DNA of 37,661 nt from the IMG/VR virus record IMGVR_UViG_2526164599_000009, positions 1 through 37,661 of that record. The stretch is one strand, 5' to 3'. Under the pieces are notes generated by a model. The model saw nothing but the letters and a program-made list of their open reading frames with translations. It made no database searches and had not been told where the DNA came from. Source of the DNA: a virus. Lineage: Duplodnaviria; Heunggongvirae; Uroviricota; Caudoviricetes. Of this stretch, positions 1 to 37,661 are shown in pieces. How positions within the stretch are numbered: position 1 is the first letter of the stretch; each line of letters opens with the position of its first letter. The position numbers were made by a program, and so were the translations under genes.

Positions 1-1002
1 TTACCCTCTATTGTCAAAAGGGTTCAATTCAACAGCAGCCTCTAAATGACCTGGAGCAAAATGCGCATAACGCATAGTCATTTTTATATCGCTATGCCCC
101 AGTATTTTTTGCAACACAAGAATATTTCCGCCCCGCATCATAAAATGACTGGCAAACGTGTGACGTAGCACATGAGTTAATTGCCCATCAGGAAGCTCGA
201 TCTTCGCTCTCTTAATTGCAGCGTCAAAAGCCTCATAACATGGTGAAAATAGCGCTCCTCGTTTTTTAGGAAGCATAGCCTGCAATTGAGGTGAAATCGG
301 TACAGTGCGGTTCTTCTTTCCTTTAGTTTTAACAAATGTGATTCGACCGGGCAGTACTTGAGATTGCTTTAATCCTTCTGCTTCACTCCACCGAGCACCC
401 GTCGCAAGCCCAATACGGACAACAACCCCCAAATCTTTATTCCGTGACTCATCACACGCAATCAGAAGGCGCTCAATCTCATCTACATACAGAAACGCCA
501 GTTCCTTTTCTTCCTCACGAAACTTGCGAATACCAGTCAGGGGGTTTTCACCAGACCACTCCCCAAGGCGCTTCAGTTCGGCAAAAACAGCATGTAGATA
601 TGACTGCTCGCGATTAACGGTTGCTTCACTAAGTTTTTTCTTCCCCTTGGGATTCCATTCTCCAGATAGCCTTCTTTCCCGATAAGTAGCAAACATATTT
701 TTGTCAAACTGAGAAGCAAATGGATCTCCCAGCCTGGAACAAATCGCCTCAAGTTTGACTTTGCGCTCTGCACCAGAGGACAAGGTTTTACCGTACATCT
801 CAAACCAACGAGCAATCAACTCAGAAAGACGAGGACCAGAACCATCTTGAAACTCGTCTCCAACTCTACTATTCATTAAACGGCGCTCATAAGAGAGCGC
901 CTCACTTTTTGTCGCAAACTGTTTACGTATGCGTTTTCCCGATGCCCCGTAGGGATAACATTCGCAAAGCCATTTACCTGATGGAATCTTACGAACCGAC
1001 AT
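1..1002 (-). CDS. int: Phage integrase, tyrosine recombinase (P2/186-type)
   Basis: 333-aa ORF with C-terminal catalytic region HVLRHTFASHF...LGHSDIKMTMRYAH typical of tyrosine recombinases; recalled resemblance to phage 186 Int; stop codon at bases 1-3. Confidence 0.9.
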   Translation of the reverse strand: MSVRKIPSGKWLCECYPYGASGKRIRKQFATKSEALSYERRLMNSRVGDEFQDGSGPRLSELIARWFEMYGKTLSSGAERKVKLEAICSRLGDPFASQFDKNMFATYRERRLSGEWNPKGKKKLSEATVNREQSYLHAVFAELKRLGEWSGENPLTGIRKFREEEKELAFLYVDEIERLLIACDESRNKDLGVVVRIGLATGARWSEAEGLKQSQVLPGRITFVKTKGKKNRTVPISPQLQAMLPKKRGALFSPCYEAFDAAIKRAKIELPDGQLTHVLRHTFASHFMMRGGNILVLQKILGHSDIKMTMRYAHFAPGHLEAAVELNPFDNRG

Positions 1003-1007
1003 TTTAG

Positions 1008-1355
1008 TTACTTATCACATAAATCAAATGCAGCCTTAGTGACATCCCCCAGACTCTTTTTTAACCCTGGGGCGGCATCATTATCTAGCCAAAATGGATT
1101 ATTGTTATCTAACGGTAACGCACCAAATGTTTTACCTTTTATTCGAGCCAAACCTGTAAGCGCATATAACTTATTATCGTCAAAATTCATCACATAAGGA
1201 TTACCATCAAGACACTGTAATTGAACCTCATCAGTATTAAATGGCCATACCCCATTGAAACTCTCACGTTCAATAGTTTTAAAAGGCATTGCGAGGGCGG
1301 AAAAAGAAAACATAGATAAAAAAGTAACTAATAGTTGAACCTTTTTTACTTTCAT
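1008..1355 (-). CDS. Small secreted/periplasmic protein, family unassigned (tentatively YebY/DUF2511-like)
   Basis: 115-aa ORF with N-terminal signal peptide (MKVKKVQLLVTFLSMFSFSALA) and two Cys in the mature part; sits between int and the repressor operon; family call is from memory only. Confidence 0.55.
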   Translation of the reverse strand: MKVKKVQLLVTFLSMFSFSALAMPFKTIERESFNGVWPFNTDEVQLQCLDGNPYVMNFDDNKLYALTGLARIKGKTFGALPLDNNNPFWLDNDAAPGLKKSLGDVTKAAFDLCDK

Positions 1356-1384
1356 ATCATTACCTCAATTTAGCTCAAGTAAGA

Positions 1385-2035
1385 TTACAAATTAAAAAAC
1401 GCCCTAGAAATGACACCGCCTACCAAAACCCCTACGCAGATAAAGAATATTATTTCTTTTGGATAAAGTCGGATTAATTCTGAAGCACGAAGTCGGACTT
1501 CTGGTAAGGTCGAACTCTCTGTGTGGCTTGATGCCGATTGTTGCTCTAACCACGACAATGCAGACTGTAACTGAGAACGAGTAAGATCGTTTAAACGTCC
1601 TGTACCGAAATTGATATGGCAATACCGCAGAAGTTTTTGTCGAAGTCCACAGTCTTCACTGTTACGTAGTAATAAACTTACAAGAGCCTTACAGGCATCA
1701 TGATCTTTACATCGCTCAAGCATTGCATGCAGAAAACTCTCCGCTGTTTTATATTGATTTACTGTCATATCATCAATACCAGCTACACCAATCTCCGCAT
1801 GTACTTTTTGCCAAATAATAAACGCTTCAGTATTGCTAGCTTCTGCAATAGCAGCAACCAAGCTATTTAGCTCCTTACGCTGAGCCTTAAGCAAAGGGCG
1901 ATCGTCATCATCATTATTCGAAGGGATTGCGATATTGACGGTCTGAGAACCATCATATCGCTCTATCTGAATATTCTTTTCGTGAAAATCACGCCCAGCA
2001 ACGCGATTGTTTGAACCGTTTGAGTTGACGGCCAT
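1385..2035 (-). CDS. Hypothetical protein with C-terminal transmembrane anchor
   Basis: 216-aa ORF; hydrophobic C-terminal helix IIFFICVGVLVGGVISRAFF; N-terminus NNRVAGRDFHE repeats the C-terminal motif of the upstream HTH protein; 15-bp gap to next gene. Confidence 0.6.
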   Translation of the reverse strand: MAVNSNGSNNRVAGRDFHEKNIQIERYDGSQTVNIAIPSNNDDDDRPLLKAQRKELNSLVAAIAEASNTEAFIIWQKVHAEIGVAGIDDMTVNQYKTAESFLHAMLERCKDHDACKALVSLLLRNSEDCGLRQKLLRYCHINFGTGRLNDLTRSQLQSALSWLEQQSASSHTESSTLPEVRLRASELIRLYPKEIIFFICVGVLVGGVISRAFFNL

Positions 2036-2050
2036 GTCACCTCCCTACTA

Positions 2051-2455
2051 TCACCTACCCTTAGTTTCGTTATAGTCACGACCAGCGATACGGTTTTTAC
2101 CACCAGAAATATTTAACTCACGTCCTGATGGCTGAGTTTCCTTTTCACTGATCGCACCTTTTAAAGCCCCAATCACCGCGTTTTTCACATCTAACGAAGC
2201 TGCTCGAAAGCGAGTAATCAACTCCTGCTCATCATCGTTATAAGTTTCAGGTGAGTGAATTCCCAACACAACATACTGAACATCAAGGCCAAAACGAGAC
2301 AGCGCTGCCAAATACGCAGCATCAGGAAAGCTATCTCCTTTCTCATATCTAAGCTGAGTTAGCTTTTTGACTCCACCAATGTCGCTCATGGCAACTTGAC
2401 TAAGTCCCAATCTTTCCCTTTCCTCACGCAACCGCTGACCAATATCATTTTTCAT
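2051..2455 (-). CDS. HTH (XRE-family) transcriptional regulator, probable immunity repressor
   Basis: 134-aa ORF; N-terminal helix-turn-helix (QRLREERERLGLSQVAMSDIGGVKKLTQLRYEKG); divergent from the early genes as for P2 C / 186 cI; C-terminal tail GGKNRIAGRDYNE. Confidence 0.7.
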   Translation of the reverse strand: MKNDIGQRLREERERLGLSQVAMSDIGGVKKLTQLRYEKGDSFPDAAYLAALSRFGLDVQYVVLGIHSPETYNDDEQELITRFRAASLDVKNAVIGALKGAISEKETQPSGRELNISGGKNRIAGRDYNETKGR

Positions 2456-2530
2456 ACAAAAACCTTGACAGGTATCTTTTTTGATACCAAAATGATTTCA
2501 CGAGCTATTAGATGATCACAATATACCACT
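2456..2530. promoter_or_regulatory. Divergent early/repressor control region with candidate operator palindrome
   Basis: TTGACA at 2465-2470, about 17 bp spacer, CAAAAT at 2488-2493; perfect palindrome GGTATC-N6-GATACC at 2471-2488 overlapping the spacer. Confidence 0.35.
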
Positions 2531-2737
2531 ATGAAACAAGTTCTTCACGATACCAGATCACGCATTCCGCGTAACACCGCCACAGGTCCAAGACTGGCAC
2601 TTCGGCTGTCCCTCGAGGAGCGAGCCGTCATTGATGAAATGGCAGCTAAAGAACAACGCTCATCCTCTAACATGGCGCGCATGATCTTCCTTCGCGGCCT
2701 AGAGCTAACCCAGAAAGAACAAAACAAATCTTCCTGA
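2531..2737 (+). CDS. Small ribbon-helix-helix-like regulator (putative)
   Basis: 68-aa ORF, first rightward early gene; beta-strand then two helices pattern (RLALRLSLEERAVIDEMAAKE...MARMIFLRGLE). Confidence 0.45.
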   Translation: MKQVLHDTRSRIPRNTATGPRLALRLSLEERAVIDEMAAKEQRSSSNMARMIFLRGLELTQKEQNKSS

Positions 2738-2753
2738 TCAGGAGGCTAGTGGG

Positions 2754-2957
2754 ATGTCAGGTATAACCATCAATATCAATGTGAATGCCCCCTATGTATC
2801 CCTGCAGAAATATGCAGAGATAACAGGTATCCCTCTTAATACATGCAAAAAGATGTTGGCTGACGGTCGAATTATTATCCGCCCCAAACGCGCCAAAATG
2901 GAAAAGCCTGAAGTAAACCTTGTGGCGATGTTAAAAGACGCTTTGGCTAACAGCTAA
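2754..2957 (+). CDS. Cox/Apl-like small DNA-binding protein (putative excisionase/transcription regulator)
   Basis: 67-aa ORF; segment YVSLQKYAEITGIPLNTCKKMLADGRIIIRP matches the P2 Cox pattern as recalled; RBS GGAGG upstream. Confidence 0.5.
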   Translation: MSGITININVNAPYVSLQKYAEITGIPLNTCKKMLADGRIIIRPKRAKMEKPEVNLVAMLKDALANS

Positions 2958-2978
2958 AACAATGAACAGAGCACCATC

Positions 2979-3329
2979 ATGAAAAAAAACGCTAATAATC
3001 CATACTCCAAATTTCGTAATGGCGTAGAACGCCATGTACACCACGTCGCTACCAGTGCATCACGTAGTAACAGTCGCTATAACCTGAACGAGACGCACGC
3101 AACACCGGATGGCCACGCTGTAAAACAAATCGGCGAGCATGCCTGGCTGATTGAGAAAGCTGGAATCGTGGTCCACAAATGCCCACGCAATCCGTTTACC
3201 GGAAACCGCATTTTTGCATTGAACTGCGGCGACAATCACTTCGGGCAGGATTTCACATTATACGAAGCACTTCGCACGGTTGATCGTCTGCTTCGCGGGC
3301 AAAGTTTTATTAAACAGGCTGATTTATAA
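2979..3329 (+). CDS. Hypothetical early protein
   Basis: 116-aa ORF in the rightward early operon; no recognised motif. Confidence 0.5.
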   Translation: MKKNANNPYSKFRNGVERHVHHVATSASRSNSRYNLNETHATPDGHAVKQIGEHAWLIEKAGIVVHKCPRNPFTGNRIFALNCGDNHFGQDFTLYEALRTVDRLLRGQSFIKQADL

Positions 3330-3339
3330 CAGGTGCTTT

Positions 3340-3618
3340 ATGACCAAAGAGCATGCACAAGGTGTATTTATCCGTTTTATTGATTTTCGCGGTGAACTGT
3401 TATTACGCGCATCAGCCATTGACGGAGTTGTTCCATCCGAAAAAAACGCAGCTACTTACGTTTATCTGAACGGTACGCGCCTGACTGTGGAGCTTCCGTA
3501 CCAGACCGTACGAGAAATCATTAGCGAAGCTGAAAAGGCACGTCAGGTTAATGGCGATGAACCCTATATCGAAATTATTTGTATGGATTCAGAAGCTGAA
3601 ATTCAGAAAGCAGATTAA
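3340..3618 (+). CDS. Hypothetical early protein
   Basis: ATG at 3340 preceded by AGGTG; the track ORF from 3280 overlaps the previous gene, so the later start is preferred. Confidence 0.5.
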   Translation: MTKEHAQGVFIRFIDFRGELLLRASAIDGVVPSEKNAATYVYLNGTRLTVELPYQTVREIISEAEKARQVNGDEPYIEIICMDSEAEIQKAD

Positions 3619-3629
3619 AGGGCGTTGCG

Positions 3630-3872
3630 ATGGGCAAAGAATATAAAACTCTCATTAACAAAGCACTTGAACGATTTTATTTTCGCTTAAGTGCATCAGG
3701 CGCTCATGCTGAACATGCAGCCCGTGACTCATTGACCAGGGCAATCCGGAGTTTGTATGACGTTGCTTTTTACGCTGATGATCTGGATGCACTGAACGAA
3801 CTTTCCGAGCTGATCTGTGCCGCAGAATGCGGGGAACACATTGAACCGTATAAGCTGGGGAATATCGCATGA
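3630..3872 (+). CDS. Hypothetical early protein
   Basis: 80-aa ORF, tightly packed in the operon. Confidence 0.5.
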   Translation: MGKEYKTLINKALERFYFRLSASGAHAEHAARDSLTRAIRSLYDVAFYADDLDALNELSELICAAECGEHIEPYKLGNIA

Positions 3873-3982
3873 GTATATTTATCTCATGGCTTGTTCTGAT
3901 TATTTCGGTGGCCTGCGCCATTGGGATTATGCGAATTATTCATTCAGTAAAAAAGATTGAACGCTTTTTCACTGACAAATAA
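3869..3982 (+). CDS. Small hydrophobic peptide (37 aa), putative membrane peptide
   Basis: ATGA start/stop overlap with upstream gene; MSIFISWLVLIISVACAIGIMRII is a single predicted TM helix; below the ORF-track length cutoff. Confidence 0.3.
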   Translation: MSIFISWLVLIISVACAIGIMRIIHSVKKIERFFTDK

Positions 3983-4115
3983 TAGCTTAAACAAAACACC
4001 AGATTAAACCCGAAAACCTGAAAACTATCCGCATTCGCGGAGGTATTCGCACACGTAAATAACGGAGATATAAAATGAACGCAAAAGAAAAAATATTATC
4101 AATACATTAAAAATA

Positions 4116-4490
4116 GTGTCAGCAGAGCAAGACAAGCTGTCCAGGGCAGCCCAGAAAGATAATCAACATATGGCAGCGCTTTACGCACTGACCATCGCAA
4201 TAGCCACCTCTGAAGCAGCCAAAATTATTGAGGAACAGGGCAAAGAAATCGACACTCTTAAAACACAGTCAACAGTTGCAGCCATGAATCCGTCCAGCAT
4301 TGGACGCCGCATTTACATTCTTGGTTCGGCAATAATGACGCAATACACCATTATTGCCGAACTGCACGGCAACTACCTGATAACGCCTTACCACACAAAA
4401 GAGTCAGAGCTTCTGACAAATCTCCGCCTGATAGAACGATCTCAAGCTGTATTCATTGATGACGCGCAACGTGCCGTATTTCACGCATAG
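4116..4490 (+). CDS. Hypothetical early protein (start uncertain)
   Basis: 124-aa ORF from GTG 4116; alternative ATG at 4171. Confidence 0.45.
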   Translation: MSAEQDKLSRAAQKDNQHMAALYALTIAIATSEAAKIIEEQGKEIDTLKTQSTVAAMNPSSIGRRIYILGSAIMTQYTIIAELHGNYLITPYHTKESELLTNLRLIERSQAVFIDDAQRAVFHA

Positions 4491-4513
4491 GGTTACTGGA
4501 CAAAGGGGGCGCA

Positions 4514-4717
4514 ATGGCAATTAAGCATTTTCCCATCATTCGCTTTACCTCCAGAGGGCGCGAATACGAGGTCGACGAACGCCTGATTACCACTATCGAC
4601 AAACATCGTTCGGAAAAGGATGCACACCACATCTACCTCACTGACGGCACTTACTTCTGCGCCACCAACGTGGCGCGGGTGAATCTTATCCGACAGGTAC
4701 AGGAGCCACGCAAATGA
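4514..4717 (+). CDS. Hypothetical early protein
   Basis: 67-aa ORF with strong RBS AAAGGGGG. Confidence 0.5.
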   Translation: MAIKHFPIIRFTSRGREYEVDERLITTIDKHRSEKDAHHIYLTDGTYFCATNVARVNLIRQVQEPRK

Positions 4718-4980
4718 CCATTCTGGACTACATCACTACACATCCGGGTTGTAGCGGCGGAGAAATCGCCGCAGCACTGAACACCCCAACCACAGCTATT
4801 AATGCTGAGTTACGCCGACTTTGGCGCAGCGGCTTAGTCATCAGAACAAACCGCAGCACAGGTGGTCGCGCTCGCAAAACTGGAGGCCAGGCTTCTTACC
4901 ACGTAAACCCGATGCCGTTCGGGTGTAGCAATCCACTTACTCACATGTTTAACCAGCTACTGAAGGAAGCCAGAACATGA
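4714..4980 (+). CDS. Hypothetical protein, possible winged-helix DNA-binding
   Basis: 88-aa ORF, 4-bp overlap with neighbours; HTH-like segment GCSGGEIAAALNTPTTAINAELRRLWRSGLV. Confidence 0.45.
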   Translation: MTILDYITTHPGCSGGEIAAALNTPTTAINAELRRLWRSGLVIRTNRSTGGRARKTGGQASYHVNPMPFGCSNPLTHMFNQLLKEART

Positions 4981-5276
4981 GCACCATCAACCACCAGAAG
5001 CTACGCGAACTGGCATTTGCCCTGCAACGAATGGCAACGCCTCAAAAATTACTGGCATTTCGCGCAATGCTCTCGCCGTCTGCCGTGCTGGCACTGCTGG
5101 ATGAGCTGGAGCACGCCAGAACCACGGCTCCTGCCATTCGCCTGACGCTCCATCATGAAATCGCTGATTTCTGCGCGACGTTGAAGGCGCCAGGCGAACC
5201 GGAAACACCGGAAGCAATACAGCAAGAGCTGCTGCAACGCATTGACAAGGTTTTTGATTTTTTTCTGAACCAGTAA
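4977..5276 (+). CDS. Hypothetical early protein
   Basis: 99-aa ORF, overlap-coupled to previous gene. Confidence 0.5.
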   Translation: MSTINHQKLRELAFALQRMATPQKLLAFRAMLSPSAVLALLDELEHARTTAPAIRLTLHHEIADFCATLKAPGEPETPEAIQQELLQRIDKVFDFFLNQ

Positions 5277-5398
5277 GAAACCAGAACATGCACACACAAA
5301 AAAACCGCTTGCCATGCCGCAATCAGTCAGGTTACATTTCCGCTGCACCTCACAAAACGGGTGTCGGGTTTCGCAGCCTGCTGACTACACAAGCGCAC

Positions 5399-5420
5399 AA
5401 CCGCGCCAGCGGTTTTTTTG
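5399..5420 (+). terminator. Candidate intrinsic terminator
   Basis: stem AACCGC / GCGGTT with loop GCCA followed by TTTTTTT. Confidence 0.4.
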
Positions 5421-5598
5421 TGCGTACTGTATTGCCACGTTTTTTTCGCGTCAGAATTATGGCGGGGCGTACGGGGCCGACTTCGGTCGGGCCGGGTTCT
5501 TGTGTAGCCGGTACTGCGAACCTCGTACGTCTCGCCACCCACAGTTTCGCAGCTCTGGATGGTGAGTTTTCACAACTTACTACACAAGGGGCCACACC

Positions 5599-5829
5599 AT
5601 GGCAAACCGCAAACCACACCGCGCTATCGCGGAGCGTCGTCACATCCAGACTGAAATCAACCGCAGACTTTCCCGCGCATCACGCGTCGCGCAAATCATG
5701 CACATCAATATGCTGCATGAGCGCAGCCACGCACTATCAAACATTTATTCCGCCTCTGTTTTCAGCTATCTGGCGGATGATCTGCACGAGCTTCAACAGC
5801 TCATCCAGCAGCAAAACAAACTCCATTAA
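5599..5829 (+). CDS. Hypothetical small basic protein
   Basis: 76-aa ORF after a roughly 320-bp non-coding stretch; weak RBS. Confidence 0.4.
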   Translation: MANRKPHRAIAERRHIQTEINRRLSRASRVAQIMHINMLHERSHALSNIYSASVFSYLADDLHELQQLIQQQNKLH

Positions 5830-5901
5830 TTCCTGTTCCGGGCCTTTCCTGCACCTTGCGGCGGGAGGCCTTCGCACATCTGTAACAAGAGGATTGCCGC
5901 A

Positions 5902-6267
5902 ATGATTCTCGCCAACGACTTTCTTGAATACCTGCTCAACACAGAACGTGATCTTGCCGCTCGCGTGCGTGATCGTTATGACATGTACCAGAAATCCCTG
6001 CCTGTACCGCAGCTCGCTGACGGAAAGATTGTTATTGATGGTCGCTACATGATTGACAGCCACGAGGGAAATTACAGGCTTTACCGCATTGAAGGTGGCA
6101 CCCCGTCCGTTATTGGCATTTACCAGCGCCCATCCTCTGCAATCGTCGATGTGATTGCCGACAGCATCCGCATCACACATCGCCATGCCGACACAGAAGA
6201 CACCGTGCTGGAAATTCAGCGGCTGGCTACAGCCTGCCGCGACACCCTGAATGGCATGACGAAGTAA
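5902..6267 (+). CDS. Hypothetical protein upstream of replication gene
   Basis: 121-aa ORF with RBS AGAGGA; immediately precedes gene A. Confidence 0.5.
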   Translation: MILANDFLEYLLNTERDLAARVRDRYDMYQKSLPVPQLADGKIVIDGRYMIDSHEGNYRLYRIEGGTPSVIGIYQRPSSAIVDVIADSIRITHRHADTEDTVLEIQRLATACRDTLNGMTK

Positions 6268-6273
6268 ATCACT

Positions 6274-9096
6274 ATGACGGCAGAGTACATCAGGGACTGG
6301 CAACAACCGCGCCACGCAGTGGGGCGTGAAGGAACGGGGATCCCCGCTCCTGAATCCGCGCTTTCCTCCTGGCTGGATGCCTACCGGGTAGAGAACGAGC
6401 GCCGCCAGGAAATGGCTGATGCGGCGTTCTCCGCAACGCCGCTGGGCAACCTGATTAATAAAAGCCTGGACGCACAGGAAAAACAGGACAAAACCATCAC
6501 ACTGGCAGGAGACGCCAGAAAACAGGCACGCGGTGCGGTGGATGAAGCCATGGCCTCGCTGCGCCTGCTGCCGTCCTATCTGCGCGATCCGCTTATTCGC
6601 CACCTCTCCTTCCTGCGCAAAAAACAGGAAGCCGATCGTCAGAAAGGCAAAAAGAGCTGGCAGGCTGAACGCTACGCGCGCGGAAACCTGCGCAAAATAT
6701 TCGAACGTCTGGAGCGCACCGATCACCGCTGGCTGACACAGGGTTATCGCTCCCTTGCCGGACGCGAACGCCTGGACGATTTGCTTTACCTGCCGCAGCT
6801 CAACAAACACCAGATACAGACGCTGGCCACCATGACGGCGGCGATGTTCAGCAGCACCTTCGAAAAACTCTGCGATGGCTTTGGCGCGACCGATGGCGAA
6901 CTGACCATGGATGTAACGCTGAAGGCGTATCAGATGCTGGCCCGCATGGCGTTACACCTGCACGCCATGCCTCCACATTATGACGCACTGACAACAGACA
7001 AAGACCGGAGGAACGAACCGGACACGGAGCTGCTGCCGGGCGCAATCCTTCGCCTGACCTGTGCGGAATGGTGGAAACGCAAACTGTGGCTGTTACGTTG
7101 CGAGTGGAGAGAAGAACAACTCCGCGCCGCCTGTCTGGTTTCCAGAAAAACATCGCCCTATCTGAGCCAGGACGCGTTAAGCGAGTTTCGCGCACAGCGC
7201 GAGAAAACACGCGATTTCCTGAAAAGTTTCATGCTGGAAAACGAAGACGGGTTCACGATTGATCTCGAGACAGTGTATTACGCGGGAGTAAGTAACCCGG
7301 TTCACCGTAAGGCAGAAATGATGGCCACCATGAAGGGGCTGGAACTTCTGGCCGAAGCCCGTGGCGACAAAGCGGTGTTTCTGACTGTCACCTGCCCGTC
7401 AAAATACCACGCTACAACAGAGAACGGTCATCCGAATCCCAAATGGAACGGGGCCACCATGCGCGACTCCAGCGATTACCTGGTTAACACGTTTTTTGCG
7501 GCGGTCCGCAAGAAACTGAACCGCGACGGCCTGCGCTGGTATGGCATCCGCACGGTGGAGCCTCACCATGACGGCACCGTGCACTGGCATATGATGGTCT
7601 TTGCTCATCCGGAAGAAATCGACACCATTGTGTCCCACACCCGCGATATTGCCATTCAGGAAGATCGTCACGAGCTGGGCGATGATATTACTCCGCGCTT
7701 TAAGGCGGAGTATGTCGACGGCTCAAAAGGCACGCCAACCAGCTACATCGCCACCTACATCGGAAAAAACCTGGACAGCCGCGCCGTGGATGGCATCGAC
7801 CCGAAAACAGGCAAACCACGCGTTGACCACGAAACCGGAAAATCAATGACCGAGAGCGTGGAACGCGCCATTGGCTGGGCGCGCCTTCACCGGGTCCGCC
7901 AGTTCCAGTTCTTTGGCATCCCCTCCCGTCAGGTGTGGCGTGAACTGCGTCGCCTTGCCAGCCAGATGGCACGCAACCCGGAAGGCCCGCAACGGCTGAA
8001 GGATGACGCAATGGATGCGGTTCTTGCTGCCGCTGATGCCGGATGTTTTGCCACCTACATTGAGAAACAGGGCGGCGTACTTGTTCCACGCAAAGACTAC
8101 CTGATTCGCACCGCCTACGACCTCGCCGATGAGCTGAACGATTACGGCGAACAGAGCGTACAGATTTACGGGATCTGGTCACCACTCATCGGGGAATCCT
8201 CCCGTGTGTGCACGCATCCGGATAACTGGAAGCTGGTAAGACGCAAACCGGAAGCGGAAGACAGCGCCCGCGAAAATGGTTTTGACCTTCAGGGCGGCCC
8301 TGCCGCCCCTTGGACTCGTGGCAATAACTGTCCCCGTGTACAGGAAACAGACAACAACGGGACAGAACAGCCGGAAGAACGGCCAGCACCGTGGCCGCAG
8401 CTCCCTGACGGCGTTGAAGTGAACGAATGGATGCGCTCACTGAAACGGCACGAACGCCGGGCGCTGATGCGTTCGCTTCGTGACAAACAGGCAAAAAACA
8501 GCCGTGATGAAATGCAGAGCTGGACACAGAGCCGCAAACAGCAGCGGCCTTTGCCTGATAACCACGAATTACTCGCTAAAGAATGGCGGGAGTCTGCTGA
8601 ATCTCTCGGCCTGCATATCGGTGAACAGCAGATGCAGCACCTGTTACGGGGCGGCAGTCTGTACGTTGACGGCAGCATCATTGCACCGCAGGGATTTGAA
8701 ATTGTACGCAAACCGGATACCCGACCGGACAGCCGGATCACGCAGCTCTGGCAGCGCCTGAGCCGTAACCACGGCGTAAGCAGCACGGAGATCCGCCATA
8801 ACCCGGTCGCCAGCTATCTGGAACAGCTGGGGGCATCAGACCCCGAAGCCGCCGCACGCCTGGCATCCACACTTCAGCAAGACCAGAACACCATGAAAAC
8901 ACCCGTTACCGTGCTTTCTGACATGCTGCGCGCCATCCGCGACGCAGAGCACGCACAGAGAATCAGTGAAACCACTGAACGCGCCCACCGCAAAGCAGAC
9001 CTGCTGCGGGGTGGCCTGACCAGTGGAAACAAAAAACAGACAGAAACGGGATTCACAAATCCCGTAAATGAGCAAAAAACGCGCCGCGATATATGA
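6274..9096 (+). CDS. A: Rolling-circle replication initiator (P2 gpA-like, HUH endonuclease)
   Basis: 940-aa ORF; HUH-type motif HWHMMVF and tyrosine motif YIATYIGKNLD; position matches P2 A; about 180 aa longer than P2 A as recalled. Confidence 0.85.
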   Translation: MTAEYIRDWQQPRHAVGREGTGIPAPESALSSWLDAYRVENERRQEMADAAFSATPLGNLINKSLDAQEKQDKTITLAGDARKQARGAVDEAMASLRLLPSYLRDPLIRHLSFLRKKQEADRQKGKKSWQAERYARGNLRKIFERLERTDHRWLTQGYRSLAGRERLDDLLYLPQLNKHQIQTLATMTAAMFSSTFEKLCDGFGATDGELTMDVTLKAYQMLARMALHLHAMPPHYDALTTDKDRRNEPDTELLPGAILRLTCAEWWKRKLWLLRCEWREEQLRAACLVSRKTSPYLSQDALSEFRAQREKTRDFLKSFMLENEDGFTIDLETVYYAGVSNPVHRKAEMMATMKGLELLAEARGDKAVFLTVTCPSKYHATTENGHPNPKWNGATMRDSSDYLVNTFFAAVRKKLNRDGLRWYGIRTVEPHHDGTVHWHMMVFAHPEEIDTIVSHTRDIAIQEDRHELGDDITPRFKAEYVDGSKGTPTSYIATYIGKNLDSRAVDGIDPKTGKPRVDHETGKSMTESVERAIGWARLHRVRQFQFFGIPSRQVWRELRRLASQMARNPEGPQRLKDDAMDAVLAAADAGCFATYIEKQGGVLVPRKDYLIRTAYDLADELNDYGEQSVQIYGIWSPLIGESSRVCTHPDNWKLVRRKPEAEDSARENGFDLQGGPAAPWTRGNNCPRVQETDNNGTEQPEERPAPWPQLPDGVEVNEWMRSLKRHERRALMRSLRDKQAKNSRDEMQSWTQSRKQQRPLPDNHELLAKEWRESAESLGLHIGEQQMQHLLRGGSLYVDGSIIAPQGFEIVRKPDTRPDSRITQLWQRLSRNHGVSSTEIRHNPVASYLEQLGASDPEAAARLASTLQQDQNTMKTPVTVLSDMLRAIRDAEHAQRISETTERAHRKADLLRGGLTSGNKKQTETGFTNPVNEQKTRRDI

Positions 9097-9144
9097 AGCG
9101 CGCATAAAACAGGCAAAAACGGGATTTCAGAATCCCGTAAACGA
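9041..9144. repeat. Two copies of a palindrome-containing repeat (candidate parC-like centromere/operator)
   Basis: ACGGGATT-N6-AATCCCGT palindrome at 9046-9067 (inside the 3' end of A) and again at 9119-9140, 73 bp apart, just upstream of the parM-like start. Confidence 0.35.
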
Positions 9145-9172
9145 TTAATTAATCAACATAAGGAAAAGCGAC

Positions 9173-10132
9173 ATGAAAATTTGTATCGATGACGGCTCCA
9201 CCAACATCAAGCTGGCATGGACTGAGAACGGCGAACGCCGCAACGCCATCAGCCCGAACAGCTTCAAGTCGGAATGGTCTGCGCCGTTCGGTGGCACGCA
9301 GCCCGCGAACTACATGCTTGATGGCGTGCGCTATGGTTTTGATCCGGTCAGCGATCGCTTTGTCCAGACGACCGACACGCAATACCAGTACAGCGATGTG
9401 AATGTCATTGCCATTCATCACGCGCTGGTCAAATCAGGCATCACACCACAGGAAGTGGATGTGGTTGTCACCCTGCCACTGAGCGAATATTTCGACACAA
9501 ACGCACAGCCGGACATGCCCAACATCAACCGCAAAAAAGCGAACGTTATGCGCCCGGTGGAGTACCAGAACGGCGAAGCATTCACTATCCGTAACGTGCG
9601 GGTTATGCCTGAATCCATTCCGGCTGGCTTTAAGGCACTGGCTGACATGAGTCCGTTTGAATCCCTGCTGATTGTGGATTTGGGCGGAACCACGCTGGAT
9701 GTGGCAAAGGTTCAGGGGCAACTGGCAGGTATCAGCCAGGTGTTTTGCGACCCACACGTAGGCGTTTCTCTGATGGCCGATGCCGTACTGTCGGTGATGG
9801 CCACTAACGGTATGCGCACCAGTCACCACATCGCCAATACCATTATCGAACATCGCCATGATGAAGCCTGGCTGCGCCAGCACATCCACAATGACGCGCA
9901 TTACGCCAGCCTGATGGCGGTTATTCGTGAAAAGGAAGAAACACTGAAACAACGCGTGATCCGCGCGCTGGCGGGTTTTTCGGGTTACGGGCGGGTGATG
10001 GTTGTCGGTGGCGGGGCGGAGATTGTGGCACCCGCTATCCGCGAAGCCTGCGGAGTTAATGCGACTTTCATCGCGGACGGGGTGCCACAGTTTGCTCTGG
10101 TTAATGGGCTGTACGCAATGGACAAGGAGTAA
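9173..10132 (+). CDS. parM: ParM/StbA-family actin-like segregation ATPase
   Basis: 319-aa ORF; MKICIDDGSTNIKLAW, SDVNVIAIHHAL, VMPESIPAG, LIVDLGGTTLD and MVVGGGAE match the plasmid R1 ParM signature as recalled. Confidence 0.85.
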   Translation: MKICIDDGSTNIKLAWTENGERRNAISPNSFKSEWSAPFGGTQPANYMLDGVRYGFDPVSDRFVQTTDTQYQYSDVNVIAIHHALVKSGITPQEVDVVVTLPLSEYFDTNAQPDMPNINRKKANVMRPVEYQNGEAFTIRNVRVMPESIPAGFKALADMSPFESLLIVDLGGTTLDVAKVQGQLAGISQVFCDPHVGVSLMADAVLSVMATNGMRTSHHIANTIIEHRHDEAWLRQHIHNDAHYASLMAVIREKEETLKQRVIRALAGFSGYGRVMVVGGGAEIVAPAIREACGVNATFIADGVPQFALVNGLYAMDKE

Positions 10133-10136
10133 ACCA

Positions 10137-10448
10137 ATGACGACACCAACCAGACGAATAAGTTTCTATCTGAAGCCCGCCGCCGTCAAGAACGAAGGCG
10201 AAGCATGCGCCTGGCTGGACAGCCTTACACCAGAAGCCCGCAAAAGCGGCCAACGTGTGGCTTTTCTGGCCGGGCTGGCACTTCTGAAAATGAATCCGGC
10301 AGAGGCTTACCGACTGGCTGCATGGGCTGATGATGAAGCGTTATCAGTGACACAAACCAGGACAGAACGCCCCGCATCACAGCCAGTATCAACCGCACAG
10401 ATAACCAGTCAGATGGCCGGAAATATCCGGGCGTTATTTCCCGAATAA
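10137..10448 (+). CDS. parR: ParR-like centromere-binding adaptor (putative)
   Basis: ATG 10137 after RBS AGGAG; RRISFYLKP...LDSLTPEARKSGQRVAFLAGLALL...IRALFPE parallels R1 ParR as recalled; directly downstream of parM. Confidence 0.65.
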   Translation: MTTPTRRISFYLKPAAVKNEGEACAWLDSLTPEARKSGQRVAFLAGLALLKMNPAEAYRLAAWADDEALSVTQTRTERPASQPVSTAQITSQMAGNIRALFPE

Positions 10449-10511
10449 TACAACATCAGGGCGCATCCGCCCTGATGACTTTAATCCGGGAACACAAACA
10501 AAGGGGACACA

Positions 10512-10844
10512 ATGCAACACATTGACAGAGAAAAAGCGCAGCGACTGATTGAGCGGATGGAAGCGCTGGCGAAAGAAGAAAATGTCAACATCCAAAAAAT
10601 AGCTGAATGTGGCCAGATAGTTCTTCGTCGTGAAAAAGACCTCAAACAACTGATGTCTGGCGAAACCAGCAAAACATGGACTTCAGGCGAGGAAACGATT
10701 TATTGCAGCTTCTGCAATAAATCCCAGTACGAAGTCACAAAGGTGATTGCTGGACCGTCTGTTTACATCTGCAATGAGTGCGTGGATTTGTGCAATGAAA
10801 TTATCAGGAGAGAAGTGGCAGACAAAAAGGGAAAAAACACATGA
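10512..10844 (+). CDS. Small protein with ClpX-type C4 zinc-binding domain
   Basis: [38 protein letters not shown] is near-identical in pattern to the ClpX N-terminal zinc finger; about 65-aa helical N-terminal region; no AAA+ module. Confidence 0.75.
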
Positions 10845-11155
10845 ACAGAAAACAAAAACAAGAGTTGAAATACTTTTTACGTAAAGAAATTGCCAGGCTT
10901 GAAGATGCAGAATCACGATCATCAGAAATTCCGTTCGGAATGGATATCAACGACGCCCGTATGCTCCAGGCATACCGTATAGCTCAGGCTGTACTACAGG
11001 CAAAACCGTCAGATGGACTGGTTAGAGCAGTACGTTTCTATGAACTGGTAAAACGTGAGAATCCGCCAACCGAAACCGGAGCATGGAAAGACGCTGTTGA
11101 CTGGGTGCTCAAAGAGGCTTGCCAAGCTGTAAACATTGACATCAAAGGAGAGTGA
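10841..11155 (+). CDS. Hypothetical protein
   Basis: 104-aa ORF overlapping the upstream stop by 4 bp. Confidence 0.5.
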
Positions 11156-11156
11156 T

Positions 11157-11444
11157 ATGGCAACTTTGCAGGAATTAATCGACCTGACGCCAGAACAGGA
11201 AAAAGCGTGGAATCGCCTTGTGAAGGCTGTAAAGGATTTCAGGGCAGCCGGAGGAAAGTTTTATAGCGTCCTGGACACGCTGAGCGCATACAACGGCGAG
11301 CACGTTGCCAGCATTGATAACGATAAGGGCTACCACACTGCAAGCGTTTATATGCCTAGCATTGATGCGCCAGGGCTAACCAGTTGGGCTGATGATTGGC
11401 ACGGCATCACGCTGAAAGATGGCGTTGAAGTGGATGAGGACTAA
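11157..11444 (+). CDS. Hypothetical acidic protein
   Basis: ATG 11157 after RBS AAAGGAG. Confidence 0.5.
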   Translation: MATLQELIDLTPEQEKAWNRLVKAVKDFRAAGGKFYSVLDTLSAYNGEHVASIDNDKGYHTASVYMPSIDAPGLTSWADDWHGITLKDGVEVDED

Positions 11445-11447
11445 CAC

Positions 11448-11708
11448 ATGACAACTTTCACCGACAAAGAACTGATTAAAGAAATCAAAGAGCGCATAGG
11501 CAGCTTGGACGTTCGAGACAATATTGAGCGCCGTGCTTATGAAATTGCACTGGCATCACTGGAAGCAGAGCCAGTAGCATGGATGCATGTAAATAACGGC
11601 ATCGGAATACCAGCAATAACAAGGAGTAAAGAGGTTGCAGAGAGTTGGTTATCAAAAGGCTGGTATGTCCAACCCTTGCATCTGGCCCAGCCTGCATCAA
11701 AGCTATAG
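11448..11708 (+). CDS. Hypothetical protein
   Basis: 86-aa ORF 3 bp after previous stop; last gene of the operon. Confidence 0.5.
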   Translation: MTTFTDKELIKEIKERIGSLDVRDNIERRAYEIALASLEAEPVAWMHVNNGIGIPAITRSKEVAESWLSKGWYVQPLHLAQPASKL

Positions 11709-11717
11709 AAATAAGCC

Positions 11718-11746
11718 AAAACGCCCTCTTCCTGGGCGTTTATTTT
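11718..11746 (+). terminator. Intrinsic terminator ending the accessory operon
   Basis: stem AACGCCC / GGGCGTT (11720-11740) with 7-nt loop, followed by TATTTT. Confidence 0.55.
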
Positions 11747-11748
11747 AA

Positions 11749-11847
11749 TGCACAATAGTGCACAAATTTGCACAATTTTTTTGAACGACTTTTTACCCTT
11801 CCGACCCCCGTGGCGGCTGGATCCGTCAAGGATCCGTGCGTGCACAA
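11749..11847. repeat. Phased TGCACAA heptamer repeats in the predicted cos-proximal region
   Basis: TGCACAA at 11749, 11759 and 11769 (exact 10-bp phasing), fourth copy at 11841; GGATCCGT direct repeat at 11819-11838. Confidence 0.3.
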
Positions 11848-12148
11848 AAAAACGCGTTTTTTCTGCGCGCAGGTGACGGGGGAACAGCCCGCGTTTCAGG
11901 GGGTAAATAGCGTTCCCTTAACGATGTCGCAGCGACACGACAGAATGGCCGTATTTCTCACGCTGAGCGTGAAAAATACGTGAGGGATTCTGGTTTGATG
12001 GGGTGAAAGGTAAGGCCGTCAAAATCGCACTGAGGCGGCGAGAACATGCAGTCAGCGCAGTGGGATTGCGTAAGAGTCTGACCGTCGATGATGGCAATAA
12101 GCAGGAAAGCGTCGTGAAATTATCTGACTGATACAGGAGCTGGAGAGT

Positions 12149-12173
12149 CGGGGCATAAATTTTTTATGCCCCG
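12149..12173 (-). terminator. Hairpin downstream of the portal gene (candidate terminator)
   Basis: inverted repeat CGGGGCATAAA / TTTATGCCCCG just 3' of the minus-strand Q stop; no clear U-tract. Confidence 0.3.
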
Positions 12174-12199
12174 GCGAAGCAGCAGACAAGCGAAGCGCG

Positions 12200-13246
12200 T
12201 CAGGATGTGGGCTGGGTATCTAACAGTGCGTAAGGGTTAAAGCGGATCACCTCTTCGCCAAGCCAGTCATTGATATGCTTCATGGCCTCCATGACGGGCA
12301 TCAGCTCGTTAATTGCGTAAACCCGCGCGGCCTTCTCCACATCACCAAACGCACTTTTTTCGCCCGGCATCGCCCCCATCAGTTGCGGCGGAACGCGGTG
12401 CGCAGCCAGCACATCATCACGGGATGCCGCCTTAACATTCATGAACTCATCTTTTGCGGTGATCTGCTGGAACGGCAAAATTTGCACCCCCTCTTTGCCC
12501 CCGTTGGGCGCATGAATGAGCACGTTTTTAAACGCACCACCACCACGTGCCCCCTGTAGCGTTTCTTTCAGGGAGTCCATGCTTTCGCGGTTTACCTGCG
12601 CTGCACCGATGTAGATGATGCACCCGGCGTGGGATCCGTTGTCGTAGTACAGTTTTCTGAACATGTCCGCCGAATGAGAAAGGCTGGCCGAGAGTAATGC
12701 GCCAAGATATTCCGGCATGCCGTAAATTTCCTGGTTAATGTCCGGATTCATCAGGTGGCACACTTTGCCAGGGCGAAACTGAAACGCGTCCTTGCCATCC
12801 TGCACATACCACCATGATTCAAGATCGCTTCCGCGTCGCACGTATTTCGCCAGTGCGTGCCGTAATTTAAGTGGTTCGCCGAGCATATTACTCCGAAGCT
12901 CAAGGAATGCGTTACCGAACACAAACCAGTCCAGCGCCAGCGCCGAGAAATCCTGCCGGGAAAGCAGCGGGTGCGGGATGTAGCAACCGAGCAATACATT
13001 GCGCTTAAAGTAAAGCGCAGACTGATGCCAGGACGTTTGCCGGGCGGCTCTTGCCAGACCGTACCAGTCCACCGGGGTTTCATACCACCGCCCGTTATCA
13101 GCACAGTACATATTGTCCAGCAGGTCATGCCCGGTCAGGCGATAAGGACCATCAAATGTGAATGCACTGAGCGATGATTCTTTCCTGAGCGCATCAGCGA
13201 GATCAATGCGTGAACTCATGCGCACTTTTTTATTTTTTCTGCTCAT
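12200..13246 (-). CDS. Q: Portal protein (P2 gpQ-like)
   Basis: 348-aa ORF, size and position as P2 Q; downstream of and overlapping the terminase large subunit gene. Confidence 0.85.
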   Translation of the reverse strand: MSRKNKKVRMSSRIDLADALRKESSLSAFTFDGPYRLTGHDLLDNMYCADNGRWYETPVDWYGLARAARQTSWHQSALYFKRNVLLGCYIPHPLLSRQDFSALALDWFVFGNAFLELRSNMLGEPLKLRHALAKYVRRGSDLESWWYVQDGKDAFQFRPGKVCHLMNPDINQEIYGMPEYLGALLSASLSHSADMFRKLYYDNGSHAGCIIYIGAAQVNRESMDSLKETLQGARGGGAFKNVLIHAPNGGKEGVQILPFQQITAKDEFMNVKAASRDDVLAAHRVPPQLMGAMPGEKSAFGDVEKAARVYAINELMPVMEAMKHINDWLGEEVIRFNPYALLDTQPTS

Positions 13247-14997
13247 CAGAACTCCATAACCGTGAAACGCTCGTTTTCTCCTTCGCCGCCAATTGGTTCG
13301 TTAATGACAGCAAGCATGGTTGCCCACGCAAGGTCGCCGTGGCTGATCCCCCTCGCGCGGTCCGTTTCGTAAGTGATAAAGCCGCCCGGTGTTTTCACCT
13401 TACGCACGGCGTTAAAGGCCGCGACCAGCTCGCGTTCGGCGCGATCGTATTCCCACCGTCCGGCACGCATTATTTGCAGCATTTTCAGTACCAGCGACCG
13501 TTTGGATGACAGCGTGAAGGTGTACGGAATAGCAGCAGGGAAAAACCGCTTCACTATCTGATAAACAGCCTCCCCGTTCCCGCCCGTCACATCAATGCCG
13601 ATGTGTTCCACGTTGTAGCTACACGTGAACTCTTCAATGACTCTGGCCTGTTCTTCAAACTCCAGCCCCTGAACGCGTCGCGTCTCCACCGTTCGAAAAC
13701 GGCCACCAGGAACAGCCGGAGGAACCACCACGGACACAGCGCCGCTGTCGCCGTTGCCACTGCTGCCGTTTGCGTCATACCCAATCCATACCGGACGATT
13801 CCCCATCGGGCGGGGAGCAAAAGGTTTCCAGTCTTTCCAGTCGTCGTATCCGTCAACACCGCAGCCAATCAGGATATTCAGGTTAAATGCCGATTCCCCT
13901 TCGCGGACAAACTCACACATATAGAGATTGCGGAACTCGTCTTCGGTGTTTTCATCACGAATTTCGTCAATATCGGTGTGTTTCCAGCCGTGATTAACCA
14001 CATCTTCCAGCGTGACAATTTGCCGCCACGTCCGGTCAGGGCAGATAAGCCCGTTATGCAGCGTTTTCCAGTCCACAGAAAAACGCTGGCGTTTATGCGT
14101 GGCCTTTTTCTCGTTCCAGCGGTCGCCGTTCCAGTAGGCGTATGCCTCGTGCGTTTCGGTGGATGGCGTGGAGAAGTAGGTGCGCCGCAGTCCGCTGAGG
14201 GTTGCCATAGCGCCAGCCACCTTGCGCAGTTCAGCAAAGCGGCTGACCCAGAAAAATTCATCAAAATAAAAATTGCCCGTGTAGGACTGTGCCGTCGCAG
14301 CAGAAGTACCAAGAAAATGCAGCTCTGCACCGTTGGAGAGGATGATTTTATCGCCCCCTTTCAGCTCCACATCAACTTCAGATGCAGCCTTCTGAATAAT
14401 GCTTTTAAACTGGAACGCCTGACGACGCGACGCAGACAAAAAAATCTGGTTACGCTGGTAAGGTTGCGTCACATCGTCACGCAGCGCCATCAGCAGTGCT
14501 TCCTGTGCAAAATACCAGGTCGCCCCAATCTGTCGGGATTTCAGGATCATCCTGTTACGTATCCCGGCTTCCCTGCAAAGGGTCAGGGAGTCAAACCAGC
14601 CCCGCTGATGCCACTCCAGCCTGCTGATGATTTTTTCCCGCAGTGCGGCAATCTGTTCCGGCGTGAAATGATTTTTGAGTTTTTTCGCCCGGCCTTTCTT
14701 TCCTGCGGCCATCACATCCGGCTGGCCATCATGCAGCTTTTTAAGCTGCCGGGTCAGCAGGTCTATTTCCTTAAAGTCACCGCCTGTTTTATTCTGTTTT
14801 TCAGTAAGCTGGATGAGGCGCGCATCGATGGACTGCGTGACACGCTGCACGGGTGGCGTTTCATCCCACTGGTCGCGTTTTTTCCACGCATAAATCGTGT
14901 TCGGGTTTATTCCCATCAGACGTGATATTTCTGCGGGCGGATAACCCTGCCAGTAAAGTTGCCGCGCACGTTGGCGCACAAAAGCGTCCTGAATCAT
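13246..14997 (-). CDS. P: Terminase large (ATPase) subunit (P2 gpP-like)
   Basis: 583-aa ORF; N-terminus MIQDAFVRQRARQLYWQGY and size match P2 P as recalled. Confidence 0.9.
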   Translation of the reverse strand: MIQDAFVRQRARQLYWQGYPPAEISRLMGINPNTIYAWKKRDQWDETPPVQRVTQSIDARLIQLTEKQNKTGGDFKEIDLLTRQLKKLHDGQPDVMAAGKKGRAKKLKNHFTPEQIAALREKIISRLEWHQRGWFDSLTLCREAGIRNRMILKSRQIGATWYFAQEALLMALRDDVTQPYQRNQIFLSASRRQAFQFKSIIQKAASEVDVELKGGDKIILSNGAELHFLGTSAATAQSYTGNFYFDEFFWVSRFAELRKVAGAMATLSGLRRTYFSTPSTETHEAYAYWNGDRWNEKKATHKRQRFSVDWKTLHNGLICPDRTWRQIVTLEDVVNHGWKHTDIDEIRDENTEDEFRNLYMCEFVREGESAFNLNILIGCGVDGYDDWKDWKPFAPRPMGNRPVWIGYDANGSSGNGDSGAVSVVVPPAVPGGRFRTVETRRVQGLEFEEQARVIEEFTCSYNVEHIGIDVTGGNGEAVYQIVKRFFPAAIPYTFTLSSKRSLVLKMLQIMRAGRWEYDRAERELVAAFNAVRKVKTPGGFITYETDRARGISHGDLAWATMLAVINEPIGGEGENERFTVMEF

Positions 14998-15152
14998 TGC
15001 TCCCCCTGAGTAATTACAGGAAGATTACCCGCGCGCGAAACCGTTCTCCTTAACCCCCTGTTCTGGCCGTTTTCTTACAACAAAAGCCCTTTGTATCAGC
15101 CTGTTACGCTTTGCCATCATGACTGAAGAACCAGTCAGAGGGGCAAAAAACT
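14998..15152. promoter_or_regulatory. Divergent late promoter region (P and O operons)
   Basis: intergenic region between divergent packaging/head operons as in P2; TGT-N11-ACG near-match to the recalled Ogr dyad, exact site not resolved. Confidence 0.3.
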
Positions 15153-15989
15153 ATGGCTAATGAAAAAAAGACATCCCGCAAAAAGTTTCGCGTGGCTGTC
15201 TCTGGATCAACTGTTGATGGCCGTGAAATCAGTCCGGTGCATCTGCGTGAAGCCGCCGAGAACTTCAATCCGGATGTTTACGCTGCCCGCGTGAACGTTG
15301 AGCACTATCTCTCGCCATGCCCGTCAAGCGAATTTTCCGCAATGGGCGATGTCACCGCACTGAGTACGGAAGACATTACGGAAGGTCCGCTGGCCGGACG
15401 TACTGCGCTGTATGCAGAAATCGAACCGACCGAGCGCATGAAGCAGCTTGTCGCGGACGGCAAGAAAATCTATTCCAGTATCGAACTGCACCCGCAGTTC
15501 TCCGTTAACGGGCGCGCCTATCTGGTCGGGCTGGCGATGACCGACACCCCGGCAAGCCTGGGCACTGAGCGCCTGAAATTTACGGCACAGCAACGTCAGG
15601 CGGTAATGACGTTCAACAGTGTCCAGGGTGAAGCACCGCTTATCTCCGAAGCCATCGAGTCTGAAATCATCGAAATGGCAGAACAACGCCAGGAAGAAGG
15701 CACCCAGTGGTTTAACCGCGTAATGGGGATTATTGGTCGTGGCCGCAAAGCGGATGACGCCAGTTTCTCCCGTATTCAGGAAGCGCTGGAAGGCGTCGCA
15801 ACGTCACAGGCCGACATTATCGACCGTTTTAATGTGCTGGAAACCCGCCATCAGCAGGACAGCCAGAAAATCACGTCACTGACCACAGAGCTGACAGCAC
15901 TGAAGGAAAAACTGCGCACGCAGGACGGCGATCCGCAGAACCGGTTCACCGCAACAGGTGCAGCCTCCGACCAGCTGGCTGACTTCTGA
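15153..15989 (+). CDS. O: Capsid scaffold protein (P2 gpO-like)
   Basis: 278-aa ORF at the P2 O position. Confidence 0.8.
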   Translation: MANEKKTSRKKFRVAVSGSTVDGREISPVHLREAAENFNPDVYAARVNVEHYLSPCPSSEFSAMGDVTALSTEDITEGPLAGRTALYAEIEPTERMKQLVADGKKIYSSIELHPQFSVNGRAYLVGLAMTDTPASLGTERLKFTAQQRQAVMTFNSVQGEAPLISEAIESEIIEMAEQRQEEGTQWFNRVMGIIGRGRKADDASFSRIQEALEGVATSQADIIDRFNVLETRHQQDSQKITSLTTELTALKEKLRTQDGDPQNRFTATGAASDQLADF

Positions 15990-16012
15990 TAAGACAAAGG
16001 AGCAAATTTTTT

Positions 16013-17065
16013 ATGAATCTGGTGATGTCAGATATTACCCGCAACAAGCTGGGTTGCTATATGGCGCAGCAGGCGTCGCTTAACAATATCCCGGTATCTG
16101 CACTGGTATCGCGATTTACCGTGGAACCCTCGGTGCAGCAGCGTTTTGAAAACGCAGTAAAGGAGAGCACTGAATTTACAAAAAAAATTAACGTGTTCGG
16201 TGTGACCGACCAGAAAGGCGAAAAAATCCTCCTGGACACCACCGGGCCGATTGCGCGCACGAATACCAGTTATGACGGCACAAAACGCCGTAACCCGAAT
16301 AACGTGGTTGATCTGAAAAACCGCAAATACCAGTGCGAACAGGTGAACTACGACACGTTTATTTCGTATCCGCAGCTTGATGCCTGGGCGGCACACCCTG
16401 ATTTTCAGTCCCGCGTCAGCACACAGATTGCCCGGCAGGTGGCGCTTGACCGCATCATGATCGGTTTCAACGGCACGTCTCACGCAGATGAGTCCAACTT
16501 CAGCACTAACAAGCTGCTTCAGGACGTTAACGTGGGGTGGCTGGAGCACATCAGAACCGACGCCAGCGAGCGCGTTATGAATGACGTGACGCTGACCTCC
16601 CGCAACATGGACAACACAGTGGCGCACGCGGGTAAGTATGCGAACGCTGATGCACTGGTACAGGACGCGCGCTCATCCCTGCTGGATGAATGGCACAAGG
16701 AAGCTGACGACCTCGTGGTGATTATGGGGCGCAACCTGTTTAACTCGCTGCGTCTGCCCGTGCTGAACAGCATCAGCGGCCAGAATCCCAATGCGGAATT
16801 ACTTGCCGGACAGCTCATCCTGTCATCGCGCGCCATTGGCGGGCTGGATGTATTCCTTGCGCCATTCTTCCCGGATGCAACGATGCTGATCACCTCGTTC
16901 AACAACCTGTCAATTTACTGGCAGAAAGGAACAATGCGTCGCCTGATGAAAGACGAGCCGGAATACAACCGCATCGCCACCTACCAGTCCATCAATGACG
17001 CTTATGTCGTTGAAGACTATGGCAAGTGCGCGATGGTCACTGGCCTGAAGTTCGCCGACAGCTAA
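16013..17065 (+). CDS. N: Major capsid protein (P2 gpN-like)
   Basis: 350-aa ORF; KFTVEPSV, MIGFNG, LQDVNVGWL, PFFPDATMLIT and YVVEDY match P2 N as recalled. Confidence 0.9.
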   Translation: MNLVMSDITRNKLGCYMAQQASLNNIPVSALVSRFTVEPSVQQRFENAVKESTEFTKKINVFGVTDQKGEKILLDTTGPIARTNTSYDGTKRRNPNNVVDLKNRKYQCEQVNYDTFISYPQLDAWAAHPDFQSRVSTQIARQVALDRIMIGFNGTSHADESNFSTNKLLQDVNVGWLEHIRTDASERVMNDVTLTSRNMDNTVAHAGKYANADALVQDARSSLLDEWHKEADDLVVIMGRNLFNSLRLPVLNSISGQNPNAELLAGQLILSSRAIGGLDVFLAPFFPDATMLITSFNNLSIYWQKGTMRRLMKDEPEYNRIATYQSINDAYVVEDYGKCAMVTGLKFADS

Positions 17066-17110
17066 TCAACTCACGGCGGGCATCATGCCCGCCTGTAACG
17101 GAGAGAAAAA

Positions 17111-17911
17111 ATGATTACTCCTGCACAACAACACTGGCAGAACGTGATGGCACAGCGCGCAGGCCGGGCGAATGAAGGCGTGGACCACGCCGCGCGTACC
17201 GCGCATGAAGAGGTGCTGTATCGTCTGCGTCTGGCGCAGACCCGGCTTAAGGGCGTACAGGCCAGAAGCGCGAAAGCCGCCATCAAAAAAGAGTTGTTGC
17301 CGGACTTTTCTGGCTGGATTGAGGGAACGCTGGAGGCTGACGGCGGGCAACAGGACGAAGTGATTGCCACGCTGATGGTGTGGGCGATTGACTGCGGCGA
17401 TCTTCCGCTTGCGCTGCGTATTGGTGCGTATGTGGTCCGTCACAACCTCATCATGCCGGATAACTTTGGCCGTACTGCTGCCACGGTACTGACCGAAGAA
17501 ATCTGTAATCCGGTACTGACGCAGGCCGGGACGGATGCCGACGCGGATTTGTCCGCCTTTATCGAACCACTGGACACCCTCCGGGAGATTGTCACCGACC
17601 AGGACATGCCGGACGAAGTGCGCGCCAAATTATGCAAGGCGTGCGCCTTTGCCCGCCGTGGCCTGAGTGATGCGGACAGCATGGCCCTGTCACTGAAGCT
17701 GCTGCGCGAAGCGATGCACCTGACCCCGAACGCAGGTGTGAAACGCGAGATTGCAACCCTTTCCCGCGCCCTGAAAAAAGCCGATTCCGCAGCCGCACCA
17801 GAAGATGCCAGCACACCGCAGGCGCAGGACGAAAGCAGCAAAAGTAAAAAGACAACGCGGAAGCCTGCAACACGAAAAACCACCGCGACGCAGAAGGCGA
17901 AGCGCGGTTAA
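17111..17911 (+). CDS. M: Terminase small/endonuclease subunit (P2 gpM-like)
   Basis: 266-aa ORF; MPDEVRAKL motif and basic Lys/Arg-rich C-terminus as in P2 M. Confidence 0.8.
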   Translation: MITPAQQHWQNVMAQRAGRANEGVDHAARTAHEEVLYRLRLAQTRLKGVQARSAKAAIKKELLPDFSGWIEGTLEADGGQQDEVIATLMVWAIDCGDLPLALRIGAYVVRHNLIMPDNFGRTAATVLTEEICNPVLTQAGTDADADLSAFIEPLDTLREIVTDQDMPDEVRAKLCKACAFARRGLSDADSMALSLKLLREAMHLTPNAGVKREIATLSRALKKADSAAAPEDASTPQAQDESSKSKKTTRKPATRKTTATQKAKRG

Positions 17912-18012
17912 CGACTGACCCCGTCAGCGGGCGGCGTGCGCGGTGTTCCGGTTTGACTCCGTGACCGTTTACACCGCACACCCACCGCCCGATTTTTTCA
18001 GGAGTGAACACC

Positions 18013-18507
18013 ATGAGTATGGTTGCCAGAACCAACCCCGGCCCCGCAGAGGACGACATCACCGATACCGATGATGGTGATACCCGTATTTCAGCGGGCG
18101 CATTCTGGCCGGATATTGTGCTGCGTGAGCTGCGTCTGGCGATACGACTGCCGGGCCGTGTGACCACCTCCCGCCTGCTGCATACCGCCACCGGGGCCGT
18201 GGCACACGTTACCCGCGAGCTGGAAGCGTGGCAGCAGGAACAGCAGGCGGCTGGCCATCAGACGCTGGCCGATGTTCCGGCACCCGTAATTAACGGAGAA
18301 AGCGTCAATCTCTGGCACTGGCGCAATGCTGTTTATACCGCCACGCGCGCCCTGATTCTGGAGCGTTATCGTGATGCAGACACAACGGACAAGGGCGACC
18401 GCCGGGCGGACGCTCTGGATATACAGACATCGGATTTGTGGCGTGATGTGAGCTGGGCCATCTCTGACATTCTGTGCCGCCCGCGAATCTTTGCGGAGTT
18501 GTGCTGA
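18013..18507 (+). CDS. L: Head completion/stabilisation protein (P2 gpL-like)
   Basis: ATG 18013 with RBS AGGAG about 9 bp upstream; size and position as P2 L. Confidence 0.75.
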   Translation: MSMVARTNPGPAEDDITDTDDGDTRISAGAFWPDIVLRELRLAIRLPGRVTTSRLLHTATGAVAHVTRELEAWQQEQQAAGHQTLADVPAPVINGESVNLWHWRNAVYTATRALILERYRDADTTDKGDRRADALDIQTSDLWRDVSWAISDILCRPRIFAELC

Positions 18508-18707
18508 TGAAAGTGAAGGCACTGGAAGGCGACACCGTGGATTCGCTCTGTTTCCGGCACTACGGCACGACGCAGGGCGTCACCGAAAAGGTGCTGGATG
18601 CCAACCCCGGACTTTGTCAGCAGGTATTTCTGGACGCCGGGCAGGAAGTGGAGATGCCGGAGCCGGAGAAGAAGAAACGAGAAATGATTCAGTTGTGGGG
18701 GGAGTAG
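18507..18707 (+). CDS. X: Tail protein X (P2 gpX-like)
   Basis: MKVKALEGDTVDSLCFRHYG...LDANPGL pattern matches P2 X as recalled. Confidence 0.75.
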   Translation: MKVKALEGDTVDSLCFRHYGTTQGVTEKVLDANPGLCQQVFLDAGQEVEMPEPEKKKREMIQLWGE

Positions 18708-18709
18708 CA

Positions 18710-19033
18710 GTGAGCACCATTCAAACAGGGATCACAGAGCAGGTTATTGCATGGCTCTTTGACCACCTGCCAACGGTGTATGCAGTAGGCGCGGCGGTCA
18801 GCATTTCCGCGCTGATGAGTCTTTATGACGGACGAACACTGGTTCAGACCGTAACGGGATCGCTGGCGTGCGGCGTTCTTGCCATGGCTGTGGCCGGGTC
18901 GTTGCGCTTCTTCGGTTTTCCTGAAGATGCCGTGACGTTTATCGGCGCATCAATCGGTTTTATGGGGGCAGAGAAAGCACGCGATAAGGTTATTGCGGCC
19001 TTTAATCGCAGGGTGAAGGAGAAGGACGAATGA
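18710..19033 (+). CDS. Holin (putative)
   Basis: GTG start after RBS GGGGGAG; 107 aa with hydrophobic helices; precedes the endolysin. Confidence 0.55.
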   Translation: MSTIQTGITEQVIAWLFDHLPTVYAVGAAVSISALMSLYDGRTLVQTVTGSLACGVLAMAVAGSLRFFGFPEDAVTFIGASIGFMGAEKARDKVIAAFNRRVKEKDE

Positions 19034-19422
19034 GCAACACATTTAAATTCAGCAGCCGGAGCGAAAAGAATTTGCAGGGCGTAAATCCTGATCTGGTGAA
19101 AGTGACCCGACGGGCACTGGAAATTTCGGAAGTGGATTTTGGTATCACCGAAGGGTTGCGCAGTCGTTACCGCCAGAAGCAACTTGTGGCCACAGGTAAG
19201 AGCCAGACCATGAACAGCCGCCACCTTACGGGACATGCCGTGGATGTTGTGGCTTATATCGGCAGCCAAGTGTCATGGGAATGGCCGCTGTACGAAAAAA
19301 TCGCAGCCGCATTCAGACAGGCCAGCCGGGAACTGAATATTCCGGTGGAATGGGGCGGCGACTGGAAGACTCTGAAAGACGGACCGCATTTTCAGTTACC
19401 ACACGGAGCCTATCCGGCATGA
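19030..19422 (+). CDS. Endolysin, peptidase M15-type
   Basis: 130-aa ORF; SRHLTGHAVDV region reads as an M15 zinc-peptidase motif; ATGA overlap with the holin stop. Confidence 0.7.
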   Translation: MSNTFKFSSRSEKNLQGVNPDLVKVTRRALEISEVDFGITEGLRSRYRQKQLVATGKSQTMNSRHLTGHAVDVVAYIGSQVSWEWPLYEKIAAAFRQASRELNIPVEWGGDWKTLKDGPHFQLPHGAYPA

Positions 19423-19826
19423 AGCTCTGGCCCACGCTTGGCGTCGCTTTCCTTCTGATTGCCGGATGGGGAACATCCATGCGTCTGTCGTGGTCGCTGG
19501 GCCGGGAGAACGCCAGAAACGAAGCGCAGGCCAGCACCCTGAAAAGTACCGCCGACACCCTGAATATCATCAGCGCCGGGGTACAGGATATGCAGCAGGT
19601 GCTGGCGCAACTCCGCGTGGAAAATCAGCAACGCAATCAGGACGGAGAGGTAAGACGTGAACAGCTACGCAACGATATTGCAAAAGATGAATGCGCCCAC
19701 GCTTTGCCTGACGCTCGTTTTACTGACAGGCTGCGCAGGCACGCAGAACGCGCCACTGCCAGCGCCGTCAGTCCGGCTTATACCGCAGACGCTGACCATA
19801 CCGGTAACGCCTCCCCCCTTCCCTGA
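19419..19826 (+). CDS. Inner-membrane spanin (Rz/LysB-like)
   Basis: 135-aa ORF with N-terminal TM helix (LWPTLGVAFLLIAGWG) and coiled-coil-like middle; ATGA overlap with the endolysin stop. Confidence 0.6.
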   Translation: MKLWPTLGVAFLLIAGWGTSMRLSWSLGRENARNEAQASTLKSTADTLNIISAGVQDMQQVLAQLRVENQQRNQDGEVRREQLRNDIAKDECAHALPDARFTDRLRRHAERATASAVSPAYTADADHTGNASPLP

Positions 19827-19977
19827 TACTCCCACATGGGGAAATCTCGGTATATGGGGCGACCGCCTTCTGGATGCACTGGAAACCTGTAACGCGGATA
19901 AACGGGCCATTGAATTACTGGAACAGCGCAGGCTGCAACGACTGAACAACGAGGATAACAACCATGCTGAAAACTGA
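19657..19977 (+). CDS. Outer-membrane lipoprotein spanin (Rz1/LysC-like)
   Basis: 106-aa ORF in another frame overlapping the i-spanin 3' end; signal peptide with lipobox LTGC; Pro-rich. Confidence 0.6.
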   Translation: MNSYATILQKMNAPTLCLTLVLLTGCAGTQNAPLPAPSVRLIPQTLTIPVTPPPFPDTPTWGNLGIWGDRLLDALETCNADKRAIELLEQRRLQRLNNEDNNHAEN

Positions 19978-20431
19978 TTCCCTGCGTGAAGCCATGACCC
20001 GTTCATGCCGATGGTGTCAGGCCAACCCGGAAAAATTCACCATTTTCGTGGAGAGCGGCAACATTGAAACGACCGGAGAAACGCCCTCGTTTGTTTACCG
20101 CTATCAGATGGTGATGTTTGTCATGGATTACGCCGGGGAGCTGGACGACCTCACGCTGCCGCTGCTGGCGTGGTTATCCGAAAATCAGCCACAGTTGTTG
20201 CTCAACCCTGAGCGTAATCAGGACATCAAATTCTCCGCCGTTATCAATGACGATGACAGCGCCGATCTCCTGTTTACGCTCCCCCTGCGGGAACGCGTTC
20301 GCATCACGCGCAGCAGTCAGGGCACACCGCAGGCAGAACACCTGCCGGAGCCAAAACCCCGCCTGCCATCTTCCGAAGGCGACTGGTCGCATGTATTCCA
20401 GGATGTGACGTGGGGTGAAAGCGATGGATAA
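19964..20431 (+). CDS. R: Tail completion protein (P2 gpR-like)
   Basis: 155-aa ORF at the P2 R position. Confidence 0.75.
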   Translation: MLKTDSLREAMTRSCRWCQANPEKFTIFVESGNIETTGETPSFVYRYQMVMFVMDYAGELDDLTLPLLAWLSENQPQLLLNPERNQDIKFSAVINDDDSADLLFTLPLRERVRITRSSQGTPQAEHLPEPKPRLPSSEGDWSHVFQDVTWGESDG

Positions 20432-21059
20432 GGCATTCACCCGCGTGGATGAAACCTTTGAGGCCATCCGCGACAGCCTGAATCAGCAGGCCATCAATAA
20501 CATCGCCAGAAAGCTGGCACAGGATTTACGCCGCGCCCAGCAGGCGCGTATCCGGTCACAGAAAGCGCCGGACGGGACCGCGTGGACACCACGCAGACGC
20601 CGCGTAACCCGGATACAGGAACGCATTCGCTTTATCTGGAATAACGAAGCACGCACGCTGAAAAACTGGCATCACGACACGGGGAAATACGGGCGAACCA
20701 TTACCGGGTGGGATGAGGATAAAAACAATATCCGCACGTTTTACCGGGATGACATCGACCGTTTTCTGGAAATACGCACCCGGCGCATCAACCAGGACAG
20801 CACAAAGCGCGTCCCCATGTTCGTAAAACTGCGCACCACCCGTTACCTGAAAGCCCGCGCGGATGCCTCCGGTGTGACGGTGGGTTACAGCGGCGTGGCC
20901 GCACGTATTGCACGCGTTCATCAGTTCGGCGAGCGCGATCAGGTTGCGCCGGGCATTTTCACCGATTACCCGGTACGTGAGCTGCTGGGTATCAGTCAGG
21001 CAGATGAACGCCTGATTTATAACACGGTGCTGGGCCGGATTGCGGAGGCTGTACGGTGA
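20424..21059 (+). CDS. S: Tail completion protein (P2 gpS-like)
   Basis: ATG 20424 (or GTG 20415) overlapping R stop; about 211 aa. Confidence 0.75.
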   Translation: MDKAFTRVDETFEAIRDSLNQQAINNIARKLAQDLRRAQQARIRSQKAPDGTAWTPRRRRVTRIQERIRFIWNNEARTLKNWHHDTGKYGRTITGWDEDKNNIRTFYRDDIDRFLEIRTRRINQDSTKRVPMFVKLRTTRYLKARADASGVTVGYSGVAARIARVHQFGERDQVAPGIFTDYPVRELLGISQADERLIYNTVLGRIAEAVR

Positions 21060-21637
21060 GCGCAGAACTCATGCGACTGCTGAGCAACATCATCCGCACC
21101 GGGATCATCTCTGAAGTTGACGAGGAATCCTGGTGCGTGCGCGTTCGCAGCGGCGAACTGGAAACAGGCTGGCTGCGCTGGAACACCACACGCGCGGGAG
21201 CCTTCAACGTGTGGCTTCCGCCATCACCCGGCGAACAGGTGGTAATTGCCTGCATCGGCGGCAATCCGGAAACCGCCATGATAATTGGCAGTCTGTGGAG
21301 TGATGCCAGTCCGGCACCCGGCAAAAGCCTGAAAGAAATCGTGGTCAGCGCGCCGGATGGCGCGGTGTTCCGCTACGACGCAGACGCTGGCGCACTGAGC
21401 GCCAGCGGCATGAAAACAGCCACCCTGCAGGCATCCGTCAGCGTGACACTGGATACGCCCGTCGTGGAATGCACAAACCTTCTGAGAACAGCGACGCTTG
21501 ACGTCACAAAAGGAGGAAAGATGAGCGGCAATATCACGCACAGCGGCGGCAGCTTCACCTCAAACGGCATTACCGTGCATACGCATACACACGGTGGCGT
21601 GAAAGGCGGCAGCGATTCGACAGGAGGCCCGCAGTGA
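21056..21637 (+). CDS. V: Baseplate spike/assembly protein (P2 gpV-like)
   Basis: 193-aa ORF at the P2 V position; GTG start overlapping S stop. Confidence 0.8.
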   Translation: MSAELMRLLSNIIRTGIISEVDEESWCVRVRSGELETGWLRWNTTRAGAFNVWLPPSPGEQVVIACIGGNPETAMIIGSLWSDASPAPGKSLKEIVVSAPDGAVFRYDADAGALSASGMKTATLQASVSVTLDTPVVECTNLLRTATLDVTKGGKMSGNITHSGGSFTSNGITVHTHTHGGVKGGSDSTGGPQ

Positions 21638-21984
21638 CAACCCGCTACACAGGAATGAATCCGGACGGGACGGGAAACCTGAACGATATGGAGCACCTGA
21701 AACAGTCAGTCAGGGACATCCTGACCACCCCGCTGGCAAGCCGGGTTATGCGACGGGAATATGGCAGCCTTGTGCCTGATTTGATTGACGAACCCATGAA
21801 TAACACCACGCGTCTGCAATGCATGAGTGCTGCCGTGATTGCGCTGACACGATGGGAACCCCGCATTGCCCTGGATGCCATCGACGTTGTCTGGAAAGCG
21901 GGAGGCCGCGCCGGGGTGACGTTGTCGGGCACTGTCATGCAGACCATGCAGAATGTTGAATTAACCATCACGCTGAGGGAGTAA
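21634..21984 (+). CDS. W: Baseplate wedge protein (P2 gpW-like)
   Basis: 116-aa ORF after RBS CAGGAGG. Confidence 0.8.
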   Translation: MTTRYTGMNPDGTGNLNDMEHLKQSVRDILTTPLASRVMRREYGSLVPDLIDEPMNNTTRLQCMSAAVIALTRWEPRIALDAIDVVWKAGGRAGVTLSGTVMQTMQNVELTITLRE

Positions 21985-21986
21985 TC

Positions 21987-22883
21987 ATGCCTGCCGTTGA
22001 CCTTTCCCAGTTACCGGAACCCGCCATCATCGCGGAGCCTGATTTTGAGGCAATTCTGGCTGATACAAAGGCCATGATGATTGCGGCTTATCCCGCCGAA
22101 CAGCGTGAAGCCGTTTCCGCCGCGCTGGAGCTGGAATCGGAACCCCTGAACGTTATCGCCCAGACAACAGCGTTTCGTGAAATGCTGTTACGCCAGCGGG
22201 TCAATGAGGGGGCACGCGCCTGCATGTTAAGCCACAGCGCCGGGACAGACCTGGACAACCTCGCGGGCAATATGAACACAAAGCGCCTGACCATCACTCC
22301 GGCAACGGATACCACCGACGCGGTGATGGAGAGCGACACCTCGCTGAGATTGCGGGCGCAGCGGGCGTACGACGGCCTGAGTGTTGCTGGCCCGTCAGGC
22401 GCATACGAGTATTTTGCCCGCAGCGCCAGCGGTCTGGTGCGTGATGCGCGGGCTATCAGTCCGTCTCCGGCAAATGTGACGGTTTCCATTCTGTCCACTG
22501 AAGGCGACGGCACAGCAACGGAGGCGTTGCTTAATACCGTTCGCGCCGTTCTGAATGCAGAGGATACCCGCCCGGTGGCCGACCGCCTGACCGTACAGAG
22601 CGCCAGAATCGTGACATGGCGGCTGAATGCAAAACTGTACTTTTACCCCGGCCCGGAATCCGAACCTATTCTGGCCGCGGCTGAATCGTCGTTCAGGAAG
22701 TGGCTGGCTGAGCAGGGGCTTATCGGTCAGGACGTGGCGTTGTCCGCCATTGCTGCCGCACTGCATGTGCACGGTGTGCAACGCGTGGAGATAATCGAAC
22801 CCACACAGAATATGGCCATCAGCGACATACAGGCGGCGCGCTGTGAGTCATTCACCATCAGCGAAGGTGGGCGCAATGAGTAA
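21987..22883 (+). CDS. J: Baseplate protein (P2 gpJ-like)
   Basis: 298-aa ORF at the P2 J position. Confidence 0.8.
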   Translation: MPAVDLSQLPEPAIIAEPDFEAILADTKAMMIAAYPAEQREAVSAALELESEPLNVIAQTTAFREMLLRQRVNEGARACMLSHSAGTDLDNLAGNMNTKRLTITPATDTTDAVMESDTSLRLRAQRAYDGLSVAGPSGAYEYFARSASGLVRDARAISPSPANVTVSILSTEGDGTATEALLNTVRAVLNAEDTRPVADRLTVQSARIVTWRLNAKLYFYPGPESEPILAAAESSFRKWLAEQGLIGQDVALSAIAAALHVHGVQRVEIIEPTQNMAISDIQAARCESFTISEGGRNE

Positions 22884-23484
22884 TTCGTTGTTACCACCAT
22901 CAGCCAGCAATTTCATGCGTTGTGCCGAAGCCGTCGGAACACGCATTACAGACATTCCGGTAGACCTCAACACGCTGTGGTCGCCGGACACCTGCCCGGT
23001 GCATCTGCTGCCTTATCTCGCCTGGGCGTTTTCCGTTGACCGCTGGGATCGCAACTGGCCGGAAGAGACAAAGCGACAGGTGATTCGTGATGCATGGCTG
23101 ATACACCGACACAAAGGGACCATCAGCGCACTGCGAAGAGCCGTGGAGCCTCTCGGTTACCTGATTGAAGTAAAGGAGTGGTGGCAACTCAACGAGGAGC
23201 CGGGAACATTTCGCATTGTTGTCGGAGTACTTGATCAGGGCATCACCAATGAAATGTATCAGGAACTTGAGCGCCTTATTGCGGATGCAAAACCAGTAAG
23301 TCGCCATCTGACGGGGCTGGCGATCAGCCTGAGTGTGAACGGAAAGATTTTCGTTGGTACGGGATGCTATCACGGCGATGCCCTGACGGTTTATCCCTAC
23401 ACCCCGGAGTCCATTATTGTCGAAGGGGACTATTTCCCTGCCCCGGCCATTCATTTAATTGATAATCTGAGAGTAAACGCATGA
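22876..23484 (+). CDS. I: Baseplate protein (P2 gpI-like)
   Basis: ATG 22876 overlapping J stop; about 202 aa. Confidence 0.75.
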   Translation: MSNSLLPPSASNFMRCAEAVGTRITDIPVDLNTLWSPDTCPVHLLPYLAWAFSVDRWDRNWPEETKRQVIRDAWLIHRHKGTISALRRAVEPLGYLIEVKEWWQLNEEPGTFRIVVGVLDQGITNEMYQELERLIADAKPVSRHLTGLAISLSVNGKIFVGTGCYHGDALTVYPYTPESIIVEGDYFPAPAIHLIDNLRVNA

Positions 23485-25124
23485 CAGTGAAATACTACGC
23501 CATTCTGACTAATCAGGGCGCGGCACGACTGGCTAACGCGACGATGCTCGGCAGTAAGCTGAATCTGACGCAAATGGCCGTTGGTGATGCAAATGGTGTG
23601 TTACCAACACCAGACCCTGCACAAACAAAACTGATTAACCAGAAACGCATTGCACCGCTGAATCTTCTGAGTGTTGACCCTAACAATCAGAGCCAGATTA
23701 TTGCGGAGCAAATCATCCCTGAAAACGAGGGAGGATTCTGGATCCGTGAGATTGGTCTTTATGATGATGAAGGTGTACTCATTGCGGTGGCAAACTGCCC
23801 GGAAACGTACAAACCGCAGTTGCAGGAAGGCAGTGGACGCACCCAGACTATCCGCATGATTCTGGTTGTCACGAACACCGAAGCCATCACGCTGAAAATC
23901 GACCCGTCTGTGGTTCTGGCAACCCGCAAATATGTGGATGATAAAATATCAGAGCACGAACAATCACGACGTCACCCGGACGCCTCGCTGACCGTAAAAG
24001 GTTTTACTCAGTTAAGCAGTGCAATTAACAGTGAATCAGAAACACTGGCCGCAACACCGAAAGCGGTTAAGGCTGCATATGACCTGGCTAACGGGAAATA
24101 TACCGCCCAGAACGCCACCACTACACAAAAAGGGATTGTTCAGCTCAGTAGCGCCACGAACAGCACGTCTGAAACGCTGGCAGCGACACCAAAAGCTGTT
24201 AAGGTGGTAATGGATGAAACGAACAAGAAAGCACCATTAAACAGCCCGGCACTGACCGGAACGCCAACAACACCAACAGCGCCACAGGGGACTAATAATA
24301 CCCAGATCGCAAGCACAGCTTTCGTTATGGCCGCGATTGCCGCACTTGTAGATTCGTCACCTGATGCACTGAACACGCTGAACGAACTGGCTGCGGCGCT
24401 GGGCAATGACCCGAATTTTGCGACCACCATGACTAACGCGCTTGCGGGTAAGCAACCGAAGGATGCCATCCTGACGGCGCTGGCGAAGCTTGCTACATCA
24501 GCAGATAAACTCCCATATTTTACAGGGGCAGATCGTGCCGCGTTAACCGCGTTGACAAGTGTTGGACGTGCCATTCTTGGTAAAACCAGCACTCAGGGCG
24601 TTCTTGATTACCTTGGTTTGGGGGAAGGTTCTGCGCTGCCTGTTGGTGTGCCCGTTCCGTGGCCCTCAGCAACACCACCAACGGGCTGGCTGAAATGTAA
24701 CGGCGCAGCATTTTCTTCTGAAATGTATCCCGGACTGGCAAAGGCTTACCCCACCAATAAATTACCGGATTTACGGGGTGAATTTATTCGTGGCTGGGAT
24801 GATGGACGTAGTGCGGATGCGGGGAGAACAATATTATCCGCTCAAGGTGATGCCATACGTAATATCTATGGTGAGTTCAAGACTGTAAACACTGAAAATT
24901 ATTCAATATGGGAATCAGTAGGCTCGTTTAAGGGGGCAGTGGTGCCTTTAAATTCCTCAACAAACAATAGTTATTTCTCCTTAGTCAGAAGTATGGTGAC
25001 AGAAAGGACAGACGGCGCTGTTTACCCAAAAGTGATTGGCCTTGATGCTTCAAAAATTGTTCCAACTGCAAACGAAAACCGCCCACGCAACATTGCGTTT
25101 AATTACATCGTAAGGGCAGCATGA
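23481..25124 (+). CDS. H: Tail fibre protein (P2 gpH-like), constant part fused to variable cassette 1
   Basis: 547-aa ORF; tandem repeats LSSA(I/T)NS(E/T)SETLAATPKAVK; C-terminal 170 aa from the crossover site at about 24613 form an exchangeable cassette. Confidence 0.85.
   Translation: MTVKYYAILTNQGAARLANATMLGSKLNLTQMAVGDANGVLPTPDPAQTKLINQKRIAPLNLLSVDPNNQSQIIAEQIIPENEGGFWIREIGLYDDEGVLIAVANCPETYKPQLQEGSGRTQTIRMILVVTNTEAITLKIDPSVVLATRKYVDDKISEHEQSRRHPDASLTVKGFTQLSSAINSESETLAATPKAVKAAYDLANGKYTAQNATTTQKGIVQLSSATNSTSETLAATPKAVKVVMDETNKKAPLNSPALTGTPTTPTAPQGTNNTQIASTAFVMAAIAALVDSSPDALNTLNELAAALGNDPNFATTMTNALAGKQPKDAILTALAKLATSADKLPYFTGADRAALTALTSVGRAILGKTSTQGVLDYLGLGEGSALPVGVPVPWPSATPPTGWLKCNGAAFSSEMYPGLAKAYPTNKLPDLRGEFIRGWDDGRSADAGRTILSAQGDAIRNIYGEFKTVNTENYSIWESVGSFKGAVVPLNSSTNNSYFSLVRSMVTERTDGAVYPKVIGLDASKIVPTANENRPRNIAFNYIVRAA
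24613..24635 (+). other. Invertase crossover site 1 (hix/gix-like), inside H
   Basis: TTGGTTTGGGGGAAGG shared with five other sites; left half-site differs here (GATTACC instead of GAAAACG). Confidence 0.55.
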
Positions 25125-25146
25125 AAACGTTGGTTTGGGGGAAGGT
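25124..25146 (+). other. Invertase crossover site 2
   Basis: GAAAACGTTGGTTTGGGGGAAGG; resembles the Hin hixL core as recalled. Confidence 0.6.
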
Positions 25147-25638
25147 TCTGCGCTGCCTGTTGGTGTGCCCGTTCCATGGCCCTCAGCCACACCACCAACG
25201 GGCTGGCTGAAATGCAATGGTGCAGCATTTTCTTCTGAAATGTACCCCAAACTGGCAAAAGCCTACCCCGCAAATAAATTACCGGATTTACGGGGAGAAT
25301 TTATTCGCGGCTGGGATGATGGGCGCGGGGTGGATGCTGGCCGCGCTTTGCTTAATTGGCAGCCACACACAATTTTGGATCATGCACACTATATGGAATT
25401 ATGGACCGGGAACGGACTTGCCGTGGAAAGTGCACGGGAAGGATTAAACCCTGGAATACTGGCTACATACGGGGACGGGGGAATAGTTAAAACAGACGAA
25501 CCCGGTTTAAGGGTGCCTTCCTCACTACGAGCCATTAGCTCTCGTAATGTAAAACGGTTTGGTGAAATTAGTGGAAATGTAGGTACAGAAACTCGCCCTC
25601 GCAACGTTGCATTCAATTACATCGTAAGAGCCGCATGA
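25135..25638 (+). CDS. Promoterless tail-fibre C-terminal cassette 2
   Basis: 167 aa; shares the first roughly 60 aa (GEGSALPVGVPVPWPSATPPTGWLKCNGAAF...) and last roughly 15 aa (RPRN[IV]AFNYIVRAA) with the H C-terminus. Confidence 0.6.
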   Translation: MGEGSALPVGVPVPWPSATPPTGWLKCNGAAFSSEMYPKLAKAYPANKLPDLRGEFIRGWDDGRGVDAGRALLNWQPHTILDHAHYMELWTGNGLAVESAREGLNPGILATYGDGGIVKTDEPGLRVPSSLRAISSRNVKRFGEISGNVGTETRPRNVAFNYIVRAA

Positions 25639-25655
25639 AAACGTTGGTTTGGGGG
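25637..25655 (+). other. Invertase crossover site 3
   Basis: GAAAACGTTGGTTTGGGGG. Confidence 0.6.
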
Positions 25656-26125
25656 AAGGCTCTGCACTGCCCGTTGGTGTGCCTGTTCCATGGCCCTCAG
25701 CCACACCACCAACGGGCTGGCTGAAATGTAACGGTGCAGCATTTTCTTCTGAAATGTATCCCGGACTGGCAAAGGCTTACCCCACAAATAAATTACCGGA
25801 TTTACGCGGAGAATTTATCCGTGGCTGGGATGATGGGCGAGGAATTGATGCGGCACGCGCTTTATTGAGCATTCAAAACGGGATGTTGGAAAAACACCGC
25901 CATATTGTTGTAGCTAACGATGGATATGACACAAAAGATGAATGGGAGTTGGCTACGATTTTCAAAAAAACATATACACAAGGCAGGGGACTTGATGCCA
26001 CAAATACAGGAGGGAGTTTGATTCCATCACCAACGCTTCATTCACGAGGAAGTATTGGTAACACAGGTGGTAGTGAAACCCGCCCCCGCAATATTGCATT
26101 TAACTATATCGTGAGGGCGGCTTAG
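25649..26125 (+). CDS. Promoterless tail-fibre C-terminal cassette 3
   Basis: 158 aa; conserved N- and C-terminal ends, unique middle. Confidence 0.6.
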   Translation: MGEGSALPVGVPVPWPSATPPTGWLKCNGAAFSSEMYPGLAKAYPTNKLPDLRGEFIRGWDDGRGIDAARALLSIQNGMLEKHRHIVVANDGYDTKDEWELATIFKKTYTQGRGLDATNTGGSLIPSPTLHSRGSIGNTGGSETRPRNIAFNYIVRAA

Positions 26126-26131
26126 TTATAT

Positions 26132-26743
26132 TCAACTGGCTGATGCCAGTGGTATTTCCGGCAAGTTGATATCTGGTGCCATGTTTATATCCATTGCGTT
26201 CAGCGCGTCTATATAATCCAGCACGGCATTAAGCCGGGTGGTTTCTGCCTGCGTCAACTTCCGCCCGGCCCGCAACTTCAACTGAATCAGACTTATGGAA
26301 TCCATTGCCGCATCAGCCAGTGACTGGCGCTTGGTTTCTGCCGCTTCTACTGCGGCACGATGTTGTACCTCAGTATCTGTCACCCATTTTTCACCATCCC
26401 ATTTATCGTATGGTGTTAACGGGGCGATAGTGGTTGTATTTTTCGGGTAGTCACCCAGCGCCGTGATTTCTTCGGTGTTTCCCGTGTCAGTGCTATAGAC
26501 GGTTTCACCACGATGGTCTGGCGCATACTCCCATGAATTTAAATCCTCCGAACGGCGAATAGCATAGCCAGATTTATGTGCGCCTGGGGCATCTAAACAG
26601 GAATTAGCCGGAATACCAACACCCACAGCAAGATATTCAGTTGATTCGGAAATATATTCCCGTGTCTCACCATCATAGTTATAAACGACGATGTTTCCTG
26701 CCTGTACGGCAATAAGGTCATCATTTAATATCGCGTTATTCAT
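26132..26743 (-). CDS. Tail fibre assembly chaperone (Tfa/gpG-like)
   Basis: 203-aa ORF starting 1 nt inside the stop of minus-strand cassette 4 (TAATG); typical position for a fibre chaperone. Confidence 0.7.
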   Translation of the reverse strand: MNNAILNDDLIAVQAGNIVVYNYDGETREYISESTEYLAVGVGIPANSCLDAPGAHKSGYAIRRSEDLNSWEYAPDHRGETVYSTDTGNTEEITALGDYPKNTTTIAPLTPYDKWDGEKWVTDTEVQHRAAVEAAETKRQSLADAAMDSISLIQLKLRAGRKLTQAETTRLNAVLDYIDALNAMDINMAPDINLPEIPLASAS

Positions 26744-27205
26744 TATGCGGTTCTCACAATATAATTGAAGGCAATATTGCGTGGGCGGGCTTCATTCCCC
26801 CCTGAGGATTCCGTTCTGTATTGACTGGTAAATCTACCGTTAATTGCACCTTGCCGGACGGCGTTATCTGTCGACAACAGACTATCCCCTCCTTTGTCAT
26901 TTGGCACCAGTACCGTGTTATCCCACGCGTCCCATGACCGAATATTATGATAATGACTTCCTGTTAACCACCCCTGCATGCTTAAGATGCCCCTTCCGGC
27001 ATCCACCCCGCGCCCATCATCCCAGCCACGGATAAATTCACCGCGTAAGTCTGGTAATTTATTGGTGGGGTAAGCCATTGCCAGTCTGGGATACATTTCA
27101 GAAGAAAATGCTGCGCCGTTACATTTCAGCCAGCCCGTTGGTGGTGTTGCTGAGGGCCACGGAACAGGCACACCAACGGGCAGTGCAGAACCTTCTCCTA
27201 AACCA
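26743..27205 (-). CDS. Promoterless tail-fibre C-terminal cassette 4 (inverted)
   Basis: reads GLGEGSALPVGVPVPW... in frame upstream of the track GTG start at 27171; unique middle, conserved ends; directly followed by the Tfa gene. Confidence 0.6.
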
Positions 27206-27214
27206 ACGTTTTCA
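27190..27214 (-). other. Invertase crossover site 4 (inverted)
   Basis: reverse complement reads GAAAACGTTGGTTTAGGAGAAGG. Confidence 0.55.
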
Positions 27215-27715
27215 TGCGGCTCTTACGATGTAATTGAATGCAACGTTGCGAGGGCGAGTTTCTGTACCTACATTTCCACTAATTTCACCAAACCGTTTTA
27301 CATTACGAGAGCTAATGGCTCGTAGTGAGGAAGGCACCCTTAAACCGGGTTCGTCTGTTTTAACTATTCCCCCGTCCCCGTATGTAGCCAGTATTCCAGG
27401 GTTTAATCCTTCCCGTGCACTTTCCACGGCAAGTCCGTTCCCGGTCCATAATTCCATATAGTGTGCATGATCCAAAATTGTGTGTGGCTGCCAATTAAGC
27501 AAAGCGCGGCCAGCATCCACCCCGCGCCCATCATCCCAGCCGCGAATAAATTCTCCCCGTAAATCCGGTAATTTATTTGCGGGGTAGGCTTTTGCCAGTC
27601 CGGGATACATTTCAGAAGAAAATGCTGCACCATTGCATTTCAGCCAGCCCGTTGGTGGTGTGGCTGAGGGCCATGGAACGGGCACACCAACAGGCAGCGC
27701 AGAACCTTCCCCCAA
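27212..27715 (-). CDS. Promoterless tail-fibre C-terminal cassette 5 (inverted near-identical copy of cassette 2)
   Basis: 167 aa, differs from cassette 2 by one residue (G for K). Confidence 0.6.
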   Translation of the reverse strand: MGEGSALPVGVPVPWPSATPPTGWLKCNGAAFSSEMYPGLAKAYPANKLPDLRGEFIRGWDDGRGVDAGRALLNWQPHTILDHAHYMELWTGNGLAVESAREGLNPGILATYGDGGIVKTDEPGLRVPSSLRAISSRNVKRFGEISGNVGTETRPRNVAFNYIVRAA

Positions 27716-27727
27716 ACCAACGTTTTC
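27705..27727 (-). other. Invertase crossover site 5 (inverted)
   Basis: reverse complement reads GAAAACGTTGGTTTGGGGGAAGG. Confidence 0.6.
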
Positions 27728-28289
27728 ATGCTGCCCTTACGATGTAATTAAACGCAATGTTGCGTGGGCGGTTTTCGTTTGCAGTTGGAACAATTTTTGA
27801 AGCATCAAGGCCAATCACTTTTGGGTAAACAGCGCCGTCTGTCCTTTCTGTCACCATACTTCTGACTAAGGAGAAATAACTATTGTTTGTTGAGGAATTT
27901 AAAGGCACCACTGCCCCCTTAAACGAGCCTACTGATTCCCATATTGAATAATTTTCAGTGTTTACAGTCTTGAACTCACCATAGATATTACGTATGGCAT
28001 CACCTTGAGCGGATAATATTGTTCTCCCCGCATCCGCACTACGTCCATCATCCCAGCCACGAATAAATTCACCCCGTAAATCCGGTAATTTATTGGTGGG
28101 GTAAGCCTTTGCCAGTCCGGGATACATTTCAGAAGAAAATGCTGCGCCGTTACATTTCAGCCAGCCCGTTGGTGGTGTTGCTGAGGGCCACGGAACGGGC
28201 ACACCAACAGGCAGCGCAGAACCTTCCCCCAAACCAACGTTTTCGTTTTTATCCCTACCTATACCAACTATGTATTTTTCACGAAACAA
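27726..28289 (-). CDS. Promoterless tail-fibre C-terminal cassette 6 (inverted copy of the H C-terminus)
   Basis: from GEGSALPV onward identical in protein and DNA to H residues about 378-547; the N-terminal 17 codons of the track ORF are outside the cassette. Confidence 0.6.
   Translation of the reverse strand: MFREKYIVGIGRDKNENVGLGEGSALPVGVPVPWPSATPPTGWLKCNGAAFSSEMYPGLAKAYPTNKLPDLRGEFIRGWDDGRSADAGRTILSAQGDAIRNIYGEFKTVNTENYSIWESVGSFKGAVVPLNSSTNNSYFSLVRSMVTERTDGAVYPKVIGLDASKIVPTANENRPRNIAFNYIVRAA
28222..28245 (-). other. Invertase crossover site 6 (inverted)
   Basis: reverse complement reads GAAAACGTTGGTTTGGGGGAAGG; about 60 bp from the invertase start. Confidence 0.6.
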
Positions 28290-28303
28290 AGAGGATGTTT
28301 TTT

Positions 28304-28903
28304 ATGCAAATTGGCTATATTCGTGTGTCAACAAATGACCAGAACACGGATTTACAACGCAATGCACTGAACTGCGCAGGATGTGAACTGATTTTTGAAG
28401 ATAAAATCAGCGGAACGAAATCAGCCAGACCGGGATTGAAAAAACTGCTCAGAACGCTATCAGAAGGAGATACGCTGGTTGTCTGGAAGCTGGACAGACT
28501 GGGCAGAAGTATGAAACACCTGATCACGCTTATTGAGGAATTGCGGGAAAAAGGTGTTAATTTCCGTAGTCTGACGGACAGCATTGACACATCAACACCC
28601 ATGGGGCGTTTCTTTTTTCACGTCATGGGGGCTTTAGCCGAAATGGAACGTGAATTAATTGTAGAGCGTACACTGGCCGGGCTGGCAGCAGCACGCGCAC
28701 AAGGACGCATTGGCGGACGTCGCCCGAAGTTGACAAAAGAACAACACGAGCAAATAGCGAGGCTGATTAAAAACGGTCATGACAGGAAACAACTGGCGAT
28801 CATTTACGACATCGGCATATCGACGATTTATCGTTATCACCCTGTAGGCGATATACAGGCTGAAGAAACAACCAGGCAGACTCAGGAAAATGAAAACCGC
28901 TAA
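28304..28903 (+). CDS. Serine DNA invertase (Hin/Gin/Cin/Pin family)
   Basis: ATG 28304; N-terminus MQIGYIRVSTNDQNTDLQRNAL with catalytic Ser in the RVST context; C-terminal HTH (GISTIYRY); 199 aa. Confidence 0.9.
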   Translation: MQIGYIRVSTNDQNTDLQRNALNCAGCELIFEDKISGTKSARPGLKKLLRTLSEGDTLVVWKLDRLGRSMKHLITLIEELREKGVNFRSLTDSIDTSTPMGRFFFHVMGALAEMERELIVERTLAGLAAARAQGRIGGRRPKLTKEQHEQIARLIKNGHDRKQLAIIYDIGISTIYRYHPVGDIQAEETTRQTQENENR

Positions 28904-28921
28904 TCTGACCATTAGCGGTTT
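28893..28921. terminator. Bidirectional hairpin between convergent invertase and gpU genes
   Basis: perfect stem ACCGCTAAT / ATTAGCGGT with loop CTGACC, flanked by A-run upstream and TTTTG downstream; overlaps the invertase stop. Confidence 0.5.
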
Positions 28922-28929
28922 TGCGTTAA

Positions 28930-29424
28930 TCAAAACAGCCCTTTAACGGAGCTGGCCGCGCTGTTAAGGGATGATGTGACCTTATCTTTGAAGCCGGACA
29001 GCATATCACTGAACGATGAGGATTGCAGGCGCTCCCGCAAATCCTCATCACAGCGTTCAAGAGTCAGTGAAAATTCTATCTTTTTCGCCTTACCGTAGCG
29101 ATCAAACTCGGAGCGGGTCGTATTCGTTCCGGTCAGGACATACATGCCGTAAATCTGCCCGACACCATCAATCAGAGGCCAGGGGCGTCCTGTATATGCC
29201 TGCGAGGTCAGCAACGAAAGCGACACTTCGCCACCTGTAATTTCAGGATAAAGCACACCAGAAAGAACGATGCGATCATCGCCTGCCCCGATATACTGCC
29301 AGCTTGCTGAACGGTTAACGCGTTCATTTTTCACATGCCGCCAGCTTTTGTTTTGCTGTAACTGCTGATGCGGCAACGTGCGCAGCTCAAAAACAAACAT
29401 GCCATAGATCATCATCATGGCCAT
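28930..29424 (-). CDS. U: Tail protein (P2 gpU-like)
   Basis: 164-aa ORF with RBS GAGGAG; WPLIDG...IYGMYV pattern as in P2 U as recalled. Confidence 0.75.
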   Translation of the reverse strand: MAMMMIYGMFVFELRTLPHQQLQQNKSWRHVKNERVNRSASWQYIGAGDDRIVLSGVLYPEITGGEVSLSLLTSQAYTGRPWPLIDGVGQIYGMYVLTGTNTTRSEFDRYGKAKKIEFSLTLERCDEDLRERLQSSSFSDMLSGFKDKVTSSLNSAASSVKGLF

Positions 29425-29430
29425 GACTCC

Positions 29431-32238
29431 TCAATCTTTATCGTAAAAACTGCCACGCCCGGCACGGGCGCGCCGTTCCATCTCTGCCCTGACCATTTCA
29501 CCGACCAGTTTCGCCAGTTCGCGGGGATTCTGTGTAACAACGTTATGCAGATGAACATGAATTTCACCACCAAATCCGGAGGCAACAGGCTCCCGGTTAC
29601 GGGAAGTTACAGGAACTGATGCCACTGGAGATCGTATGGCCTCCGCCACCGGGCGGGAGCTGGCCGCAACAACAGGGACCAGCGCCGGAGGCAGCGGAGC
29701 CGGGACCACGGGTGTGATATTAATTGCGGGGGCAGGCTTACTGGCCTGCGCAATCTTCCGCTCCTGCCACTCCCCACGAACAGCAAGTGCTCGGGGCAGG
29801 TTTTTAAAGACAATATCGCCGGGGCCAATGCGTTTTTTCGTCTCCTCAACCAGCTTACCTGTGTTATCAGCAATTTTGCTGAGTCTGCGTAGCGTCCCGG
29901 TATTGCTGTCTGTGAGCGGTTTGTTGTCTTTGGGTTTATCACCTCCGGTGCCATTGCCATTTTCCACAGGCTTCGGCGGATTGATTTTCGCCAGGTCCCC
30001 TTGAAGTAAGGCAACCTTGTCCTGAAGAATGGCCGCACGCTGTGCGTCTTCGATTTTCTTTCTCGCCCTTTCCGCTTCATCCGGAAGAACACCGAGTTTT
30101 TCAAGTATCCACGCCAGCGTATCCAGCAACATTTTTGCAGGCGTCAGAACAAGCTGTAACGCGCCACCAAGAACGTTACCGAATATCTCGCCAGCACTGG
30201 TACATTTATCCAGCGTTTCCTTGCTGGACTCCATCGGTGACAGCAGCGATTTAAACCAGTTAAACACCTGGCTGATCCCGCTTCCGATTGCGTCAAAAAC
30301 AGGGCCAAACCGTTCAAAGGTTTCACGCAACGGGTTCAGCCTTTCCATAATCCCGCTGAACACCCCGGCAAAAAATGCCCTGATGGGATCCCAGTATTTC
30401 CAGATAAGAACGGCAGCGCCGGCAAGCGCAGCCACGATAAGACTAACCGGACTGAACAGCGCCCCGATAGCTCCTCCCAGCAAAGAAACAGAACCCGTCA
30501 CCATTCCCCACAGCGCAGGCAACACCCTGATGACATTCATTGACCGGGTAAGAATGTCGAAACCAAGACGCAAGGTGGCCAGCTTCCCGTAAAGCACCCC
30601 AATAACCAGCGACAACGAGCCAATCGTTGCAGTCATTGCCAGCAACGCACCGCTTGCTATCAGTAGCTGGCGCGTCAGTACCGGATGGGCCTGCGCCAGC
30701 GAGGTGATTTTTTCAAGCACCCGCGTGAGCCACTGCGTGACAGAACGCAGCGGACCGTCAACCAGATCACTGATGCGAATACGAAGACCTTCCCATGCGC
30801 TGTCGAGATTTTTCAGGTCTCCATCAAGATTATCGGCCATTACTTTTGCAACGCGATCGGCCTCTCCCCTTGCCCCCTGCAATTCTCTGGTCAGTTTTTG
30901 CAGTTCTCCTGAACCAGCCGCCGCAACAAGCGTCTGCAAACCAACGAACGCCTCTTCTCCGGCGATGTCCTTGAAGAAGGAGACCTGGTCCACCTGTCCG
31001 TATTTTTGTGTCGCCTTATAGAGATCAAGCAGCACATCCTCCATCGGGCGCATTTTGCCTCTGGCGTCAGCAACTGACACCCCCTGCTCTTTCAGTGCAT
31101 CAGCCGCAGCTTTTGGCGGTGATGCAAGGCGGGACAGACTTGCGCGCATGGCCGTACCAGCATCGCTTCCGCGAAGACCATTATTGGCAAGCATCCCGGC
31201 CATGGCCGCCGCTTCTTCAAGACTGATACCAAGTTTTGCGGCAACCGGACCGGTATACTTCATGGTTTCGCCCAGCGCGCGTAAATCAGTATTGGTCCGG
31301 GTGAATGCTGCTGTCAGCGTATCGCCAACCCGGTCCATTTGATCGGCTGTCAGGTTGAACTGTGTGAGGATATTGGAGCCTATATCAGCCGTCTCGCCGA
31401 GTTCGACGCCACCTGCCAGCGCCATATTAAGAACACCGGGCAATGCGGCCTGAATGGCCTGCGGAGTAAAACCAGCCATTGCCAGAAAGCTCTGCCCACT
31501 GGCGGCATCACTCGCAGTAAACTGTGTTTCAGAACCAAGTTTTAACGCCTGCTCACGCAGCGCCTTAAACTGCGGGCTGTTTTTGTCGATTCGCGTCAGT
31601 GCCTGAACGCGGGACATCTCTTTGCCGAACCCGATCGCAGGCTGCAAAAAACGCCCGGCAGCATAGCCGCCAGCCGCTGCAGCACCAATTGCCAGCGCAC
31701 CACCTGTTTTCAGTTTTCCCGCGGTTTCCTGCGCGCGCGAATACCGCTCACGCGCCCGCGTTACACGCGCAAGCGCCTGCCGTTCGCGTTCAAGCTGGTT
31801 GTTGTACTGTTCGGTGCGTCTGATGGCCTGCTGGATGGTGTTATCGCTGCCTGTCAGGGAAATGCCGTGGCGTTTCAGCTCTCCGCCAAGTTCCCGCATT
31901 TTCTGAATTTCCCGTGTGCGCGATTCATTCAGGCGTTCAAGCCGGCTGCTTAACTGCTGCATCAGCTTTTGTTGTTTTTCGCTGAGCACTGTACCCGTGC
32001 GTTGTAACTGATTAAGGGCGTTAAGCTGGCGTCGTGCTTTCACGATACCCGCATCCGCTTTACTGACAGCGTCGCGGGCGCGCTCAAATGAACGCGCCTG
32101 ACGCTCGAGATTTTTGATCGCCCCCTGCGTTCGCTGGATGGAGTCACCAAACTGCCCCATCAGGCGGCGGGCGTTTTCGGCAGGCCGGGTCAGCCTGTCA
32201 ACGGCGCTGAAAGCGACCCGGATATCAAGAGTCTTCAT
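29431..32238 (-). CDS. T: Tail tape measure protein (P2 gpT-like)
   Basis: roughly 935-aa ORF from ATG 32238 (RBS GGGAG) or 947 aa from GTG 32274; coiled-coil N-terminus, Gly/Ala-rich hydrophobic middle. Confidence 0.85.
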   Translation of the reverse strand: MKTLDIRVAFSAVDRLTRPAENARRLMGQFGDSIQRTQGAIKNLERQARSFERARDAVSKADAGIVKARRQLNALNQLQRTGTVLSEKQQKLMQQLSSRLERLNESRTREIQKMRELGGELKRHGISLTGSDNTIQQAIRRTEQYNNQLERERQALARVTRARERYSRAQETAGKLKTGGALAIGAAAAGGYAAGRFLQPAIGFGKEMSRVQALTRIDKNSPQFKALREQALKLGSETQFTASDAASGQSFLAMAGFTPQAIQAALPGVLNMALAGGVELGETADIGSNILTQFNLTADQMDRVGDTLTAAFTRTNTDLRALGETMKYTGPVAAKLGISLEEAAAMAGMLANNGLRGSDAGTAMRASLSRLASPPKAAADALKEQGVSVADARGKMRPMEDVLLDLYKATQKYGQVDQVSFFKDIAGEEAFVGLQTLVAAAGSGELQKLTRELQGARGEADRVAKVMADNLDGDLKNLDSAWEGLRIRISDLVDGPLRSVTQWLTRVLEKITSLAQAHPVLTRQLLIASGALLAMTATIGSLSLVIGVLYGKLATLRLGFDILTRSMNVIRVLPALWGMVTGSVSLLGGAIGALFSPVSLIVAALAGAAVLIWKYWDPIRAFFAGVFSGIMERLNPLRETFERFGPVFDAIGSGISQVFNWFKSLLSPMESSKETLDKCTSAGEIFGNVLGGALQLVLTPAKMLLDTLAWILEKLGVLPDEAERARKKIEDAQRAAILQDKVALLQGDLAKINPPKPVENGNGTGGDKPKDNKPLTDSNTGTLRRLSKIADNTGKLVEETKKRIGPGDIVFKNLPRALAVRGEWQERKIAQASKPAPAINITPVVPAPLPPALVPVVAASSRPVAEAIRSPVASVPVTSRNREPVASGFGGEIHVHLHNVVTQNPRELAKLVGEMVRAEMERRARAGRGSFYDKD

Positions 32239-32461
32239 TGTCTGCACTCCCGCTGCGAAGTGCCGCCCGCTCACGCCAGCTAACCACTTCGCCGGGCGTC
32301 ATCATGAAGATTTCGGCGGGCGACCAGTTAAAAATAACGGCAATATCTGCCACAAAGTCTTCTATGTGCTCAAAGCACACAATCGTGATCAGGCTTCCGT
32401 CGCCTGTTCGTTCTTCCCGCCAGAGTCCGCACCGCTCAAAAAATTTACGGCAACCGCACAT
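32225..32461 (-). CDS. E' extension, expressed as E+E' by -1 frameshift
   Basis: -1 frame ORF continuing from AAT TTT TTG (forward 32438-32446) to 32225; overlaps the T start; analogous to P2 E/E' and lambda G/GT. Confidence 0.6.
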   Translation of the reverse strand: MCGCRKFFERCGLWREERTGDGSLITIVCFEHIEDFVADIAVIFNWSPAEIFMMTPGEVVSWRERAALRSGSADNEDS

Positions 32462-32754
32462 AACTGAATAAAGTCACGGGATGCCATTTTTTTGATCGTC
32501 ACTTCATCCAGTCGCGGTGATGTCACGCGTGACAGCAGCGTAAACATGGATTCCGCTTTCAGATTCAGCACATCAGACAGCGACAAATCTCGCAGAGATC
32601 CAGCCTGCTCAATAGCTCCGGTGATCTCCACATACGTGATTTTTTCGCCGCCTCGCTCAATTGGTTGGGTAAGTTTTACGCCACGCTCACTGGTTTCTTT
32701 CACAGTGTCAGCAACGACCGTGTTTTCGGTATCGATGTTTTTCGTCTCTTTCAT
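32389..32754 (-). CDS. E: Tail assembly chaperone (P2 gpE-like)
   Basis: 121-aa ORF with RBS AAGGAG; contains slippery TTTTTTG near its 3' end. Confidence 0.7.
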   Translation of the reverse strand: MKETKNIDTENTVVADTVKETSERGVKLTQPIERGGEKITYVEITGAIEQAGSLRDLSLSDVLNLKAESMFTLLSRVTSPRLDEVTIKKMASRDFIQLCAVAVNFLSGADSGGKNEQATEA

Positions 32755-32808
32755 CAGGAAACTCCTTTCAGTCAGAGGCGACGCACTGCGCCGCCTGCAT
32801 ATTACTTA

Positions 32809-33321
32809 TCAGCCAAGCCCAAGCGCGGAACGGATGCGATCGGGCACAATGTCCTTGCCGTCCTTCCGGTAAATGAAGTTCAGCAGGTCAATCTCCCACA
32901 ACGGGCGATCGTTAACACTCAGCTTGTAGTAGGTGTTTTTAATGGCGTAAGTGTGTGATGTGGCTTCGCCCTGTTTGGCTTCCCCCATATCAATTTCCGT
33001 CACACGTCCGCGCATCTCGATTTCATACAGATCGCTTTCTGCATCGGTGTAGTATTCACCCGCAAAACGCAGCAGCGTGCCGTCAATCGTGCCGCCATAT
33101 TTAAGGAACAGCGCACGAACAGCTCCCCCCATAACAAAACTCGCATCAAGCGCGGAGTCGTCCAGACCGAGATCAATACTTACCGCCCCCATCATGCCAC
33201 CACCACGATAGCTGTCGGTTTTGCGCGTCAGTTTAGGCAGGGTGACGGACGTCACCTTACCCACTTCGTTTTCACCATCCACAAACAGCGTAAAAAAGCG
33301 AAGATGTTTTGGTACAGCCAT
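32809..33321 (-). CDS. FII: Tail tube protein (P2 gpFII-like)
   Basis: 170-aa ORF immediately downstream of the sheath gene. Confidence 0.85.
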   Translation of the reverse strand: MAVPKHLRFFTLFVDGENEVGKVTSVTLPKLTRKTDSYRGGGMMGAVSIDLGLDDSALDASFVMGGAVRALFLKYGGTIDGTLLRFAGEYYTDAESDLYEIEMRGRVTEIDMGEAKQGEATSHTYAIKNTYYKLSVNDRPLWEIDLLNFIYRKDGKDIVPDRIRSALGLG

Positions 33322-34505
33322 CAGACACCTCCCAGCACCGCAAATGCGGGACCAAAGAATTCATCAGTAAACGACTGGTAAAGCTCCATGTCTTCCAGCG
33401 GGGGAACAGGCGTATATTTGTAGCGAATACGCACACGCCCCTGACGTAAATTCGTGGTGCCGTTATCCACCACGTCATACCAGCACGACGCCCCAATCAG
33501 TTTCCCGGCAGTAACCAGTGAATCCAGTTTTGCCCTGATGGCACTGATAACATCTTTCACGTTCGCAGGCGTCAGTGGACTGTCGATGGTTTCAAACTGC
33601 GCTTCCGCAATTGAATCAGCCAGCACCTGTGCGGTTCGGGTATACACCTCAAAGATGTAGGCGTTCGTTTCCGGTGTGCGGTTGCCCCAGAAGCGGAACC
33701 CGTTGCGACGAATAATGGTCGTGATTTCTTTGTTGTTGAGGCTGTTGGCATCGCTGTCTTCGGCCTGCAACGACCAGAACACATGCCTGGACATCCCCAG
33801 CACATTTTTAACCGGAACGTTGGACAGTGATTTGTGCCATCCCTGCTCATGGTCAATGTACGCACGAAGGCCGCACGCATAGGCAGGCGCGGGGAACGTT
33901 TCGTTTTTGCCACTTTTCGGGTTGTAGGCGATGAAGTCCGGCCATAAGAGCATCACCTCACGTTCGTTGAATTTCTGGCGGTAGGTAATCACCTCAGCCA
34001 TCGTGTTACAGCCGTGACATGAGGCATACACAAACGCGCGCAGTTTACCCGCAATCACGCACAGGGATTTTGTCACCGCCTCCGTGTCCAGCTCCGGCGC
34101 GGCCAGAATACGCGGACGGTATCCGATGCTTTCATCCTGCTCTGCAACAAGCAGCGCATACATCCCCGTATAGCTGCCGTCAGATTCAGAACCACCGATA
34201 ACCAGTTGATCCTGCGTCTTTCCGTCTTCTTCTTTGTGTTCAGCCACGCGAACGACGATCACCTTTGTGCTCACCTGGTCTGCGATGGCCTTAAGCGCAC
34301 GATAAAGCGTCCCCGTTGTCCCGCATTTTCCCAGCACGTCATTGACGCGGGTCAGCAGTGTGGGCTTGTTCAGCGGGAACAGCTTCGCGTCCGCATCATC
34401 CGCCGTTGCCACGATACCGATAACGCTGGAATCAACATCGTTAATCGCTGTTACCAGGTCGGTATTTTCCGTAACACGGGCACCATGAAAACGAGTTTCA
34501 CTCAT
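33321..34505 (-). CDS. FI: Tail sheath protein (P2 gpFI-like)
   Basis: 394-aa ORF with RBS AAGGGG; size and context as P2 FI. Confidence 0.9.
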   Translation of the reverse strand: MSETRFHGARVTENTDLVTAINDVDSSVIGIVATADDADAKLFPLNKPTLLTRVNDVLGKCGTTGTLYRALKAIADQVSTKVIVVRVAEHKEEDGKTQDQLVIGGSESDGSYTGMYALLVAEQDESIGYRPRILAAPELDTEAVTKSLCVIAGKLRAFVYASCHGCNTMAEVITYRQKFNEREVMLLWPDFIAYNPKSGKNETFPAPAYACGLRAYIDHEQGWHKSLSNVPVKNVLGMSRHVFWSLQAEDSDANSLNNKEITTIIRRNGFRFWGNRTPETNAYIFEVYTRTAQVLADSIAEAQFETIDSPLTPANVKDVISAIRAKLDSLVTAGKLIGASCWYDVVDNGTTNLRQGRVRIRYKYTPVPPLEDMELYQSFTDEFFGPAFAVLGGV

Positions 34506-34662
34506 AGCTTTAGCCCCTTGTATCCGTTAAATGATTCGGCAACAATCATCACCCACCACGCGCGTAATCTCACCCCTGTGCCGTTCTCCCGATCCGGCGA
34601 CAACAAAAAGCAGTAACCCCCTCCGCACGCACATGCGACCATGCCGCACAGGGAGGGAACAG
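34506..34662. promoter_or_regulatory. Divergent promoter region between FI operon and D
   Basis: 157-bp intergenic region between divergent late genes; promoter elements not resolved. Confidence 0.3.
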
Positions 34663-35772
34663 ATGACCGATACCACCATGCAATTGCTCAGTCAGGGCAC
34701 AGACCCCGTGAAAATGCCGGATTTTGATATTCTCGCGGAGGGTAAAACGCTGTCAGGCGTGGCAGAGCGCCTGATGAGCCTGTCACTGACCGACAACCGG
34801 GGATTTGACGCGGACCAGCTCACCATCACGCTGGATGATGCGGATGGTCAGTTGCAGCTACCGCCACGGGGCGCGCGCCTGACGGTTCTCATTGGCTGGA
34901 AAGGAGAACCGCTGACAGAAAAAGGCACTTACATTGTTGATGAAATCGCTCACGAAGGACCGCCGGACAGGCTGACTGTTTCAGCCAGAAGCGCAGATTT
35001 TCGGGATGAATTTAACGTTAAACGTGAGGTGTCCTGGCATGATGTGACCGTTGAGCGTGTGGTATCCGCCATCGCTCATCGGTATGGTCTGAAACCGCAA
35101 ATCAGCGAAATGCTGATGGATATCGAAATCGACCACGCCGACCAGACCGAAGAAAGCGACATGTCCTTCCTTACGCGCATGGCGGAAATGCTGGGCGCAA
35201 TCACCACGGTAAAAAGCGGTAATCTGTTATTCATTATGCCAGGCGGTGGCGTGAACGCACAGGGCCAGCCGTTGCCATCGTTCGCCATCACGCGCAGCAG
35301 TGGCGATCGCCATCAGTTCCGCATTGCTGACCGCGAAGCGTATACGGGGGTACGCGCTTACTGGCTTGATCTTAATTACGGGAAAAAGAAAAAAGTCAGC
35401 GTGAAACACCGCAAACCGCCAAAACCCAAAAAGGAGAAAAGCAGCAGCCGCGAAGGTGATTATATGGAAGGCGCGGAAGGCAATGTGTTTGTGTTACGCA
35501 AGACTTATCAGAACGAGCAGGCAGCAAGACGCGCAGCGGCGGCAAAGTGGCAGCAGCTACAACGCGGAGCCGCATCATTCTCCATCACGCTGGCATGTGG
35601 TCGTGCAGAACTCTACCCCGAAATGCATGGCACGGTAACAGGATTTAAAAGCGAGATTGATAATCAGGACTGGATTATTGCAAAAGCCGAGCACACCATC
35701 GATAACAGCGGCTTTACCACGCAGCTTGAGCTTGAGGCAAAAATCCCGGAATGGATAGCAGAAACAGAGTGA
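34663..35772 (+). CDS. D: Tail protein D (P2 gpD-like)
   Basis: ATG 34663 after RBS GGGAGGG; 369 aa; the track ORF from 34531 has no RBS and is probably over-extended. Confidence 0.85.
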   Translation: MTDTTMQLLSQGTDPVKMPDFDILAEGKTLSGVAERLMSLSLTDNRGFDADQLTITLDDADGQLQLPPRGARLTVLIGWKGEPLTEKGTYIVDEIAHEGPPDRLTVSARSADFRDEFNVKREVSWHDVTVERVVSAIAHRYGLKPQISEMLMDIEIDHADQTEESDMSFLTRMAEMLGAITTVKSGNLLFIMPGGGVNAQGQPLPSFAITRSSGDRHQFRIADREAYTGVRAYWLDLNYGKKKKVSVKHRKPPKPKKEKSSSREGDYMEGAEGNVFVLRKTYQNEQAARRAAAAKWQQLQRGAASFSITLACGRAELYPEMHGTVTGFKSEIDNQDWIIAKAEHTIDNSGFTTQLELEAKIPEWIAETE

Positions 35773-35814
35773 GCAACTTAGAATAGCAGCAGCACCACGT
35801 TAAGGGAGGTCGCT

Positions 35815-36075
35815 ATGTTCCGTTGTCCGCTTTGTGGCGCATCTGCCCGTATCCGCACCAGTCGTCCGGAAAATGATTCAAACACCGTGCGGCAAAAGTA
35901 TTACCAGTGTAACAACCTGGAATGCGGCGTATGCTTCTCAACACTGGAAGCTTTCCATAAATTCACATCAAAACACACCTCCGGCGTTCACTCTTCAGAA
36001 GGTATCCCGTGGCATGAGCTGCCAGCTTCACACAGGGGAAACAATCAGATGAGTTTGCCTTTACCTCAGAATTAA
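35815..36075 (+). CDS. ogr: Ogr/Delta-family zinc-finger late transcription activator
   Basis: MFRCPLCGASARIRTSR...YYQCNNLECGVCFSTLE has the C-x2-C...C-x4-C arrangement of P2 Ogr; RBS GGGAGG; last prophage gene. Confidence 0.8.
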   Translation: MFRCPLCGASARIRTSRPENDSNTVRQKYYQCNNLECGVCFSTLEAFHKFTSKHTSGVHSSEGIPWHELPASHRGNNQMSLPLPQN

Positions 36076-36266
36076 CAGGCAGAATTGCCGGAGTAACAAA
36101 AAAGCGATAGATTACGCGCGGGTGCCTTTCGGCTGATGGTCGGAGGGAATACCCGAAGGCCAGATGTGGAAAGGCCCCGGAAAACATTTCTGTTTAACCG
36201 AGGCCCTAACATATCTACCTTAAGCAAGTGATAGGTTAGCGCCTCTCCAACAAAGGAGCAAGCGCT

Positions 36267-36393
36267 ATGTCGCAAAAATCGCTTACGGCCATCACGTTCT
36301 GCGTGACGGTAATCCTCATCATCTGGATGCTACACGGTTCGCTGTGTGAAATACGGATGAGCTTCTGGGGAGCGGAGTTTGCGGCGTTCTTAC
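36267..36393 (+). pseudogene. Small hydrophobic ORF interrupted by IS insertion
   Basis: ATG 36267 with RBS AAGGAG; MSQKSLTAITFCVTVILIIWMLHGSLCEI... runs straight into the IS left end at about 36394. Confidence 0.3.
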
Positions 36394-36447
36394 TGAACCG
36401 CCCCGGGAATCCTGGAGACTAAACTCCCTGAGAAAGAGGTAAACAGG

Positions 36448-36774
36448 ATGACTAAAAATACTCGTTTTTCCCCCGAAGTCCGTCAGAGGGCGATTCGTAT
36501 GGTTCTGGAAAGTCAGGGCGAATATGACTCACAGTGGGCGGCAATTTGTTCCATTGCCCCAAAGATTGACTGTACACCGGAGACTCTGCGTGTCTGGGTA
36601 CGCCAGCATGAGCGGGATACCGGAGGCGGTGATGGCGGGCTCACCACCGCTGAACGTCAGCGTCTGAAAGAGCTGGAACGTGAAAATCGTGAACTGCGCC
36701 GCAGTAACGATATCCTTCGCCAGGCTTCCGCTTATTTTGCGAAGGCGGAGTTCGACCGCCTCTGGAAAAAGTGA
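36448..36774 (+). CDS. IS3-family transposase OrfA (HTH, leucine zipper)
   Basis: [22 protein letters not shown]...[29 protein letters not shown] matches IS629-group OrfA as recalled. Confidence 0.85.
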
Positions 36775-37661
36775 TGCCACTGCTGGATAAGCTGCGTAAG
36801 CTGTACGGGGTCGGACCGGTATGCAGTGAACTACATATTGCCCCGTCAACGTATTACCACTGTCAGCAACAGCGACATCATCCTGATAAACGCAGTGCCC
36901 GTGCGCAGCGCGATGACTGGCTGAAGAAAGAGATACTGCGCGTATACGATGGGAATCATCAGGTATACGGTGTGCGTAAAGTCTGGCGTCAGTTGTTACG
37001 GGAAGGAATCAGGGTAGCCAGATGTACAGTGGCGCGCCTCATGGCGGTTATGGGACTTGCCGGTGTTCTCCGGGGTAAAAAGGTCCGCACTACCGTCAGC
37101 CGGAAAGCCGTTGCCGCAGGCGACCGCGTAAACCGTCAGTTTGTGGCAGAACGTCCTGACCAGTTGTGGGTGGCTGATTTTACTTACGTCAGCACATGGC
37201 AGGGGGTCGTCTATGTGGCGTTCATCATTGATGTGTTTGCCGGATACATCGTGGGGTGGCGGGTCTCATCGTCTATGGAAACGACATTCGTGCTGGATGC
37301 TCTGGAGCAGGCGTTATGGGCCCGTCGACCGTCCGGCACAGTCCATCACAGTGATAAAGGTTCTCAGTATGTATCGCTGGCCTACACACAGCGGCTTAAG
37401 GAAGCCGGATTACTGGCATCAACAGGAAGTACTGGTGACTCGTATGACAACGCGATGGCGGAGAGCATCAATGGCCTTTACAAAGCGGAGGTAATACACC
37501 GTAAGAGCTGGAAAAACCGGACAGAAGTGGAGCTGGCCACACTCACGTGGGTGGACTGGTATAACAATCGACGATTGCTGGGAAGGCTGGGCCATACTCC
37601 TCCGGCAGAAGCAGAAAAAGCTTATTATGCTTCCATCGGAAACGATGATCTGGCAGCCTGA
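36771..37661 (+). CDS. IS3-family transposase OrfB (DDE catalytic domain)
   Basis: -1 frame relative to orf[18 protein letters not shown] and [13 protein letters not shown] motifs; stop at the last 3 bases of the window. Confidence 0.85.

What the first reader, a model, noticed from the sequence alone, without database searches (positions are those of the whole stretch)
1008..2455. Integrase-proximal cargo module whose regulator and membrane protein share an N-R-[IV]-A-G-R-D-[YF]-x-E motif
Between the repressor-type HTH gene and int, on the same strand, sit a 216-aa protein with a single C-terminal TM anchor and a 115-aa secreted protein; neither belongs to the P2/186 core. The last 16 residues of the HTH protein (NISGGKNRIAGRDYNE) and the first 16 of the membrane protein (NSNGSNNRVAGRDFHE) are about 60% identical while the DNA has diverged at synonymous positions. 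That points to selection on a shared peptide (common partner, degron or handover signal), not a recent duplication. A repressor coupled to a membrane-anchored partner and a periplasmic protein, expressed in the lysogen, is a plausible uncharacterised exclusion or sensing system.
Basis: partly seen in the sequence, partly recalled or inferred. Interest (0 to 1): 0.8.

Follow-up and report, generated by a model that had tools for sequence, protein, structure and literature searches.

The report
Repressor and membrane protein share co-evolving motif
The repressor-type regulator of this P2-like prophage and the membrane protein encoded next to it carry matching short glycine/asparagine-rich peptides that change together across many phages, which suggests an undescribed membrane-to-repressor signalling link resembling amyloid signalling.

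Summary
The XRE-type HTH protein (2051-2455, -) sits in the immunity-repressor position. It ends in a disordered tail carrying NISGGKNRIAGRDYNE. The next gene (1385-2035, -) encodes a tail-anchored inner-membrane protein that starts with NSNGSNNRVAGRDFHE.

Both copies are conserved in homologues and are as conserved as the DNA-binding domain. Across P2-like and Mu-like phages of Enterobacterales, Pseudomonas and Burkholderia, including B3, KS10 and BcepMu, the tail and the neighbour's N-terminus switch together between more than ten motif types. A permutation test on 41 non-redundant loci gave z = 10.8.

Codons differ at 53% of identical residues, so selection acts on the peptide. HTH relatives without the tail lack a motif-bearing neighbour. 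Partner architectures vary, and all but KS10 gp12 have a membrane segment. The 115-aa DUF2511/YebY-like protein is interchangeable cargo, not part of the system.

Motif position and composition match amyloid-signalling gene pairs (HET-S/NWD2, BASS, Bab/Agp), but the attached domains are new.

The most likely mechanism is homotypic beta-assembly that couples a membrane-anchored sensor to the repressor. The physical interaction, amyloid formation and the outcome are all inferred, not shown.

The parts
2051..2455 (-). 134-aa XRE-type HTH protein in the immunity-repressor (P2 C-like) position. It has an HTH domain (residues 1-64), two helices (74-106) and a disordered tail (105-134).
   Evidence: Pfam HTH_31/HTH_3, PHROG 8/4/3 and NCBIfam RstR/DicA partial hits. 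AF2 gives pLDDT >90 for residues 11-60 and about 40 for 105-134. The gene is divergent from Arc-like and Cox-like genes. Depositors or authors call the homologues repressors in Ps59, KS10 and BcepMu.
2066..2113 (-). Motif copy 1: NISGGKNRIAGRDYNE (HTH residues 115-130), followed by the basic end TKGR.
   Evidence: Across 50 family members the motif is as conserved (0.81) as the HTH domain (0.80), whereas the preceding spacer scores 0.36.
2036..2050 (-). Junction between the two genes. The HTH stop TGA (2051-2053, the end of the HTH ORF) is followed in 2036-2050 by TAG TAG, then a GGAGGT Shine-Dalgarno and the ATG of the next gene.
   Evidence: No terminator-like site lies between 950 and 2800.
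1385..2035 (-). 216-aa partner, a tail-anchored inner-membrane protein (phrog_5825; precomputed PF27202).
1979..2026 (-). Motif copy 2: NSNGSNNRVAGRDFHE (partner residues 4-19).
   Evidence: G7, N10, R11, D16 and E19 are invariant in 34 diverged homologues.
1922..2035 (-). Whole conserved, predicted-disordered N-terminal region of the partner (residues 1-38). It comprises the motif plus IQIxxxDGxxTxNIAIP.
   Evidence: Alignment A2. AF2 pLDDT is below 50 for residues 1-40.
1520..1900 (-). All-helical cytoplasmic domain (residues 46-172) related to the repeats of the flagellar regulator Flk.
1388..1453 (-). C-terminal transmembrane anchor (residues 195-216, IIFFICVGVLVGGVISRAFFNL).
   Evidence: The sequence itself. 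AF2 predicts a helix at 192-215. Hydrophobic C-termini are conserved in homologues.
1008..1355 (-). 115-aa secreted DUF2511/YebY-family protein. It is variable cargo (a moron), not a conserved member of the pair.
   Evidence: Pfam PF10709, 28.3 bits against a cut-off of 21. phrog_2950. Weak match to the YebY structure 7n0j. The slot holds other genes in related loci.
1..1002 (-). Tyrosine integrase, the last gene of the same-strand run HTH-partner-cargo-int.
   Evidence: Pfam Int_N and Phage_integrase.
2465..2493 (+). Sigma-70-like early promoter TTGACA-17-CAAAAT. The inverted repeat GGTATC-N6-GATACC (2471-2488) lies in its spacer and is a candidate operator for the HTH protein.
   Evidence: The function is inferred.
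2531..2957 (+). Divergent early genes: Arc-like repressor (2531-2737) and Cox-like excisionase/repressor (2754-2957).
   Evidence: phrog_3431, phrog_575, annotation of phage 520873.

Best explanation
The finding is one instance of a conserved two-gene module in temperate phages.

Gene 1 encodes the phage's repressor-type XRE HTH protein. Its globular part is followed by a disordered, G/N/Q-rich C-terminal motif of roughly 18-30 residues and a short basic end. Gene 2 lies immediately downstream and is probably co-transcribed. It encodes a protein that carries the matching motif at its N-terminus. In all but one partner examined it also has membrane segments, which would place that N-terminus in the cytoplasm. 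The rest of the partner is either a Flk-like helical domain with a C-terminal anchor, as here, or one of several other membrane architectures.

I propose that the two motif copies recognise each other directly. They would do so by homotypic beta-strand assembly, a cross-beta or beta-solenoid-type stacking like that of amyloid signalling motifs. This would couple the membrane protein to the repressor.

By analogy with known pairs, the protein bearing the N-terminal motif is the sensor and the protein bearing the C-terminal motif is the regulated output. The HTH is also the constant part while the partners vary. The most likely direction is therefore from membrane protein to repressor. Clustering or activation of the partner at the membrane would nucleate assembly of repressor tails. 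That would sequester or inactivate the repressor and de-repress the early promoter. This would be a RecA-independent induction route.

Shown here:
- the motif pair and its conservation
- its co-variation across phages
- selection at the peptide level
- the predicted membrane segment and N-in placement of the window's partner, and predicted disorder of both motif regions
- compositional likeness to amyloid signalling motifs

Inferred:
- physical interaction between the two copies
- amyloid-type structure
- direction of the signal and its effect on lysogeny
- repressor function of the HTH protein
For: (1) Conservation. The N-terminal motif is present in all 120 listed homologues of the partner, and five of its residues are invariant. 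The tail motif is as conserved as the HTH domain, 0.81 against 0.80, while the spacer before it scores 0.36.

(2) Co-variation. In diverged phages the tail and the neighbour's N-terminus change together.
- L144: FESEINGGQFSTGTIHNHYKEK and FEKDIHGGQFGNIHNHYEQK
- L067: QVFHGAVSGGVAARDIINN and QEFQGNVDGGVAGRDIVNQ
- L064: QIFNGDISGQFAGNQIINN and QEFNGTAQGQFSSRDIINI
- L037, L051, L065, L069, L079, L116 and L165 show the same pattern.

Permutation tests: for 14 motif types the trace was 567 against 349 +/- 29, reached in 0 of 100,000 permutations. For 41 non-redundant loci, including tail-less controls, the trace was 1408 against 868 +/- 50, z 10.8, reached in 0 of 200,000.

(3) Peptide-level selection. 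In 20 cognate pairs, 110 of 207 identical residues use different codons, and nucleotide identity is 61%.

(4) Phyletic coupling. HTH relatives whose C-terminus is a helix instead of the motif have no motif-bearing neighbour (P0224/L082; L137, L139, L150-156, L160).

(5) The pair travels between phage types. It occurs in P2-like prophages and in Mu-like transposable phages: B3 ORF18/ORF20, Ps59 gp17/gp18, KS10 gp13/gp12 and BcepMu gp17/gp18.

(6) Partner architectures differ, but in all but one case examined they have membrane segments, with the motif on the N-terminal side.

(7) Both motif regions are predicted to be disordered in the monomer.

(8) Composition of the motif is N 2.9x, Q 2.2x, G 2.1x, V 1.4x, L 0.09x, P 0.15x and K 0.56x. 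This is the bias reported for bacterial amyloid signalling sequences (Dyrka et al., bioRxiv 10.1101/2020.01.06.895854, section 9). The placement, C-terminus of one protein and N-terminus of the adjacent gene's product, is the defining genomic signature of such pairs, and that signalling has been shown experimentally in E. coli for Bab/Agp (bioRxiv 10.1101/2024.11.07.622273).

(9) KS10 and BcepMu co-reside in B. cenocepacia J2315 (PMC2628397) and carry different motif types. This is what insulated signalling pairs would look like.

(10) A candidate operator lies inside the early-promoter spacer.
Against: - No experiment or multimer model shows that the two motifs bind each other. A pseudo-fusion could not be modelled.
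- Amyloid formation was not testable.
- The aligned core is short: mean 18 residues, range 9-24. BASS motifs are about 25 residues.
- The attached domains (HTH, Flk-like, small membrane proteins) are unlike the NLR/STAND sensors and cell-death effectors of every known amyloid-signalling pair.
- Some HTH proteins with motif-like tails have no matching partner within the fetched flanks of 2.5-3.5 kb (L075, L078, L080, L094, L112, L157-164, L068). The tail may therefore also act alone.
- Some cognate pairs match weakly (L062, L066, L110, L133).
- KS10 gp12 has no obvious membrane segment.
- The two motif-coding segments are only about 15-100 nt apart. One recombination tract can therefore move both together. 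Linkage explains co-inheritance, although it does not explain why the copies resemble each other.
- Constitutive co-expression from one operon sits uneasily with a partner whose only role is to inactivate the repressor.
Confidence: 0.5

Rival explanations
1. Constitutive, stoichiometric docking. The two motifs form an ordinary beta-zipper heterodimer. This keeps part of the repressor pool tethered to the inner membrane through the partner. It would be a split version of a membrane-bound transcription factor, or a membrane-anchored anti-repressor comparable to anti-sigma/sigma pairs. Release or capture would be regulated by proteolysis or envelope signals, and no templated or amyloid-type assembly would be involved.
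For: The evidence for co-variation, conservation and adjacency is the same as for the best explanation. Some partners are bitopic, with a small two-cysteine periplasmic domain, as expected of envelope sensors. The two genes are co-expressed from one operon. The aligned core is short, 9-24 residues.
Against: A strongly N/Q/G-rich, L/P-depleted composition and repeated strand-like units (for example BcepMu gp18 and the L067 partner) are typical of stacking beta-arch motifs rather than of linear docking peptides. Homotypic sequence similarity is not needed for an ordinary heterodimer interface. Self-similar motifs are the hallmark of templating systems.
Confidence: 0.2
2. Exclusion or abortive-infection module in the immunity operon, analogous in logic to lambda cI-rexA-rexB. 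The DNA-bound or otherwise activated repressor is the sensor. Through the shared motif it switches on the membrane protein, which blocks or aborts superinfection.
For: The genes are expressed from the lysogenic operon next to a slot that carries defence-like cargo: NsnB/AriA-like ATPase and WYL-BRCT proteins. In known amyloid-signalling pairs the membrane-acting protein is the effector. The partner is a membrane protein.
Against: In every known pair the effector carries the motif at its C-terminus and the sensor at its N-terminus. Here the membrane protein has the N-terminal copy. The partners show no pore-forming or toxin domain, and there are no PADLOC hits. The HTH is the constant element and the partners are the variable ones, which is the pattern of variable inputs and a fixed output.
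Confidence: 0.12
3. Both motifs are recognised by a common third factor, such as a host protease or adaptor (a degron) or a chaperone. The two proteins would then be co-regulated or compete with each other. The regulation of Mu repressor by its C-terminal tail and ClpXP is a precedent (my own knowledge, not checked here).
For: Both motifs are terminal, disordered and conserved. The tail ends in basic residues.
Against: A conserved host factor would hold the motif constant. Instead there are more than ten motif types within related hosts, and the two copies of a locus change together. The same NRxAGRD type occurs in E. coli and in Pseudomonas phage B3, while closer Enterobacterales relatives carry other types.
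Confidence: 0.07
4. A relic without function. The similarity would be left over from a duplication or fission at a module junction, or be low-complexity chance resemblance.
For: The two segments are adjacent in the DNA, and both are compositionally biased.
Against: The score exceeds all 2000 shuffles. The motif is as conserved as the DNA-binding domain while the neighbouring spacer drifts. Synonymous sites are saturated. There is strong cognate specificity among equally biased motifs. No fused 'all-in-one' HTH-partner proteins were found.
Confidence: 0.03

Closest known systems
Amyloid signalling gene pairs: fungal HET-S/NWD2 and other FASS, bacterial BASS1-10 (Bell/NLR), and E. coli Bab/Agp (BASS11)
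   Same: - A short motif is shared between the C-terminus of one protein and the N-terminus of the protein encoded by the adjacent gene.
- The motif is enriched in G/N/Q/V and depleted in L/P/K.
- It is predicted to be disordered in the monomer.
- Many motif families exist, and the copies within a pair match each other.
- Some examples, including Bab/Agp, lie in prophages.
   Different: - The attached domains are a phage repressor-type HTH and small membrane proteins. They are not NLR/STAND/TGP sensors or HeLo/Bell/TIR/CHAT death effectors.
- The presumed output is transcriptional (the lysogeny switch), not cell death.
- The aligned core is shorter, about 18 residues.
- Amyloid formation is untested.
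- None of the amyloid-signalling papers I searched mentions HTH proteins or phage repressors.
Drosophila PGRP-LC/PGRP-LE/IMD cRHIM and mammalian RIPK1/RIPK3 RHIM signalling (my own knowledge plus the introduction read)
   Same: In the PGRP-LC case, a transmembrane receptor carries a short cytoplasmic amyloid-forming motif that recruits a downstream protein bearing a related motif.
   Different: These are eukaryotic innate-immunity pathways. The sequences are unrelated, and the output is kinase or NF-kB signalling.
Flk (RflH, 'Fluke'), flagellar type III secretion-specificity regulator of Salmonella and E. coli
   Same: It is a cytoplasmic protein held by a C-terminal membrane anchor. Its helical repeat unit is homologous to residues 35-166 of the 216-aa protein (E 7.8e-16).
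   Different: - Flk is 330-400 aa long and has a Pro/Gly-rich N-terminus without the motif.
- It is chromosomal and acts on the flagellar export gate.
- The match scores 58 bits against a family cut-off of 353.
Immunity regions of temperate phages that co-express extra genes with the repressor: P2 C-int, 186 cI-int, lambda cI-rexA-rexB (my own knowledge)
   Same: The repressor gene is divergent from a cox/apl-type early operon and is followed by lysogenically expressed genes and int.
   Different: P2 C and 186 CI have no such tail or membrane partner. RexA and RexB share no motif with CI. No S24 peptidase domain or Tum-like antirepressor was detected here.
YebY (DUF2511), periplasmic protein of the E. 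coli yobA-yebZ-yebY operon (PDB 7n0j)
   Same: The 115-aa protein matches Pfam DUF2511 above the cut-off. It has a signal peptide and two cysteines.
   Different: It is prophage-borne, sits in a variable cargo slot, and has no CopC/CopD-like neighbours.

Membership tests
Amyloid signalling motif (ASM) gene pair (FASS/BASS type) | The same short motif lies at the C-terminus of one protein and at the N-terminus of the product of the adjacent gene. | tested here: met
   Window. More than 25 diverged loci and named phages. Cognate specificity z 10.8.
Amyloid signalling motif (ASM) gene pair (FASS/BASS type) | The motif is about 20-25 residues long, with conserved G/N/Q, hydrophobic patterning, enrichment of Q, N, G, V and I, and depletion of K, P and L. 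| tested here: met
   N 2.9x, Q 2.2x, G 2.1x, V 1.4x, I 1.1x; L 0.09x, P 0.15x, K 0.56x. The aligned core averages 18 residues (range 9-24), somewhat short. The criteria are those read.
Amyloid signalling motif (ASM) gene pair (FASS/BASS type) | The N-terminal copy sits on an oligomerising sensor (NLR/STAND, TGP), and the C-terminal copy sits on a cell-death or immune effector domain (HeLo, Bell, TIR, CHAT and others). | tested here: not met
   The C-terminal copy is on an XRE HTH protein. The N-terminal copy is on Flk-like or small membrane proteins. There are no NLR, Bell or defence-domain hits.
Amyloid signalling motif (ASM) gene pair (FASS/BASS type) | The motif forms amyloid fibrils or prion-like foci, and the sensor-side copy seeds the effector-side copy. 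| not testable with these tools
   This needs peptides with ThT and EM, GFP-fusion foci, or at least ArchCandy or AF-multimer.
Amyloid signalling motif (ASM) gene pair (FASS/BASS type) | Sequence membership in one of the described families BASS1-11. | not tested
   No BASS profiles or sequences were available in the tools. The papers read give no alignable sequences.
Flk (NCBIfam NF007987 / PRK10715) | A full-length match above the curated cut-off of 353 bits. | tested here: not met
   58.3 bits, covering residues 35-166 against profile positions 18-149 of 339.
Flk (NCBIfam NF007987 / PRK10715) | A cytoplasmic helical protein with a single C-terminal membrane anchor. | tested here: met
   AF2 shows helices at 50-172 and a terminal helix at 192-215. 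Flk is described this way in PMC13344023.
DUF2511 / YebY (Pfam PF10709), for the 115-aa protein | A match above Pfam's gathering score. | tested here: met
   28.3 bits against 21, covering profile positions 2-87 of 87. Weak match to PDB 7n0j YebY, E 0.0028.
LexA/lambda-CI-type SOS-cleavable repressor | A C-terminal S24 peptidase domain with an autocleavage site. | tested here: not met
   The protein is 134 aa. Pfam reports only HTH families. The C-terminal part is two helices plus a disordered tail.
P2-type immunity repressor (functional class) | The gene lies next to int, divergent from a cox-type early operon, with an operator overlapping the early promoter. | tested here: inconclusive
   Gene order and orientation are met. 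The inverted repeat GGTATC-N6-GATACC lies in the spacer of TTGACA-17-CAAAAT. DNA binding and repression were not tested, and no sequence comparison with P2 C was made.

The most novel reading that the evidence does not exclude
The lysis-lysogeny switch of a widespread group of P2-like and Mu-like phages is controlled by prion-like templating. A membrane-anchored sensor nucleates a cross-beta fold through its N-terminal motif. That fold propagates onto the C-terminal tails of the immunity repressor, irreversibly sequesters it and triggers induction without RecA. The many co-evolving motif types act as private 'wires' that keep co-resident heteroimmune prophages from cross-talking.
Probability: 0.3. 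Interest if true: 0.92.

Novelty: new variant of a known kind. Interest (0 to 1): 0.8.

Why it matters
How P2-type prophages decide to leave a host is poorly understood, because their repressors lack an SOS-cleavable domain. A repressor hard-wired by a private peptide code to a membrane protein would give such phages a direct line from the cell envelope to the genetic switch.

If the link is amyloid-type, it would take amyloid signalling beyond cell-death and immunity effectors into transcriptional control. It would also place it in ordinary Enterobacterales, Pseudomonas and Burkholderia rather than mainly in multicellular bacteria.

The module sits in about 10% of complete E. coli genomes and in classic phages (B3, BcepMu, KS10). 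It is therefore testable at once with existing strains. The more than ten naturally orthogonal motif pairs would also be useful parts for synthetic protein-protein wiring.

Tried and rejected
- Read-through or frameshift fusion of the two ORFs. Rejected: three consecutive in-frame stops lie between them here, and the gaps and overlaps in other loci are variable and not frame-preserving.
- Recent duplication or gene conversion. Rejected on codon divergence.
- A three-gene system that includes the DUF2511 protein. Rejected, because that slot is variable.
- Known defence system. PADLOC gave nothing for the 216-aa and 115-aa proteins, and only weak HTH-level hits (RmrA, control protein) for the regulator.
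- Modelling the pair as one chain by translating across the stop codons.
- Search for 'all-in-one' fusions of HTH and partner. There were none among the longer HTH homologues or among 138 family representatives.
- Search for characterised relatives among 50,697 deposited phages. The partner was found only in phage 520873, and there it is broken into three pieces and unannotated.
- Literature searches for amyloid plus prophage repressor, and for P2-like repressor plus membrane protein. Nothing relevant was found.
Full report
**1. What is in the window**

Four genes run on the minus strand without terminator-like sites between them:
- a 134-aa XRE-type HTH protein (2051-2455)
- a 216-aa protein (1385-2035)
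- a 115-aa protein (1008-1355)
- a tyrosine integrase (1-1002)

The HTH gene is divergent from an Arc-like gene (2531-2737) and a Cox-like excisionase/repressor gene (2754-2957). This is the layout of a P2-type immunity region.

The window is 98% identical to Escherichia phage 520873 (Peduoviridae, Xuanwuvirus). In that record int is split and the 216-aa and 115-aa genes are not annotated. The 1008-2455 module occurs in 521 of 5426 complete E. coli genomes.

A sigma-70-like promoter, TTGACA-17-CAAAAT, lies at 2465-2493 and faces the early genes. The inverted repeat GGTATC-N6-GATACC sits in its spacer. This is a plausible operator, but that is inferred.

**2.

HTH residues 115-130 (NISGGKNRIAGRDYNE) and residues 4-19 of the 216-aa protein (NSNGSNNRVAGRDFHE) share 9 of 16 residues. 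This segment is the best local alignment of the two whole proteins. Its score of 56 exceeds all 2000 shuffles. DNA identity is 29/48, and 5 of the 9 identical residues use different codons.

The ORFs are in the same frame but are separated by TGA TAG TAG and a Shine-Dalgarno sequence.

**3. Anatomy of the three proteins**

*HTH protein.* AlphaFold2 with a family alignment gives a five-helix HTH (residues 1-64), two further helices (74-106) and a tail from 105 to 134 with pLDDT of about 40.

*The 216-aa protein.* Residues 1-45 have pLDDT below 50. Residues 46-172 form a confident all-helical domain. A terminal helix at 192-215 matches the hydrophobic C-terminus. With no signal peptide and a C-terminal anchor, the bulk of the protein and the motif should face the cytoplasm.

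A profile of the family finds just 138 clusters among 1.84 billion representatives. They are phage partners with many different N-terminal motifs, Flk proper, and two proteins whose N-termini look Ant/Rha-like by eye (not checked against any profile) and that carry the helical unit.

*The 115-aa protein.* It has a signal peptide and belongs to DUF2511/YebY.

**4. Both motif copies are conserved**

All 120 listed homologues of the 216-aa protein begin with xVNSxGxxNRxAGRDFxENxIQIxxFDGxHTINIAIP. They come from Escherichia, Klebsiella, Serratia, Erwinia, Kosakonia and other genera. G7, N10, R11, D16 and E19 are invariant in 34 sequences that are 59-77% identical overall.

Fifty HTH homologues end in INVSGxGNRxAGRD[YF]xExKK. 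The motif is as conserved as the HTH domain (0.81 against 0.80), while the spacer in front of it has drifted (0.36).

**5. The decisive result: co-variation**

More distant HTH relatives carry other G/N/Q-rich tails. I fetched 160 IMG/VR loci and named phages. In these, the protein encoded immediately downstream starts with the same variant as the tail.

| Locus or phage | HTH tail | N-terminus of downstream protein |
|---|---|---|
| L144 | FESEINGGQFSTGTIHNHYKEK | FEKDIHGGQFGNIHNHYEQK |
| L067 | QVFHGAVSGGVAARDIINN | QEFQGNVDGGVAGRDIVNQ |
| L064 | QIFNGDISGQFAGNQIINN | QEFNGTAQGQFSSRDIINI |
| L037 | QVFNSKVSGQVSAENIYN | QNFYGQVDQVAANNIYN |
| B3 ORF18 / ORF20 | ISVTGDGNRTAGRDFHE | IEVTGSNNIVAGRDFIE |
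| KS10 gp13 / gp12 | ASGSGITQVG | ASGFGIIQVAG |
| BcepMu gp17 / gp18 | QEQVFHGSVGQAVKVEG | KQEFNKPVGQAIQAGE |

Two permutation tests support this. With one representative for each of 14 motif types, the summed cognate score is 567 against 349 +/- 29 for permuted pairings, reached in 0 of 100,000 permutations. With 41 non-redundant loci, including tail-less controls, it is 1408 against 868 +/- 50 (z 10.8), reached in 0 of 200,000.

In 20 cognate pairs, 110 of 207 identical residues use different codons and nucleotide identity is 61%. The likeness is therefore kept at the peptide level and does not come from recent gene conversion.

HTH relatives that end in a helix instead of the motif have no motif-bearing neighbour.

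The two coding segments lie side by side. One recombination tract can therefore move both, which explains co-inheritance. It does not explain why the two copies are alike in every motif type.

**6. The partners are varied; the third gene is cargo**

Partner types:
- Flk-like with a C-terminal anchor, about 200 aa (phrog_5825)
- bitopic, with a coiled coil, one TM segment and a small two-cysteine periplasmic domain, 250-340 aa (phrog_6521, annotated 'membrane protein'; BcepMu gp18)
- small proteins with two apparent hydrophobic (putative TM) segments, 118-195 aa, one with a zinc ribbon (B3 ORF20 among them)
- one apparently soluble case, KS10 gp12

The HTH domain is the constant element.

The slot between the partner and int varies. 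It holds DUF2511 (here and in L045), WYL-BRCT proteins, an NsnB/AriA-like ATPase, a VasI-like protein, a SEC-C protein, or nothing. The 115-aa protein is thus a moron in a hotspot, not a member of the pair.

**7. Mechanism**

Several features match the signature of amyloid signalling gene pairs:
- a self-similar motif shared between the C-terminus of one protein and the N-terminus of its neighbour's product
- predicted disorder in the monomer
- N/Q/G/V enrichment with L/P/K depletion
- diversification into many mutually matching types

That signature is described in Dyrka et al.. Signalling of this kind has been shown in E. coli for Bab/Agp.

I therefore propose direct homotypic beta-assembly between the two copies. 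The membrane protein would be the input: it carries the N-terminal copy and has variable architectures, some with periplasmic domains. The repressor would be the output: it carries the C-terminal copy and is the constant domain. The most likely consequence is sequestration of the repressor and RecA-independent induction.

KS10 and BcepMu co-reside in one strain (PMC2628397) and carry different motif types. This fits insulated signalling channels.

Not shown: binding, fibril formation, signal direction, phenotype, and repressor activity of the HTH protein. Repressor activity rests on gene position, a candidate operator and depositors' annotations.

**8. Caveats and rivals**

- Orphan tails without a matching partner exist.
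- Some cognate matches are weak.
- The attached domains are unlike those of any known amyloid-signalling pair, so membership of that class fails on one defining feature and is untestable on another.
- Rival explanations are simple stoichiometric docking or tethering, a Rex-like exclusion system running in the opposite direction, a shared third-party ligand or degron, and a functionless relic. Co-variation disfavours the degron. Conservation and cognate specificity disfavour the relic.

**9. Novelty**

I found no description of this pairing in the searched literature. PHROG and GenBank label the partners 'unknown function', 'membrane protein' or 'hypothetical'.

I rate it a new variant of a known kind: a motif-pair signalling architecture in a new functional setting, the phage lysogeny switch.

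Noticed in passing
window 1008-1355, and the equivalent slot in L030-L073: The position between the partner gene and int is a hypervariable cargo slot. It holds DUF2511 here and in L045. Elsewhere it holds WYL-BRCT proteins (L033, L035), an NsnB/AriA-like AAA ATPase with a VasI-like protein (L036), a SEC-C-motif protein (L040), secreted proteins of unknown family (L030), or nothing (L044, L048). It looks like a defence/moron hotspot.
   Followed up: partly
window 2465-2493: Early-promoter-like TTGACA-17-CAAAAT has a perfect inverted repeat GGTATC-N6-GATACC (2471-2488) in its spacer. A third GATACC lies at 2549-2554. These are candidate operators of the HTH protein.
   Followed up: partly
L170:2363-3145 (BcepMu gp18); L171:2461-3210; L067, L062, L065, L056 partners; L172:2695-2901: Bitopic partners end in a small periplasmic domain with two cysteines (C-x-[YF]-x-G-x-x-Y-x-[VW]-G-[SA]-[IV]...C...W). 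It has no Pfam match. In Ralstonia phage RS-AB1 only this C-terminal piece is annotated as a 68-aa ORF.
   Followed up: no
P0347, P0372; PHROG hits of window:1385-2035: The Flk-like helical unit also occurs in two proteins whose N-termini look Ant/Rha-like by eye (not checked against any profile). It gives weak PHROG hits to 'anti-repressor Ant' families (phrog_245, phrog_2127). This is a lead that the unit is a general phage regulatory interaction module.
   Followed up: no
L075, L078, L080, L094, L112, L157-L164, L068: These HTH relatives have motif-like G/Q-rich tails (for example VFHGKVGQQIHGDITAPQTINVG), but no matching N-terminus is encoded within the fetched flanks of 2.5-3.5 kb. They are either orphans or have partners elsewhere.
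   Followed up: partly
L081 (NC_049344.1 1-6829): In the reference record of phage 520873 the integrase is annotated as two fragments. The 216-aa and 115-aa genes are unannotated, and tblastn recovers the 216-aa protein in three pieces. The deposited sequence probably carries frameshifts in this region.
   Followed up: no
L082:3857-4632 and L073:5547-6396: Tail-less HTH relatives in E. coli P2-like prophages are followed by a zinc-ribbon protein and a coiled-coil tail-anchored protein (GGNG..MDDLKKRVERTEENI...). The same two genes appear as extra cargo in L073. This is another recurrent but uncharacterised pair next to int.
   Followed up: no
L148:2501-2900: In one locus the HTH gene appears frameshifted, so its tail is replaced by unrelated sequence, while the downstream partner keeps an intact NRAAGRDFHE N-terminus.
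   Followed up: no
L032:5128-5550: A 140-aa ORF starts like the integrase and ends with the partner's C-terminal anchor sequence (…FRHYPIFSGGVFASGFLIALLIVTFSK). This looks like a recombination scar between two copies of the module.
   Followed up: no

What the first reader, a model, noticed from the sequence alone, without database searches (positions are those of the whole stretch)
9041..10448. Plasmid-type ParM/ParR actin-like partition cassette inside an integrative P2-like prophage
The 319-aa protein carries the ParM/StbA signature and the following 103-aa protein resembles ParR. Partition systems are expected on plasmids and plasmid-prophages, not on a phage with a tyrosine integrase and a flanking chromosomal context. 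The cassette may stabilise an episomal phase, position phage DNA, or act as accessory cargo at the A-to-cos hotspot.
Basis: partly seen in the sequence, partly recalled or inferred. Interest (0 to 1): 0.65.

Follow-up and report, generated by a model that had tools for sequence, protein, structure and literature searches.

The report
ParM/ParR partition cassette in P2-like prophage
This is a real, intact plasmid-type (actin-like ParM plus ParR adaptor) DNA-segregation cassette in the cargo hotspot of a P2-family prophage, but it is present in about a quarter of E. coli genomes, is already annotated and mentioned in the literature, and only its biological role remains untested.

Summary
parM lies at 9173-10132 (319 aa) and parR at 10137-10448 (103 aa). 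ParM is a full-length relative of plasmid R1 ParM (46.5% identity) and keeps the nucleotide-binding motifs. ParR belongs to the StbB/ParR family. It has a conserved N-terminal DNA-reading strand and a conserved C-terminal tail that aligns with the C-terminus of R1 ParR.

Upstream lie two 20-bp dyads (CGGG-N10-CCCG, 73 bp apart). This is a minimal candidate centromere or operator, unlike R1's ten iterons. The same two-site layout recurs in Plesiomonas and Hafnia P2-like prophages.

The cassette (about 8997-10448) is swappable cargo between the replication gene gpA and the portal gene of a P88-like (Xuanwuvirus) prophage.

It is not rare. It occurs in 1307 of 5426 complete E. coli genomes: 1453 chromosomal copies and 2 on plasmids. 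RefSeq annotates it as ParM and a partitioning protein. Rousset et al. 2022 already noted that about a quarter of P2-like phages carry it.

parM is under strong purifying selection (dN/dS 0.07).

The most likely role is moving or segregating the circular phage DNA while it is extrachromosomal. Stable plasmid carriage is poorly supported. No experiment on its function was found.

The parts
8997..9045 (+). Left edge of the swappable cassette, inside the last ~33 codons of gpA
   Evidence: Homology (95%) to a parMR-less sibling prophage (E. coli AR_0013, L021) stops at about window 8996. The gpA C-terminal tails then differ completely. dN/dS of these last 32 gpA codons is 0.59.
9030..9144 (.). 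Candidate parC (centromere/operator) region: two 42-nt direct repeats (9030-9071, 9103-9144; 81% alike), each holding one dyad
   Evidence: A-tracts flank each dyad (read directly from the sequence).
9046..9065 (.). Dyad site 1, ACGGGATTCACAAATCCCGT (core CGGG-N10-CCCG), overlapping the gpA 3' end
   Evidence: Equivalent sites at the same relative position in Plesiomonas (L013 5869) and Hafnia (L014 5872) prophages.
9119..9138 (.). Dyad site 2, ACGGGATTTCAGAATCCCGT, 73 bp from site 1 (about 7 helical turns) and 35 bp upstream of the parM ATG
   Evidence: The 72-73 bp spacing is conserved in L013 and L014.
9160..9164 (+). Shine-Dalgarno AAGGA for parM, preceded by the conserved ATTAATCAA (9144-9152)
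   Evidence: Read from the sequence. The ATTAATCAA..AAGGA stretch is shared with L013 and L014.
9173..10132 (+). parM: actin-fold segregation ATPase, 319 aa
   Evidence: Motifs DDGSTNIKL, DLGGTTLD (R1 D170 equivalent) and GGGAE are conserved in the alignment. dN/dS 0.07.
10137..10448 (+). parR: centromere-binding adaptor, 103 aa. N-terminal strand TRRISFYLKP, two or three helices, hypervariable linker (about residues 67-93), conserved C-terminal NI[RQ]A[LF]FPE.
   Evidence: It starts 4 nt after the parM stop.
10454..10477 (.). Strong hairpin (10-bp stem, -18.4 kcal/mol, z -5.95) just after parR; probable end of the operon. The right edge of the cassette lies at about the parR stop.
   Evidence: Coverage classes end at query 1419, which is window 10448.
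6274..9096 (+). Context: gpA rolling-circle replication endonuclease, directly upstream on the same strand
   Evidence: Pfam Phage_GPA E 1.9e-131. No + strand terminator-like site between gpA and parM.
12200..13246 (-). Context: portal protein gpQ, the right border of the hotspot
1..1002 (-). Context: tyrosine integrase
   Evidence: Pfam Int_N and Phage_integrase.

Best explanation
The region is a complete, selectively maintained type II (ParM/ParR/parC-type) DNA-segregation cassette. It is carried as exchangeable cargo in the gpA-gpQ hotspot of a P88-like (Xuanwuvirus, Peduoviridae) integrative prophage.

Shown here: ParM is an R1-ParM-like actin-fold ATPase with intact nucleotide-binding motifs. 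ParR is a StbB/ParR-family protein. The cassette carries its own pair of upstream dyad sites. It belongs to a ParM clade found so far only in this position of P2-like prophages. parM is under strong purifying selection.

Inferred mechanism: ParR dimers read the two CGGG-N10-CCCG dyads through the conserved N-terminal strand. The dyads lie on the same DNA face, 73 bp apart, so ParR would form a small segrosome that also autoregulates the operon. The conserved C-terminal helix of ParR captures the ends of ATP-ParM filaments. Filament growth then pushes apart copies of the phage DNA that carry the sites.

The substrate can only be circular phage DNA outside the chromosome: after infection, or after excision while gpA replicates it as monomeric circles. 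The likely benefit is that dividing cells do not lose the element, or that copies are spread through the cell, during these transient phases. This resembles srpMRC on SXT/R391 ICEs. It is not a permanent plasmid lifestyle.

Confidence is about 0.95 for what the cassette is and about 0.5 for what it acts on and why. The figure given combines the two.
For: Identity: Pfam, PHROG and PDB matches. The ParR profile hits the solved pB171 ParR (2jd3): E 2e-13 with R1 ParR in the profile, E 0.0033 with prophage ParRs only. The ParR C-terminal motif aligns with the R1 ParR C-terminus KKNAMKLIN, and N96 is invariant.

cis sites: the two dyads are unique in the window. The same CGGG-N10-CCC[GA] pair, 72-73 bp apart, occurs upstream of parM in Plesiomonas and Hafnia prophages whose ParM is only 62-63% identical. 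There the sites do not form stable hairpins, which argues for protein-bound DNA rather than RNA structure. In the Serratia/Enterobacter subclade the ParR strand changes (NRKISFYL), and the sites change with it to a 19-20-bp inverted repeat with a conserved 28-nt gap.

Module boundary: the break inside gpA places site 1 in the cassette.

Selection: parM dN/dS is 0.07 and parR 0.24-0.29. The ORFs are intact even in IS-decayed prophages of O157:H7 and O111.

Lineage: the relatives at 54-63% identity whose context was looked up all lie between gpA and the portal gene of P2-like prophages. In an NJ tree they form one clade apart from R1 and plasmid ParMs.

Linkage to replication: parM follows gpA on the same strand with no terminator-like site between them.

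Precedent: srpMRC, with only four 13-bp repeats, stabilises the excised, replicating form of an integrative element (PMC4489591).
Against: No experiment on this cassette was found in the library.

Two sites are far fewer than the ten iterons of R1 parC (L017). They may be only an operator.

No sigma-70 consensus promoter was found, so it is unknown when the genes are expressed.

About three quarters of P2-like phages lack the cassette (PMC9122126). A sibling with the same backbone carries other cargo. The cassette is therefore dispensable for replication and lysogeny.

P2-type replication from gpA is, by established P2 biology, tied to lytic development. The window of time in which partition could matter may be short.

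The cassette lies in a hotspot rich in anti-phage systems, which leaves room for a conflict-related role.
Confidence: 0.6

Rival explanations
1. Plasmid-prophage lifestyle: the cassette lets these P2-like phages persist for many generations as low-copy plasmids instead of integrating. This is the speculation of Rousset et al. and of the first reader.
For: The components are plasmid-type. One 34.5-kb circular replicon, pZ1323PEC0009-2 (NZ_CP148288.1), is a whole P88-like genome deposited as a plasmid. The phage-plasmid D6 carries a ParM homologue at 47.8% identity.
Against: In complete E. coli genomes there are 1453 chromosomal copies and 2 on plasmids. The window's integrase/immunity module is chromosomal in 598 of 599 cases. 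The one circular record still encodes an integrase and may be an excised or induced circle caught by assembly. The other phage-sized 'plasmid' hit is a linear, IS-riddled fragment. No plasmid replicon is present. The only replication gene is gpA in the early lytic operon, which is repressed in lysogens (established P2 biology).
Confidence: 0.12
2. AlpAC-like role in the lytic cycle: ParM filaments anchored by ParR position or spread replicating phage circles, so that replication or packaging is efficient. Inheritance by daughter cells is not the point.
For: The cassette lies directly downstream of gpA on the same strand with no terminator-like site between them. Synteny with gpA is conserved across genera. 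CGP3 AlpAC is an early-induced actin-like protein plus adaptor that binds upstream of its own operon and is needed for efficient phage replication (PMC4446434). P2 packages monomeric circles (established knowledge), so many separate circles must be handled.
Against: Most P2-like phages do without the cassette, and the sibling backbone lacks it. The ORFs remain intact in prophage remnants that can no longer make virions.
Confidence: 0.2
3. Conflict function: expressed from the resident prophage, ParR and the dyad sites (with or without ParM) interfere with incoming related phages or plasmids that carry the same sites. This would be incompatibility used as exclusion, in keeping with the defence-rich hotspot.
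For: The gpA-gpQ locus is a hotspot of anti-phage systems (PMC9122126). ParR is far more diverse than ParM in E. coli: dozens of 90%-identity ParR clusters at 50-97% identity against four full-length ParM clusters. The linker is hypervariable, and there are two mosaic core types. The ORFs are retained in decayed prophages.
Against: No PADLOC model matches any protein of the cassette. The DNA-reading strand and the sites are conserved across ParR variants. The variation is therefore not in specificity, as an arms race over sites would predict. A disordered linker is expected to drift.
Confidence: 0.06
4. Inert hitch-hiker: a captured plasmid module with no current function.
For: It is dispensable cargo. 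The cis site is minimal.
Against: parM dN/dS is 0.07 at dS of about 0.10. The motifs are intact. The same position is kept in prophages whose ParM has diverged to 54-63% identity, and their sites co-vary with ParR.
Confidence: 0.02

Closest known systems
parMRC (stbAB) of plasmids R1/R100, the type II partition paradigm
   Same: The gene order is the same: cis site, then parM, then parR. ParM is 46.5% identical over 316 residues with conserved phosphate-1, phosphate-2 (D170 equivalent) and adenosine motifs. The ParR N-terminal domain is 34% identical, and the C-terminal motif aligns with the R1 ParR C-terminus.
   Different: R1 parC has two clusters of 11-bp direct iterons around a promoter, visible in L017. 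Here there are only two 20-bp dyads and no consensus promoter. ParR is shorter (103 versus 116-117 aa) and lacks the R1 mid-segment. The carrier is an integrative phage. ParM belongs to a separate, prophage-only clade.
The same cassette in Escherichia phage P88 (gp17/gp18), phiSM of Citrobacter rodentium and other Xuanwuvirus genomes, described as a 'putative plasmid partitioning system' of P2-like phages by Rousset et al. 2022
   Same: 98% nucleotide identity and 99.7% ParM identity, in the same position between gpA and the portal gene. It is already annotated and mentioned in print (PMC9122126; PMC6456863).
   Different: Nothing essential; this window is another copy. The published mentions give no analysis of sites, boundaries, phylogeny or function.
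srpMRC of SXT/R391 integrative conjugative elements
   Same: It is a ParM-type partition system on an integrative element. It has a small centromere of four 13-bp repeats upstream of the ATPase gene, and was shown to reduce loss of the excised, replicating form (PMC4489591).
   Different: SrpM and SrpR are only distantly related to ParM and ParR according to that paper. The element is conjugative, not viral. Sequence relatedness to the window's proteins was not tested here.
AlpAC/alpS of Corynebacterium glutamicum prophage CGP3
   Same: An integrated prophage encodes an actin-like filament former and a DNA-binding adaptor that binds upstream of their operon and links circular phage DNA to filaments (PMC4446434).
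   Different: The actin-like family and the host phylum differ. Its shown role is efficient phage replication after induction. No such data exist for the P2-like cassette.
StbA-type partition of phage-plasmid D6 (P1-like)
   Same: A ParM homologue (47.8% identity) on a temperate phage.
   Different: D6 is an obligate plasmid prophage of 91 kb. The window's phage integrates.

Membership tests
Type II (ParMRC) partition system | Actin-fold ATPase of the ParM/StbA family, full length | tested here: met
   Pfam StbA_N 273.7 bits and ParM C-terminal domain 230.5 bits. 1mwk E 9e-93 over residues 2-316. 46.5% identity.
Type II (ParMRC) partition system | Nucleotide-binding motifs intact (phosphate 1 DxGxxxxK, phosphate 2 DLGGTT with the R1 D170 equivalent, adenosine GGG) | tested here: met
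   IDDGSTNIKL, VDLGGTTLD and VGGGAEI align with the R1 residues. The importance of D170 is from established knowledge of R1 ParM.
Type II (ParMRC) partition system | ParR/StbB-family adaptor encoded immediately downstream | tested here: met
   Pfam PF10784, 85.9 bits against a cut-off of 25. 4-nt gap after parM. Profile hit to pB171 ParR 2jd3.
Type II (ParMRC) partition system | ParR N-terminal ribbon-helix-helix fold | tested here: inconclusive
   The AF2 monomer model has pLDDT 59. Helices 20-29, 32-52 and 54-61 are predicted, but the N-terminal strand is not formed, as expected without the dimer partner. Foldseek against the PDB found nothing.
Type II (ParMRC) partition system | ParR C-terminal peptide that docks on ParM | tested here: inconclusive
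   The conserved C-terminal helix 86-100 and the motif N-I-x-x-[LF]-F-P align with the R1 ParR C-terminus. Binding itself is not testable here.
Type II (ParMRC) partition system | cis-acting repeated ParR sites upstream of parM | tested here: met
   Two unique dyads at 9046-9065 and 9119-9138. They are conserved in layout in diverged relatives and co-vary with the ParR strand. That ParR binds them is inferred.
Type II (ParMRC) partition system | R1-style parC: about ten direct iterons in two clusters around the promoter | tested here: not met
   Only two sites are present, half-sites elsewhere occur at chance level, and no consensus promoter was found. Compare R1-type L017.
Type II (ParMRC) partition system | Stabilises an unstable replicon; ATP-dependent filaments | not testable with these tools
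   Requires a plasmid-loss assay and biochemistry or microscopy.
P2-like gpA-gpQ hotspot cargo (Rousset et al. 2022) | Located between the replication endonuclease gpA and the portal gpQ, and replaceable by other cargo | tested here: met
   PMC9122126.
Phage-plasmid | Maintained as an extrachromosomal replicon with a plasmid-type replication module | tested here: not met
   An integrase is present. 1453 chromosomal against 2 plasmid copies. No plasmid Rep gene is in the window; gpA is the only replication gene.
Known anti-phage defence systems | Match to a PADLOC model | tested here: not met
   No hit for ParM or ParR at E <= 0.1.
srpMRC (SXT/R391) and AlpAC (CGP3) | Sequence relatedness of the ATPase and the adaptor | not tested
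   Treated only as functional analogues from the papers.

The most novel reading that the evidence does not exclude
The P2-prophage ParMR clade, with its minimal two-site centromere fused to the 3' end of gpA, is a phage-adapted segregation machine whose real job is not plasmid maintenance. Either it organises gpA-made monomeric circles for replication and packaging, or it acts as an incompatibility-type weapon against related phages. In the second case the rapid diversification of ParR, set against a nearly invariant ParM, would reflect that conflict.
Probability: 0.25. Interest if true: 0.6.

Novelty: already known. Interest (0 to 1): 0.3.

Why it matters
About one in four E. coli genomes carries this actin-like segregation cassette inside an integrated phage, yet nobody appears to have tested what it does. 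If it stabilises or positions the extrachromosomal phage DNA, it would extend the 'integrative elements also partition' idea from ICEs to a major family of enterobacterial phages. It would also offer a compact ParMRC system, with two sites and a 103-aa adaptor, for mechanistic work. As a genome-scan finding it is ordinary: correctly recognised, already annotated and already noted in print.

Tried and rejected
1. The palindromes as RNA hairpins or minus-strand terminators. The scan flags them and the E. coli versions fold at -10 to -11 kcal/mol. The Plesiomonas and Hafnia equivalents keep only the outer CGGG/CCCG and the spacing, and do not fold well. I therefore rejected this in favour of protein-binding sites.

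2. Site 1 as part of the gpA gene or the origin. Rejected, because a sibling gpA loses homology 50 bp upstream of site 1 and lacks the motif.

3. Known RNA families in 8800-12300: none.

4. Defence-system models: none.

5. A sigma-70 promoter for parMR: none at consensus stringency. Timing of expression is unresolved.

6. ParR structure. The AF2 monomer model has low confidence and Foldseek against the PDB gave only noise. A single-sequence PDB search found nothing. Only profile searches reached pB171 ParR.

7. The genome-contig scan with the single ParM protein returned only 3 near-identical loci. One is labelled Vagococcus and is probably contamination. Diverged relatives came from the protein search and contig look-ups instead.

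8. PLSDB 'plasmid' hits as evidence for episomes. Most are very large records or a linear fragment. Only one circular 34.5-kb record is suggestive.

9. Literature searches for an experimental test found only annotations and one sentence of speculation.

Full report
**What is there**

Two adjacent + strand ORFs occupy the stated interval. parM runs 9173..10132 (319 aa). parR runs 10137..10448 (103 aa, counted from the ATG inside the mechanical TTG ORF 10002..10448).

ParM matches Pfam StbA_N (E 6e-82) and the ParM C-terminal domain (E 1.3e-68). It matches PHROG 691 'partition protein' end to end. It also matches the solved R1 ParM structures (1mwk and others, E 9e-93, residues 2-316). BLASTP identity to R1 ParM is 46.5%. 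In the alignment the phosphate-1 (IDDGSTNIKL), phosphate-2 (VDLGGTTLD, holding the equivalent of R1 D170) and adenosine (VGGGAEI) motifs are conserved.

ParR matches Pfam Plasmid_stab_B (85.9 bits, cut-off 25) and PHROG 2515 over its full length. As a single sequence it finds nothing in the PDB. Profiles do reach the solved pB171 ParR (2jd3): E 2e-13 with R1 ParR in the profile, and E 0.0033 with prophage ParRs only.

**Context**

The window is a P2-family prophage:
- Tyrosine integrase at 1..1002 (-) and an HTH immunity gene.
- gpA replication endonuclease at 6274..9096 (Pfam Phage_GPA, E 1.9e-131).
- Portal and terminase on the - strand from 12200, followed by head, lysis and tail genes.
- An IS3-family transposase at 36448..37661.

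The window is 94-98% identical to Escherichia phage P88 and other members of the genus Xuanwuvirus. In P88 the same two genes are gp17 'plasmid segregation protein ParM' and gp18 'partition protein'.

Integration is shown only by near-identical copies elsewhere:
- A related prophage lies next to pheA.
- The window's own integrase/immunity module lies between yecA and tRNA-Leu in strain AR_0013.

**How common and how well known**

The cassette occurs in 1307 of 5426 complete E. coli genomes. There are 1453 copies on chromosomes and 2 on plasmids, all annotated by PGAP as ParM plus a 'plasmid partitioning/stability family protein'.

Rousset et al. 2022 surveyed the gpA-gpQ hotspot. [quoted passage not shown] The phiSM paper lists it as a 'fitness' cargo gene (PMC6456863). 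I found no experimental test.

**The cis sites**

Upstream of parM lie two 42-nt direct repeats. Each holds a 20-bp palindrome: ACGGGATTCACAAATCCCGT (9046-9065) and ACGGGATTTCAGAATCCCGT (9119-9138). Their centres are 73 bp apart, about seven helical turns. They are the only matches in the window even with three mismatches allowed (0.13 expected). Isolated half-sites elsewhere occur at chance level.

Within E. coli-type copies the region is too similar overall for conservation to be informative. I therefore looked at diverged relatives:
- The next ParM relatives come from Plesiomonas (63% identity) and Hafnia (62%). Both lie between gpA and the portal gene of P2-like prophages.
- Both have two CGGG-N10-CCC[GA] sites 72-73 bp apart, at the same distance from parM.
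- Their inner bases are not self-complementary and fold poorly.

What is conserved is the outer tetramers, their spacing and the distance between sites. That pattern fits protein recognition and does not fit an RNA hairpin or terminator, although the scan does flag the E. coli versions as weak minus-strand terminators.

In a second subclade (Serratia 58%, Enterobacter 54%; also in the gpA-portal hotspot) two things change together. The ParR N-terminal strand differs (NRKISFYL instead of TRR[IV]SFYL). The sites are instead a 19-20-bp inverted repeat with a conserved 28-nt gap. This co-variation is indirect evidence that ParR reads these sites.

The layout differs from R1 parC, where two clusters of 11-bp direct iterons surround the promoter (L017). 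It is closer in size to srpC of SXT/R391, which has four 13-bp repeats and is functional (PMC4489591). No consensus sigma-70 promoter was found between 8800 and 12300. A conserved ATTAATCAA just after site 2 may be part of a promoter; this is inference only.

**Cassette boundaries**

A sibling prophage in E. coli AR_0013 has a 100% identical integrase/immunity module but carries a Dam methylase and an AAA ATPase in the hotspot.
- Its homology to the window (95%) ends at about 8996, roughly 100 bp before the gpA stop. The last ~33 gpA codons then differ completely, and the dyad motif is absent.
- Site 1 therefore belongs to the par cassette, not to gpA or its origin.
- The tail of gpA encoded over the site evolves under relaxed constraint (dN/dS 0.59).
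- On the right, coverage classes in E. coli genomes end at the parR stop (query 1419, which is window 10448). A strong hairpin follows at 10454-10477 (-18.4 kcal/mol, z -5.95).

The mobile unit is thus about 8997-10448: parC, parM and parR, and nothing else.

**Evolution**

parM is under strong purifying selection: mean dN/dS is 0.07 at dS of about 0.10 over 66 pairs. It forms only four full-length 90%-identity clusters above 91% identity.

ParR is much more varied. There are dozens of clusters at 50-97% identity. The strand TRRISFYLKP is invariant. The helical core comes in two types that recombine. The linker (about residues 67-93) is hypervariable. The tail N-I-x-x-[LF]-F-P is invariant. 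That tail aligns with the C-terminus of R1 ParR, KKNAMKLIN, which from established structural work on R1 is the ParM-docking peptide. parR dN/dS is 0.24-0.29.

An NJ tree of 107 ParM homologues places all the prophage-context sequences in one clade, apart from R1 and other plasmid ParMs. There is no bootstrap, so this is only suggestive. At 50% identity or below, the contexts examined are an ICE (Dickeya) and an integrated plasmid (Mangrovibacter). Both ORFs are intact even in IS-decayed P2-like remnants of O157:H7 and O111.

**How it most likely works**

Shown: all the protein and cis parts of a type II partition system are present, intact, selected and co-inherited with P2-like phages.

Inferred:
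- ParR dimers bind the two dyads, form a small segrosome and repress the operon.
- The ParR C-terminal helix (predicted at 86-100, low confidence) captures ATP-ParM filament ends.
- Filament growth moves the DNA.

An integrated copy cannot be partitioned separately from the chromosome, so the substrate must be circular phage DNA outside it. My preferred reading is an srpMRC-like one: the cassette acts after infection or excision, while gpA replicates the phage as circles, and reduces loss or spreads the copies (PMC4489591).

An AlpAC-like role in lytic replication (PMC4446434) is the main rival. It is favoured by the tight same-strand linkage to gpA, with no terminator between the genes.

A permanent plasmid lifestyle is poorly supported:
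- 1453 chromosomal against 2 plasmid copies, and 598 against 1 for the integrase module.
- No plasmid replicon is present.
- gpA sits in the repressed early operon.

The single suggestive record is a 34.5-kb circular 'plasmid' that is a whole P88-like genome with its integrase. Another phage-sized hit is only a linear fragment.

A conflict or exclusion role cannot be excluded, given the hotspot and the ParR diversity. It has no positive support: PADLOC finds nothing, and the DNA-reading strand and sites stay constant across ParR variants. An inert relic is contradicted by the selection data.

**Verdict**

The cassette is real, correctly identified and complete. It is ordinary in the sense of being abundant, annotated and already noted in the literature, with close functional precedents on other integrative elements.

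The modest additions from this work are:
- the two-dyad candidate parC and its conservation and co-variation across genera;
- the cassette boundary inside gpA;
- the apparent prophage-specific ParM clade;
- the contrast between a nearly invariant ParM and a diversifying ParR.

The function remains an open, easily testable question.

Noticed in passing
window 10512-10844 (+): The 110-aa protein just after parR has a ClpX-type C4 zinc finger (Pfam E 8e-18; NCBIfam clpX N-terminus E 2e-13) but no AAA+ domain. It is conserved in P88 (gp19). It could mimic or titrate the ClpX substrate/adaptor-binding domain.
   Followed up: no
window 10841-11708 (+): Three small ORFs (104, 95 and 86 aa) match only PHROGs of unknown function and complete the hotspot cargo before the cos/portal region. 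A bidirectional terminator-like hairpin lies at 11719-11741.
   Followed up: no
L021 (E. coli AR_0013, NZ_CP032204.1) 14583-17143: A sibling prophage with an identical integrase/immunity module carries a DNA adenine methylase plus an AAA-family ATPase in the same hotspot instead of parMR. This shows cassette swapping, with a breakpoint inside the gpA 3' end.
   Followed up: partly
L007 (O157:H7 F6667) and L008 (O111 RM9322): In these STEC lineages the P2-like prophage is decayed: an IS3 insertion, gpA truncated in O111, and late genes deleted in O157. parM and parR nevertheless remain intact ORFs.
   Followed up: partly
L002 (NZ_CP148288.1, pZ1323PEC0009-2, 34,461 bp circular): A complete P88-like phage genome (integrase, cox, gpA, parMR, structural genes, Hok/Gef, Com/methylase) is deposited as a plasmid of a cat E. 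coli isolate. It is either a genuine episome or an excised circle captured by the assembly.
   Followed up: partly
L004 (NZ_JBQPOM010000071.1, 'Vagococcus sp. WN89Y'): A 226-kb contig labelled as a Gram-positive Vagococcus carries a ParM 98% identical to the E. coli prophage one. This is most likely contamination or mislabelling of the assembly.
   Followed up: no
window 36448-37661 (+): IS3-family transposase orfA/orfB (HTH_Tnp_1; rve) forms the right end of the window, beyond the gpD-like gene at 34531-35772. The window therefore ends in an IS, not in host DNA.
   Followed up: no
ParR residues ~67-93 (window 10335-10415): The ParR linker is hypervariable and rich in Pro and Gln. The helical core exists in two allelic types with mosaic recombinants (for example P0147 and P0148), while ParM is nearly invariant.
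   Followed up: partly

What the first reader, a model, noticed from the sequence alone, without database searches (positions are those of the whole stretch)
9041..9144. Twin ACGGGATT-N6-AATCCCGT palindromes bridging the end of gene A and the parM start
Two near-identical 30-bp units, each with an 8-bp perfect inverted repeat, lie 73 bp apart: one inside the last codons of A, the other 30 bp upstream of the parM ATG. They are candidates for a parC-like ParR binding site and autoregulated promoter. The replication protein here is also about 180 aa longer than P2 A as I recall it, so the first repeat falls in that C-terminal extension.
Basis: seen in the sequence. Interest (0 to 1): 0.5.

Follow-up and report, generated by a model that had tools for sequence, protein, structure and literature searches.

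The report
Probable centromere of a prophage ParMR cassette
Two identical 20-bp palindromes just upstream of an actin-like partition gene pair in a P2-like E. coli prophage are most likely the DNA sites that the ParR adaptor protein grips, making this a compact and undescribed version of a well-known plasmid centromere.

Summary
The palindromes are ACGGGATT-N4-AATCCCGT (not N6) at 9046-9065 and 9119-9138. They start 73 bp apart, and each lies inside a 42-nt direct repeat.

The window is an integrated P88-like (Xuanwuvirus, P2-like) prophage. Directly downstream lie a true R1-type ParM (9173-10132) and an R1/pB171-type ParR (10137-10448).

The palindromes travel with the parMR module, not with gene A:
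- In relatives, A stops before or inside unit 1, or has a different tail, and homology resumes at 9032.
- Fels-2, which has no parMR, has no such palindromes.

Compared with a Hafnia-associated relative, the junction is 79% identical, against 63% at parM four-fold degenerate sites. The arms are 28/32 identical, the loops 4/8, and the 73-bp spacing is kept. The ParR N-terminal segment TRRISFYLKP, taken to be its DNA-reading strand, is invariant.

The region has the strongest 10.4-bp A-tract phasing in the window, which predicts curvature like that reported for R1 parC.

No RNA covariation and no Rfam match were found, and no convincing sigma-70 promoter.

Best reading: a minimal two-site palindromic parC. 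ParR binding itself is untested. This is a new variant of a known kind and of moderate interest.

The parts
9030..9071 (.). Repeat unit 1: an A-rich leader plus palindrome 1 (ACGGGATT-CACA-AATCCCGT at 9046-9065)
   Evidence: families D1 and I14. In recombinant relatives L146 and L241, homology to the window starts at about 9032.
9103..9144 (.). Repeat unit 2: an A-rich leader plus palindrome 2 (ACGGGATT-TCAG-AATCCCGT at 9119-9138)
   Evidence: families D1 and I15. Unit 2 lies 73 bp from unit 1 in 103 of 104 distinct contexts.
9066..9118 (+). The 53-bp stretch between the palindromes. It holds the stop codon of A (9094-9096) and a weak promoter-like element (aTGAgc-N16-TATAtg, 9068-9095).
   Evidence: It is 80% identical to the Hafnia-associated relative, against 63% at neutral sites. 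No sigma-70 match reached 9/12. The candidate -10 is replaced in some E. coli variants.
9026..9151 (+). Helically phased A-tracts, predicting intrinsic DNA curvature across both units
   Evidence: The AA-dinucleotide power at 10.0-11.0 bp is the highest of 1502 windows in the sequence, and 0 of 2000 shuffles reached it. The signal is also present in relatives L095 and L062 and in R1-type and IncL/M parC regions.
9173..10132 (+). parM, actin-like partition ATPase (319 aa), with Shine-Dalgarno AAGGA at 9160-9164
   Evidence: Pfam StbA_N E 6e-82 and ParM C-terminal domain E 1.3e-68. R1 ParM structure 1mwk E 9e-93. It is 95% aa identical to the Hafnia-associated copy while four-fold sites are 63% identical.
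10137..10448 (+). parR, centromere-binding adaptor (103 aa). The N-terminal segment TRRISFYLKP is the presumed ribbon, and the tail NIRALFPE is the presumed ParM-binding end.
   Evidence: Pfam PF10784 E 1.6e-24. hhalign against an R1-type ParR gives probability 97.4%, E 9.5e-12. pB171 ParR structure 2JD3 E 0.0085. The N-terminal segment is invariant in all alleles.
10454..10477 (.). GC-rich hairpin directly after parR. It marks the right end of the conserved cassette, before the variable cargo.
   Evidence: Phage matches end at window positions 10448-10474.
6274..9096 (+). Gene A (rolling-circle replication endonuclease, 940 aa). In this window its last codons overlap unit 1.
   Evidence: Pfam Phage_GPA E 1.9e-131. 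The position of its stop codon varies among relatives.

Best explanation
The twin palindromes, with their A-rich leaders, are the cis-acting centromere/operator (parC) of a type II ParMRC partition cassette carried by a P88-like, P2-related prophage.

Inferred mechanism:
- ParR is a ribbon-helix-helix protein. It binds each 20-bp palindrome through its invariant N-terminal strand TRRISFYLKP, probably as two dimers, one per 8-bp half-site.
- The two sites lie 73 bp apart, about 7 helical turns, so they face the same side of the DNA. The DNA between them is bent by phased A-tracts, so the two ParR complexes can form one compact, U-shaped segrosome.
- The conserved C-terminal tail of ParR (NIRALFPE) then captures the ends of ParM filaments, which push copies of the phage DNA apart.
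- ParR bound at unit 2, and next to the intervening region, may also lower parMR transcription. This step is the weakest.

Shown here: the repeats, their uniqueness, their linkage to the parMR module, their conservation above the neutral rate, the identity of ParM and ParR, and the predicted curvature. Inferred: ParR binding, stoichiometry, segrosome geometry and regulation.

Because the prophage is almost always chromosomal, the cassette most likely acts on excised, infecting or replicating circular phage DNA rather than on a stable plasmid.
For: - ParM and ParR are true homologues of the R1/pB171 proteins.
- In homologous systems from phage D6 and from IncFII (R1-like), IncL/M, IncFIA/FIC (two examples) and IncI-gamma/K1 plasmids, the 150-250 bp upstream of parM always carries repeated motifs. 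In most of them (L009, L010, L012, L013) the repeats flank a promoter-like core. For R1 this is documented as two sets of five 11-bp iterons around a 39-bp promoter region, strongly curved, and bound by ParR in two separate complexes (PMC2241845).
- The 42-nt repeat is the only notable repeat family within 8300-10700, and the palindrome occurs nowhere else in the window.
- Linkage to the module: in L146 and L241 the tail of A is different and homology resumes at about 9032. In L062, A stops before unit 1. In the Hafnia-associated phage, A stops inside the unit 1 loop. Frameshifted A tails are common, yet unit 1 is kept. Fels-2, which has no parMR, has no such palindrome.
- Selection: against the Hafnia-associated relative the junction is 114/144 identical, compared with 63% at parM four-fold sites (p = 2e-5). 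The arms are 28/32 identical (p = 0.002) and the loops 4/8. Spacing is 73 bp in 103 of 104 contexts.
- The ParR segment TRRISFYLKP is invariant across alleles that are only 52-57% identical overall, and all of them keep the same half-site. D6 ParR has a different strand and different repeats.
- The region shows the strongest helical A-tract phasing in the window. The signal is conserved in relatives and is of the same size as in known parC regions.
- In IMG/VR the paired palindrome occurs only in P88-like contigs. Other hits are unrelated singletons.
Against: - There is no direct evidence that ParR binds these sites.
- Only two sites (four half-sites) are present, against ten iterons in R1. 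They are inverted rather than direct repeats, so a full ParR ring or helix as seen for R1, pB171 or pSK41 may not form.
- No convincing sigma-70 promoter lies within or between the units, so the operator role is unsupported. The genes may simply be read through from the early operon.
- Phylogenetic depth is shallow: ParM is 95-100% identical in all relatives found. Conservation and co-occurrence could therefore partly reflect recent common ancestry.
- No ParR strand variant exists against which to test co-variation.
- On the minus strand both hairpins are followed by T-rich tails and score as terminator-like.
Confidence: 0.66

Rival explanations
1. The hairpins are tandem intrinsic terminators on the minus strand. 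They would stop antisense transcription coming from the cargo or late region before it enters replication gene A.
For: The scan calls both sites terminator-like on the minus strand: an 8-bp stem, a 4-nt loop and tails TTTTTGCCTGT and TTCTGTCTGT. The hairpins fold at about -10 kcal/mol. The T-rich tails are conserved in the Hafnia-associated relative.
Against: All genes from 9173 to about 11708 are on the plus strand, and the nearest minus-strand gene, the portal gene, ends at 12200. A stronger hairpin already follows parR at 10454-10477. The stems are weak for terminators. The two stems keep the same sequence as each other and across clades, with no compensatory changes (0 of 16 pairs). That pattern points to sequence-specific recognition rather than structure alone. 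The T-tails are equally explained as phased A-tracts.
Confidence: 0.08
2. The palindromes act as plus-strand RNA hairpins in the early-operon mRNA. They could serve as processing or stability elements at the A-parM junction, or as regulators of translation of parM or of a 26-codon small ORF.
For: Both hairpins fold stably in plus-strand RNA (-11.0 and -10.7 kcal/mol, z-scores about -4). The arms are conserved and the loops vary. In unit 2 the common variants keep pairing through G-U. A 26-codon ORF (9068-9148) is intact in 70 of 75 sequences.
Against: No pair shows a change on both sides, and the covariation score does not exceed the shuffles (492 of 500 shuffles reach it). In unit 1 the common variants give C-A mismatches on the plus strand: 18 of 74 distinct sequences at one pair. 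The Hafnia-associated changes break plus-strand pairs in both units. There is no Rfam match. Neither hairpin overlaps the parM Shine-Dalgarno sequence or start codon. Most substitutions in the small ORF change the peptide.
Confidence: 0.1
3. The palindromes are bound by a protein other than ParR (a phage regulator, A itself, or a host factor), or they act in replication, for example as a single-strand hairpin near the origin.
For: P2-type origins lie inside gene A (from my own knowledge, not tested here), and unit 1 overlaps the end of A in this window. The binding partner has not been identified experimentally.
Against: The palindromes follow parMR, not A: the A tails are swapped or truncated upstream of them. 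Fels-2, a P2-like phage without parMR, has no such site in or after A. The last ~140 aa of A and the palindromes are found only where parMR is present.
Confidence: 0.07
4. The repeat is only a duplicated coding segment (peptide K-T-G-F-x-N-P-V-N, present in the A tail and in the small ORF), and the dyad symmetry has no function.
For: Read in the same relative frame, both units encode TGF(T/Q)NPVN. A variant with a 1-nt deletion fuses A to the small ORF so that both are translated in one protein.
Against: A perfect 8+8 dyad in both copies is not expected from coding constraint. A's tail is frameshifted or ends early in many relatives while the DNA of unit 1 is kept. The peptide varies freely while the GGGA/TCCC cores are essentially invariant.
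Confidence: 0.03

Closest known systems
parC of the plasmid R1 (and NR1/R100 stb) ParMRC system
   Same: The gene order is the same: cis site, then parM, then parR. ParM is homologous (E 9e-93 to 1mwk) and so is ParR (hhalign 97.4%). In both, two separated ParR-binding blocks flank a central stretch of 39 bp (R1) or 53 bp (here). Both show helically phased, curved DNA. The C-terminal ParR motif is shared: KNAMKLIN in R1 and GNIRALFPE here.
   Different: R1 has ten 11-bp direct iterons (two sets of five) around a clear promoter. Here there are only two units, each a 20-bp inverted repeat, and no clear promoter. ParM is only 46-52% identical. The host replicon is an integrating phage, not a low-copy plasmid.
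ParMR-type cassette of the plasmid prophage D6 (P1-like)
   Same: It is phage-borne. ParM is 48% identical, ParR belongs to the same family, and there are repeats upstream of parM.
   Different: D6 is a plasmid prophage, for which partition has an obvious role. Its repeats are direct ATTCTCAA-type motifs spread over about 200 bp, and its ParR N-terminal strand differs (KKVMIYLRP).
AlpA/AlpC/alpS of the Corynebacterium glutamicum prophage CGP3
   Same: An integrated prophage encodes an actin-like filament protein and a DNA-binding adaptor that binds repeats upstream of its own operon. The system acts on excised circular phage DNA and is needed for efficient phage replication (PMC4446434). This is the best functional precedent for a partition-like system in an integrating phage.
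   Different: The proteins are not closely related. The gene order is reversed, with the adaptor first. alpS consists of 24 short TTAAnnG repeats rather than two palindromes.
pSK41 ParR-centromere (type II, Gram-positive)
   Same: From my own knowledge, not tested here: its centromere is built from 20-bp units, each bound by a ParR dimer-of-dimers. That matches the 20-bp size of the units here.
   Different: pSK41 has four contiguous tandem direct repeats. The proteins are only distantly related, and no comparison was run here.

Membership tests
Type II (ParMRC) partition system | Actin-like ATPase ParM | tested here: met
   Pfam StbA_N E 6e-82 and ParM C-terminal domain E 1.3e-68. PDB R1 ParM 1mwk E 9e-93 over residues 2-316.
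Type II (ParMRC) partition system | Small ribbon-helix-helix adaptor ParR encoded directly downstream of parM | tested here: met
   PF10784 E 1.6e-24. hhalign against an R1-type ParR gives 97.4%, E 9.5e-12. pB171 ParR 2JD3 E 0.0085. The AlphaFold monomer has low confidence (pLDDT 60.6), but its extended N-terminus plus two helices agree with the fold.
Type II (ParMRC) partition system | C-terminal ParR peptide that binds ParM | tested here: inconclusive
   The tail N-I-x-x-(L/F)-F-P-(E/D/K/Q) is conserved in all alleles (N, I, F and P invariant) and resembles the C-termini of R1 and IncL/M ParR. A helix is predicted at residues 87-100. The interaction itself is not testable here.
Type II (ParMRC) partition system | Cis-acting centromere made of repeated sites immediately upstream of parM | tested here: met
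   Two 42-nt repeats lie 34-143 nt upstream of the parM ATG. They are the only repeat family nearby, they stay linked to the module, and they are conserved above the neutral rate.
Type II (ParMRC) partition system | ParR binds the repeats specifically | not testable with these tools
   This needs EMSA, footprinting or ChIP. The only indirect support is that the ParR N-terminal strand is invariant wherever the half-site is kept.
Type II (ParMRC) partition system | Promoter of parMR embedded in parC and repressed by ParR | tested here: inconclusive
   No sigma-70 match reached 9/12. The weak candidates are TTCAGA-N16-ATTAAT, which overlaps unit 2, and aTGAgc-N16-TATAtg, between the units. The latter is not conserved in all variants.
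Type II (ParMRC) partition system | Stabilises an otherwise unstable replicon | not testable with these tools
   This needs a plasmid-loss assay. The natural host replicon is chromosomally integrated in 1454 of 1456 places.
R1-type parC specifically | Two clusters of five 11-bp direct iterons | tested here: not met
   There are only two units, each an inverted repeat with 8-bp arms and a 4-nt spacer. No 11-bp iteron series is present. An R1-like parC is shown for comparison (L012).
R1-type parC specifically | Intrinsically curved DNA | tested here: met
   The prediction rests on sequence only. The 10.4-bp AA periodicity is the highest in the window, with 0 of 2000 shuffles reaching it. Curvature was not measured.
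Rho-independent terminator | GC-rich hairpin followed by a U-tract, placed downstream of a transcription unit | tested here: inconclusive
   On the minus strand only, hairpin plus T-rich tail are present. However, no minus-strand gene lies within 3 kb upstream of them on that strand. On the plus strand there is no T-tract.
Known structured RNA family (Rfam) | Match to a covariance model, or covariation in the stems | tested here: not met
   There were no Rfam matches at E up to 1. None of the 16 pairs shows a change on both sides across 74 distinct sequences.

The most novel reading that the evidence does not exclude
A minimal parC of two palindromes serves a ParMR pair under strong purifying selection in an integrating P2-like prophage family found in about a quarter of complete E. 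coli genomes. In this reading the system is not a plasmid-maintenance device. It would work in the lytic or transient-episome phase to position or separate replicating phage circles, as AlpAC does for CGP3, or it would let the phage persist as a plasmid when integration fails. One 34.5-kb circular 'plasmid' record is such a phage genome.
Probability: 0.35. Interest if true: 0.6.

Novelty: new variant of a known kind. Interest (0 to 1): 0.42.

Why it matters
ParMRC is the textbook actin-like DNA segregation machine, and it has been studied almost only on plasmids. Here a close relative, with an unusually small and palindromic candidate centromere, sits in an integrating P2-like prophage present in 1308 of 5426 complete E. 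coli genomes, almost always on the chromosome.

ParM is kept at 95% amino-acid identity while synonymous sites have diverged to 63% identity, so the system appears to be functional.

If ParR binds these two sites, they give a very simple, easily mutated centromere. That would allow tests of how few ParR-binding sites can engage a ParM filament, and of what a partition system does for a phage that integrates. Searches of the open-access paper library found no description of this site.

Tried and rejected
- Rfam scan of 8800-9400 at E up to 1 found nothing.
- The covariation test of both hairpins on 74 distinct junction sequences found no compensatory change and no excess over shuffles. The RNA-structure reading therefore has no positive support.
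- The sigma-70 promoter scan of 8600-10600 found none. A more lenient scan gave only 8/12 candidates.
- The search for more distant relatives that would allow ParR/site co-variation did not succeed.
  - Two IMG/VR scans returned only ParM 94-100% identical to whichever query was used (99-100% to the window ParM, 94-95% to the Hafnia-associated ParM).
  - The species-representative genomes gave three loci.
  - The ParR homologue search returned only proteins with the same N-terminal strand.
  - Plasmid ParMs jump straight to 52% identity or less.
- The pattern scan for the palindrome in IMG/VR found it paired only in P88-like contigs. The other 40 loci were unrelated singletons, as expected by chance.
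- The AlphaFold2 model of monomeric ParR had low confidence (pLDDT 60.6), so no fold search was run on it.
- Phages with the same A tail but no parMR would have separated the two. None exists in the phage collection.
- A third ParR site between the units, or a 12-bp periodic series of half-sites, was considered. Reading the sequence gave no support for either.
- Ogr-type late promoter dyads, cox boxes and IHF sites were considered by eye only and not seen.
Full report
**Observation.** The sequence contains two perfect inverted repeats with 8-bp arms, ACGGGATT and AATCCCGT. They lie at 9046-9065 (spacer CACA) and 9119-9138 (spacer TCAG).

Each palindrome is the core of a longer 42-nt direct repeat, 9030-9071 and 9103-9144, which is 81% identical. 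The two repeats start 73 bp apart. Even with three mismatches allowed, the pattern occurs nowhere else in the 37.7-kb window. Chance expectation is 0.13 matches. It is also the only notable repeat family between 8300 and 10700.

Unit 1 lies in the last 17 codons of the 940-aa gene A (6274-9096). Unit 2 ends 34 nt before the ATG of the next gene at 9173, which has a Shine-Dalgarno sequence AAGGA at 9160-9164.

**Context.** The window is an integrated P88-like prophage (genus Xuanwuvirus, family Peduoviridae, P2-like).
- It starts with an integrase and matches E. coli chromosomes.
- The region 8600-10600 is 95-99% identical to phage P88 and 13 other phage records.
- Gene A carries the Phage_GPA domain (E 1.9e-131).
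- The gene at 9173-10132 is a true ParM: Pfam StbA_N E 6e-82, ParM C-terminal domain E 1.3e-68, and R1 ParM structure 1mwk E 9e-93.
- The gene at 10137-10448 is a ParR. It matches PF10784 at E 1.6e-24. A profile of its relatives aligns with an R1-type ParR at 97.4% probability (E 9.5e-12) and with the pB171 ParR structure 2JD3 (E 0.0085).
- A GC-rich hairpin at 10454-10477 closes the conserved cassette. After it comes variable cargo, then the portal and terminase genes on the other strand.

The cassette is present in 1308 of 5426 complete E. coli genomes. Of 1456 places, 1454 are chromosomal and 2 are on plasmids.

**What homologous systems look like.** I read the 300 bp upstream of parM in phage D6 and in five plasmid systems: IncL/M, two IncFIA/FIC, IncI-gamma/K1 and an R1-like IncFII. 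All carry repeated motifs there. In most of them (L009, L010, L012, L013) the repeats flank a promoter-like core. For R1 this is established: two sets of five 11-bp iterons sit around a 39-bp promoter region, the DNA is strongly curved, and ParR binds the two sets as separate complexes to give a U-shaped structure (PMC2241845). In the window, the twin units occupy the same position and have the same two-block layout, with 53 bp between the blocks.

**The palindromes belong to parMR, not to gene A.**
- Among 107 distinct contexts from IMG/VR, plasmids and genomes, the stop codon of A is usually 76 nt before parM. It can also lie 24, 101, 105, 133, 153 or 183 nt before it, through frameshifts or different tails.
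- In L062, A stops just before unit 1. In a Hafnia-associated phage (L094/L095), A stops inside the unit 1 loop.
- In L146 and L241 the end of A is a different sequence, and homology to the window resumes at about 9032, the first bases of unit 1.
- Fels-2 is a P2-like phage without parMR. Its A ends about 26 aa after the shared region, and it has no such palindrome.
- The last ~140 aa of A match only P88-like phages. It also means A's tail and parMR cannot be separated in the phage collection.

**Conservation.** The most distant relative found is the Hafnia-associated one.
- Its parM is 95% identical in protein, but only 63% identical at four-fold degenerate sites (149 sites). The neighbouring A tail is 60% identical in DNA.
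- The 143-bp junction is 114/144 identical (79%; p = 2e-5 against 63%).
- The palindrome arms are 28/32 identical (p = 0.002), and the loops only 4/8.
- The 73-bp spacing is kept there and in 103 of 104 E. coli-type contexts.
- Within the arms, the central GGGA/TCCC positions almost never vary. The outer positions tolerate single-sided transitions.

**ParR alleles.** ParR occurs as allele classes that are only 52-57% identical overall. All of them share the N-terminal segment TRRISFYLKP, taken here to be the DNA-reading ribbon of the ribbon-helix-helix fold. All share the C-terminal tail N-I-x-x-(L/F)-F-P, which resembles the C-termini of R1 and IncL/M ParR. All of these alleles sit next to the same half-site. 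D6 ParR has a different strand and different repeats.

**DNA shape.** The AA-dinucleotide periodicity at 10.0-11.0 bp over 9026-9151 is the highest of 1502 windows in the sequence, and no shuffle out of 2000 reached it. The signal is kept in the two most divergent relatives. It is as strong as in an R1-type and an IncL/M parC. This predicts intrinsic curvature. Seventy-three base pairs is close to seven helical turns, so the two palindromes face the same side of the DNA.

**Alternatives.**
- On the plus strand the hairpins have no T-tract, so they are not terminators for gene A.
- On the minus strand they score as terminator-like. However, no minus-strand gene lies within 3 kb on that side, a stronger hairpin follows parR, and the T-tails are the same bases as the phased A-tracts.
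- As RNA, both strands fold the hairpins at about -10 to -11 kcal/mol. On 74 distinct sequences, none of the 16 pairs shows a change on both sides, and covariation does not exceed the shuffles.
- The common variants give mismatches on the plus strand in unit 1 and on the minus strand in unit 2. Neither strand is consistently protected.
- Rfam has no match.
- The paired palindrome occurs in IMG/VR only in P88-like contigs.
- A 26-codon ORF (9068-9148) is usually open, but its peptide varies freely.

**Promoter.** The consensus scan finds none. There are two weak candidates: TTCAGA-N16-ATTAAT overlapping unit 2, and aTGAgc-N16-TATAtg between the units. The second lacks the key final T of the -10 hexamer, and in some E. 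coli variants it is replaced.

**Conclusion.** The most likely reading (about two in three) is that the twin units are the parC of this phage-borne ParMRC cassette. It would be a compact variant with two palindromic 20-bp ParR sites on bent DNA, in place of ten direct iterons. Binding, stoichiometry and regulation are inferred, not shown.

Because the element is almost always integrated, the cassette probably acts on circular phage DNA after infection or excision. The documented precedent is the AlpA/AlpC/alpS system of prophage CGP3 (PMC4446434).

No paper describing this site was found. It is a new variant of a known kind and of moderate interest.

Noticed in passing
window 9068-9148 (+): A 26-codon small ORF (MSKKRAAIYEARIKQAKTGFQNPVND) runs from just after unit 1 through unit 2 and ends 24 nt before parM. 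It is open at full length in 70 of 75 junction sequences, including the Hafnia-associated one. It has no obvious Shine-Dalgarno sequence, and most substitutions change the peptide. Read in the same relative frame, unit 1 in A's tail encodes ETGFTNPVN.
   Followed up: partly
window 10137-10448; loci L006, L007, P0032-P0060: ParR occurs as two or more allele classes that are only 52-57% identical in the middle of the protein. The first 18 residues are identical and the C-terminal tail (N-I-x-x-(L/F)-F-P) is conserved. Several phage matches to the window end at 10191, inside parR, which suggests recombination within the gene.
   Followed up: partly
plasmid record NZ_CP148288.1 (locus L177): A 34,461-bp circular, non-mobilizable 'plasmid' from a cat E. 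coli isolate is a P88-like phage genome with A, parM and parR. It could be an episomal prophage or an assembled replicative form.
   Followed up: no
E. coli complete genomes: The A-parM-parR junction is present in 1308 of 5426 complete E. coli genomes, with up to 3 copies per genome. Of 1456 places, 1454 are on chromosomes and 2 on plasmids.
   Followed up: partly
window 10454-10477: A GC-rich hairpin of 10 pairs (7 G-C, CATCAGGGCG-CATC-CGCCCTGATG) sits directly after the parR stop codon. Its T-rich tail is on the minus strand. It coincides with the point where related phages stop matching and the variable cargo begins.
   Followed up: partly
window 10512-10844 (+): The first cargo gene after parR encodes a 110-aa protein with a ClpX-type C4 zinc finger (Pfam PF06689, E 8e-18). 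The next three small ORFs (10841-11708) have no Pfam match.
   Followed up: no
window 8510-9031; loci L146, L241, L062: The C-terminal part of replication protein A is mosaic. Some relatives carry an unrelated tail, and many carry frameshifts near the end. This suggests the last residues of A are dispensable.
   Followed up: partly
window about 30226-30400: This is the second-strongest 10-11-bp AA-dinucleotide periodicity in the window, seen while testing the parC region.
   Followed up: no
locus L003 (NZ_JBQPOM010000071.1): A 226-kb contig labelled Vagococcus sp. carries a ParM 98% identical to the E. coli phage copy. This is more likely contamination or mislabelling than a Gram-positive host.
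   Followed up: no

Follow-up and report, generated by a model that had tools for sequence, protein, structure and literature searches.

The window, i.e., the whole stretch of 37,661 nucleotides that was analysed, is by its sequence a P88-like prophage of E. coli (Xuanwuvirus, Peduoviridae, P2-like). Between the genes of the replication endonuclease gpA and of gpQ, the portal protein, it carries a ParM and ParR-like partition cassette, a gene for a small protein with a zinc-binding domain (ZBD) of the ClpX type, and three small early accessory ORFs (Table 1). The accessory ORFs match phrog_660, 26213, 2821 and 5117. Of the three, two hit PHROGs that in turn hit the families of one another (phrog_660).

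Table 1. Position and supporting evidence of the features between gpA and gpQ, including the parts of the ZBD protein.
Feature	Position (nt)	Strand	Evidence and remarks
gpA replication endonuclease	6274..9096	+	Pfam Phage_GPA, E 1.9e-131; P88 annotation; upstream boundary of the hotspot
ParM	9173-10132	+	Pfam StbA_N, ParM_N; cassette 9173..10448 directly upstream of the ZBD gene
ParR-like protein	about 10137-10448	+	Pfam Plasmid_stab_B
Perfect hairpin, 10-bp stem	10454..10477	none	Inverted repeat, lying within the 63 nt that separate the stop of parR from the start of the ZBD gene
Standalone ClpX-ZBD protein, CDS	10512..10844	+	110 aa, stop codon included; ORF list and translation
N-terminal helical hairpin	10527..10655	+	Residues 6-48, helices 6-23 and 27-48; AlphaFold2 model
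Flexible linker	10656..10700	+	Residues 49-63; variable length and sequence
ClpX-type C4 zinc-binding domain	10701..10814	+	Residues 64-101; Pfam, PDB matches, Foldseek, selection
Cys codons of the ZBD	10704-10706, 10713-10715, 10770-10772, 10779-10781	+
Three small early accessory ORFs	10841-11155, about 11157-11444, 11448-11708	+	PHROG matches
Terminator-like hairpin	11719..11741	flagged on both strands	Closes the rightward operon
Portal protein gpQ	12200..13246	-	ORF; P88 and UTI89 annotation; downstream boundary of the hotspot

The ZBD gene begins with an ATG preceded by the Shine-Dalgarno sequence GGGGA at positions 10503-10507. Its TGA stop codon shares the ATGA at 10841-10844 with the ATG of the next ORF, and the two genes are translationally coupled via this overlap. 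A crude scan of positions 9000-12300 returned no sigma-70-like promoter. The hairpin upstream of the ZBD gene is terminator-like on the minus strand only; the segment 10440-10515, in which it lies, folds at -23.6 kcal/mol (z = -4.3), and the hairpin may act as an attenuator or mark an RNA end. As the ZBD gene is co-oriented with gpA and parMR, lies 3' of them and has no promoter-like site of its own, we infer that it is expressed from the rightward early/partition transcription unit of the phage.

The product of the gene aligned over its full length with phrog_6797 in the PHROG search and is 98% identical to gp19 of Escherichia phage P88, which bears out the assumption of the earlier sequence-only reading that the protein is phage-encoded. 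RefSeq/PGAP gives the product name 'ClpX C4-type zinc finger protein'. In a number of GenBank and nr entries the gene is wrongly labelled 'carboxylate--amine ligase'.

The region between gpA and gpQ of P2-like phages is described by Rousset et al. 2022 (PMC9122126) as a hotspot of defence and accessory genes, and Table S5A of that paper contains arrangements of the type 'StbA + Plasmid_stab_B + zf-C4_ClpX + hypothetical...'. The ZBD gene is not among the systems whose cloning and testing are described in the paper. The presence of the domain in this gene is already on record, both in RefSeq and in Table S5A; what is new here is the two-domain architecture of the protein, a family restricted to enterobacterial phages, its second branch in phage-plasmids, its persistence in one slot of P2-like phages, the lack of a conserved neighbour and the purifying selection on the ZBD.

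In PADLOC-DB v2, no defence model was matched by the ZBD protein at E <= 0.1, and its assignment to a known defence system was rejected on this ground. The four neighbouring genes gave one marginal match in the same database, that of the first downstream ORF at 13.8 bits. The gene was also considered as a third component of ParMR and rejected as such, as its homologues occur in other P2-like phages without ParMR (ParM is absent beside L005-L008, L073, L075 and L086) and ParMR is far commoner. The cassette was found in 2,393 E. coli genomes against 112 for the ZBD gene, and the accessible part of Table S5A mentions 'StbA' at least 489 times against at least 43 times for 'ClpX'.

Likewise, no conserved partner gene or operon emerged, the neighbours being dissimilar in every context compared. 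They differ among the P88-like, other E. coli, Salmonella and D6 contexts, the downstream ORF is not detectably similar to the genes beside the ZBD homologues in L008 and D6, and no Ea22-like neighbours lie beside the Salmonella versions of the gene. Therefore, no phage partner of the ZBD protein is conserved, and the protein does not belong to the partition cassette.

Domain architecture of the protein

The sequence-only reading had recognised ClpX's N-terminal zinc-binding domain in this protein and had placed it at residues of about 74-110. The Pfam profile PF06689 (zf-C4_ClpX) aligned with residues 64-99 over profile positions 2-38 of 39 (E = 8.2e-18), with a score of 64.5 bits (gathering cutoff, 27 bits), and the predicted fold overlays the crystal structures of the ClpX ZBD, which confirms the domain itself. 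Its position had been given about 10 residues off, the peptide YCSFC...IIRRE (Y64-E101) occupying residues 64-101. The cysteine spacing, checked on the formal alignment, agrees with the C4 domain of ClpX: the zinc ligands C65, C68, C87 and C90 form the motif CxxC-x18-CxxC, are aligned to the ClpX cysteines and are invariant in the alignment of the family (n = 12 sequences). In a phmmer search of the PDB sequences only ClpX entries were returned, and the top matches were those of the E. coli ClpX ZBD (1OVX and 2DS5-2DS8, E of about 1e-19).

The structure was predicted as an AlphaFold2 monomer from an input alignment of 27 sequences. In this model the ZBD has a pLDDT of 87-94 and ends in a long C-terminal helix, and the comparison with Foldseek gave an rmsd of 0.5-0.8 Å and a target TM-score of 0.86-0.91 for 2DS5, 2DS6, 2DS7 and 2DS8. 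The phage ZBD is predicted to adopt the fold of the solved ClpX ZBD, consisting of beta-hairpins and a C-terminal helix. Over the ZBD core, 31 of the 38 residues are identical to E. coli K-12 ClpX. The seven substitutions (G-to-N, H-to-Y, R-to-T, L-to-V, D-to-N, D-to-E and E-to-R) are mostly polar, L-to-V being the one conservative hydrophobic change, and the residues of the hydrophobic core are the same as in ClpX. Moreover, the pocket residues F16 and I46 of ClpX are retained in the alignment as F67 and I97, and their retention makes them a plausible candidate ligand pocket for lambda O, SspB, RssB and trigger factor.

An AAA+ module is absent from the protein, as had been noted from the sequence alone. 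The ORF ends at residue 110, and the NCBIfam ClpX equivalogs TIGR00382 and NF003745 scored 49.9 and 48.6 bits, covering model positions 3-52 only, i.e., far under their cutoffs of 370.75 and 359 bits, respectively. On the domain level, the phage protein truly belongs to PF06689; it is not a ClpX. No DNA-binding or enzymatic domain was found in its 110 residues in the Pfam and NCBIfam profile searches.

The N-terminal part of the protein is modelled as a helical hairpin with a pLDDT of 85-91 over blocks 11-40. The linker that follows has a pLDDT below 50 at residues 53-59, and across the family it shows indels and low identity. The pTM of the full 110-residue model is 0.40; therefore, no fixed arrangement of the hairpin and the ZBD is implied. 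According to the model, the protein consists of two domains, an orphan helical hairpin and a ClpX-type ZBD, joined by a disordered linker. A phmmer search with residues 1-59 against 1.84 billion representative proteins gave only 12 matches. Eleven of these are short (29-119 aa); the five that were inspected are family members or fragments, and the intact ones among the inspected matches carry a C-terminal ZBD. The twelfth is a protein of 1,212 aa that was matched in six stretches. The profile of the N-domain family found nothing below E = 0.07 among the PDB sequences. Judging by these searches, the hairpin is an orphan domain specific to the family of the ZBD protein. Its amphipathic pattern is kept across the family, with E23 and C33 nearly invariant, and the conserved hairpin, which the sequence-only reading had not mentioned, must contribute to the function of the protein.

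Superficially, a hairpin combined with a C4 zinc finger looks like the small DksA/TraR regulators of temperate phages and plasmids, and the protein might accordingly bind in the secondary channel of RNA polymerase. The modelled order of hairpin, C4 zinc finger and C-terminal helix, as well as an acidic turn at the tip of the hairpin (E22-E23-N24), would suit such a regulator. However, zf-dskA_traR (PF01258) gave no match at E <= 1, and the significant Foldseek matches in the PDB were all to the ClpX ZBD, with no DksA, TraR or Gre factor in the top 50. The hairpin is also short (18 + 22 residues), a disordered linker of 14 residues precedes the zinc domain, and the hairpin tip lacks DxxDxA, the tip motif of the DksA/TraR regulators. 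With neither a Pfam nor a structural match, a DksA/TraR-like regulator was rejected as highly improbable.

Selection, family and distribution of the gene

The identity between the branches of the family is 68-84% for the ZBD versus 26-42% for the hairpin, and the dN/dS of the ZBD within the family is 0.08-0.33. The ZBD is the most constrained part of the protein and is under purifying selection. In the comparison with E. coli clpX, 76 of the 114 nucleotides are identical at 31 of 38 identical amino acids, and the third codon position is the same in only 12 of the 31 conserved codons. Synonymous sites are saturated (pS of about 1.0) at a pN of 0.16; therefore, the ClpX-like sequence has been maintained by selection and does not come from a recent capture of E. 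coli clpX. A blastn search with the ZBD gene against 5,426 E. coli genomes did not pick up clpX, and a recent capture was rejected on both grounds. Many bacterial ClpX ZBDs score 28-32 of 38 against the phage domain, E. coli being at 31. The resemblance is to ClpX in general, with many bacterial ZBDs equally close, and mimicry specific to the host is unsupported. The likeness to ClpX could also result from the constraints of the fold and of the dimer alone.

The full-length family is narrow: its roughly 20 clusters come from E. coli, E. albertii and Salmonella, and it is confined to enterobacterial phages. A near-full-length copy is present in 112 of the 5,426 complete E. coli genomes (about 2%), in P88-like prophages, and the DNA identity of the E. 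coli copies is 94-99% among the matches listed. A diverged branch is found at about 105 plasmid loci; the records listed measure 90-113 kb, which is the size range of D6-like phage-plasmids, and this second branch of the family sits in D6/P1-like phage-plasmids. The D6-type branch is altered at the positions equivalent to ClpX P31, S32, Y34 and L42, hinting at an altered specificity.

A relative is encoded on 405 IMG/VR viral contigs. Among the best 80 of these, L073, L075 and L086 (31-41% identity) have the gene between the Phage_GPA and Phage_portal genes of P2-like contigs. The same gpA-portal slot is occupied by the Salmonella version and by a second E. coli version, both without ParM. In the loci compared, the ZBD gene is always co-oriented with gpA and lies just downstream of it, and intact two-domain copies persist in this slot from 100% down to 31% identity.

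Other copies are truncated, frameshifted or fused (P0010, P0018, L043, L066, L074 and L076), and they speak for the view that the gene is a decaying, functionless fragment of a captured clpX. This view is contradicted by the intact two-domain copies in the same slot, by the dN/dS below 0.35, and by the good Shine-Dalgarno sequence and the translational coupling. Furthermore, the N-domain is not derived from ClpX, and the DNA has no detectable similarity to clpX. A decaying fragment is scarcely credible in the light of these results.

The domain recurs in small or non-ClpX proteins of unrelated phages. The match in Cr30 lies over an annotated CDS of 41 aa, a 65-aa protein of Pseudomonas phage PP9W2 carries the domain, and small or non-ClpX proteins with it are encoded at the IMG/VR loci L088 and L091. 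The recurrence of a mini-ZBD in unrelated phages suggests a general strategy. A cellular use of the ZBD outside ClpX was found in a 136-aa family whose C-terminal tail is distinct, and zf-C4_ClpX is reportedly mentioned in a paper on the domain architecture of cyanobacterial sigma factors. Full-text searches, made largely in literature outside subscription journals, brought up no study on the function of a ZBD protein that is phage-encoded or stands alone.

Proposed function and comparison with known systems

The ZBD of ClpX dimerises independently (PMC5415555; crosslinked dimers in PMC7226468) and serves as a docking platform for adaptors. Lambda O is not degraded without it, and its site overlaps with the hydrophobic region around F16 and I46, which is common to SspB, RssB and trigger factor (PMC7804408). 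When supplied in trans, the isolated ClpX ZBD inhibits the RssB-mediated breakdown of sigma-S by ClpXP (PMC7226468 Fig. 1d).

The main reading, to which we assign a probability of about 0.45, is that the phage protein serves selectively as a decoy for adaptors and substrates that depend on the ZBD and is not a general inhibitor of ClpXP. Expressed from the transcription unit described above, the phage ZBD would dimerise like the N-domain of ClpX and would offer a hydrophobic docking pocket of the ClpX type with no unfoldase attached. Its competition with ClpX would be for proteins that have to dock on the ZBD first: adaptors, e.g., SspB and RssB, and substrates of the lambda O, MuA or FtsZ type that depend on the N-domain. 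The outcome would be a selective slowing of the ClpXP-dependent degradation or remodelling of these targets, and degrons recognised by the pore, such as ssrA, would be unaffected. As the neighbours of the gene differ between contexts, the decoy would presumably act without a phage partner.

The general protection of phage proteins from ClpXP that had been proposed from the sequence has to be narrowed. ClpX lacking its ZBD degrades ssrA-type C-terminal degrons normally (PMC7226468); therefore, only ZBD-dependent clients would be affected by a free ZBD. The decoy would not protect antitoxins such as CmdA, whose AA tails are ssrA-like.

The inhibition by free ZBD in vitro was obtained with 5-20 µM ZBD versus 0.6 µM ClpXP, which is roughly a 10-30-fold excess (PMC7226468). 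Because such an excess is required, a plain decoy may be weak in vivo, and a role of the hairpin in self-association becomes attractive. The hairpin would most likely add self-association, hence avidity, or bind a second, specific partner; a pure decoy model leaves the conserved N-domain unexplained. Taken further, the phage protein may self-associate by its hairpin, display several ClpX-like ZBD dimers and outcompete the ClpX hexamer for adaptors and for clients that depend on the N-domain, and it would then be the first natural viral mimic of the docking platform of an AAA+ unfoldase. This extension is tentative, and we regard it as possible rather than probable.

Heterodimerisation with host ClpX, which the sequence-only reading had also raised, seems a less likely route than the decoy. 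The phage ZBD would pair with the ZBD of host ClpX, e.g., during assembly, and plant the hairpin on the unfoldase, where it would either recruit a new client, as an adaptor made by domain swap, or block the entry pore as a broad inhibitor. ClpX ZBDs do dimerise on their own (PMC5415555; crosslinked, PMC7226468), the hydrophobic core residues of the phage ZBD are identical to those of ClpX, and a second domain that is conserved and joined by a flexible linker suits a tether with an effector better than it suits a bare decoy. However, ClpX's own ZBDs are tethered at a very high local concentration and would pair constitutively, so that a free monomer would probably compete poorly, and in other phages there are much shorter ORFs, those of Cr30 (41 aa) and PP9W2 (65 aa), that are mostly ZBD. 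We therefore consider a hairpin planted on ClpX distinctly unlikely.

The protein may also have a function unrelated to ClpXP, with the ZBD as only a compact, zinc-stabilised dimerisation module and the hairpin binding the real target, a phage or host protein of early development, replication or exclusion of other phages. Several observations are in keeping with this: the N-domain is conserved and family-specific, the gene has a fixed slot just downstream of gpA in the defence/accessory hotspot (PMC9122126), and both cellular and viral proteins include fusions of a ZBD with other modules. In addition, a ZBD conserved across all bacteria may simply tolerate little change. However, it is the ZBD and not the N-domain that is the more constrained (68-84% versus 26-42% identity), and the ligand-pocket residues F67 and I97 are kept. 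The searches for a PADLOC match, a conserved partner and a DNA-binding or enzymatic domain were all negative. A function apart from ClpXP is rather unlikely on this evidence.

Three biological roles of the decoy fit the data. It may protect a phage early or replication protein, in line with a gene that always lies just downstream of gpA and is co-oriented with it. It may exclude phages that require ClpX, such as Mu, whose MuA transpososome is remodelled by ClpX for replication (PMC3562280), and this role fits a slot that is a defence hotspot. By analogy with the anti-adaptors, it may also bring about lysogenic conversion through stabilisation of sigma-S. ClpXP steers decisions relevant to phages, namely lambda O turnover, remodelling of the Mu transpososome and sigma-S levels; the alleviation of restriction is ClpXP-dependent too, and so is the way in which some toxin-antitoxin defences are triggered. 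The SOS response also depends on ClpXP.

If the decoy proves true, the protein would be a natural selective tool that separates the N-domain-dependent functions of ClpXP from the pore-dependent ones, and a new example of viral mimicry by the excision of a single host domain. If the protein is a multivalent mimic, ClpXP would be selectively reprogrammed in the development of P2-like and D6-like phages; possible outcomes are the stabilisation of a phage early or replication protein or of sigma-S in the lysogen, or the exclusion of ClpX-dependent phages (Mu). The same trick would then be reused by unrelated phages with mini-ZBD genes. The protein may also affect the stress physiology of pathogenic lineages such as O145 and UTI89.

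Compared with known systems, the phage ZBD is like that of E. coli ClpX (1OVX, 2DS5-2DS8) in its C4 motif, length, predicted fold, 31 of 38 residues and the residues F16/I46. It differs in that it comes without the AAA+ module and is preceded, not followed, by other sequence, which is the orphan hairpin, and in that it is encoded by phage DNA unrelated to E. coli clpX at synonymous sites. The recombinant isolated ClpX ZBD is, like the phage protein, a free ZBD without a motor and is the direct mechanistic precedent for a decoy (PMC7226468). However, it is a laboratory construct applied in large molar excess, whereas the phage protein is natural and has an extra conserved domain, and this hairpin might raise avidity or add specificity over the isolated ZBD.

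The anti-adaptors IraD, IraM and IraP of enterobacteria are also small proteins that stabilise a ClpXP client by disturbing its delivery by the adaptor, and the proposed docking site of the ZBD on RssB overlaps the IraD site (PMC7226468). Unlike the phage protein, they bind RssB with folds of their own, and no relation in sequence or fold between them and the phage protein appeared in any search. No report of a phage factor that targets the substrate-selection domain of ClpX was found in the literature searched. Phage genes that rewire host AAA+ proteolysis include those of T4 PinA and T7 Gp4.5, which are Lon inhibitors with folds unrelated to the phage ZBD protein, and the Clp homologues of jumbo phages. 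The jumbo phages encode ClpS adaptors as well as full ClpX/ClpP (PMC7824862), and gp257/gp258 of phage G are such homologues of the ClpX/ClpP type. These genes encode complete enzymes or adaptors, whereas the phage ZBD protein is an excised docking domain. Finally, the accessory genes between gpA and gpQ (old, tin, retrons, ParMR and others) share the slot of the ZBD gene, but in contrast to most of this cargo, the ZBD family persists in the slot across deep divergence.

Annotation of the ZBD gene and variation among its relatives

The protein encoded at 10512-10844, which carries the ClpX-type C4 zinc-binding domain (ZBD), is labelled a carboxylate--amine ligase in many GenBank and nr records, among them P88 gp19, D6 orf93 and the nr clusters P0001-P0014. 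None of the profile searches of this protein backs the label, and it was rejected as a propagated misannotation.

Within the protein family, several copies of the P88-type branch from IMG/VR (L019, L022, L025, L027 and L028) have a fifth cysteine adjoining the third zinc ligand, owing to the substitution Y85C (PSVCICNEC). In the D6-type loci L074 and L076, a frameshift or fusion after the third cysteine results in ORFs of 235-282 aa, and in these copies the ZBD appears to be disrupted.

The partition cassette and the neighbouring genes

The ZBD gene follows a plasmid-type ParM/ParR cassette. According to Rousset et al. (PMC9122126), a ParMR-type cassette occurs in about a quarter of P2-like phages, and these phages may be able to persist as plasmids. 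The 3.2-kb region with the cassette was matched in about 2,393 of 5,426 E. coli genomes, and the ZBD gene in only 112.

Two copies of a 42-nt element, 81% identical to each other and spaced 73 bp apart, lie one on either side of the gpA stop codon, with parM just downstream of the pair. Both contain the palindrome ACGGGATT-N4-AATCCCGT, and the ParR-like protein may use the pair as its parC centromere/operator. The hairpin in the gap that separates parR from the ZBD gene is terminator-like on the minus strand only, and there is no obvious transcript from that strand.

The gpA protein of the window (6274-9096) is 940 aa long, compared with 719-838 aa in related ZBD-bearing prophages. The Phage_GPA domain is confined to residues 179-503, and the C-terminal extension of roughly 440 residues gave no confident domain match. 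In UTI89, the O145 strains and other top matches, the first and second small ORFs downstream of the ZBD gene are split by a 492-nt gene for an XF1762 family protein (5159-5650 in the UTI89 locus). The window lacks this gene (at about 11155-11157), which explains why the top matches cover it at 91% in two pieces.

Coordinates of the features in the window and of ZBD matches in other viral loci
Feature	Locus	Positions	Description
42-nt element, copy 1	window	9030-9071	palindrome at 9046-9065
42-nt element, copy 2	window	9103-9144	palindrome at 9119-9138
ParM/ParR plasmid-partition cassette	window	9173-10448	within integrated P2-like prophage
Hairpin	window	10454-10477	perfect, 10 bp, GC-rich; between parR and ZBD gene; z = -4.3
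Viral ZBD protein	L084 (IMG/VR)	2314-3225	303 aa; ZBD at residues 237-272 behind long unannotated N-terminal region
Viral ZBD protein	L088 (IMG/VR)	2872-3237	121 aa; ZBD with C-terminal extension
Viral ZBD protein	L091 (IMG/VR)	2899-3129	77 aa; one helix and ZBD
ZBD match	Caulobacter phage Cr30 (L010)	1594-1719	overlaps annotated 41-aa CDS (gp170)

The ZBD in other proteins and phages

A separate family of standalone ZBD proteins, mostly of 136 aa, was found in metagenomes and genomes (proteins P0026, P0032, P0044 and others), which shows that cells, too, use the domain in proteins other than ClpX. The C-terminal tail of this family, RGVSWARIGEALGMTRQSAWERFSGEE, looks like a helix-turn-helix. 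Among the viral proteins, that of L091 is encoded immediately after a 186-CII-like (Phage_CP76) gene.

The genome of Cr30 is 156 kb, and its host is C. crescentus. Caulobacter depends heavily on adaptors that dock on the ZBD. CpdR binds the ZBD of ClpX, as mentioned in PMC7804408. The Cr30 locus is possibly an independent instance of the same strategy as that proposed for the window's ZBD protein.

What the first reader, a model, noticed from the sequence alone, without database searches (positions are those of the whole stretch)
24600..28903. Multiple-inversion tail-fibre system with six hix-like crossover sites and a Hin/Gin-type invertase
The H C-terminus is followed by two more co-oriented promoterless cassettes, then a Tfa gene and three cassettes in inverted orientation, then a serine invertase. 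Each cassette is preceded by GAAAACGTTGGTTTGGGGGAAGG, which resembles hix/gix crossover sites. Three sites in each orientation allow several inversions and up to four distinct fibre tips (cassettes 1=6, 2~5, 3, 4), more complex than the single invertible segment of Mu G or P1 C and comparable to the Min system of p15B.
Basis: partly seen in the sequence, partly recalled or inferred. Interest (0 to 1): 0.7.

Follow-up and report, generated by a model that had tools for sequence, protein, structure and literature searches.

The report
Six-site tail-fibre shuffling switch in prophage
A prophage in E. coli carries a DNA-flipping enzyme and six flip sites that can swap four alternative tips onto its tail-fibre gene; this is a real but already well-known kind of host-range switch (the "Min" system of plasmid p15B), and it is very common in E. 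coli.

Summary
Six 26-bp crossover sites lie at 24601-28249, three on each strand, where chance predicts none. Each sits at the start of a promoterless tail-fibre 3' cassette. The order is A> B> C> tfa< D< B'< A'<, followed by an intact serine invertase.

- The sites are mix sites. Site 1 matches p15B mixQ''R' at 26 of 26 bases; the other five match published mix sites at 23-24 of 26.
- The invertase is 95% identical to that of a P1-like phage-plasmid carrying the same kind of array. It is 198/199 identical to the invertase of the E2348/69 prophage, whose three-site version was shown experimentally to shuffle.
- A model of the topology gives 240 isomers, the number published for p15B.

Related E. 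coli prophages carry 2 to 8 sites and P1-like plasmids up to 17, all obeying the same order rule. Genomes with 100% identical cassettes hold them in different permutations.

One caveat: the window is a 2012 draft contig (E. coli DEC13D). The mirrored, near-identical A/B duplication is what a chimeric assembly of two isomers of a four-site array would produce.

Verdict: a new member of a known kind, of modest interest.

The parts
23481..24612 (+). Constant 5' part of the tail-fibre gene H (P2 gpH-like N-terminus and fibre repeats), up to the crossover
   Evidence: The ORF 23481-25124 encodes 547 aa with PF12571 at residues 1-150 and PF03406 repeats. The crossover dinucleotide is at 24613-24614.
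24601..24626 (+). Crossover site 1 (TTCTTGATTACC TT GGTTTGGGGGAA), inside H
   Evidence: Its reverse complement is 26/26 identical to p15B mixQ''R' (table). The same left half-site is found in all related loci.
24615..25124 (+). Cassette A, currently fused to H (Collar domain plus variable tip plus conserved C-terminus)
   Evidence: Translation; Collar domain at H residues 389-436.
25118..25143 (+). Crossover site 2. The stop codon TGA of cassette A lies in its left half.
   Evidence: 23/26 to interior mix sites.
25132..25638 (+). Cassette B (silent, co-oriented with H)
   Evidence: The exact protein occurs in 26 other contigs.
25632..25657 (+). Crossover site 3
   Evidence: 24/26 to mixN''O'.
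25646..26125 (+). Cassette C (silent); left arm of the central double-ended segment
   Evidence: The C-tfa-D unit is found in both orientations in other genomes.
26132..26743 (-). Tail-fibre assembly (chaperone) gene tfa, 203 aa. It is the only one in the array and is translationally coupled to cassette D.
   Evidence: PF02413, E = 1e-30. The TAATG overlap with the cassette D stop codon is seen.
26743..27204 (-). Cassette D (silent, inverted); right arm of the central segment
27193..27218 (-). Crossover site 4 (variant right half GGTTTAGGAGAA)
27212..27718 (-). Cassette B' (inverted copy of B, 3 nt different)
   Evidence: The B' protein allele is found only in this assembly.
27707..27732 (-). 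Crossover site 5
27726..28235 (-). Cassette A' (inverted copy of A, 512/512 nt identical)
28224..28249 (-). Crossover site 6, the invertase-proximal boundary of the invertible region
   Evidence: 24/26 identical to p15B mixMl''L'.
28304..28903 (+). Din-family (Min-type) serine DNA invertase, 199 aa, with catalytic Ser9 in the motif YIRVSTNDQ
   Evidence: PF00239 + PF02796. Gin structure 4m6f matches at E = 3e-91 over residues 1-185. Protein identity is 95% to a P1-like plasmid invertase, 82% to PinE, 74% to Cin, 72% to Gin and 198/199 to E2348/69.
28322..28393 (+). Stretch homologous to the annotated Cin recombinational enhancer (nt 19-90 of the invertase gene)
   Evidence: The P1 record annotates the enhancer at nt 19-90 of cin. 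Here this stretch is 79% identical to cin and 88% to pinE, against 60-64% (cin) and 72-78% (pinE) in the next two 72-nt segments. This is inferred by homology only.
28893..28922 (.). Hairpin between the convergent invertase and gpU genes; a likely bidirectional terminator
   Evidence: 12-pair stem flanked by A and T runs (sequence).

Best explanation
This is a Min-type multiple DNA inversion system (a serine-invertase 'shufflon') in the tail-fibre gene of a P88/P2-like (Peduoviridae) prophage of E. coli DEC13D.

Layout. The late operon V-W-J-I-H transcribes a constant 5' part of H that ends at crossover site 1. Downstream lie five segments bounded by six 26-bp mix-type sites. Four are single cassettes (A, B, B', A'). 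One is a central double-ended segment (C, tfa, D). All sites share a TT core in the same reading frame.

Reaction. The invertase gene sits just outside site 6. Helped by host Fis bound to an enhancer in the first ~90 nt of its own gene, the invertase pairs any + site with any - site and makes 2-nt staggered cuts at the core. It then rotates and religates, inverting everything between the two sites.

Consequences. Every product again reads constant H, in-frame cassette, stop. Successive inversions therefore permute the segments (240 arrangements, 60 distinguishable here) and place tip A, B, C or D on the fibre. Each lysogen lineage or phage burst thus contains virions with different receptor specificities, which is host-range bet-hedging.

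Shown here: the sites, frames, cassettes, intact invertase, homology to mix/Min, the order rule across relatives, and permuted but identical arrays in other genomes.

Inferred from family knowledge: Fis/enhancer dependence, cleavage chemistry and the host-range effect.

Not shown: inversion in this particular strain.
For: - Six sites against 0 expected by chance, and no further Din-like site elsewhere in the window.
- All six cassettes are intact and in the same frame relative to the TT core.
- The sites match the published p15B mix sites at 23-26 of 26 positions, with positional correspondence: site 1 to the constant-part site, site 6 to the invertase-proximal site.
- The invertase is full length with Ser9, and matches the Gin structure at E = 3e-91. 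It is 95% identical to the invertase of a P1-like phage-plasmid with the same array type. It is 198/199 identical to that of E2348/69, whose three-site locus L013 (sites 1986 and 1547 bp apart) fits the ~2.2-kb and ~1.8-kb inversions and four PCR-verified variants of PMC4272514.
- The inversion-only model reproduces 4 isomers for 3 sites and 240 for 6 sites. Both figures are published.
- In 29 related loci with 2-17 sites, all forward cassettes precede the tfa segment and all reversed ones follow it. The tfa segment occurs in both orientations.
- H9Ecoli and HD12481 have six cassettes that are 100% identical in nucleotide sequence but ordered N>B>D>tfa>C<A<L< versus L>D>tfa>C<N<B<A<, at least 4 inversions apart. 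L026 and L029 likewise share identical cassettes in different order, and their cassettes are 99.8-100% identical to the window's A, B, C and D.
- Deleting gin locks a comparable three-tip shufflon, and only one tip infects the tested host (PMC13418256).
Against: - There are no read-level or population data for this strain, so current activity is inferred.
- The window is a draft WGS contig (AIHI01000013.1). A/A' are 100% identical and B/B' 99.4%. The B' allele and the H::A fusion protein occur only in this assembly. No complete E. coli genome has this arrangement. The physical array may therefore have four sites rather than six.
- tfa is antisense to H in the present state, and no promoter above chance was found for it. 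How tips A, B and C obtain a chaperone, or whether they need one, is unexplained.
- The enhancer is inferred only from homology to the annotated Cin enhancer.
- RecA-mediated recombination between the 220-1266-bp inverted repeats could produce some of the same inversions.
Confidence: 0.85

Rival explanations
1. The six-site mirrored arrangement is an assembly chimera. Under this reading the real DEC13D array has four sites (A, B and the C-tfa-D segment: 12 isomers, the same four tips), and the sequenced culture was a mixture of isomers. The assembler joined the left part of isomer H::A>B>C>tfa<D< to the right part of isomer H::C>tfa<D<B<A<, so A and B were placed twice in mirror image.
For: - The source is a 2012 draft contig.
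- A and A' are 512/512 identical and B and B' 513/516 identical, yet B differs by 19 nt or more from B-type cassettes in most other related loci.
- The two proposed parent isomers are only two inversions apart. Their junctions are exactly those seen in the window, and D<B< and A>B> junctions exist separately in complete genomes.
- No other assembly has this arrangement, the H::A protein or the B' allele.
- The closest relatives, with cassettes 99.8-100% identical, have each cassette once.
- Forde et al. explicitly warn that alternative-allele contigs can create artefactual duplications in phage tail regions (PMC4134206).
Against: - B and B' differ by a clustered 3-nt patch (25245-25250), which simply re-using the same reads should not give.
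- Duplicated cassettes on both sides of tfa do occur in complete assemblies, for example A, C, T and G in the 17-site plasmid array L014 and L twice in L008.
- The region lies inside a 447-kb contig with no break.
Confidence: 0.4
2. The array is a frozen relic. The cassettes and sites are remnants of past shuffling, but the system no longer inverts in this lysogen, for example because the invertase is not expressed or the prophage is defective.
For: - No sigma-70-like promoter above chance lies upstream of the invertase.
- Several related loci carry frameshifted or truncated cassettes: E, H, M, O, P and Q.
- An IS3-family element lies at the right end of the window.
Against: - All six cassettes, tfa and the invertase are intact here.
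- The invertase is one residue from that of a locus shown to invert in culture.
- Din invertases are normally expressed weakly from poor promoters (family knowledge).
- The prophage appears complete, from integrase to gpD and ogr.
Confidence: 0.1
3. The rearrangements are driven mainly by RecA-dependent homologous recombination between the conserved cassette ends (about 220-270 bp at 88-92% identity, or 1266 bp at 98% here), and not by the invertase.
For: - There are long, highly similar inverted repeats.
- Right half-site variants (GGGGG versus AGGAG) are not tied to cassette type across genomes. The B' 3-nt patch matches the A/C version. Both show homologous exchange or gene conversion in the conserved regions.
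Against: - The repeats are centred on bona fide 26-bp mix sites next to a dedicated invertase.
- A gin deletion locks a comparable shufflon.
- Isomers with 100% identical cassettes show clean exchanges.
- Homologous recombination would also be expected to delete between the direct repeats, yet the arrays persist with up to 17 units.
Confidence: 0.1

Closest known systems
Min multiple inversion system of plasmid p15B (E. coli 15T-; Sandmeier, Iida, Arber 1990-1992)
   Same: - It has six 26-bp crossover sites, and the window's sites match them at 23-26 of 26 positions with positional correspondence.
- A Din-family invertase sits just outside one end.
- A constant 5' fibre gene is fused to alternative 3' cassettes.
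- The 240-isomer topology is the same.
- Present-day P1-like phage-plasmids with the same design share cassette types A, B, C, D, G, L and S and a 95% identical invertase.
   Different: - The host element is an integrated P88/P2-like prophage with a gpH-type constant part, not a P1-like plasmid prophage with an S-type fibre.
- Two cassette types are present twice in mirror image, so only four tips and 60 distinguishable isomers result.
- The p15B sequence itself (X62121) was not available, so the comparison runs through its published sites and through P1-like plasmids.
Three-repeat shufflon of the P2-like prophage of EPEC E2348/69 (Goldberg et al. 2014, PMC4272514)
   Same: - It is the same prophage family with the same gene order.
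- The invertase is 198/199 identical.
- It has the same C-tfa-D central segment (95-96% nt identity) and the same site sequences.
- It was shown experimentally to exist as four coexisting variants.
   Different: It has three sites, one extra cassette (L) and 4 isomers, against six sites and 240 isomers here.
Single-segment invertible tail-fibre regions: Mu G/Gin, P1 C/Cin, e14 P/Pin, EC958 Phi2
   Same: - The same enzyme family (72-82% protein identity).
- 26-bp dix-type sites and an enhancer inside the invertase gene.
- Inversion swaps fibre C-termini.
   Different: They have two sites and two states, and each alternative fibre end has its own tfa (U/U', TfaP/TfaE). Here there are six sites and one tfa shared by or restricted to the central segment.
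FR-phi tail-fibre shufflon of an Enterobacter temperate phage (PMC13418256)
   Same: A Gin-type recombinase sits downstream of a fibre gene with several alternative C-termini. Gin-dependence and a host-range consequence were demonstrated.
   Different: It has three tips, and it is a different phage with lambda-like regulatory genes. Its sequence was not compared here.
R64 shufflon (Rci / sfx, PilV adhesin)
   Same: The logic is the same: multiple inversions among clustered cassettes select the C-terminus of an adhesin.
   Different: It uses a tyrosine recombinase (Rci) and asymmetric sfx sites, on a conjugative pilus gene. It is not homologous to this system.

Membership tests
Din family of serine DNA invertases (Hin/Gin/Cin/Pin/Min) | A protein of about 190 aa with an N-terminal resolvase catalytic domain carrying the active-site serine near residue 9-10, and a C-terminal HTH | tested here: met
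   PF00239 at residues 3-135 (E = 1.5e-51) and PF02796 at 138-180. Ser9 lies in the motif YIRVSTNDQ. The protein aligns end to end with Gin structures 4m6f and 3uj3 at E ~ 1e-91. Protein identity to Gin, Cin and Pin is 72-82%.
Din family of serine DNA invertases (Hin/Gin/Cin/Pin/Min) | 26-bp recombination sites made of two imperfect 12-bp half-sites around a 2-bp core, matching the dix consensus and identical in core between partners | tested here: met
   All six sites read TTC(C/T)CC(C/T)AAACC AA (C/G)GT... with an AA/TT core in every site, compared against the published table.
Din family of serine DNA invertases (Hin/Gin/Cin/Pin/Min) | A Fis-dependent recombinational enhancer, located within the 5' part of the invertase gene | tested here: inconclusive
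   The stretch homologous to the enhancer annotated in the P1 record (cin nt 19-90) is the best-conserved part of the 5' half of the gene: 79% to cin against 60-64% in the two adjacent segments, and 88% to pinE. Fis binding cannot be tested with these tools.
Min-type multiple inversion system (p15B) | More than two crossover sites, in both orientations, clustered within one fibre-gene region so that invertible segments overlap | tested here: met
   Three + sites and three - sites lie within 3.65 kb. Nine single inversions are possible from the present state. Caveat: the count could be four if the duplication is an assembly artefact.
Min-type multiple inversion system (p15B) | Site sequences of the mix type | tested here: met
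   Matches of 26/26, 24/26, 24/26, 23/26, 23/26 and 23/26 to the published mix sites. The best non-mix match is 21/26, to pixL.
Min-type multiple inversion system (p15B) | Every inversion fuses the constant 5' gene part in frame to a different 3' cassette ending in a stop codon | tested here: met
   All six cassettes share the frame xxVGLGEGS... relative to the core and end in a stop codon. The stop of each upstream cassette lies in the left half-site, in another frame.
Min-type multiple inversion system (p15B) | Isomeric arrangements actually coexist or interconvert | not testable with these tools
   No reads are available for this strain. Indirect support comes from identical cassettes in different permutations in other genomes and from the published experiment on the sister locus.
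R64-type shufflon | Tyrosine recombinase Rci acting on asymmetric sfx repeats | tested here: not met
   The only recombinase adjacent to the array is a serine invertase. The sites are dix/mix type.
Mu G / P1 C type single invertible segment | Exactly two inverted sites flanking two fibre-end plus tfa pairs | tested here: not met
   There are six sites and a single tfa. Relatives with this exact invertase include two-site versions (L001, L006, L012).

The most novel reading that the evidence does not exclude
The mirrored A/B duplication is real and is a footprint of how these arrays grow. An unequal crossover at a mix site or conserved cassette end, between two different isomers of a four-site array (H::A>B>C>tfa<D< crossed with H::C>tfa<D<B<A<), gives exactly this palindromic six-site array. 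Repeating the process would explain arrays of 8 sites in prophages and 17 in P1-like plasmids, which carry many mirrored and tandem duplicates.

Two further observations go with this. P2-like prophages and P1-like phage-plasmids draw on one shared cassette pool and near-identical Min-type invertases, so co-resident elements could shuffle each other in trans. All tips also seem to make do with a single tfa, which is antisense to H in about two thirds of the sampled genomes that carry this tfa segment.
Probability: 0.3. Interest if true: 0.45.

Novelty: new member of a known kind. Interest (0 to 1): 0.3.

Why it matters
The finding documents that the classic six-site Min design, described for one plasmid in 1990, is a common and modular host-range device. 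The identical invertase protein is listed in over 7,000 blocks of the public assembly collection searched.

It offers a simple order rule and an isomer count (n! x (n+1) x 2 for n single cassettes) that can be used to annotate such loci.

It also gives a practical warning. These loci are population mixtures, so draft assemblies can freeze, break or duplicate them. The silent cassettes are routinely mis-annotated as separate 'phage tail proteins'.

For phage host-range prediction or engineering, the cassette catalogue (A, B, C, D, F, G, L, N, S, T, U and others) is a ready-made set of interchangeable receptor-binding tips.

Tried and rejected
1. A late (Ogr/B-type) promoter firing into the array from the invertase side, to express tfa when it is antisense to H. 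A TGT-N12-ACA dyad does lie at 28271-28288, but the window has fewer such dyads (3) than chance predicts (9.3). The known late-operon regions lack exact copies, and the spacing to any -10-like element is wrong. Not supported.

2. The inverted FI-FII-E-T-U tail block as an adaptation linked to the array, through read-through into tfa. Phage P88 (Xuanwuvirus) has the same inverted block with an ordinary two-tfa segment. A P2-like phage with an invertase keeps the canonical order. A hairpin terminator also separates gpU from the invertase. Rejected as a link; the block is a lineage trait.

3. Internal promoters for the silent cassettes. The number of promoter-like hits equals the shuffle expectation, 8 against 7.9.

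4. Extra quasi-sites elsewhere in the window that might explain the inverted tail block. None was found.

5. Reading the original p15B papers and Johnson's review (PMC206102, PMC53420, PMC4384473). They are not held. The mix site sequences and the 240-isomer figure were taken from secondary sources.

6. Finding this exact arrangement in complete E. coli genomes. None covers 80% or more of the query.

7. PADLOC scan of the cargo genes gave no hits.

Full report
**What is in the sequence**

Three copies are on the + strand (24606, 25123, 25637) and three on the - strand (27191, 27705, 28222). No shuffle of the window gave any match. A looser Din-family pattern finds only these six plus one weak hit in the body of H.

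Read as 26-bp units, the sites are a variable left half, a TT core, and GGTTT(G/A)GG(G/A)GAA. Their coordinates are 24601-24626, 25118-25143 and 25632-25657 on the + strand, and 27193-27218, 27707-27732 and 28224-28249 on the - strand.

Each site opens a reading frame. It begins xxVGLGEGSALPVGVPVPWPSATPPTGWLKCNG..., contains a Collar domain, has a variable stretch of about 60-95 residues, and ends ...RPRN(I/V)AFNYIVR(A/T)A-stop. The stop codon of each upstream cassette lies inside the left half-site, in a different frame, so no read-through occurs.

The first cassette is fused to the P2 gpH-like constant part, giving H at 23481-25124 (547 aa). The order is H::A> B> C> tfa< D< B'< A'<. It is followed by a 59-bp spacer and a 199-aa serine invertase at 28304-28903.

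A and A' are identical over 512 nt. B and B' differ at three clustered positions (25245, 25249, 25250), giving one K/G change. Together the arms form a 1266-nt inverted repeat.

The single tfa gene (26132-26743, minus strand) is translationally coupled to cassette D through a TAATG overlap. It converges on cassette C with 6 bp between the two stop codons.

**What it is**

The invertase has the resolvase and HTH_7 domains and Ser9. It aligns over residues 1-185 with the Gin crystal-structure sequences at E ~ 1e-91. Its protein identity to other invertases is:
- 72% to Gin, 74% to Cin and 82% to PinE;
- 95% to the invertase of a P1-like phage-plasmid that carries the same kind of array;
- 198/199 residues to the invertase of the E2348/69 P2-like prophage.

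The six sites were compared with the published Din-family sites (Table 3 of PMC3241671). In every case the best match is a p15B mix site.
- Site 1, in the constant part of H, is 26/26 identical to mixQ''R'.
- Site 6, next to the invertase, is 24/26 identical to mixMl''L'.
- The four interior sites are 23-24/26 identical to the interior mix sites.
- The best non-mix match is 21/26.

The stretch corresponding to the enhancer annotated in the P1 record (cin nt 19-90) is the best-conserved part of the 5' half of the gene. This fits a Fis/enhancer-dependent reaction but does not prove it.

**How it should work**

I modelled the region as four single cassette segments (start-end) plus one central segment with a cassette start at both ends (C-tfa-D). 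Inversion was allowed only between oppositely oriented sites.

Every reachable state has forward cassettes, then the central segment, then reversed cassettes. The model gives:
- 240 states for six sites, the number reported for p15B (PMC2481393);
- 4 states for three sites, the number verified for E2348/69.

In general the count is n! x (n+1) x 2 for n single cassettes.

Because A equals A' and B nearly equals B', only 60 states are distinguishable here, and there are four tips (A, B, C, D). Nine single inversions are possible from the present state. In half of all states tfa is co-oriented with H.

**Evidence that such arrays really shuffle**

The exact invertase protein is listed in over 7,000 blocks of the public collection. 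I examined 29 related loci. The prophages carry 2, 3, 4, 5, 6 or 8 sites, and two P1-like plasmids carry 9 and 17.

In every locus all forward cassettes precede the tfa segment and all reversed ones follow it. The left and right boundary half-sites stay constant throughout. The central segment occurs in both orientations. The same cassette types (A, B, G, L, N) turn up on either side of it.

The most telling comparisons are between arrays with identical cassettes.
- The complete genomes H9Ecoli and HD12481 have six cassettes that are 100% identical in nucleotide sequence. They are arranged N>B>D>tfa>C<A<L< and L>D>tfa>C<N<B<A<, which are at least four inversions apart.
- L026 and L029 have five 100% identical cassettes in different order. 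Those cassettes are 99.8-100% identical to the window's A, B, C and D.

Published experiments cover the rest of the argument.
- Locus L013 of E2348/69 has three sites, 1986 and 1547 bp apart. This fits the ~2.2-kb and ~1.8-kb inversions and the four PCR-verified variants of Goldberg et al..
- PacBio data showed about 50% inversion of tail-fibre segments in EC958 prophages, with 26-bp sites including TCCTCAATTACCTT GGTTTAGGAGAA.
- In phage FR-phi, deleting gin locks a three-tip shufflon, and only one tip infects the tested host.

**Main caveat**

The exact H::A protein exists in only one contig, AIHI01000013.1 of E. coli DEC13D. This is a draft assembly and is evidently the source of the window.

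Several observations make the mirrored duplication suspect.
- The B' allele is unique to this assembly.
- No complete genome has this arrangement.
- The closest relatives carry A and B only once each, together with L.
- The window equals the left part of isomer H::A>B>C>tfa<D< joined to the right part of isomer H::C>tfa<D<B<A<. These are two states of a four-site array, two inversions apart.
- Forde et al. warn that alternative-allele contigs can create artefactual duplications in phage tail regions.

Two observations argue against an artefact.
- B and B' differ by a 3-nt patch.
- Mirrored duplicates occur in complete assemblies, such as the 17-site array L014.

I put the chance of an artefact at about 0.4. 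Either way the locus is a Min-type system with the same four tips. If it is an artefact, that artefact is itself evidence that the DEC13D culture was an isomer mixture. If it is real, an unequal crossover between two isomers is the simplest origin, and it suggests how these arrays expand.

**Open point**

tfa is antisense to H in the present state, and in about two thirds of the related loci that carry this tfa segment. No promoter for it stands out. A TGT-N12-ACA dyad in the spacer before the invertase gene is not significant.

The inverted FI-U tail block that converges on the array is a lineage trait. Phage P88 shares it and has an ordinary two-tfa segment, and a hairpin terminator intervenes. 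Whether tips A, B and C need Tfa, and how they would obtain it, cannot be decided here.

**Comparison and verdict**

The closest systems are p15B Min (same sites, same topology, a near-identical enzyme in its P1-like relatives) and the three-site shufflon of the E2348/69 prophage (same phage family, an enzyme one residue different). Mu G/Gin, P1 C/Cin and e14 P/Pin are the two-site relatives. The R64 shufflon is analogous only, because it uses a tyrosine recombinase.

The finding is correct and well read by the first stage. It is a new member of a known kind, a six-site Min-type array in a P88/P2-like prophage, and not a new mechanism. Interest is modest (0.3). Its value lies in annotation, in host-range cassette catalogues, and in the warning about assembling such loci.

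Noticed in passing
window 9173-10445 (+): A ParM/StbA actin-like segregation ATPase (319 aa; PF06406 + PF21523, E = 6e-82) and a StbB-like plasmid stability protein (PF10784) sit in the P2 'old/tin' cargo hotspot, between the replication gene A (6274-9096) and the portal gene. This is a plasmid partition module inside an integrated prophage. A small ClpX-type zinc-finger protein follows at 10512-10841. No PADLOC defence models matched.
   Followed up: partly
window 28930-34505 (-) and about 34.5-35.8 kb (+): The tail genes FI-FII-E-T-U are on the minus strand and converge on the invertase, while gpD is on the plus strand. This block is inverted relative to the canonical P2 order H-G-FI-FII-E-T-U-D. 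Phage P88 (Xuanwuvirus) has the same order, so it is a lineage trait. A P2-like phage from strain T22 carries an invertase but keeps the canonical order.
   Followed up: yes
window 28271-28288: A TGT-N12-ACA dyad, the form of P2 Ogr / 186 B activator sites, lies in the 59-bp spacer between crossover site 6 and the invertase start codon. There are only three such dyads in the window, against 9.3 expected by chance, so it is not significant on its own.
   Followed up: partly
window 36448-37661 (+): IS3-family transposase genes (orfA with HTH_Tnp_1; orfB with rve) run off the right end of the window, just beyond the prophage's gpD/ogr end.
   Followed up: no
L014 (NZ_CP135665.1, 81922-93559) and L015 (MF510496.1): P1-like phage-plasmids of about 97 kb carry the same design on a much larger scale: 17 and 9 crossover sites. 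They have many duplicated cassettes in tandem and in mirror image, a single tfa, and cassette types shared with the P2-like prophages. One of them (pMCR_SCKP-LL83) is from Klebsiella pneumoniae.
   Followed up: partly
right half-sites in window (25646-25657, 27193-27204) and loci L001-L013: The right half-site variants GGTTTGGGGGAA and GGTTTAGGAGAA are not tied to cassette type. C carries one and D the other in the window, the reverse holds in L001-L003, and both are the same in L005, L009 and L013. Together with the 3-nt patch in B' that matches the A/C version, this points to gene conversion or homologous exchange within the conserved cassette 5' regions, in addition to site-specific crossover.
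   Followed up: partly
L002, L004, L008, L009, L010 (related E. coli prophages): Several related arrays contain frameshifted or truncated cassettes, including the expressed one in L009 and L002. Many of these prophage fibre loci therefore appear to be decaying, or the assemblies carry errors, even though the invertase is identical.
   Followed up: no
RefSeq annotation of L001, L002, L013, L020-L023: The silent 3' cassettes are annotated as independent 'phage tail protein' genes, or as pseudogenes 'missing N-terminus'. The crossover sites are not annotated at all. This is the mis-annotation that Forde et al. 2014 warned about.
   Followed up: no

What the first reader, a model, noticed from the sequence alone, without database searches (positions are those of the whole stretch)
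24613..28245. Roughly 1.04-kb near-perfect inverted duplication of two fibre cassettes
About 24613-25650 is repeated as a reverse complement at about 27201-28245, identical over the first cassette and with only a few substitutions in the second. Beyond the short crossover sites this gives long homology for RecA-mediated inversion and suggests past gene conversion between cassette arms. Long inverted repeats around an invertible locus are also a classic source of assembly chimeras, so the arrangement needs confirmation.
Basis: seen in the sequence. Interest (0 to 1): 0.55.

Follow-up and report, generated by a model that had tools for sequence, protein, structure and literature searches.

The report
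Duplicated tail-fibre cassettes in invertible switch
The 1-kb inverted repeat is two interchangeable phage tail-fibre tip cassettes present twice, as mirror images, inside a well-known kind of DNA-inversion switch in a P2-like E. coli prophage; it is an ordinary variant that may be partly an assembly artefact.

Summary
Window 24613-25650 is the reverse complement of 27200-28237 (1038 nt). Cassette A has 0 mismatches. Cassette B has 3 clustered mismatches (25245, 25249, 25250). Shuffled sequence gives inverted matches of at most 18 nt.

The repeat sits in a six-site, Gin/Cin/Min-type multiple-inversion switch of a P2-like prophage. The layout is H constant part, then cassettes A, B, C, tfa(-), D(-), B'(-), A'(-), then a serine invertase. 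The near-perfect repeat begins and ends at the 2-bp cores of crossover sites 1/6 and 3/4, so it is exactly two whole cassettes.

Related E. coli prophages carry 2 to 6 such cassettes around the same C-tfa-D core. One of them, in E2348/69, was shown experimentally to shuffle. Cassette duplicates also occur in complete genomes.

My best explanation is an exchange between two copies of the locus that were in different inversion states. This duplicated A-B and left only 4 distinct tips in 6 slots.

An assembly chimera is not excluded. The source is a draft assembly, a sister draft has a hairpin-like mis-join at this locus, and the closest relative has one copy of each cassette. The two arms carry different natural B alleles, which argues for two real copies. 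Interest is low.

The parts
23481..24612 (+). Constant 5' part of tail-fibre gene H, currently fused in frame to cassette A (ORF 23481-25124, 547 aa)
   Evidence: ORF list. Pfam Phage_tail_fib, Phage_fiber_2 and Collar on the product.
24601..24626 (+). Crossover site s1: TTCTTGATTACC TT GGTTTGGGGGAA (12 + 2-bp core + 12)
   Evidence: Pattern scan. The repeat's outer boundary falls at its core.
24615..25124 (+). Cassette A, the expressed tip with a collar domain
   Evidence: Identical to A' at 512 of 512 nt.
25118..25143 (+). Crossover site s2
25132..25638 (+). Cassette B, silent, carrying the common allele
   Evidence: Identical at the nucleotide level in several other genomes.
25632..25657 (+). 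Crossover site s3. The near-perfect identity ends about 5 nt after its core (25644-25645).
25646..26125 (+). Cassette C, silent
   Evidence: Part of the C-tfa-D core found in most of the related loci classified.
26132..26743 (-). The single tail-fibre assembly (chaperone) gene, directly downstream of D
   Evidence: ORF list. Pfam Caudo_TAP_N and Caudo_TAP.
26743..27204 (-). Cassette D, silent, on the minus strand
27193..27218 (-). Crossover site s4. Its head half-site is GGTTTAGGAGAA.
27212..27718 (-). Cassette B', a copy of B with a 3-nt patch (Lys to Gly). Its partner positions are 27605, 27601 and 27600.
   Evidence: The exact protein occurs in only 3 contigs.
27707..27732 (-). Crossover site s5
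27726..28235 (-). Cassette A', an exact copy of A
28224..28249 (-). Crossover site s6
28304..28903 (+). Serine DNA invertase, 199 aa, starting MQIGYIRVST
   Evidence: Pfam Resolvase and HTH_7. Matches the Gin invertase structure 4m6f at E = 3e-91 over residues 1-185.
24613..25650 (.). Left arm of the near-perfect inverted duplication (A plus B)
27200..28237 (.). Right arm of the near-perfect inverted duplication (B' plus A')

Best explanation
The repeat is a block of two tail-fibre tip cassettes (A and B) present twice, in mirror orientation. It lies inside a six-site multiple-inversion switch of a P2-like prophage.

How the switch works: a Gin-like serine invertase recombines any two oppositely oriented 26-bp sites. 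Each site lies at the 5' end of a cassette. Recombination fuses a different cassette to the constant part of tail-fibre gene H and so changes the receptor-binding tip.

How the duplication most likely arose (inferred): two copies of the locus were in different inversion states. They could be sister chromosomes or a co-resident related phage. They exchanged at a crossover site or in the homology around it. One copy, [H | A B | D tfa C' | inv], recombined with another, [H | C tfa' D' B' A' | inv]. This gives H | A B C tfa' D' B' A' | inv, plus a reciprocal two-cassette locus.

Consequences (inferred): six slots hold only four distinct tips. There are 60 rather than 240 distinct isomers. A and B are over-represented among the isomers. 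RecA-dependent inversion across the arms can occur but produces nothing the invertase does not.
For: Shown here:
- Six sites, three on the plus strand and three on the minus strand, each with a TT core and an inner AAAC(C/G)/GGTTT dyad.
- An invertase of the Gin family.
- Cassettes all carry collar domains, with a conserved ~220-nt head and a conserved RPRN(I/V)AFNYIVR tail.
- The near-perfect repeat starts at the core of s1/s6 and ends within 6 nt of the core of s3/s4, so it is exactly two cassettes.
- Close relatives carry the same cassettes in other orders and orientations around the C-tfa-D core, with 2 to 6 cassettes. This is as expected for inversion isomers and for array expansion and contraction.
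- The predicted reciprocal product, a two-cassette locus, exists in STEC1590.
- The E2348/69 relative was shown experimentally to be a shufflon with four coexisting variants (PMC4272514).
- Cassette duplicates occur in complete genomes. 23CRST024 has A+ ... A- with 9 mismatches, all in the N-terminal part. EcE.CRE.COL has a direct duplicate. P1-like plasmid pMTY9975 has 17 cassettes with perfect duplicates in both orientations.
- The two arms carry different B alleles, and both alleles occur naturally in other assemblies.
- Enumerating isomers gives 240 labelled states, 60 of them distinct.
Against: - No reads were available, so the arrangement is unverified.
- The source is a draft contig (AIHI01000013.1).
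- None of 5,426 complete E. coli genomes has this arrangement over 80% or more of the 5.6-kb query.
- The sister draft AIHJ01000027.1 begins with an inverted piece of the invertase gene joined to A. That is a physically implausible hairpin-like end at the same locus.
- The closest independent relative, JHTA01000011.1, has 99.5-99.8% identical flanks and one copy each of A, B', C and D.
- The exact mirror order is what a greedy merge of two isomers of a four-cassette locus over the shared 1.56-kb C-tfa-D segment would give. It is only 16 of 240 labelled isomers.
- A and the common B allele are identical at the nucleotide level in many genomes. The identity of the arms therefore does not date the event or prove a sister-copy origin.
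Confidence: 0.65

Rival explanations
1. Assembly chimera. The true locus has four cassettes (A, B, C-tfa-D). The culture held several inversion isomers. The assembler merged isomer H|A B C tfa' D'|inv with isomer H|C tfa' D' B' A'|inv across the shared C-tfa-D segment, and so used A and B twice.
For: - The source is a draft assembly.
- Clonal cultures of a related lysogen contain all isomers at once (PMC4272514).
- Every junction in the window exists in some isomer of a four-cassette locus (reasoning).
- The sister draft AIHJ shows a hairpin-like mis-join at this locus.
- Relative JHTA has four single-copy cassettes.
- The mirror order is the predicted artefact.
Against: - B and B' differ at three adjacent positions, and each version is a natural allele seen in other assemblies. 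A single B copy cannot yield both.
- Contamination of the consensus by reads from A or C would also have changed linked diagnostic positions 10-30 nt downstream, which stay B-type.
- Real inverted duplicates exist in complete genomes.
Confidence: 0.25
2. Gene conversion or homogenisation. Two originally different cassettes on one arm were overwritten by copies from the other arm through RecA-dependent conversion.
For: - Short-patch conversion clearly occurs in this family. The 3-nt patch in B' matches the A/C version.
- N-terminal segments are mosaic and not tied to cassette type across genomes.
Against: - Variable parts of different cassette types are unrelated in sequence, so there is no internal homology to drive conversion across a whole cassette.
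- The identical tract is exactly two cassettes bounded by site cores.
- In 23CRST024 the duplicate A copies differ only in the conserved N-terminal part. Conversion there diversifies duplicates rather than homogenising them.
Confidence: 0.05
3. Merge of two separate loci. The strain carries a second related element (another P2-like prophage or a P1-like plasmid) with A and the common B allele, and its reads were folded into this locus.
For: - E. coli genomes have a median of two places matching this region.
- A and B are identical at the nucleotide level in many unrelated genomes. This would explain the presence of two B alleles.
Against: - The window is one continuous P2-like prophage with single flanks.
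- Only one AIHI contig appeared in the look-ups for H-A, B and B', although the lists were capped.
Confidence: 0.05

Closest known systems
Min multiple-inversion system of plasmid p15B (Sandmeier, Iida, Arber 1990 and 1992; recalled from memory, papers not held)
   Same: - Serine invertase of the Gin/Cin/Pin/Hin family.
- Six crossover sites inside tail-fibre coding sequence.
- Alternative 3' cassettes fused to one constant 5' part.
- My enumeration gives 240 isomers. As I recall it, this is the number reported for p15B.
   Different: - The host element here is a P2-like chromosomal prophage, not a P1-like plasmid.
- Cassettes here are short collar-domain tips (~0.5 kb), with one shared tfa gene.
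- Two of the six cassettes are duplicates, so there are only 60 distinct isomers and 4 tips.
Three-site 'shufflon' in a P2-like prophage of EPEC E2348/69 (Goldberg et al. 2014, PMC4272514)
   Same: - Same locus family: same gene order, same C-tfa-D core, and an invertase 99.8% identical at the nucleotide level.
- Inversion and four coexisting variants were shown by sequencing and PCR.
   Different: E2348/69 has three sites and three distinct tips with no duplicates. The window has six sites and a mirror duplication.
C segment of phage P1 (Cin/cix) with its ~0.6-kb internal inverted repeats
   Same: - Long inverted repeats begin exactly at the crossover sites. I measured 636 nt at 98% in NC_005856.
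- The switch changes the tail-fibre C-terminus.
   Different: - P1's repeats are the shared first part of two different variable ends, in a two-site switch with two chaperone genes.
- Here the repeat contains entire cassettes, including their variable receptor-binding parts.
R64-type shufflon (Rci, pilV)
   Same: Multiple inversions among several sites, with alternative C-termini for one protein.
   Different: R64 uses a tyrosine recombinase and 19-bp sfx sites, and switches a pilus adhesin gene (from general knowledge). The recombinase here is a serine invertase.

Membership tests
Gin/Cin/Pin/Hin/Min (Din) serine-invertase switches | A small serine recombinase (~190-200 aa, catalytic domain plus C-terminal HTH) encoded next to the invertible DNA | tested here: met
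   A 199-aa ORF at 28304-28903. Pfam Resolvase and HTH_7. Gin structure 4m6f at E = 3e-91, residues 1-185.
Gin/Cin/Pin/Hin/Min (Din) serine-invertase switches | 26-bp crossover sites with a 2-bp core and imperfect dyad symmetry, in inverted orientation | tested here: met
   Six sites with a TT core and inner AAAC(C/G)|GGTTT, three in each orientation. The match to the family consensus rests on my own knowledge of it.
Gin/Cin/Pin/Hin/Min (Din) serine-invertase switches | A Fis-dependent recombinational enhancer in the 5' part of the invertase gene | tested here: inconclusive
   The 5' 140 nt align without gaps to P1 cin. By my count about 100 of 140 positions (~70%) are identical; the tool's 'mean column identity' is 86%. 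The alignment covers the segment annotated as the Cin enhancer. This stretch also encodes the conserved N-terminus, so the similarity does not prove an enhancer.
Gin/Cin/Pin/Hin/Min (Din) serine-invertase switches | The segment actually inverts | not testable with these tools
   No reads were available. There is indirect support. Relatives with 99.5-99.8% identical flanks carry the same cassettes in other orders and orientations. The E2348/69 homologue inverts experimentally.
p15B Min-type multiple inversion system | More than two crossover sites, giving overlapping invertible segments and several alternative 3' ends for one tail-fibre gene | tested here: met
   Six sites, five invertible segments and 240 labelled isomers.
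p15B Min-type multiple inversion system | Orthology to Min and residence on a P1/p15B-type plasmid | tested here: not met
   The element is a P2-like chromosomal prophage, with P2-type portal, capsid, baseplate and tail genes. Identity to Min itself was not measured.
R64-type shufflon | Rci tyrosine recombinase acting on sfx sites | tested here: not met
   The only recombinase at the locus is a serine invertase.

The most novel reading that the evidence does not exclude
The mirror duplication is a captured intermediate of a general birth-and-death process. Exchange between two copies of a multi-inversion locus that sit in different inversion states, catalysed by the invertase itself at the crossover sites, would expand one array with inverted duplicates and shrink the other. 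This would account for the range from 2-cassette to 17-cassette arrays seen in P2-like prophages and P1-like plasmids.
Probability: 0.3. Interest if true: 0.45.

Novelty: new member of a known kind. Interest (0 to 1): 0.22.

Why it matters
- For annotation: six 'phage tail protein' ORFs here encode only four receptor-binding tips. Only the cassette fused to H is expressed.
- For assembly quality: this locus family is very common in E. coli. 3,093 of 5,426 complete genomes match part of the 5.6-kb query. Because it is heterogeneous within cultures, short-read assemblies can either duplicate or collapse cassettes.
- For phage biology: if the duplication is real, it shows how host-range cassette arrays grow and shrink. 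Nothing here points to a new mechanism.

Tried and rejected
- The original p15B Min papers (PMC206102, PMC53420), the P1 cin paper (PMC553230) and the paper I believe describes the source assembly (PMC3370608) are not held. Statements about them rest on memory, and the sequencing method of the source assembly could not be verified.
- I tried to find the H-side contig of the sister draft AIHJ through an exact look-up of baseplate protein J. The protein is far too common (listed in 9,032 blocks of the collection), and AIHJ was not among the places shown.
- A per-locus measure of the 'longest inverted repeat at 97% or more' was misleading. BLAST alignments run on into the ~90% conserved cassette heads and fall below the filter. 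I used the cassette-by-cassette comparison instead.
- NCBIfam gave no family for H, tfa or the cassettes.
- Records with two hits to cassette A (MB19, A16, Z142-6, PEC209) turned out to carry A-like tips in other, two-site P2- or e14-type elements, not duplicates within one locus.
- I considered that transcription from the converging tail operon supplies tfa in either orientation. A strong bidirectional terminator-like hairpin at 28893-28922 makes this doubtful, and I left it open.
Full report
**Observation**

The repeat finder gives an inverted repeat with arms 24610-25875 and 26975-28240 (1266 nt, 98%). A base-by-base comparison shows it has two parts.
- The first part is a near-perfect core, 24613-25650 against 28237-27200 (1038 nt). 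Its only mismatches are at 25245, 25249 and 25250.
- The second part is a further ~225 nt at about 88-90% identity.

The longest exact run is 632 nt. Twenty shuffles of the window gave at most 18 nt.

**Anatomy**

The window is a P2-like prophage. It carries P2-type terminase, capsid, baseplate V/W/J/I, tail fibre H, gpU, tape measure, tube and sheath genes. It comes from a draft E. coli assembly, contig AIHI01000013.1 of GCA_000250375.2.

A pattern scan finds six 26-bp sites built as 12 nt + TT core + 12 nt.
- Three are on the plus strand: s1 24601-24626, s2 25118-25143, s3 25632-25657.
- Three are on the minus strand: s4 27193-27218, s5 27707-27732, s6 28224-28249.

Each site lies at the 5' end of a ~0.5-kb cassette. 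Each cassette encodes a collar-domain tip with three parts: a conserved ~72-residue head, a variable middle, and a conserved RPRN(I/V)AFNYIVR tail.

The order along the window is: H constant part, A+, B+, C+, tfa-, D-, B'-, A'-, and then a 199-aa serine invertase at 28304-28903. The invertase matches the Gin structure at E = 3e-91.

The near-perfect repeat starts at the core of s1/s6 and ends within 6 nt of the core of s3/s4. It is therefore exactly cassettes A and B. The extra ~225 nt is only the conserved head of C against that of D. A equals A' at 512 of 512 nt. B and B' differ at 3 of 509 nt.

**Relatives**

Part of the 5.6-kb query around the locus matches 3,093 of 5,426 complete E. coli genomes. 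None matches 80% or more of the query in one place.

I classified cassettes in about 30 fetched loci. Most contain the same C-tfa-D core. The core appears in either orientation, with 0 to 4 further tfa-less cassettes around it (types A, B and E to L). Examples, with cassette letters as assigned:

| Strain | Arrangement |
|---|---|
| STEC1590 | C+ tfa- D- |
| KOr024 | D+ tfa+ C- B- |
| GPEC1031 | A+ B+ G+ F+ D+ tfa+ C- |
| HD12481 | H+ D+ tfa+ C- I- B- A- |

E2348/69 has H+ C+ tfa- D- and an almost identical invertase. Goldberg et al. 2014 described a three-repeat shufflon in a P2-like prophage of this strain, and this locus appears to be it. They found four variants coexisting in clonal cultures and confirmed them by PCR (PMC4272514).

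Prophages with flanks 99.5-99.8% identical to the window carry the same cassettes in other orders. This is what inversion isomers look like.

**Mechanism**

Shown:
- The components of a Gin/Cin/Min-type multiple-inversion switch are present.
- The repeat is made of whole cassettes bounded by site cores.

Inferred:
- Inversion between any plus-strand site and any minus-strand site fuses another cassette to H.
- Enumerating all reachable states gives 240 labelled isomers for six sites, and four for the E2348/69 layout. The four match the published count. As I recall it, 240 is the number reported for p15B Min.
- Because A equals A' and B nearly equals B', only 60 isomers are distinct and only four tips are encoded.
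- Under equal inversion rates, A and B would each be fused to H in about 43% of states, and C and D in about 7% each.

**Origin of the duplication**

A simple route (inferred) is an exchange between two copies of the locus in different inversion states. It would occur at a crossover site or in the ~300 nt of homology around it. [H|A B|D tfa C'|inv] recombining with [H|C tfa' D' B' A'|inv] gives the window arrangement. The reciprocal product is a two-cassette locus like that of STEC1590.

Duplicates are not unique to this window.
- 23CRST024 has A+ ... A- with 9 mismatches, all in the conserved head.
- EcE.CRE.COL has a direct duplicate.
- P1-like plasmid pMTY9975 has 17 cassettes with several perfect duplicates in both orientations.

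A and the common B allele are identical at the nucleotide level in many genomes. I therefore cannot tell a sister-copy exchange from recombination with a related phage, and I cannot date the event.

**Gene conversion**

The 3-nt difference in B' (TATCCCGGA in place of TACCCCAAA) matches the version in A and C. The B-type positions 10-30 nt downstream are unchanged. This looks like a short conversion patch.

Across genomes, the alleles of the conserved head are not tied to cassette type. Conversion or recombination among heads is therefore common. This does not explain the identity of whole cassettes, because the variable parts of different types are unrelated.

**Artefact question**

Points against a real duplication:
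- The source is a draft assembly.
- Cultures of such lysogens are mixtures of isomers.
- Every junction in the window exists in some isomer of a four-cassette locus. A merge of two isomers across the shared 1.56-kb C-tfa-D segment would give exactly this mirror order. That order is only 16 of 240 labelled isomers.
- The sister draft AIHJ01000027.1 starts with 275 nt of inverted invertase gene joined to A. It then runs D+ tfa+ C- B'- A- and the invertase. This is a hairpin-like end that cannot be a single real molecule without a second invertase copy.
- JHTA01000011.1, the closest independent relative, has H-D+ tfa+ C- A- B'- with no duplicate.

Points for a real duplication:
- The arms carry two different B alleles. 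The B' protein is found in only three contigs (AIHI, AIHJ, JHTA). The B protein is found in at least 24 contigs. One physical copy cannot yield both.
- Cross-contamination of the consensus would have changed linked positions as well.
- The AIHJ contig also contains two identical A copies in inverted orientation. A true inverted repeat is one way an assembler could run out into the wrong flank there.

I put the probability of a real duplication at about 0.65.

**Comparison with known systems**

- In function and architecture this is a Min-type multiple-inversion system. It sits in a P2-like prophage rather than a P1-like plasmid.
- It belongs to the same locus family as the E2348/69 shufflon.
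- P1's C segment offers a precedent for long inverted repeats starting at the crossover sites. I measured 636 nt at 98% in NC_005856. Those repeats are the shared first part of two different ends, not whole duplicated cassettes.
- It is not an R64-type shufflon, because the recombinase is a serine invertase.
- Whether a Fis enhancer is present is unresolved. The 5' end of the gene aligns to the annotated Cin enhancer region, but that stretch is also conserved coding sequence.

**Verdict**

It is partly off: block duplication explains the arms better than gene conversion between them. The feature is a new member of a known kind and of low interest. Read depth, B-allele ratio and one spanning long read would settle whether the duplication is real.

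Noticed in passing
window 26132-26743 (-); compare L031-L034: The locus has one tail-fibre assembly gene, lying downstream of D. Cassettes A, B and C have none, and in the present state tfa is antisense to the H operon. In other prophages an A-like tip (about 95% identical over its variable part) is followed directly by its own tfa. How tips without a tfa are assembled, and whether the conserved RPRN(I/V)AFNYIVR tail lets one chaperone serve all tips, is unexplained.
   Followed up: partly
window 28893-28922 and 28930-34505 (-): The gpU, tape-measure, tube and sheath genes lie on the strand opposite to H and converge on the invertible region. As I recall it, classical P2 has them in the same direction as H. 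A 12-pair hairpin with T-runs on both strands sits between the invertase stop and the gpU stop, and looks like a bidirectional terminator. The same layout is seen in all the related E. coli loci of this type that I fetched.
   Followed up: partly
L009 (NZ_CP135665.1, plasmid pMTY9975_untypable1, 82119-92874): A P1-like plasmid carries 17 collar-type cassettes next to its invertase. Several are perfect duplicates in both orientations: C four times, A three times, G, K and J twice. If the assembly is right, this is a far larger array than the six sites I recall for p15B.
   Followed up: partly
L020 (AIHJ01000027.1, first ~860 nt of the contig): The contig starts with the reverse complement of the first 275 nt of the invertase gene joined through a crossover site to cassette A. 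This mirrors the A-invertase junction 3 kb further on. It is probably an assembler overrun at an inverted repeat.
   Followed up: yes
window 24700-24760, 25215-25275, 25730-25790 and their minus-strand partners; L001-L017: Alleles of the conserved ~220-nt cassette head are mosaic. The same short variants (for example TACCCCAAACTGGCAAAAGCC against TATCCCGGACTGGCAAAGGCT) occur with different cassette types in different genomes. This indicates frequent exchange among heads.
   Followed up: partly
L013 (NZ_CP092244.1, COL60J, 1503316-1507507): This 'complete' genome has the same locus with many frameshifted or partial cassettes, and an A-like cassette at each end. It is likely a long-read assembly with uncorrected indels rather than real decay.
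   Followed up: no
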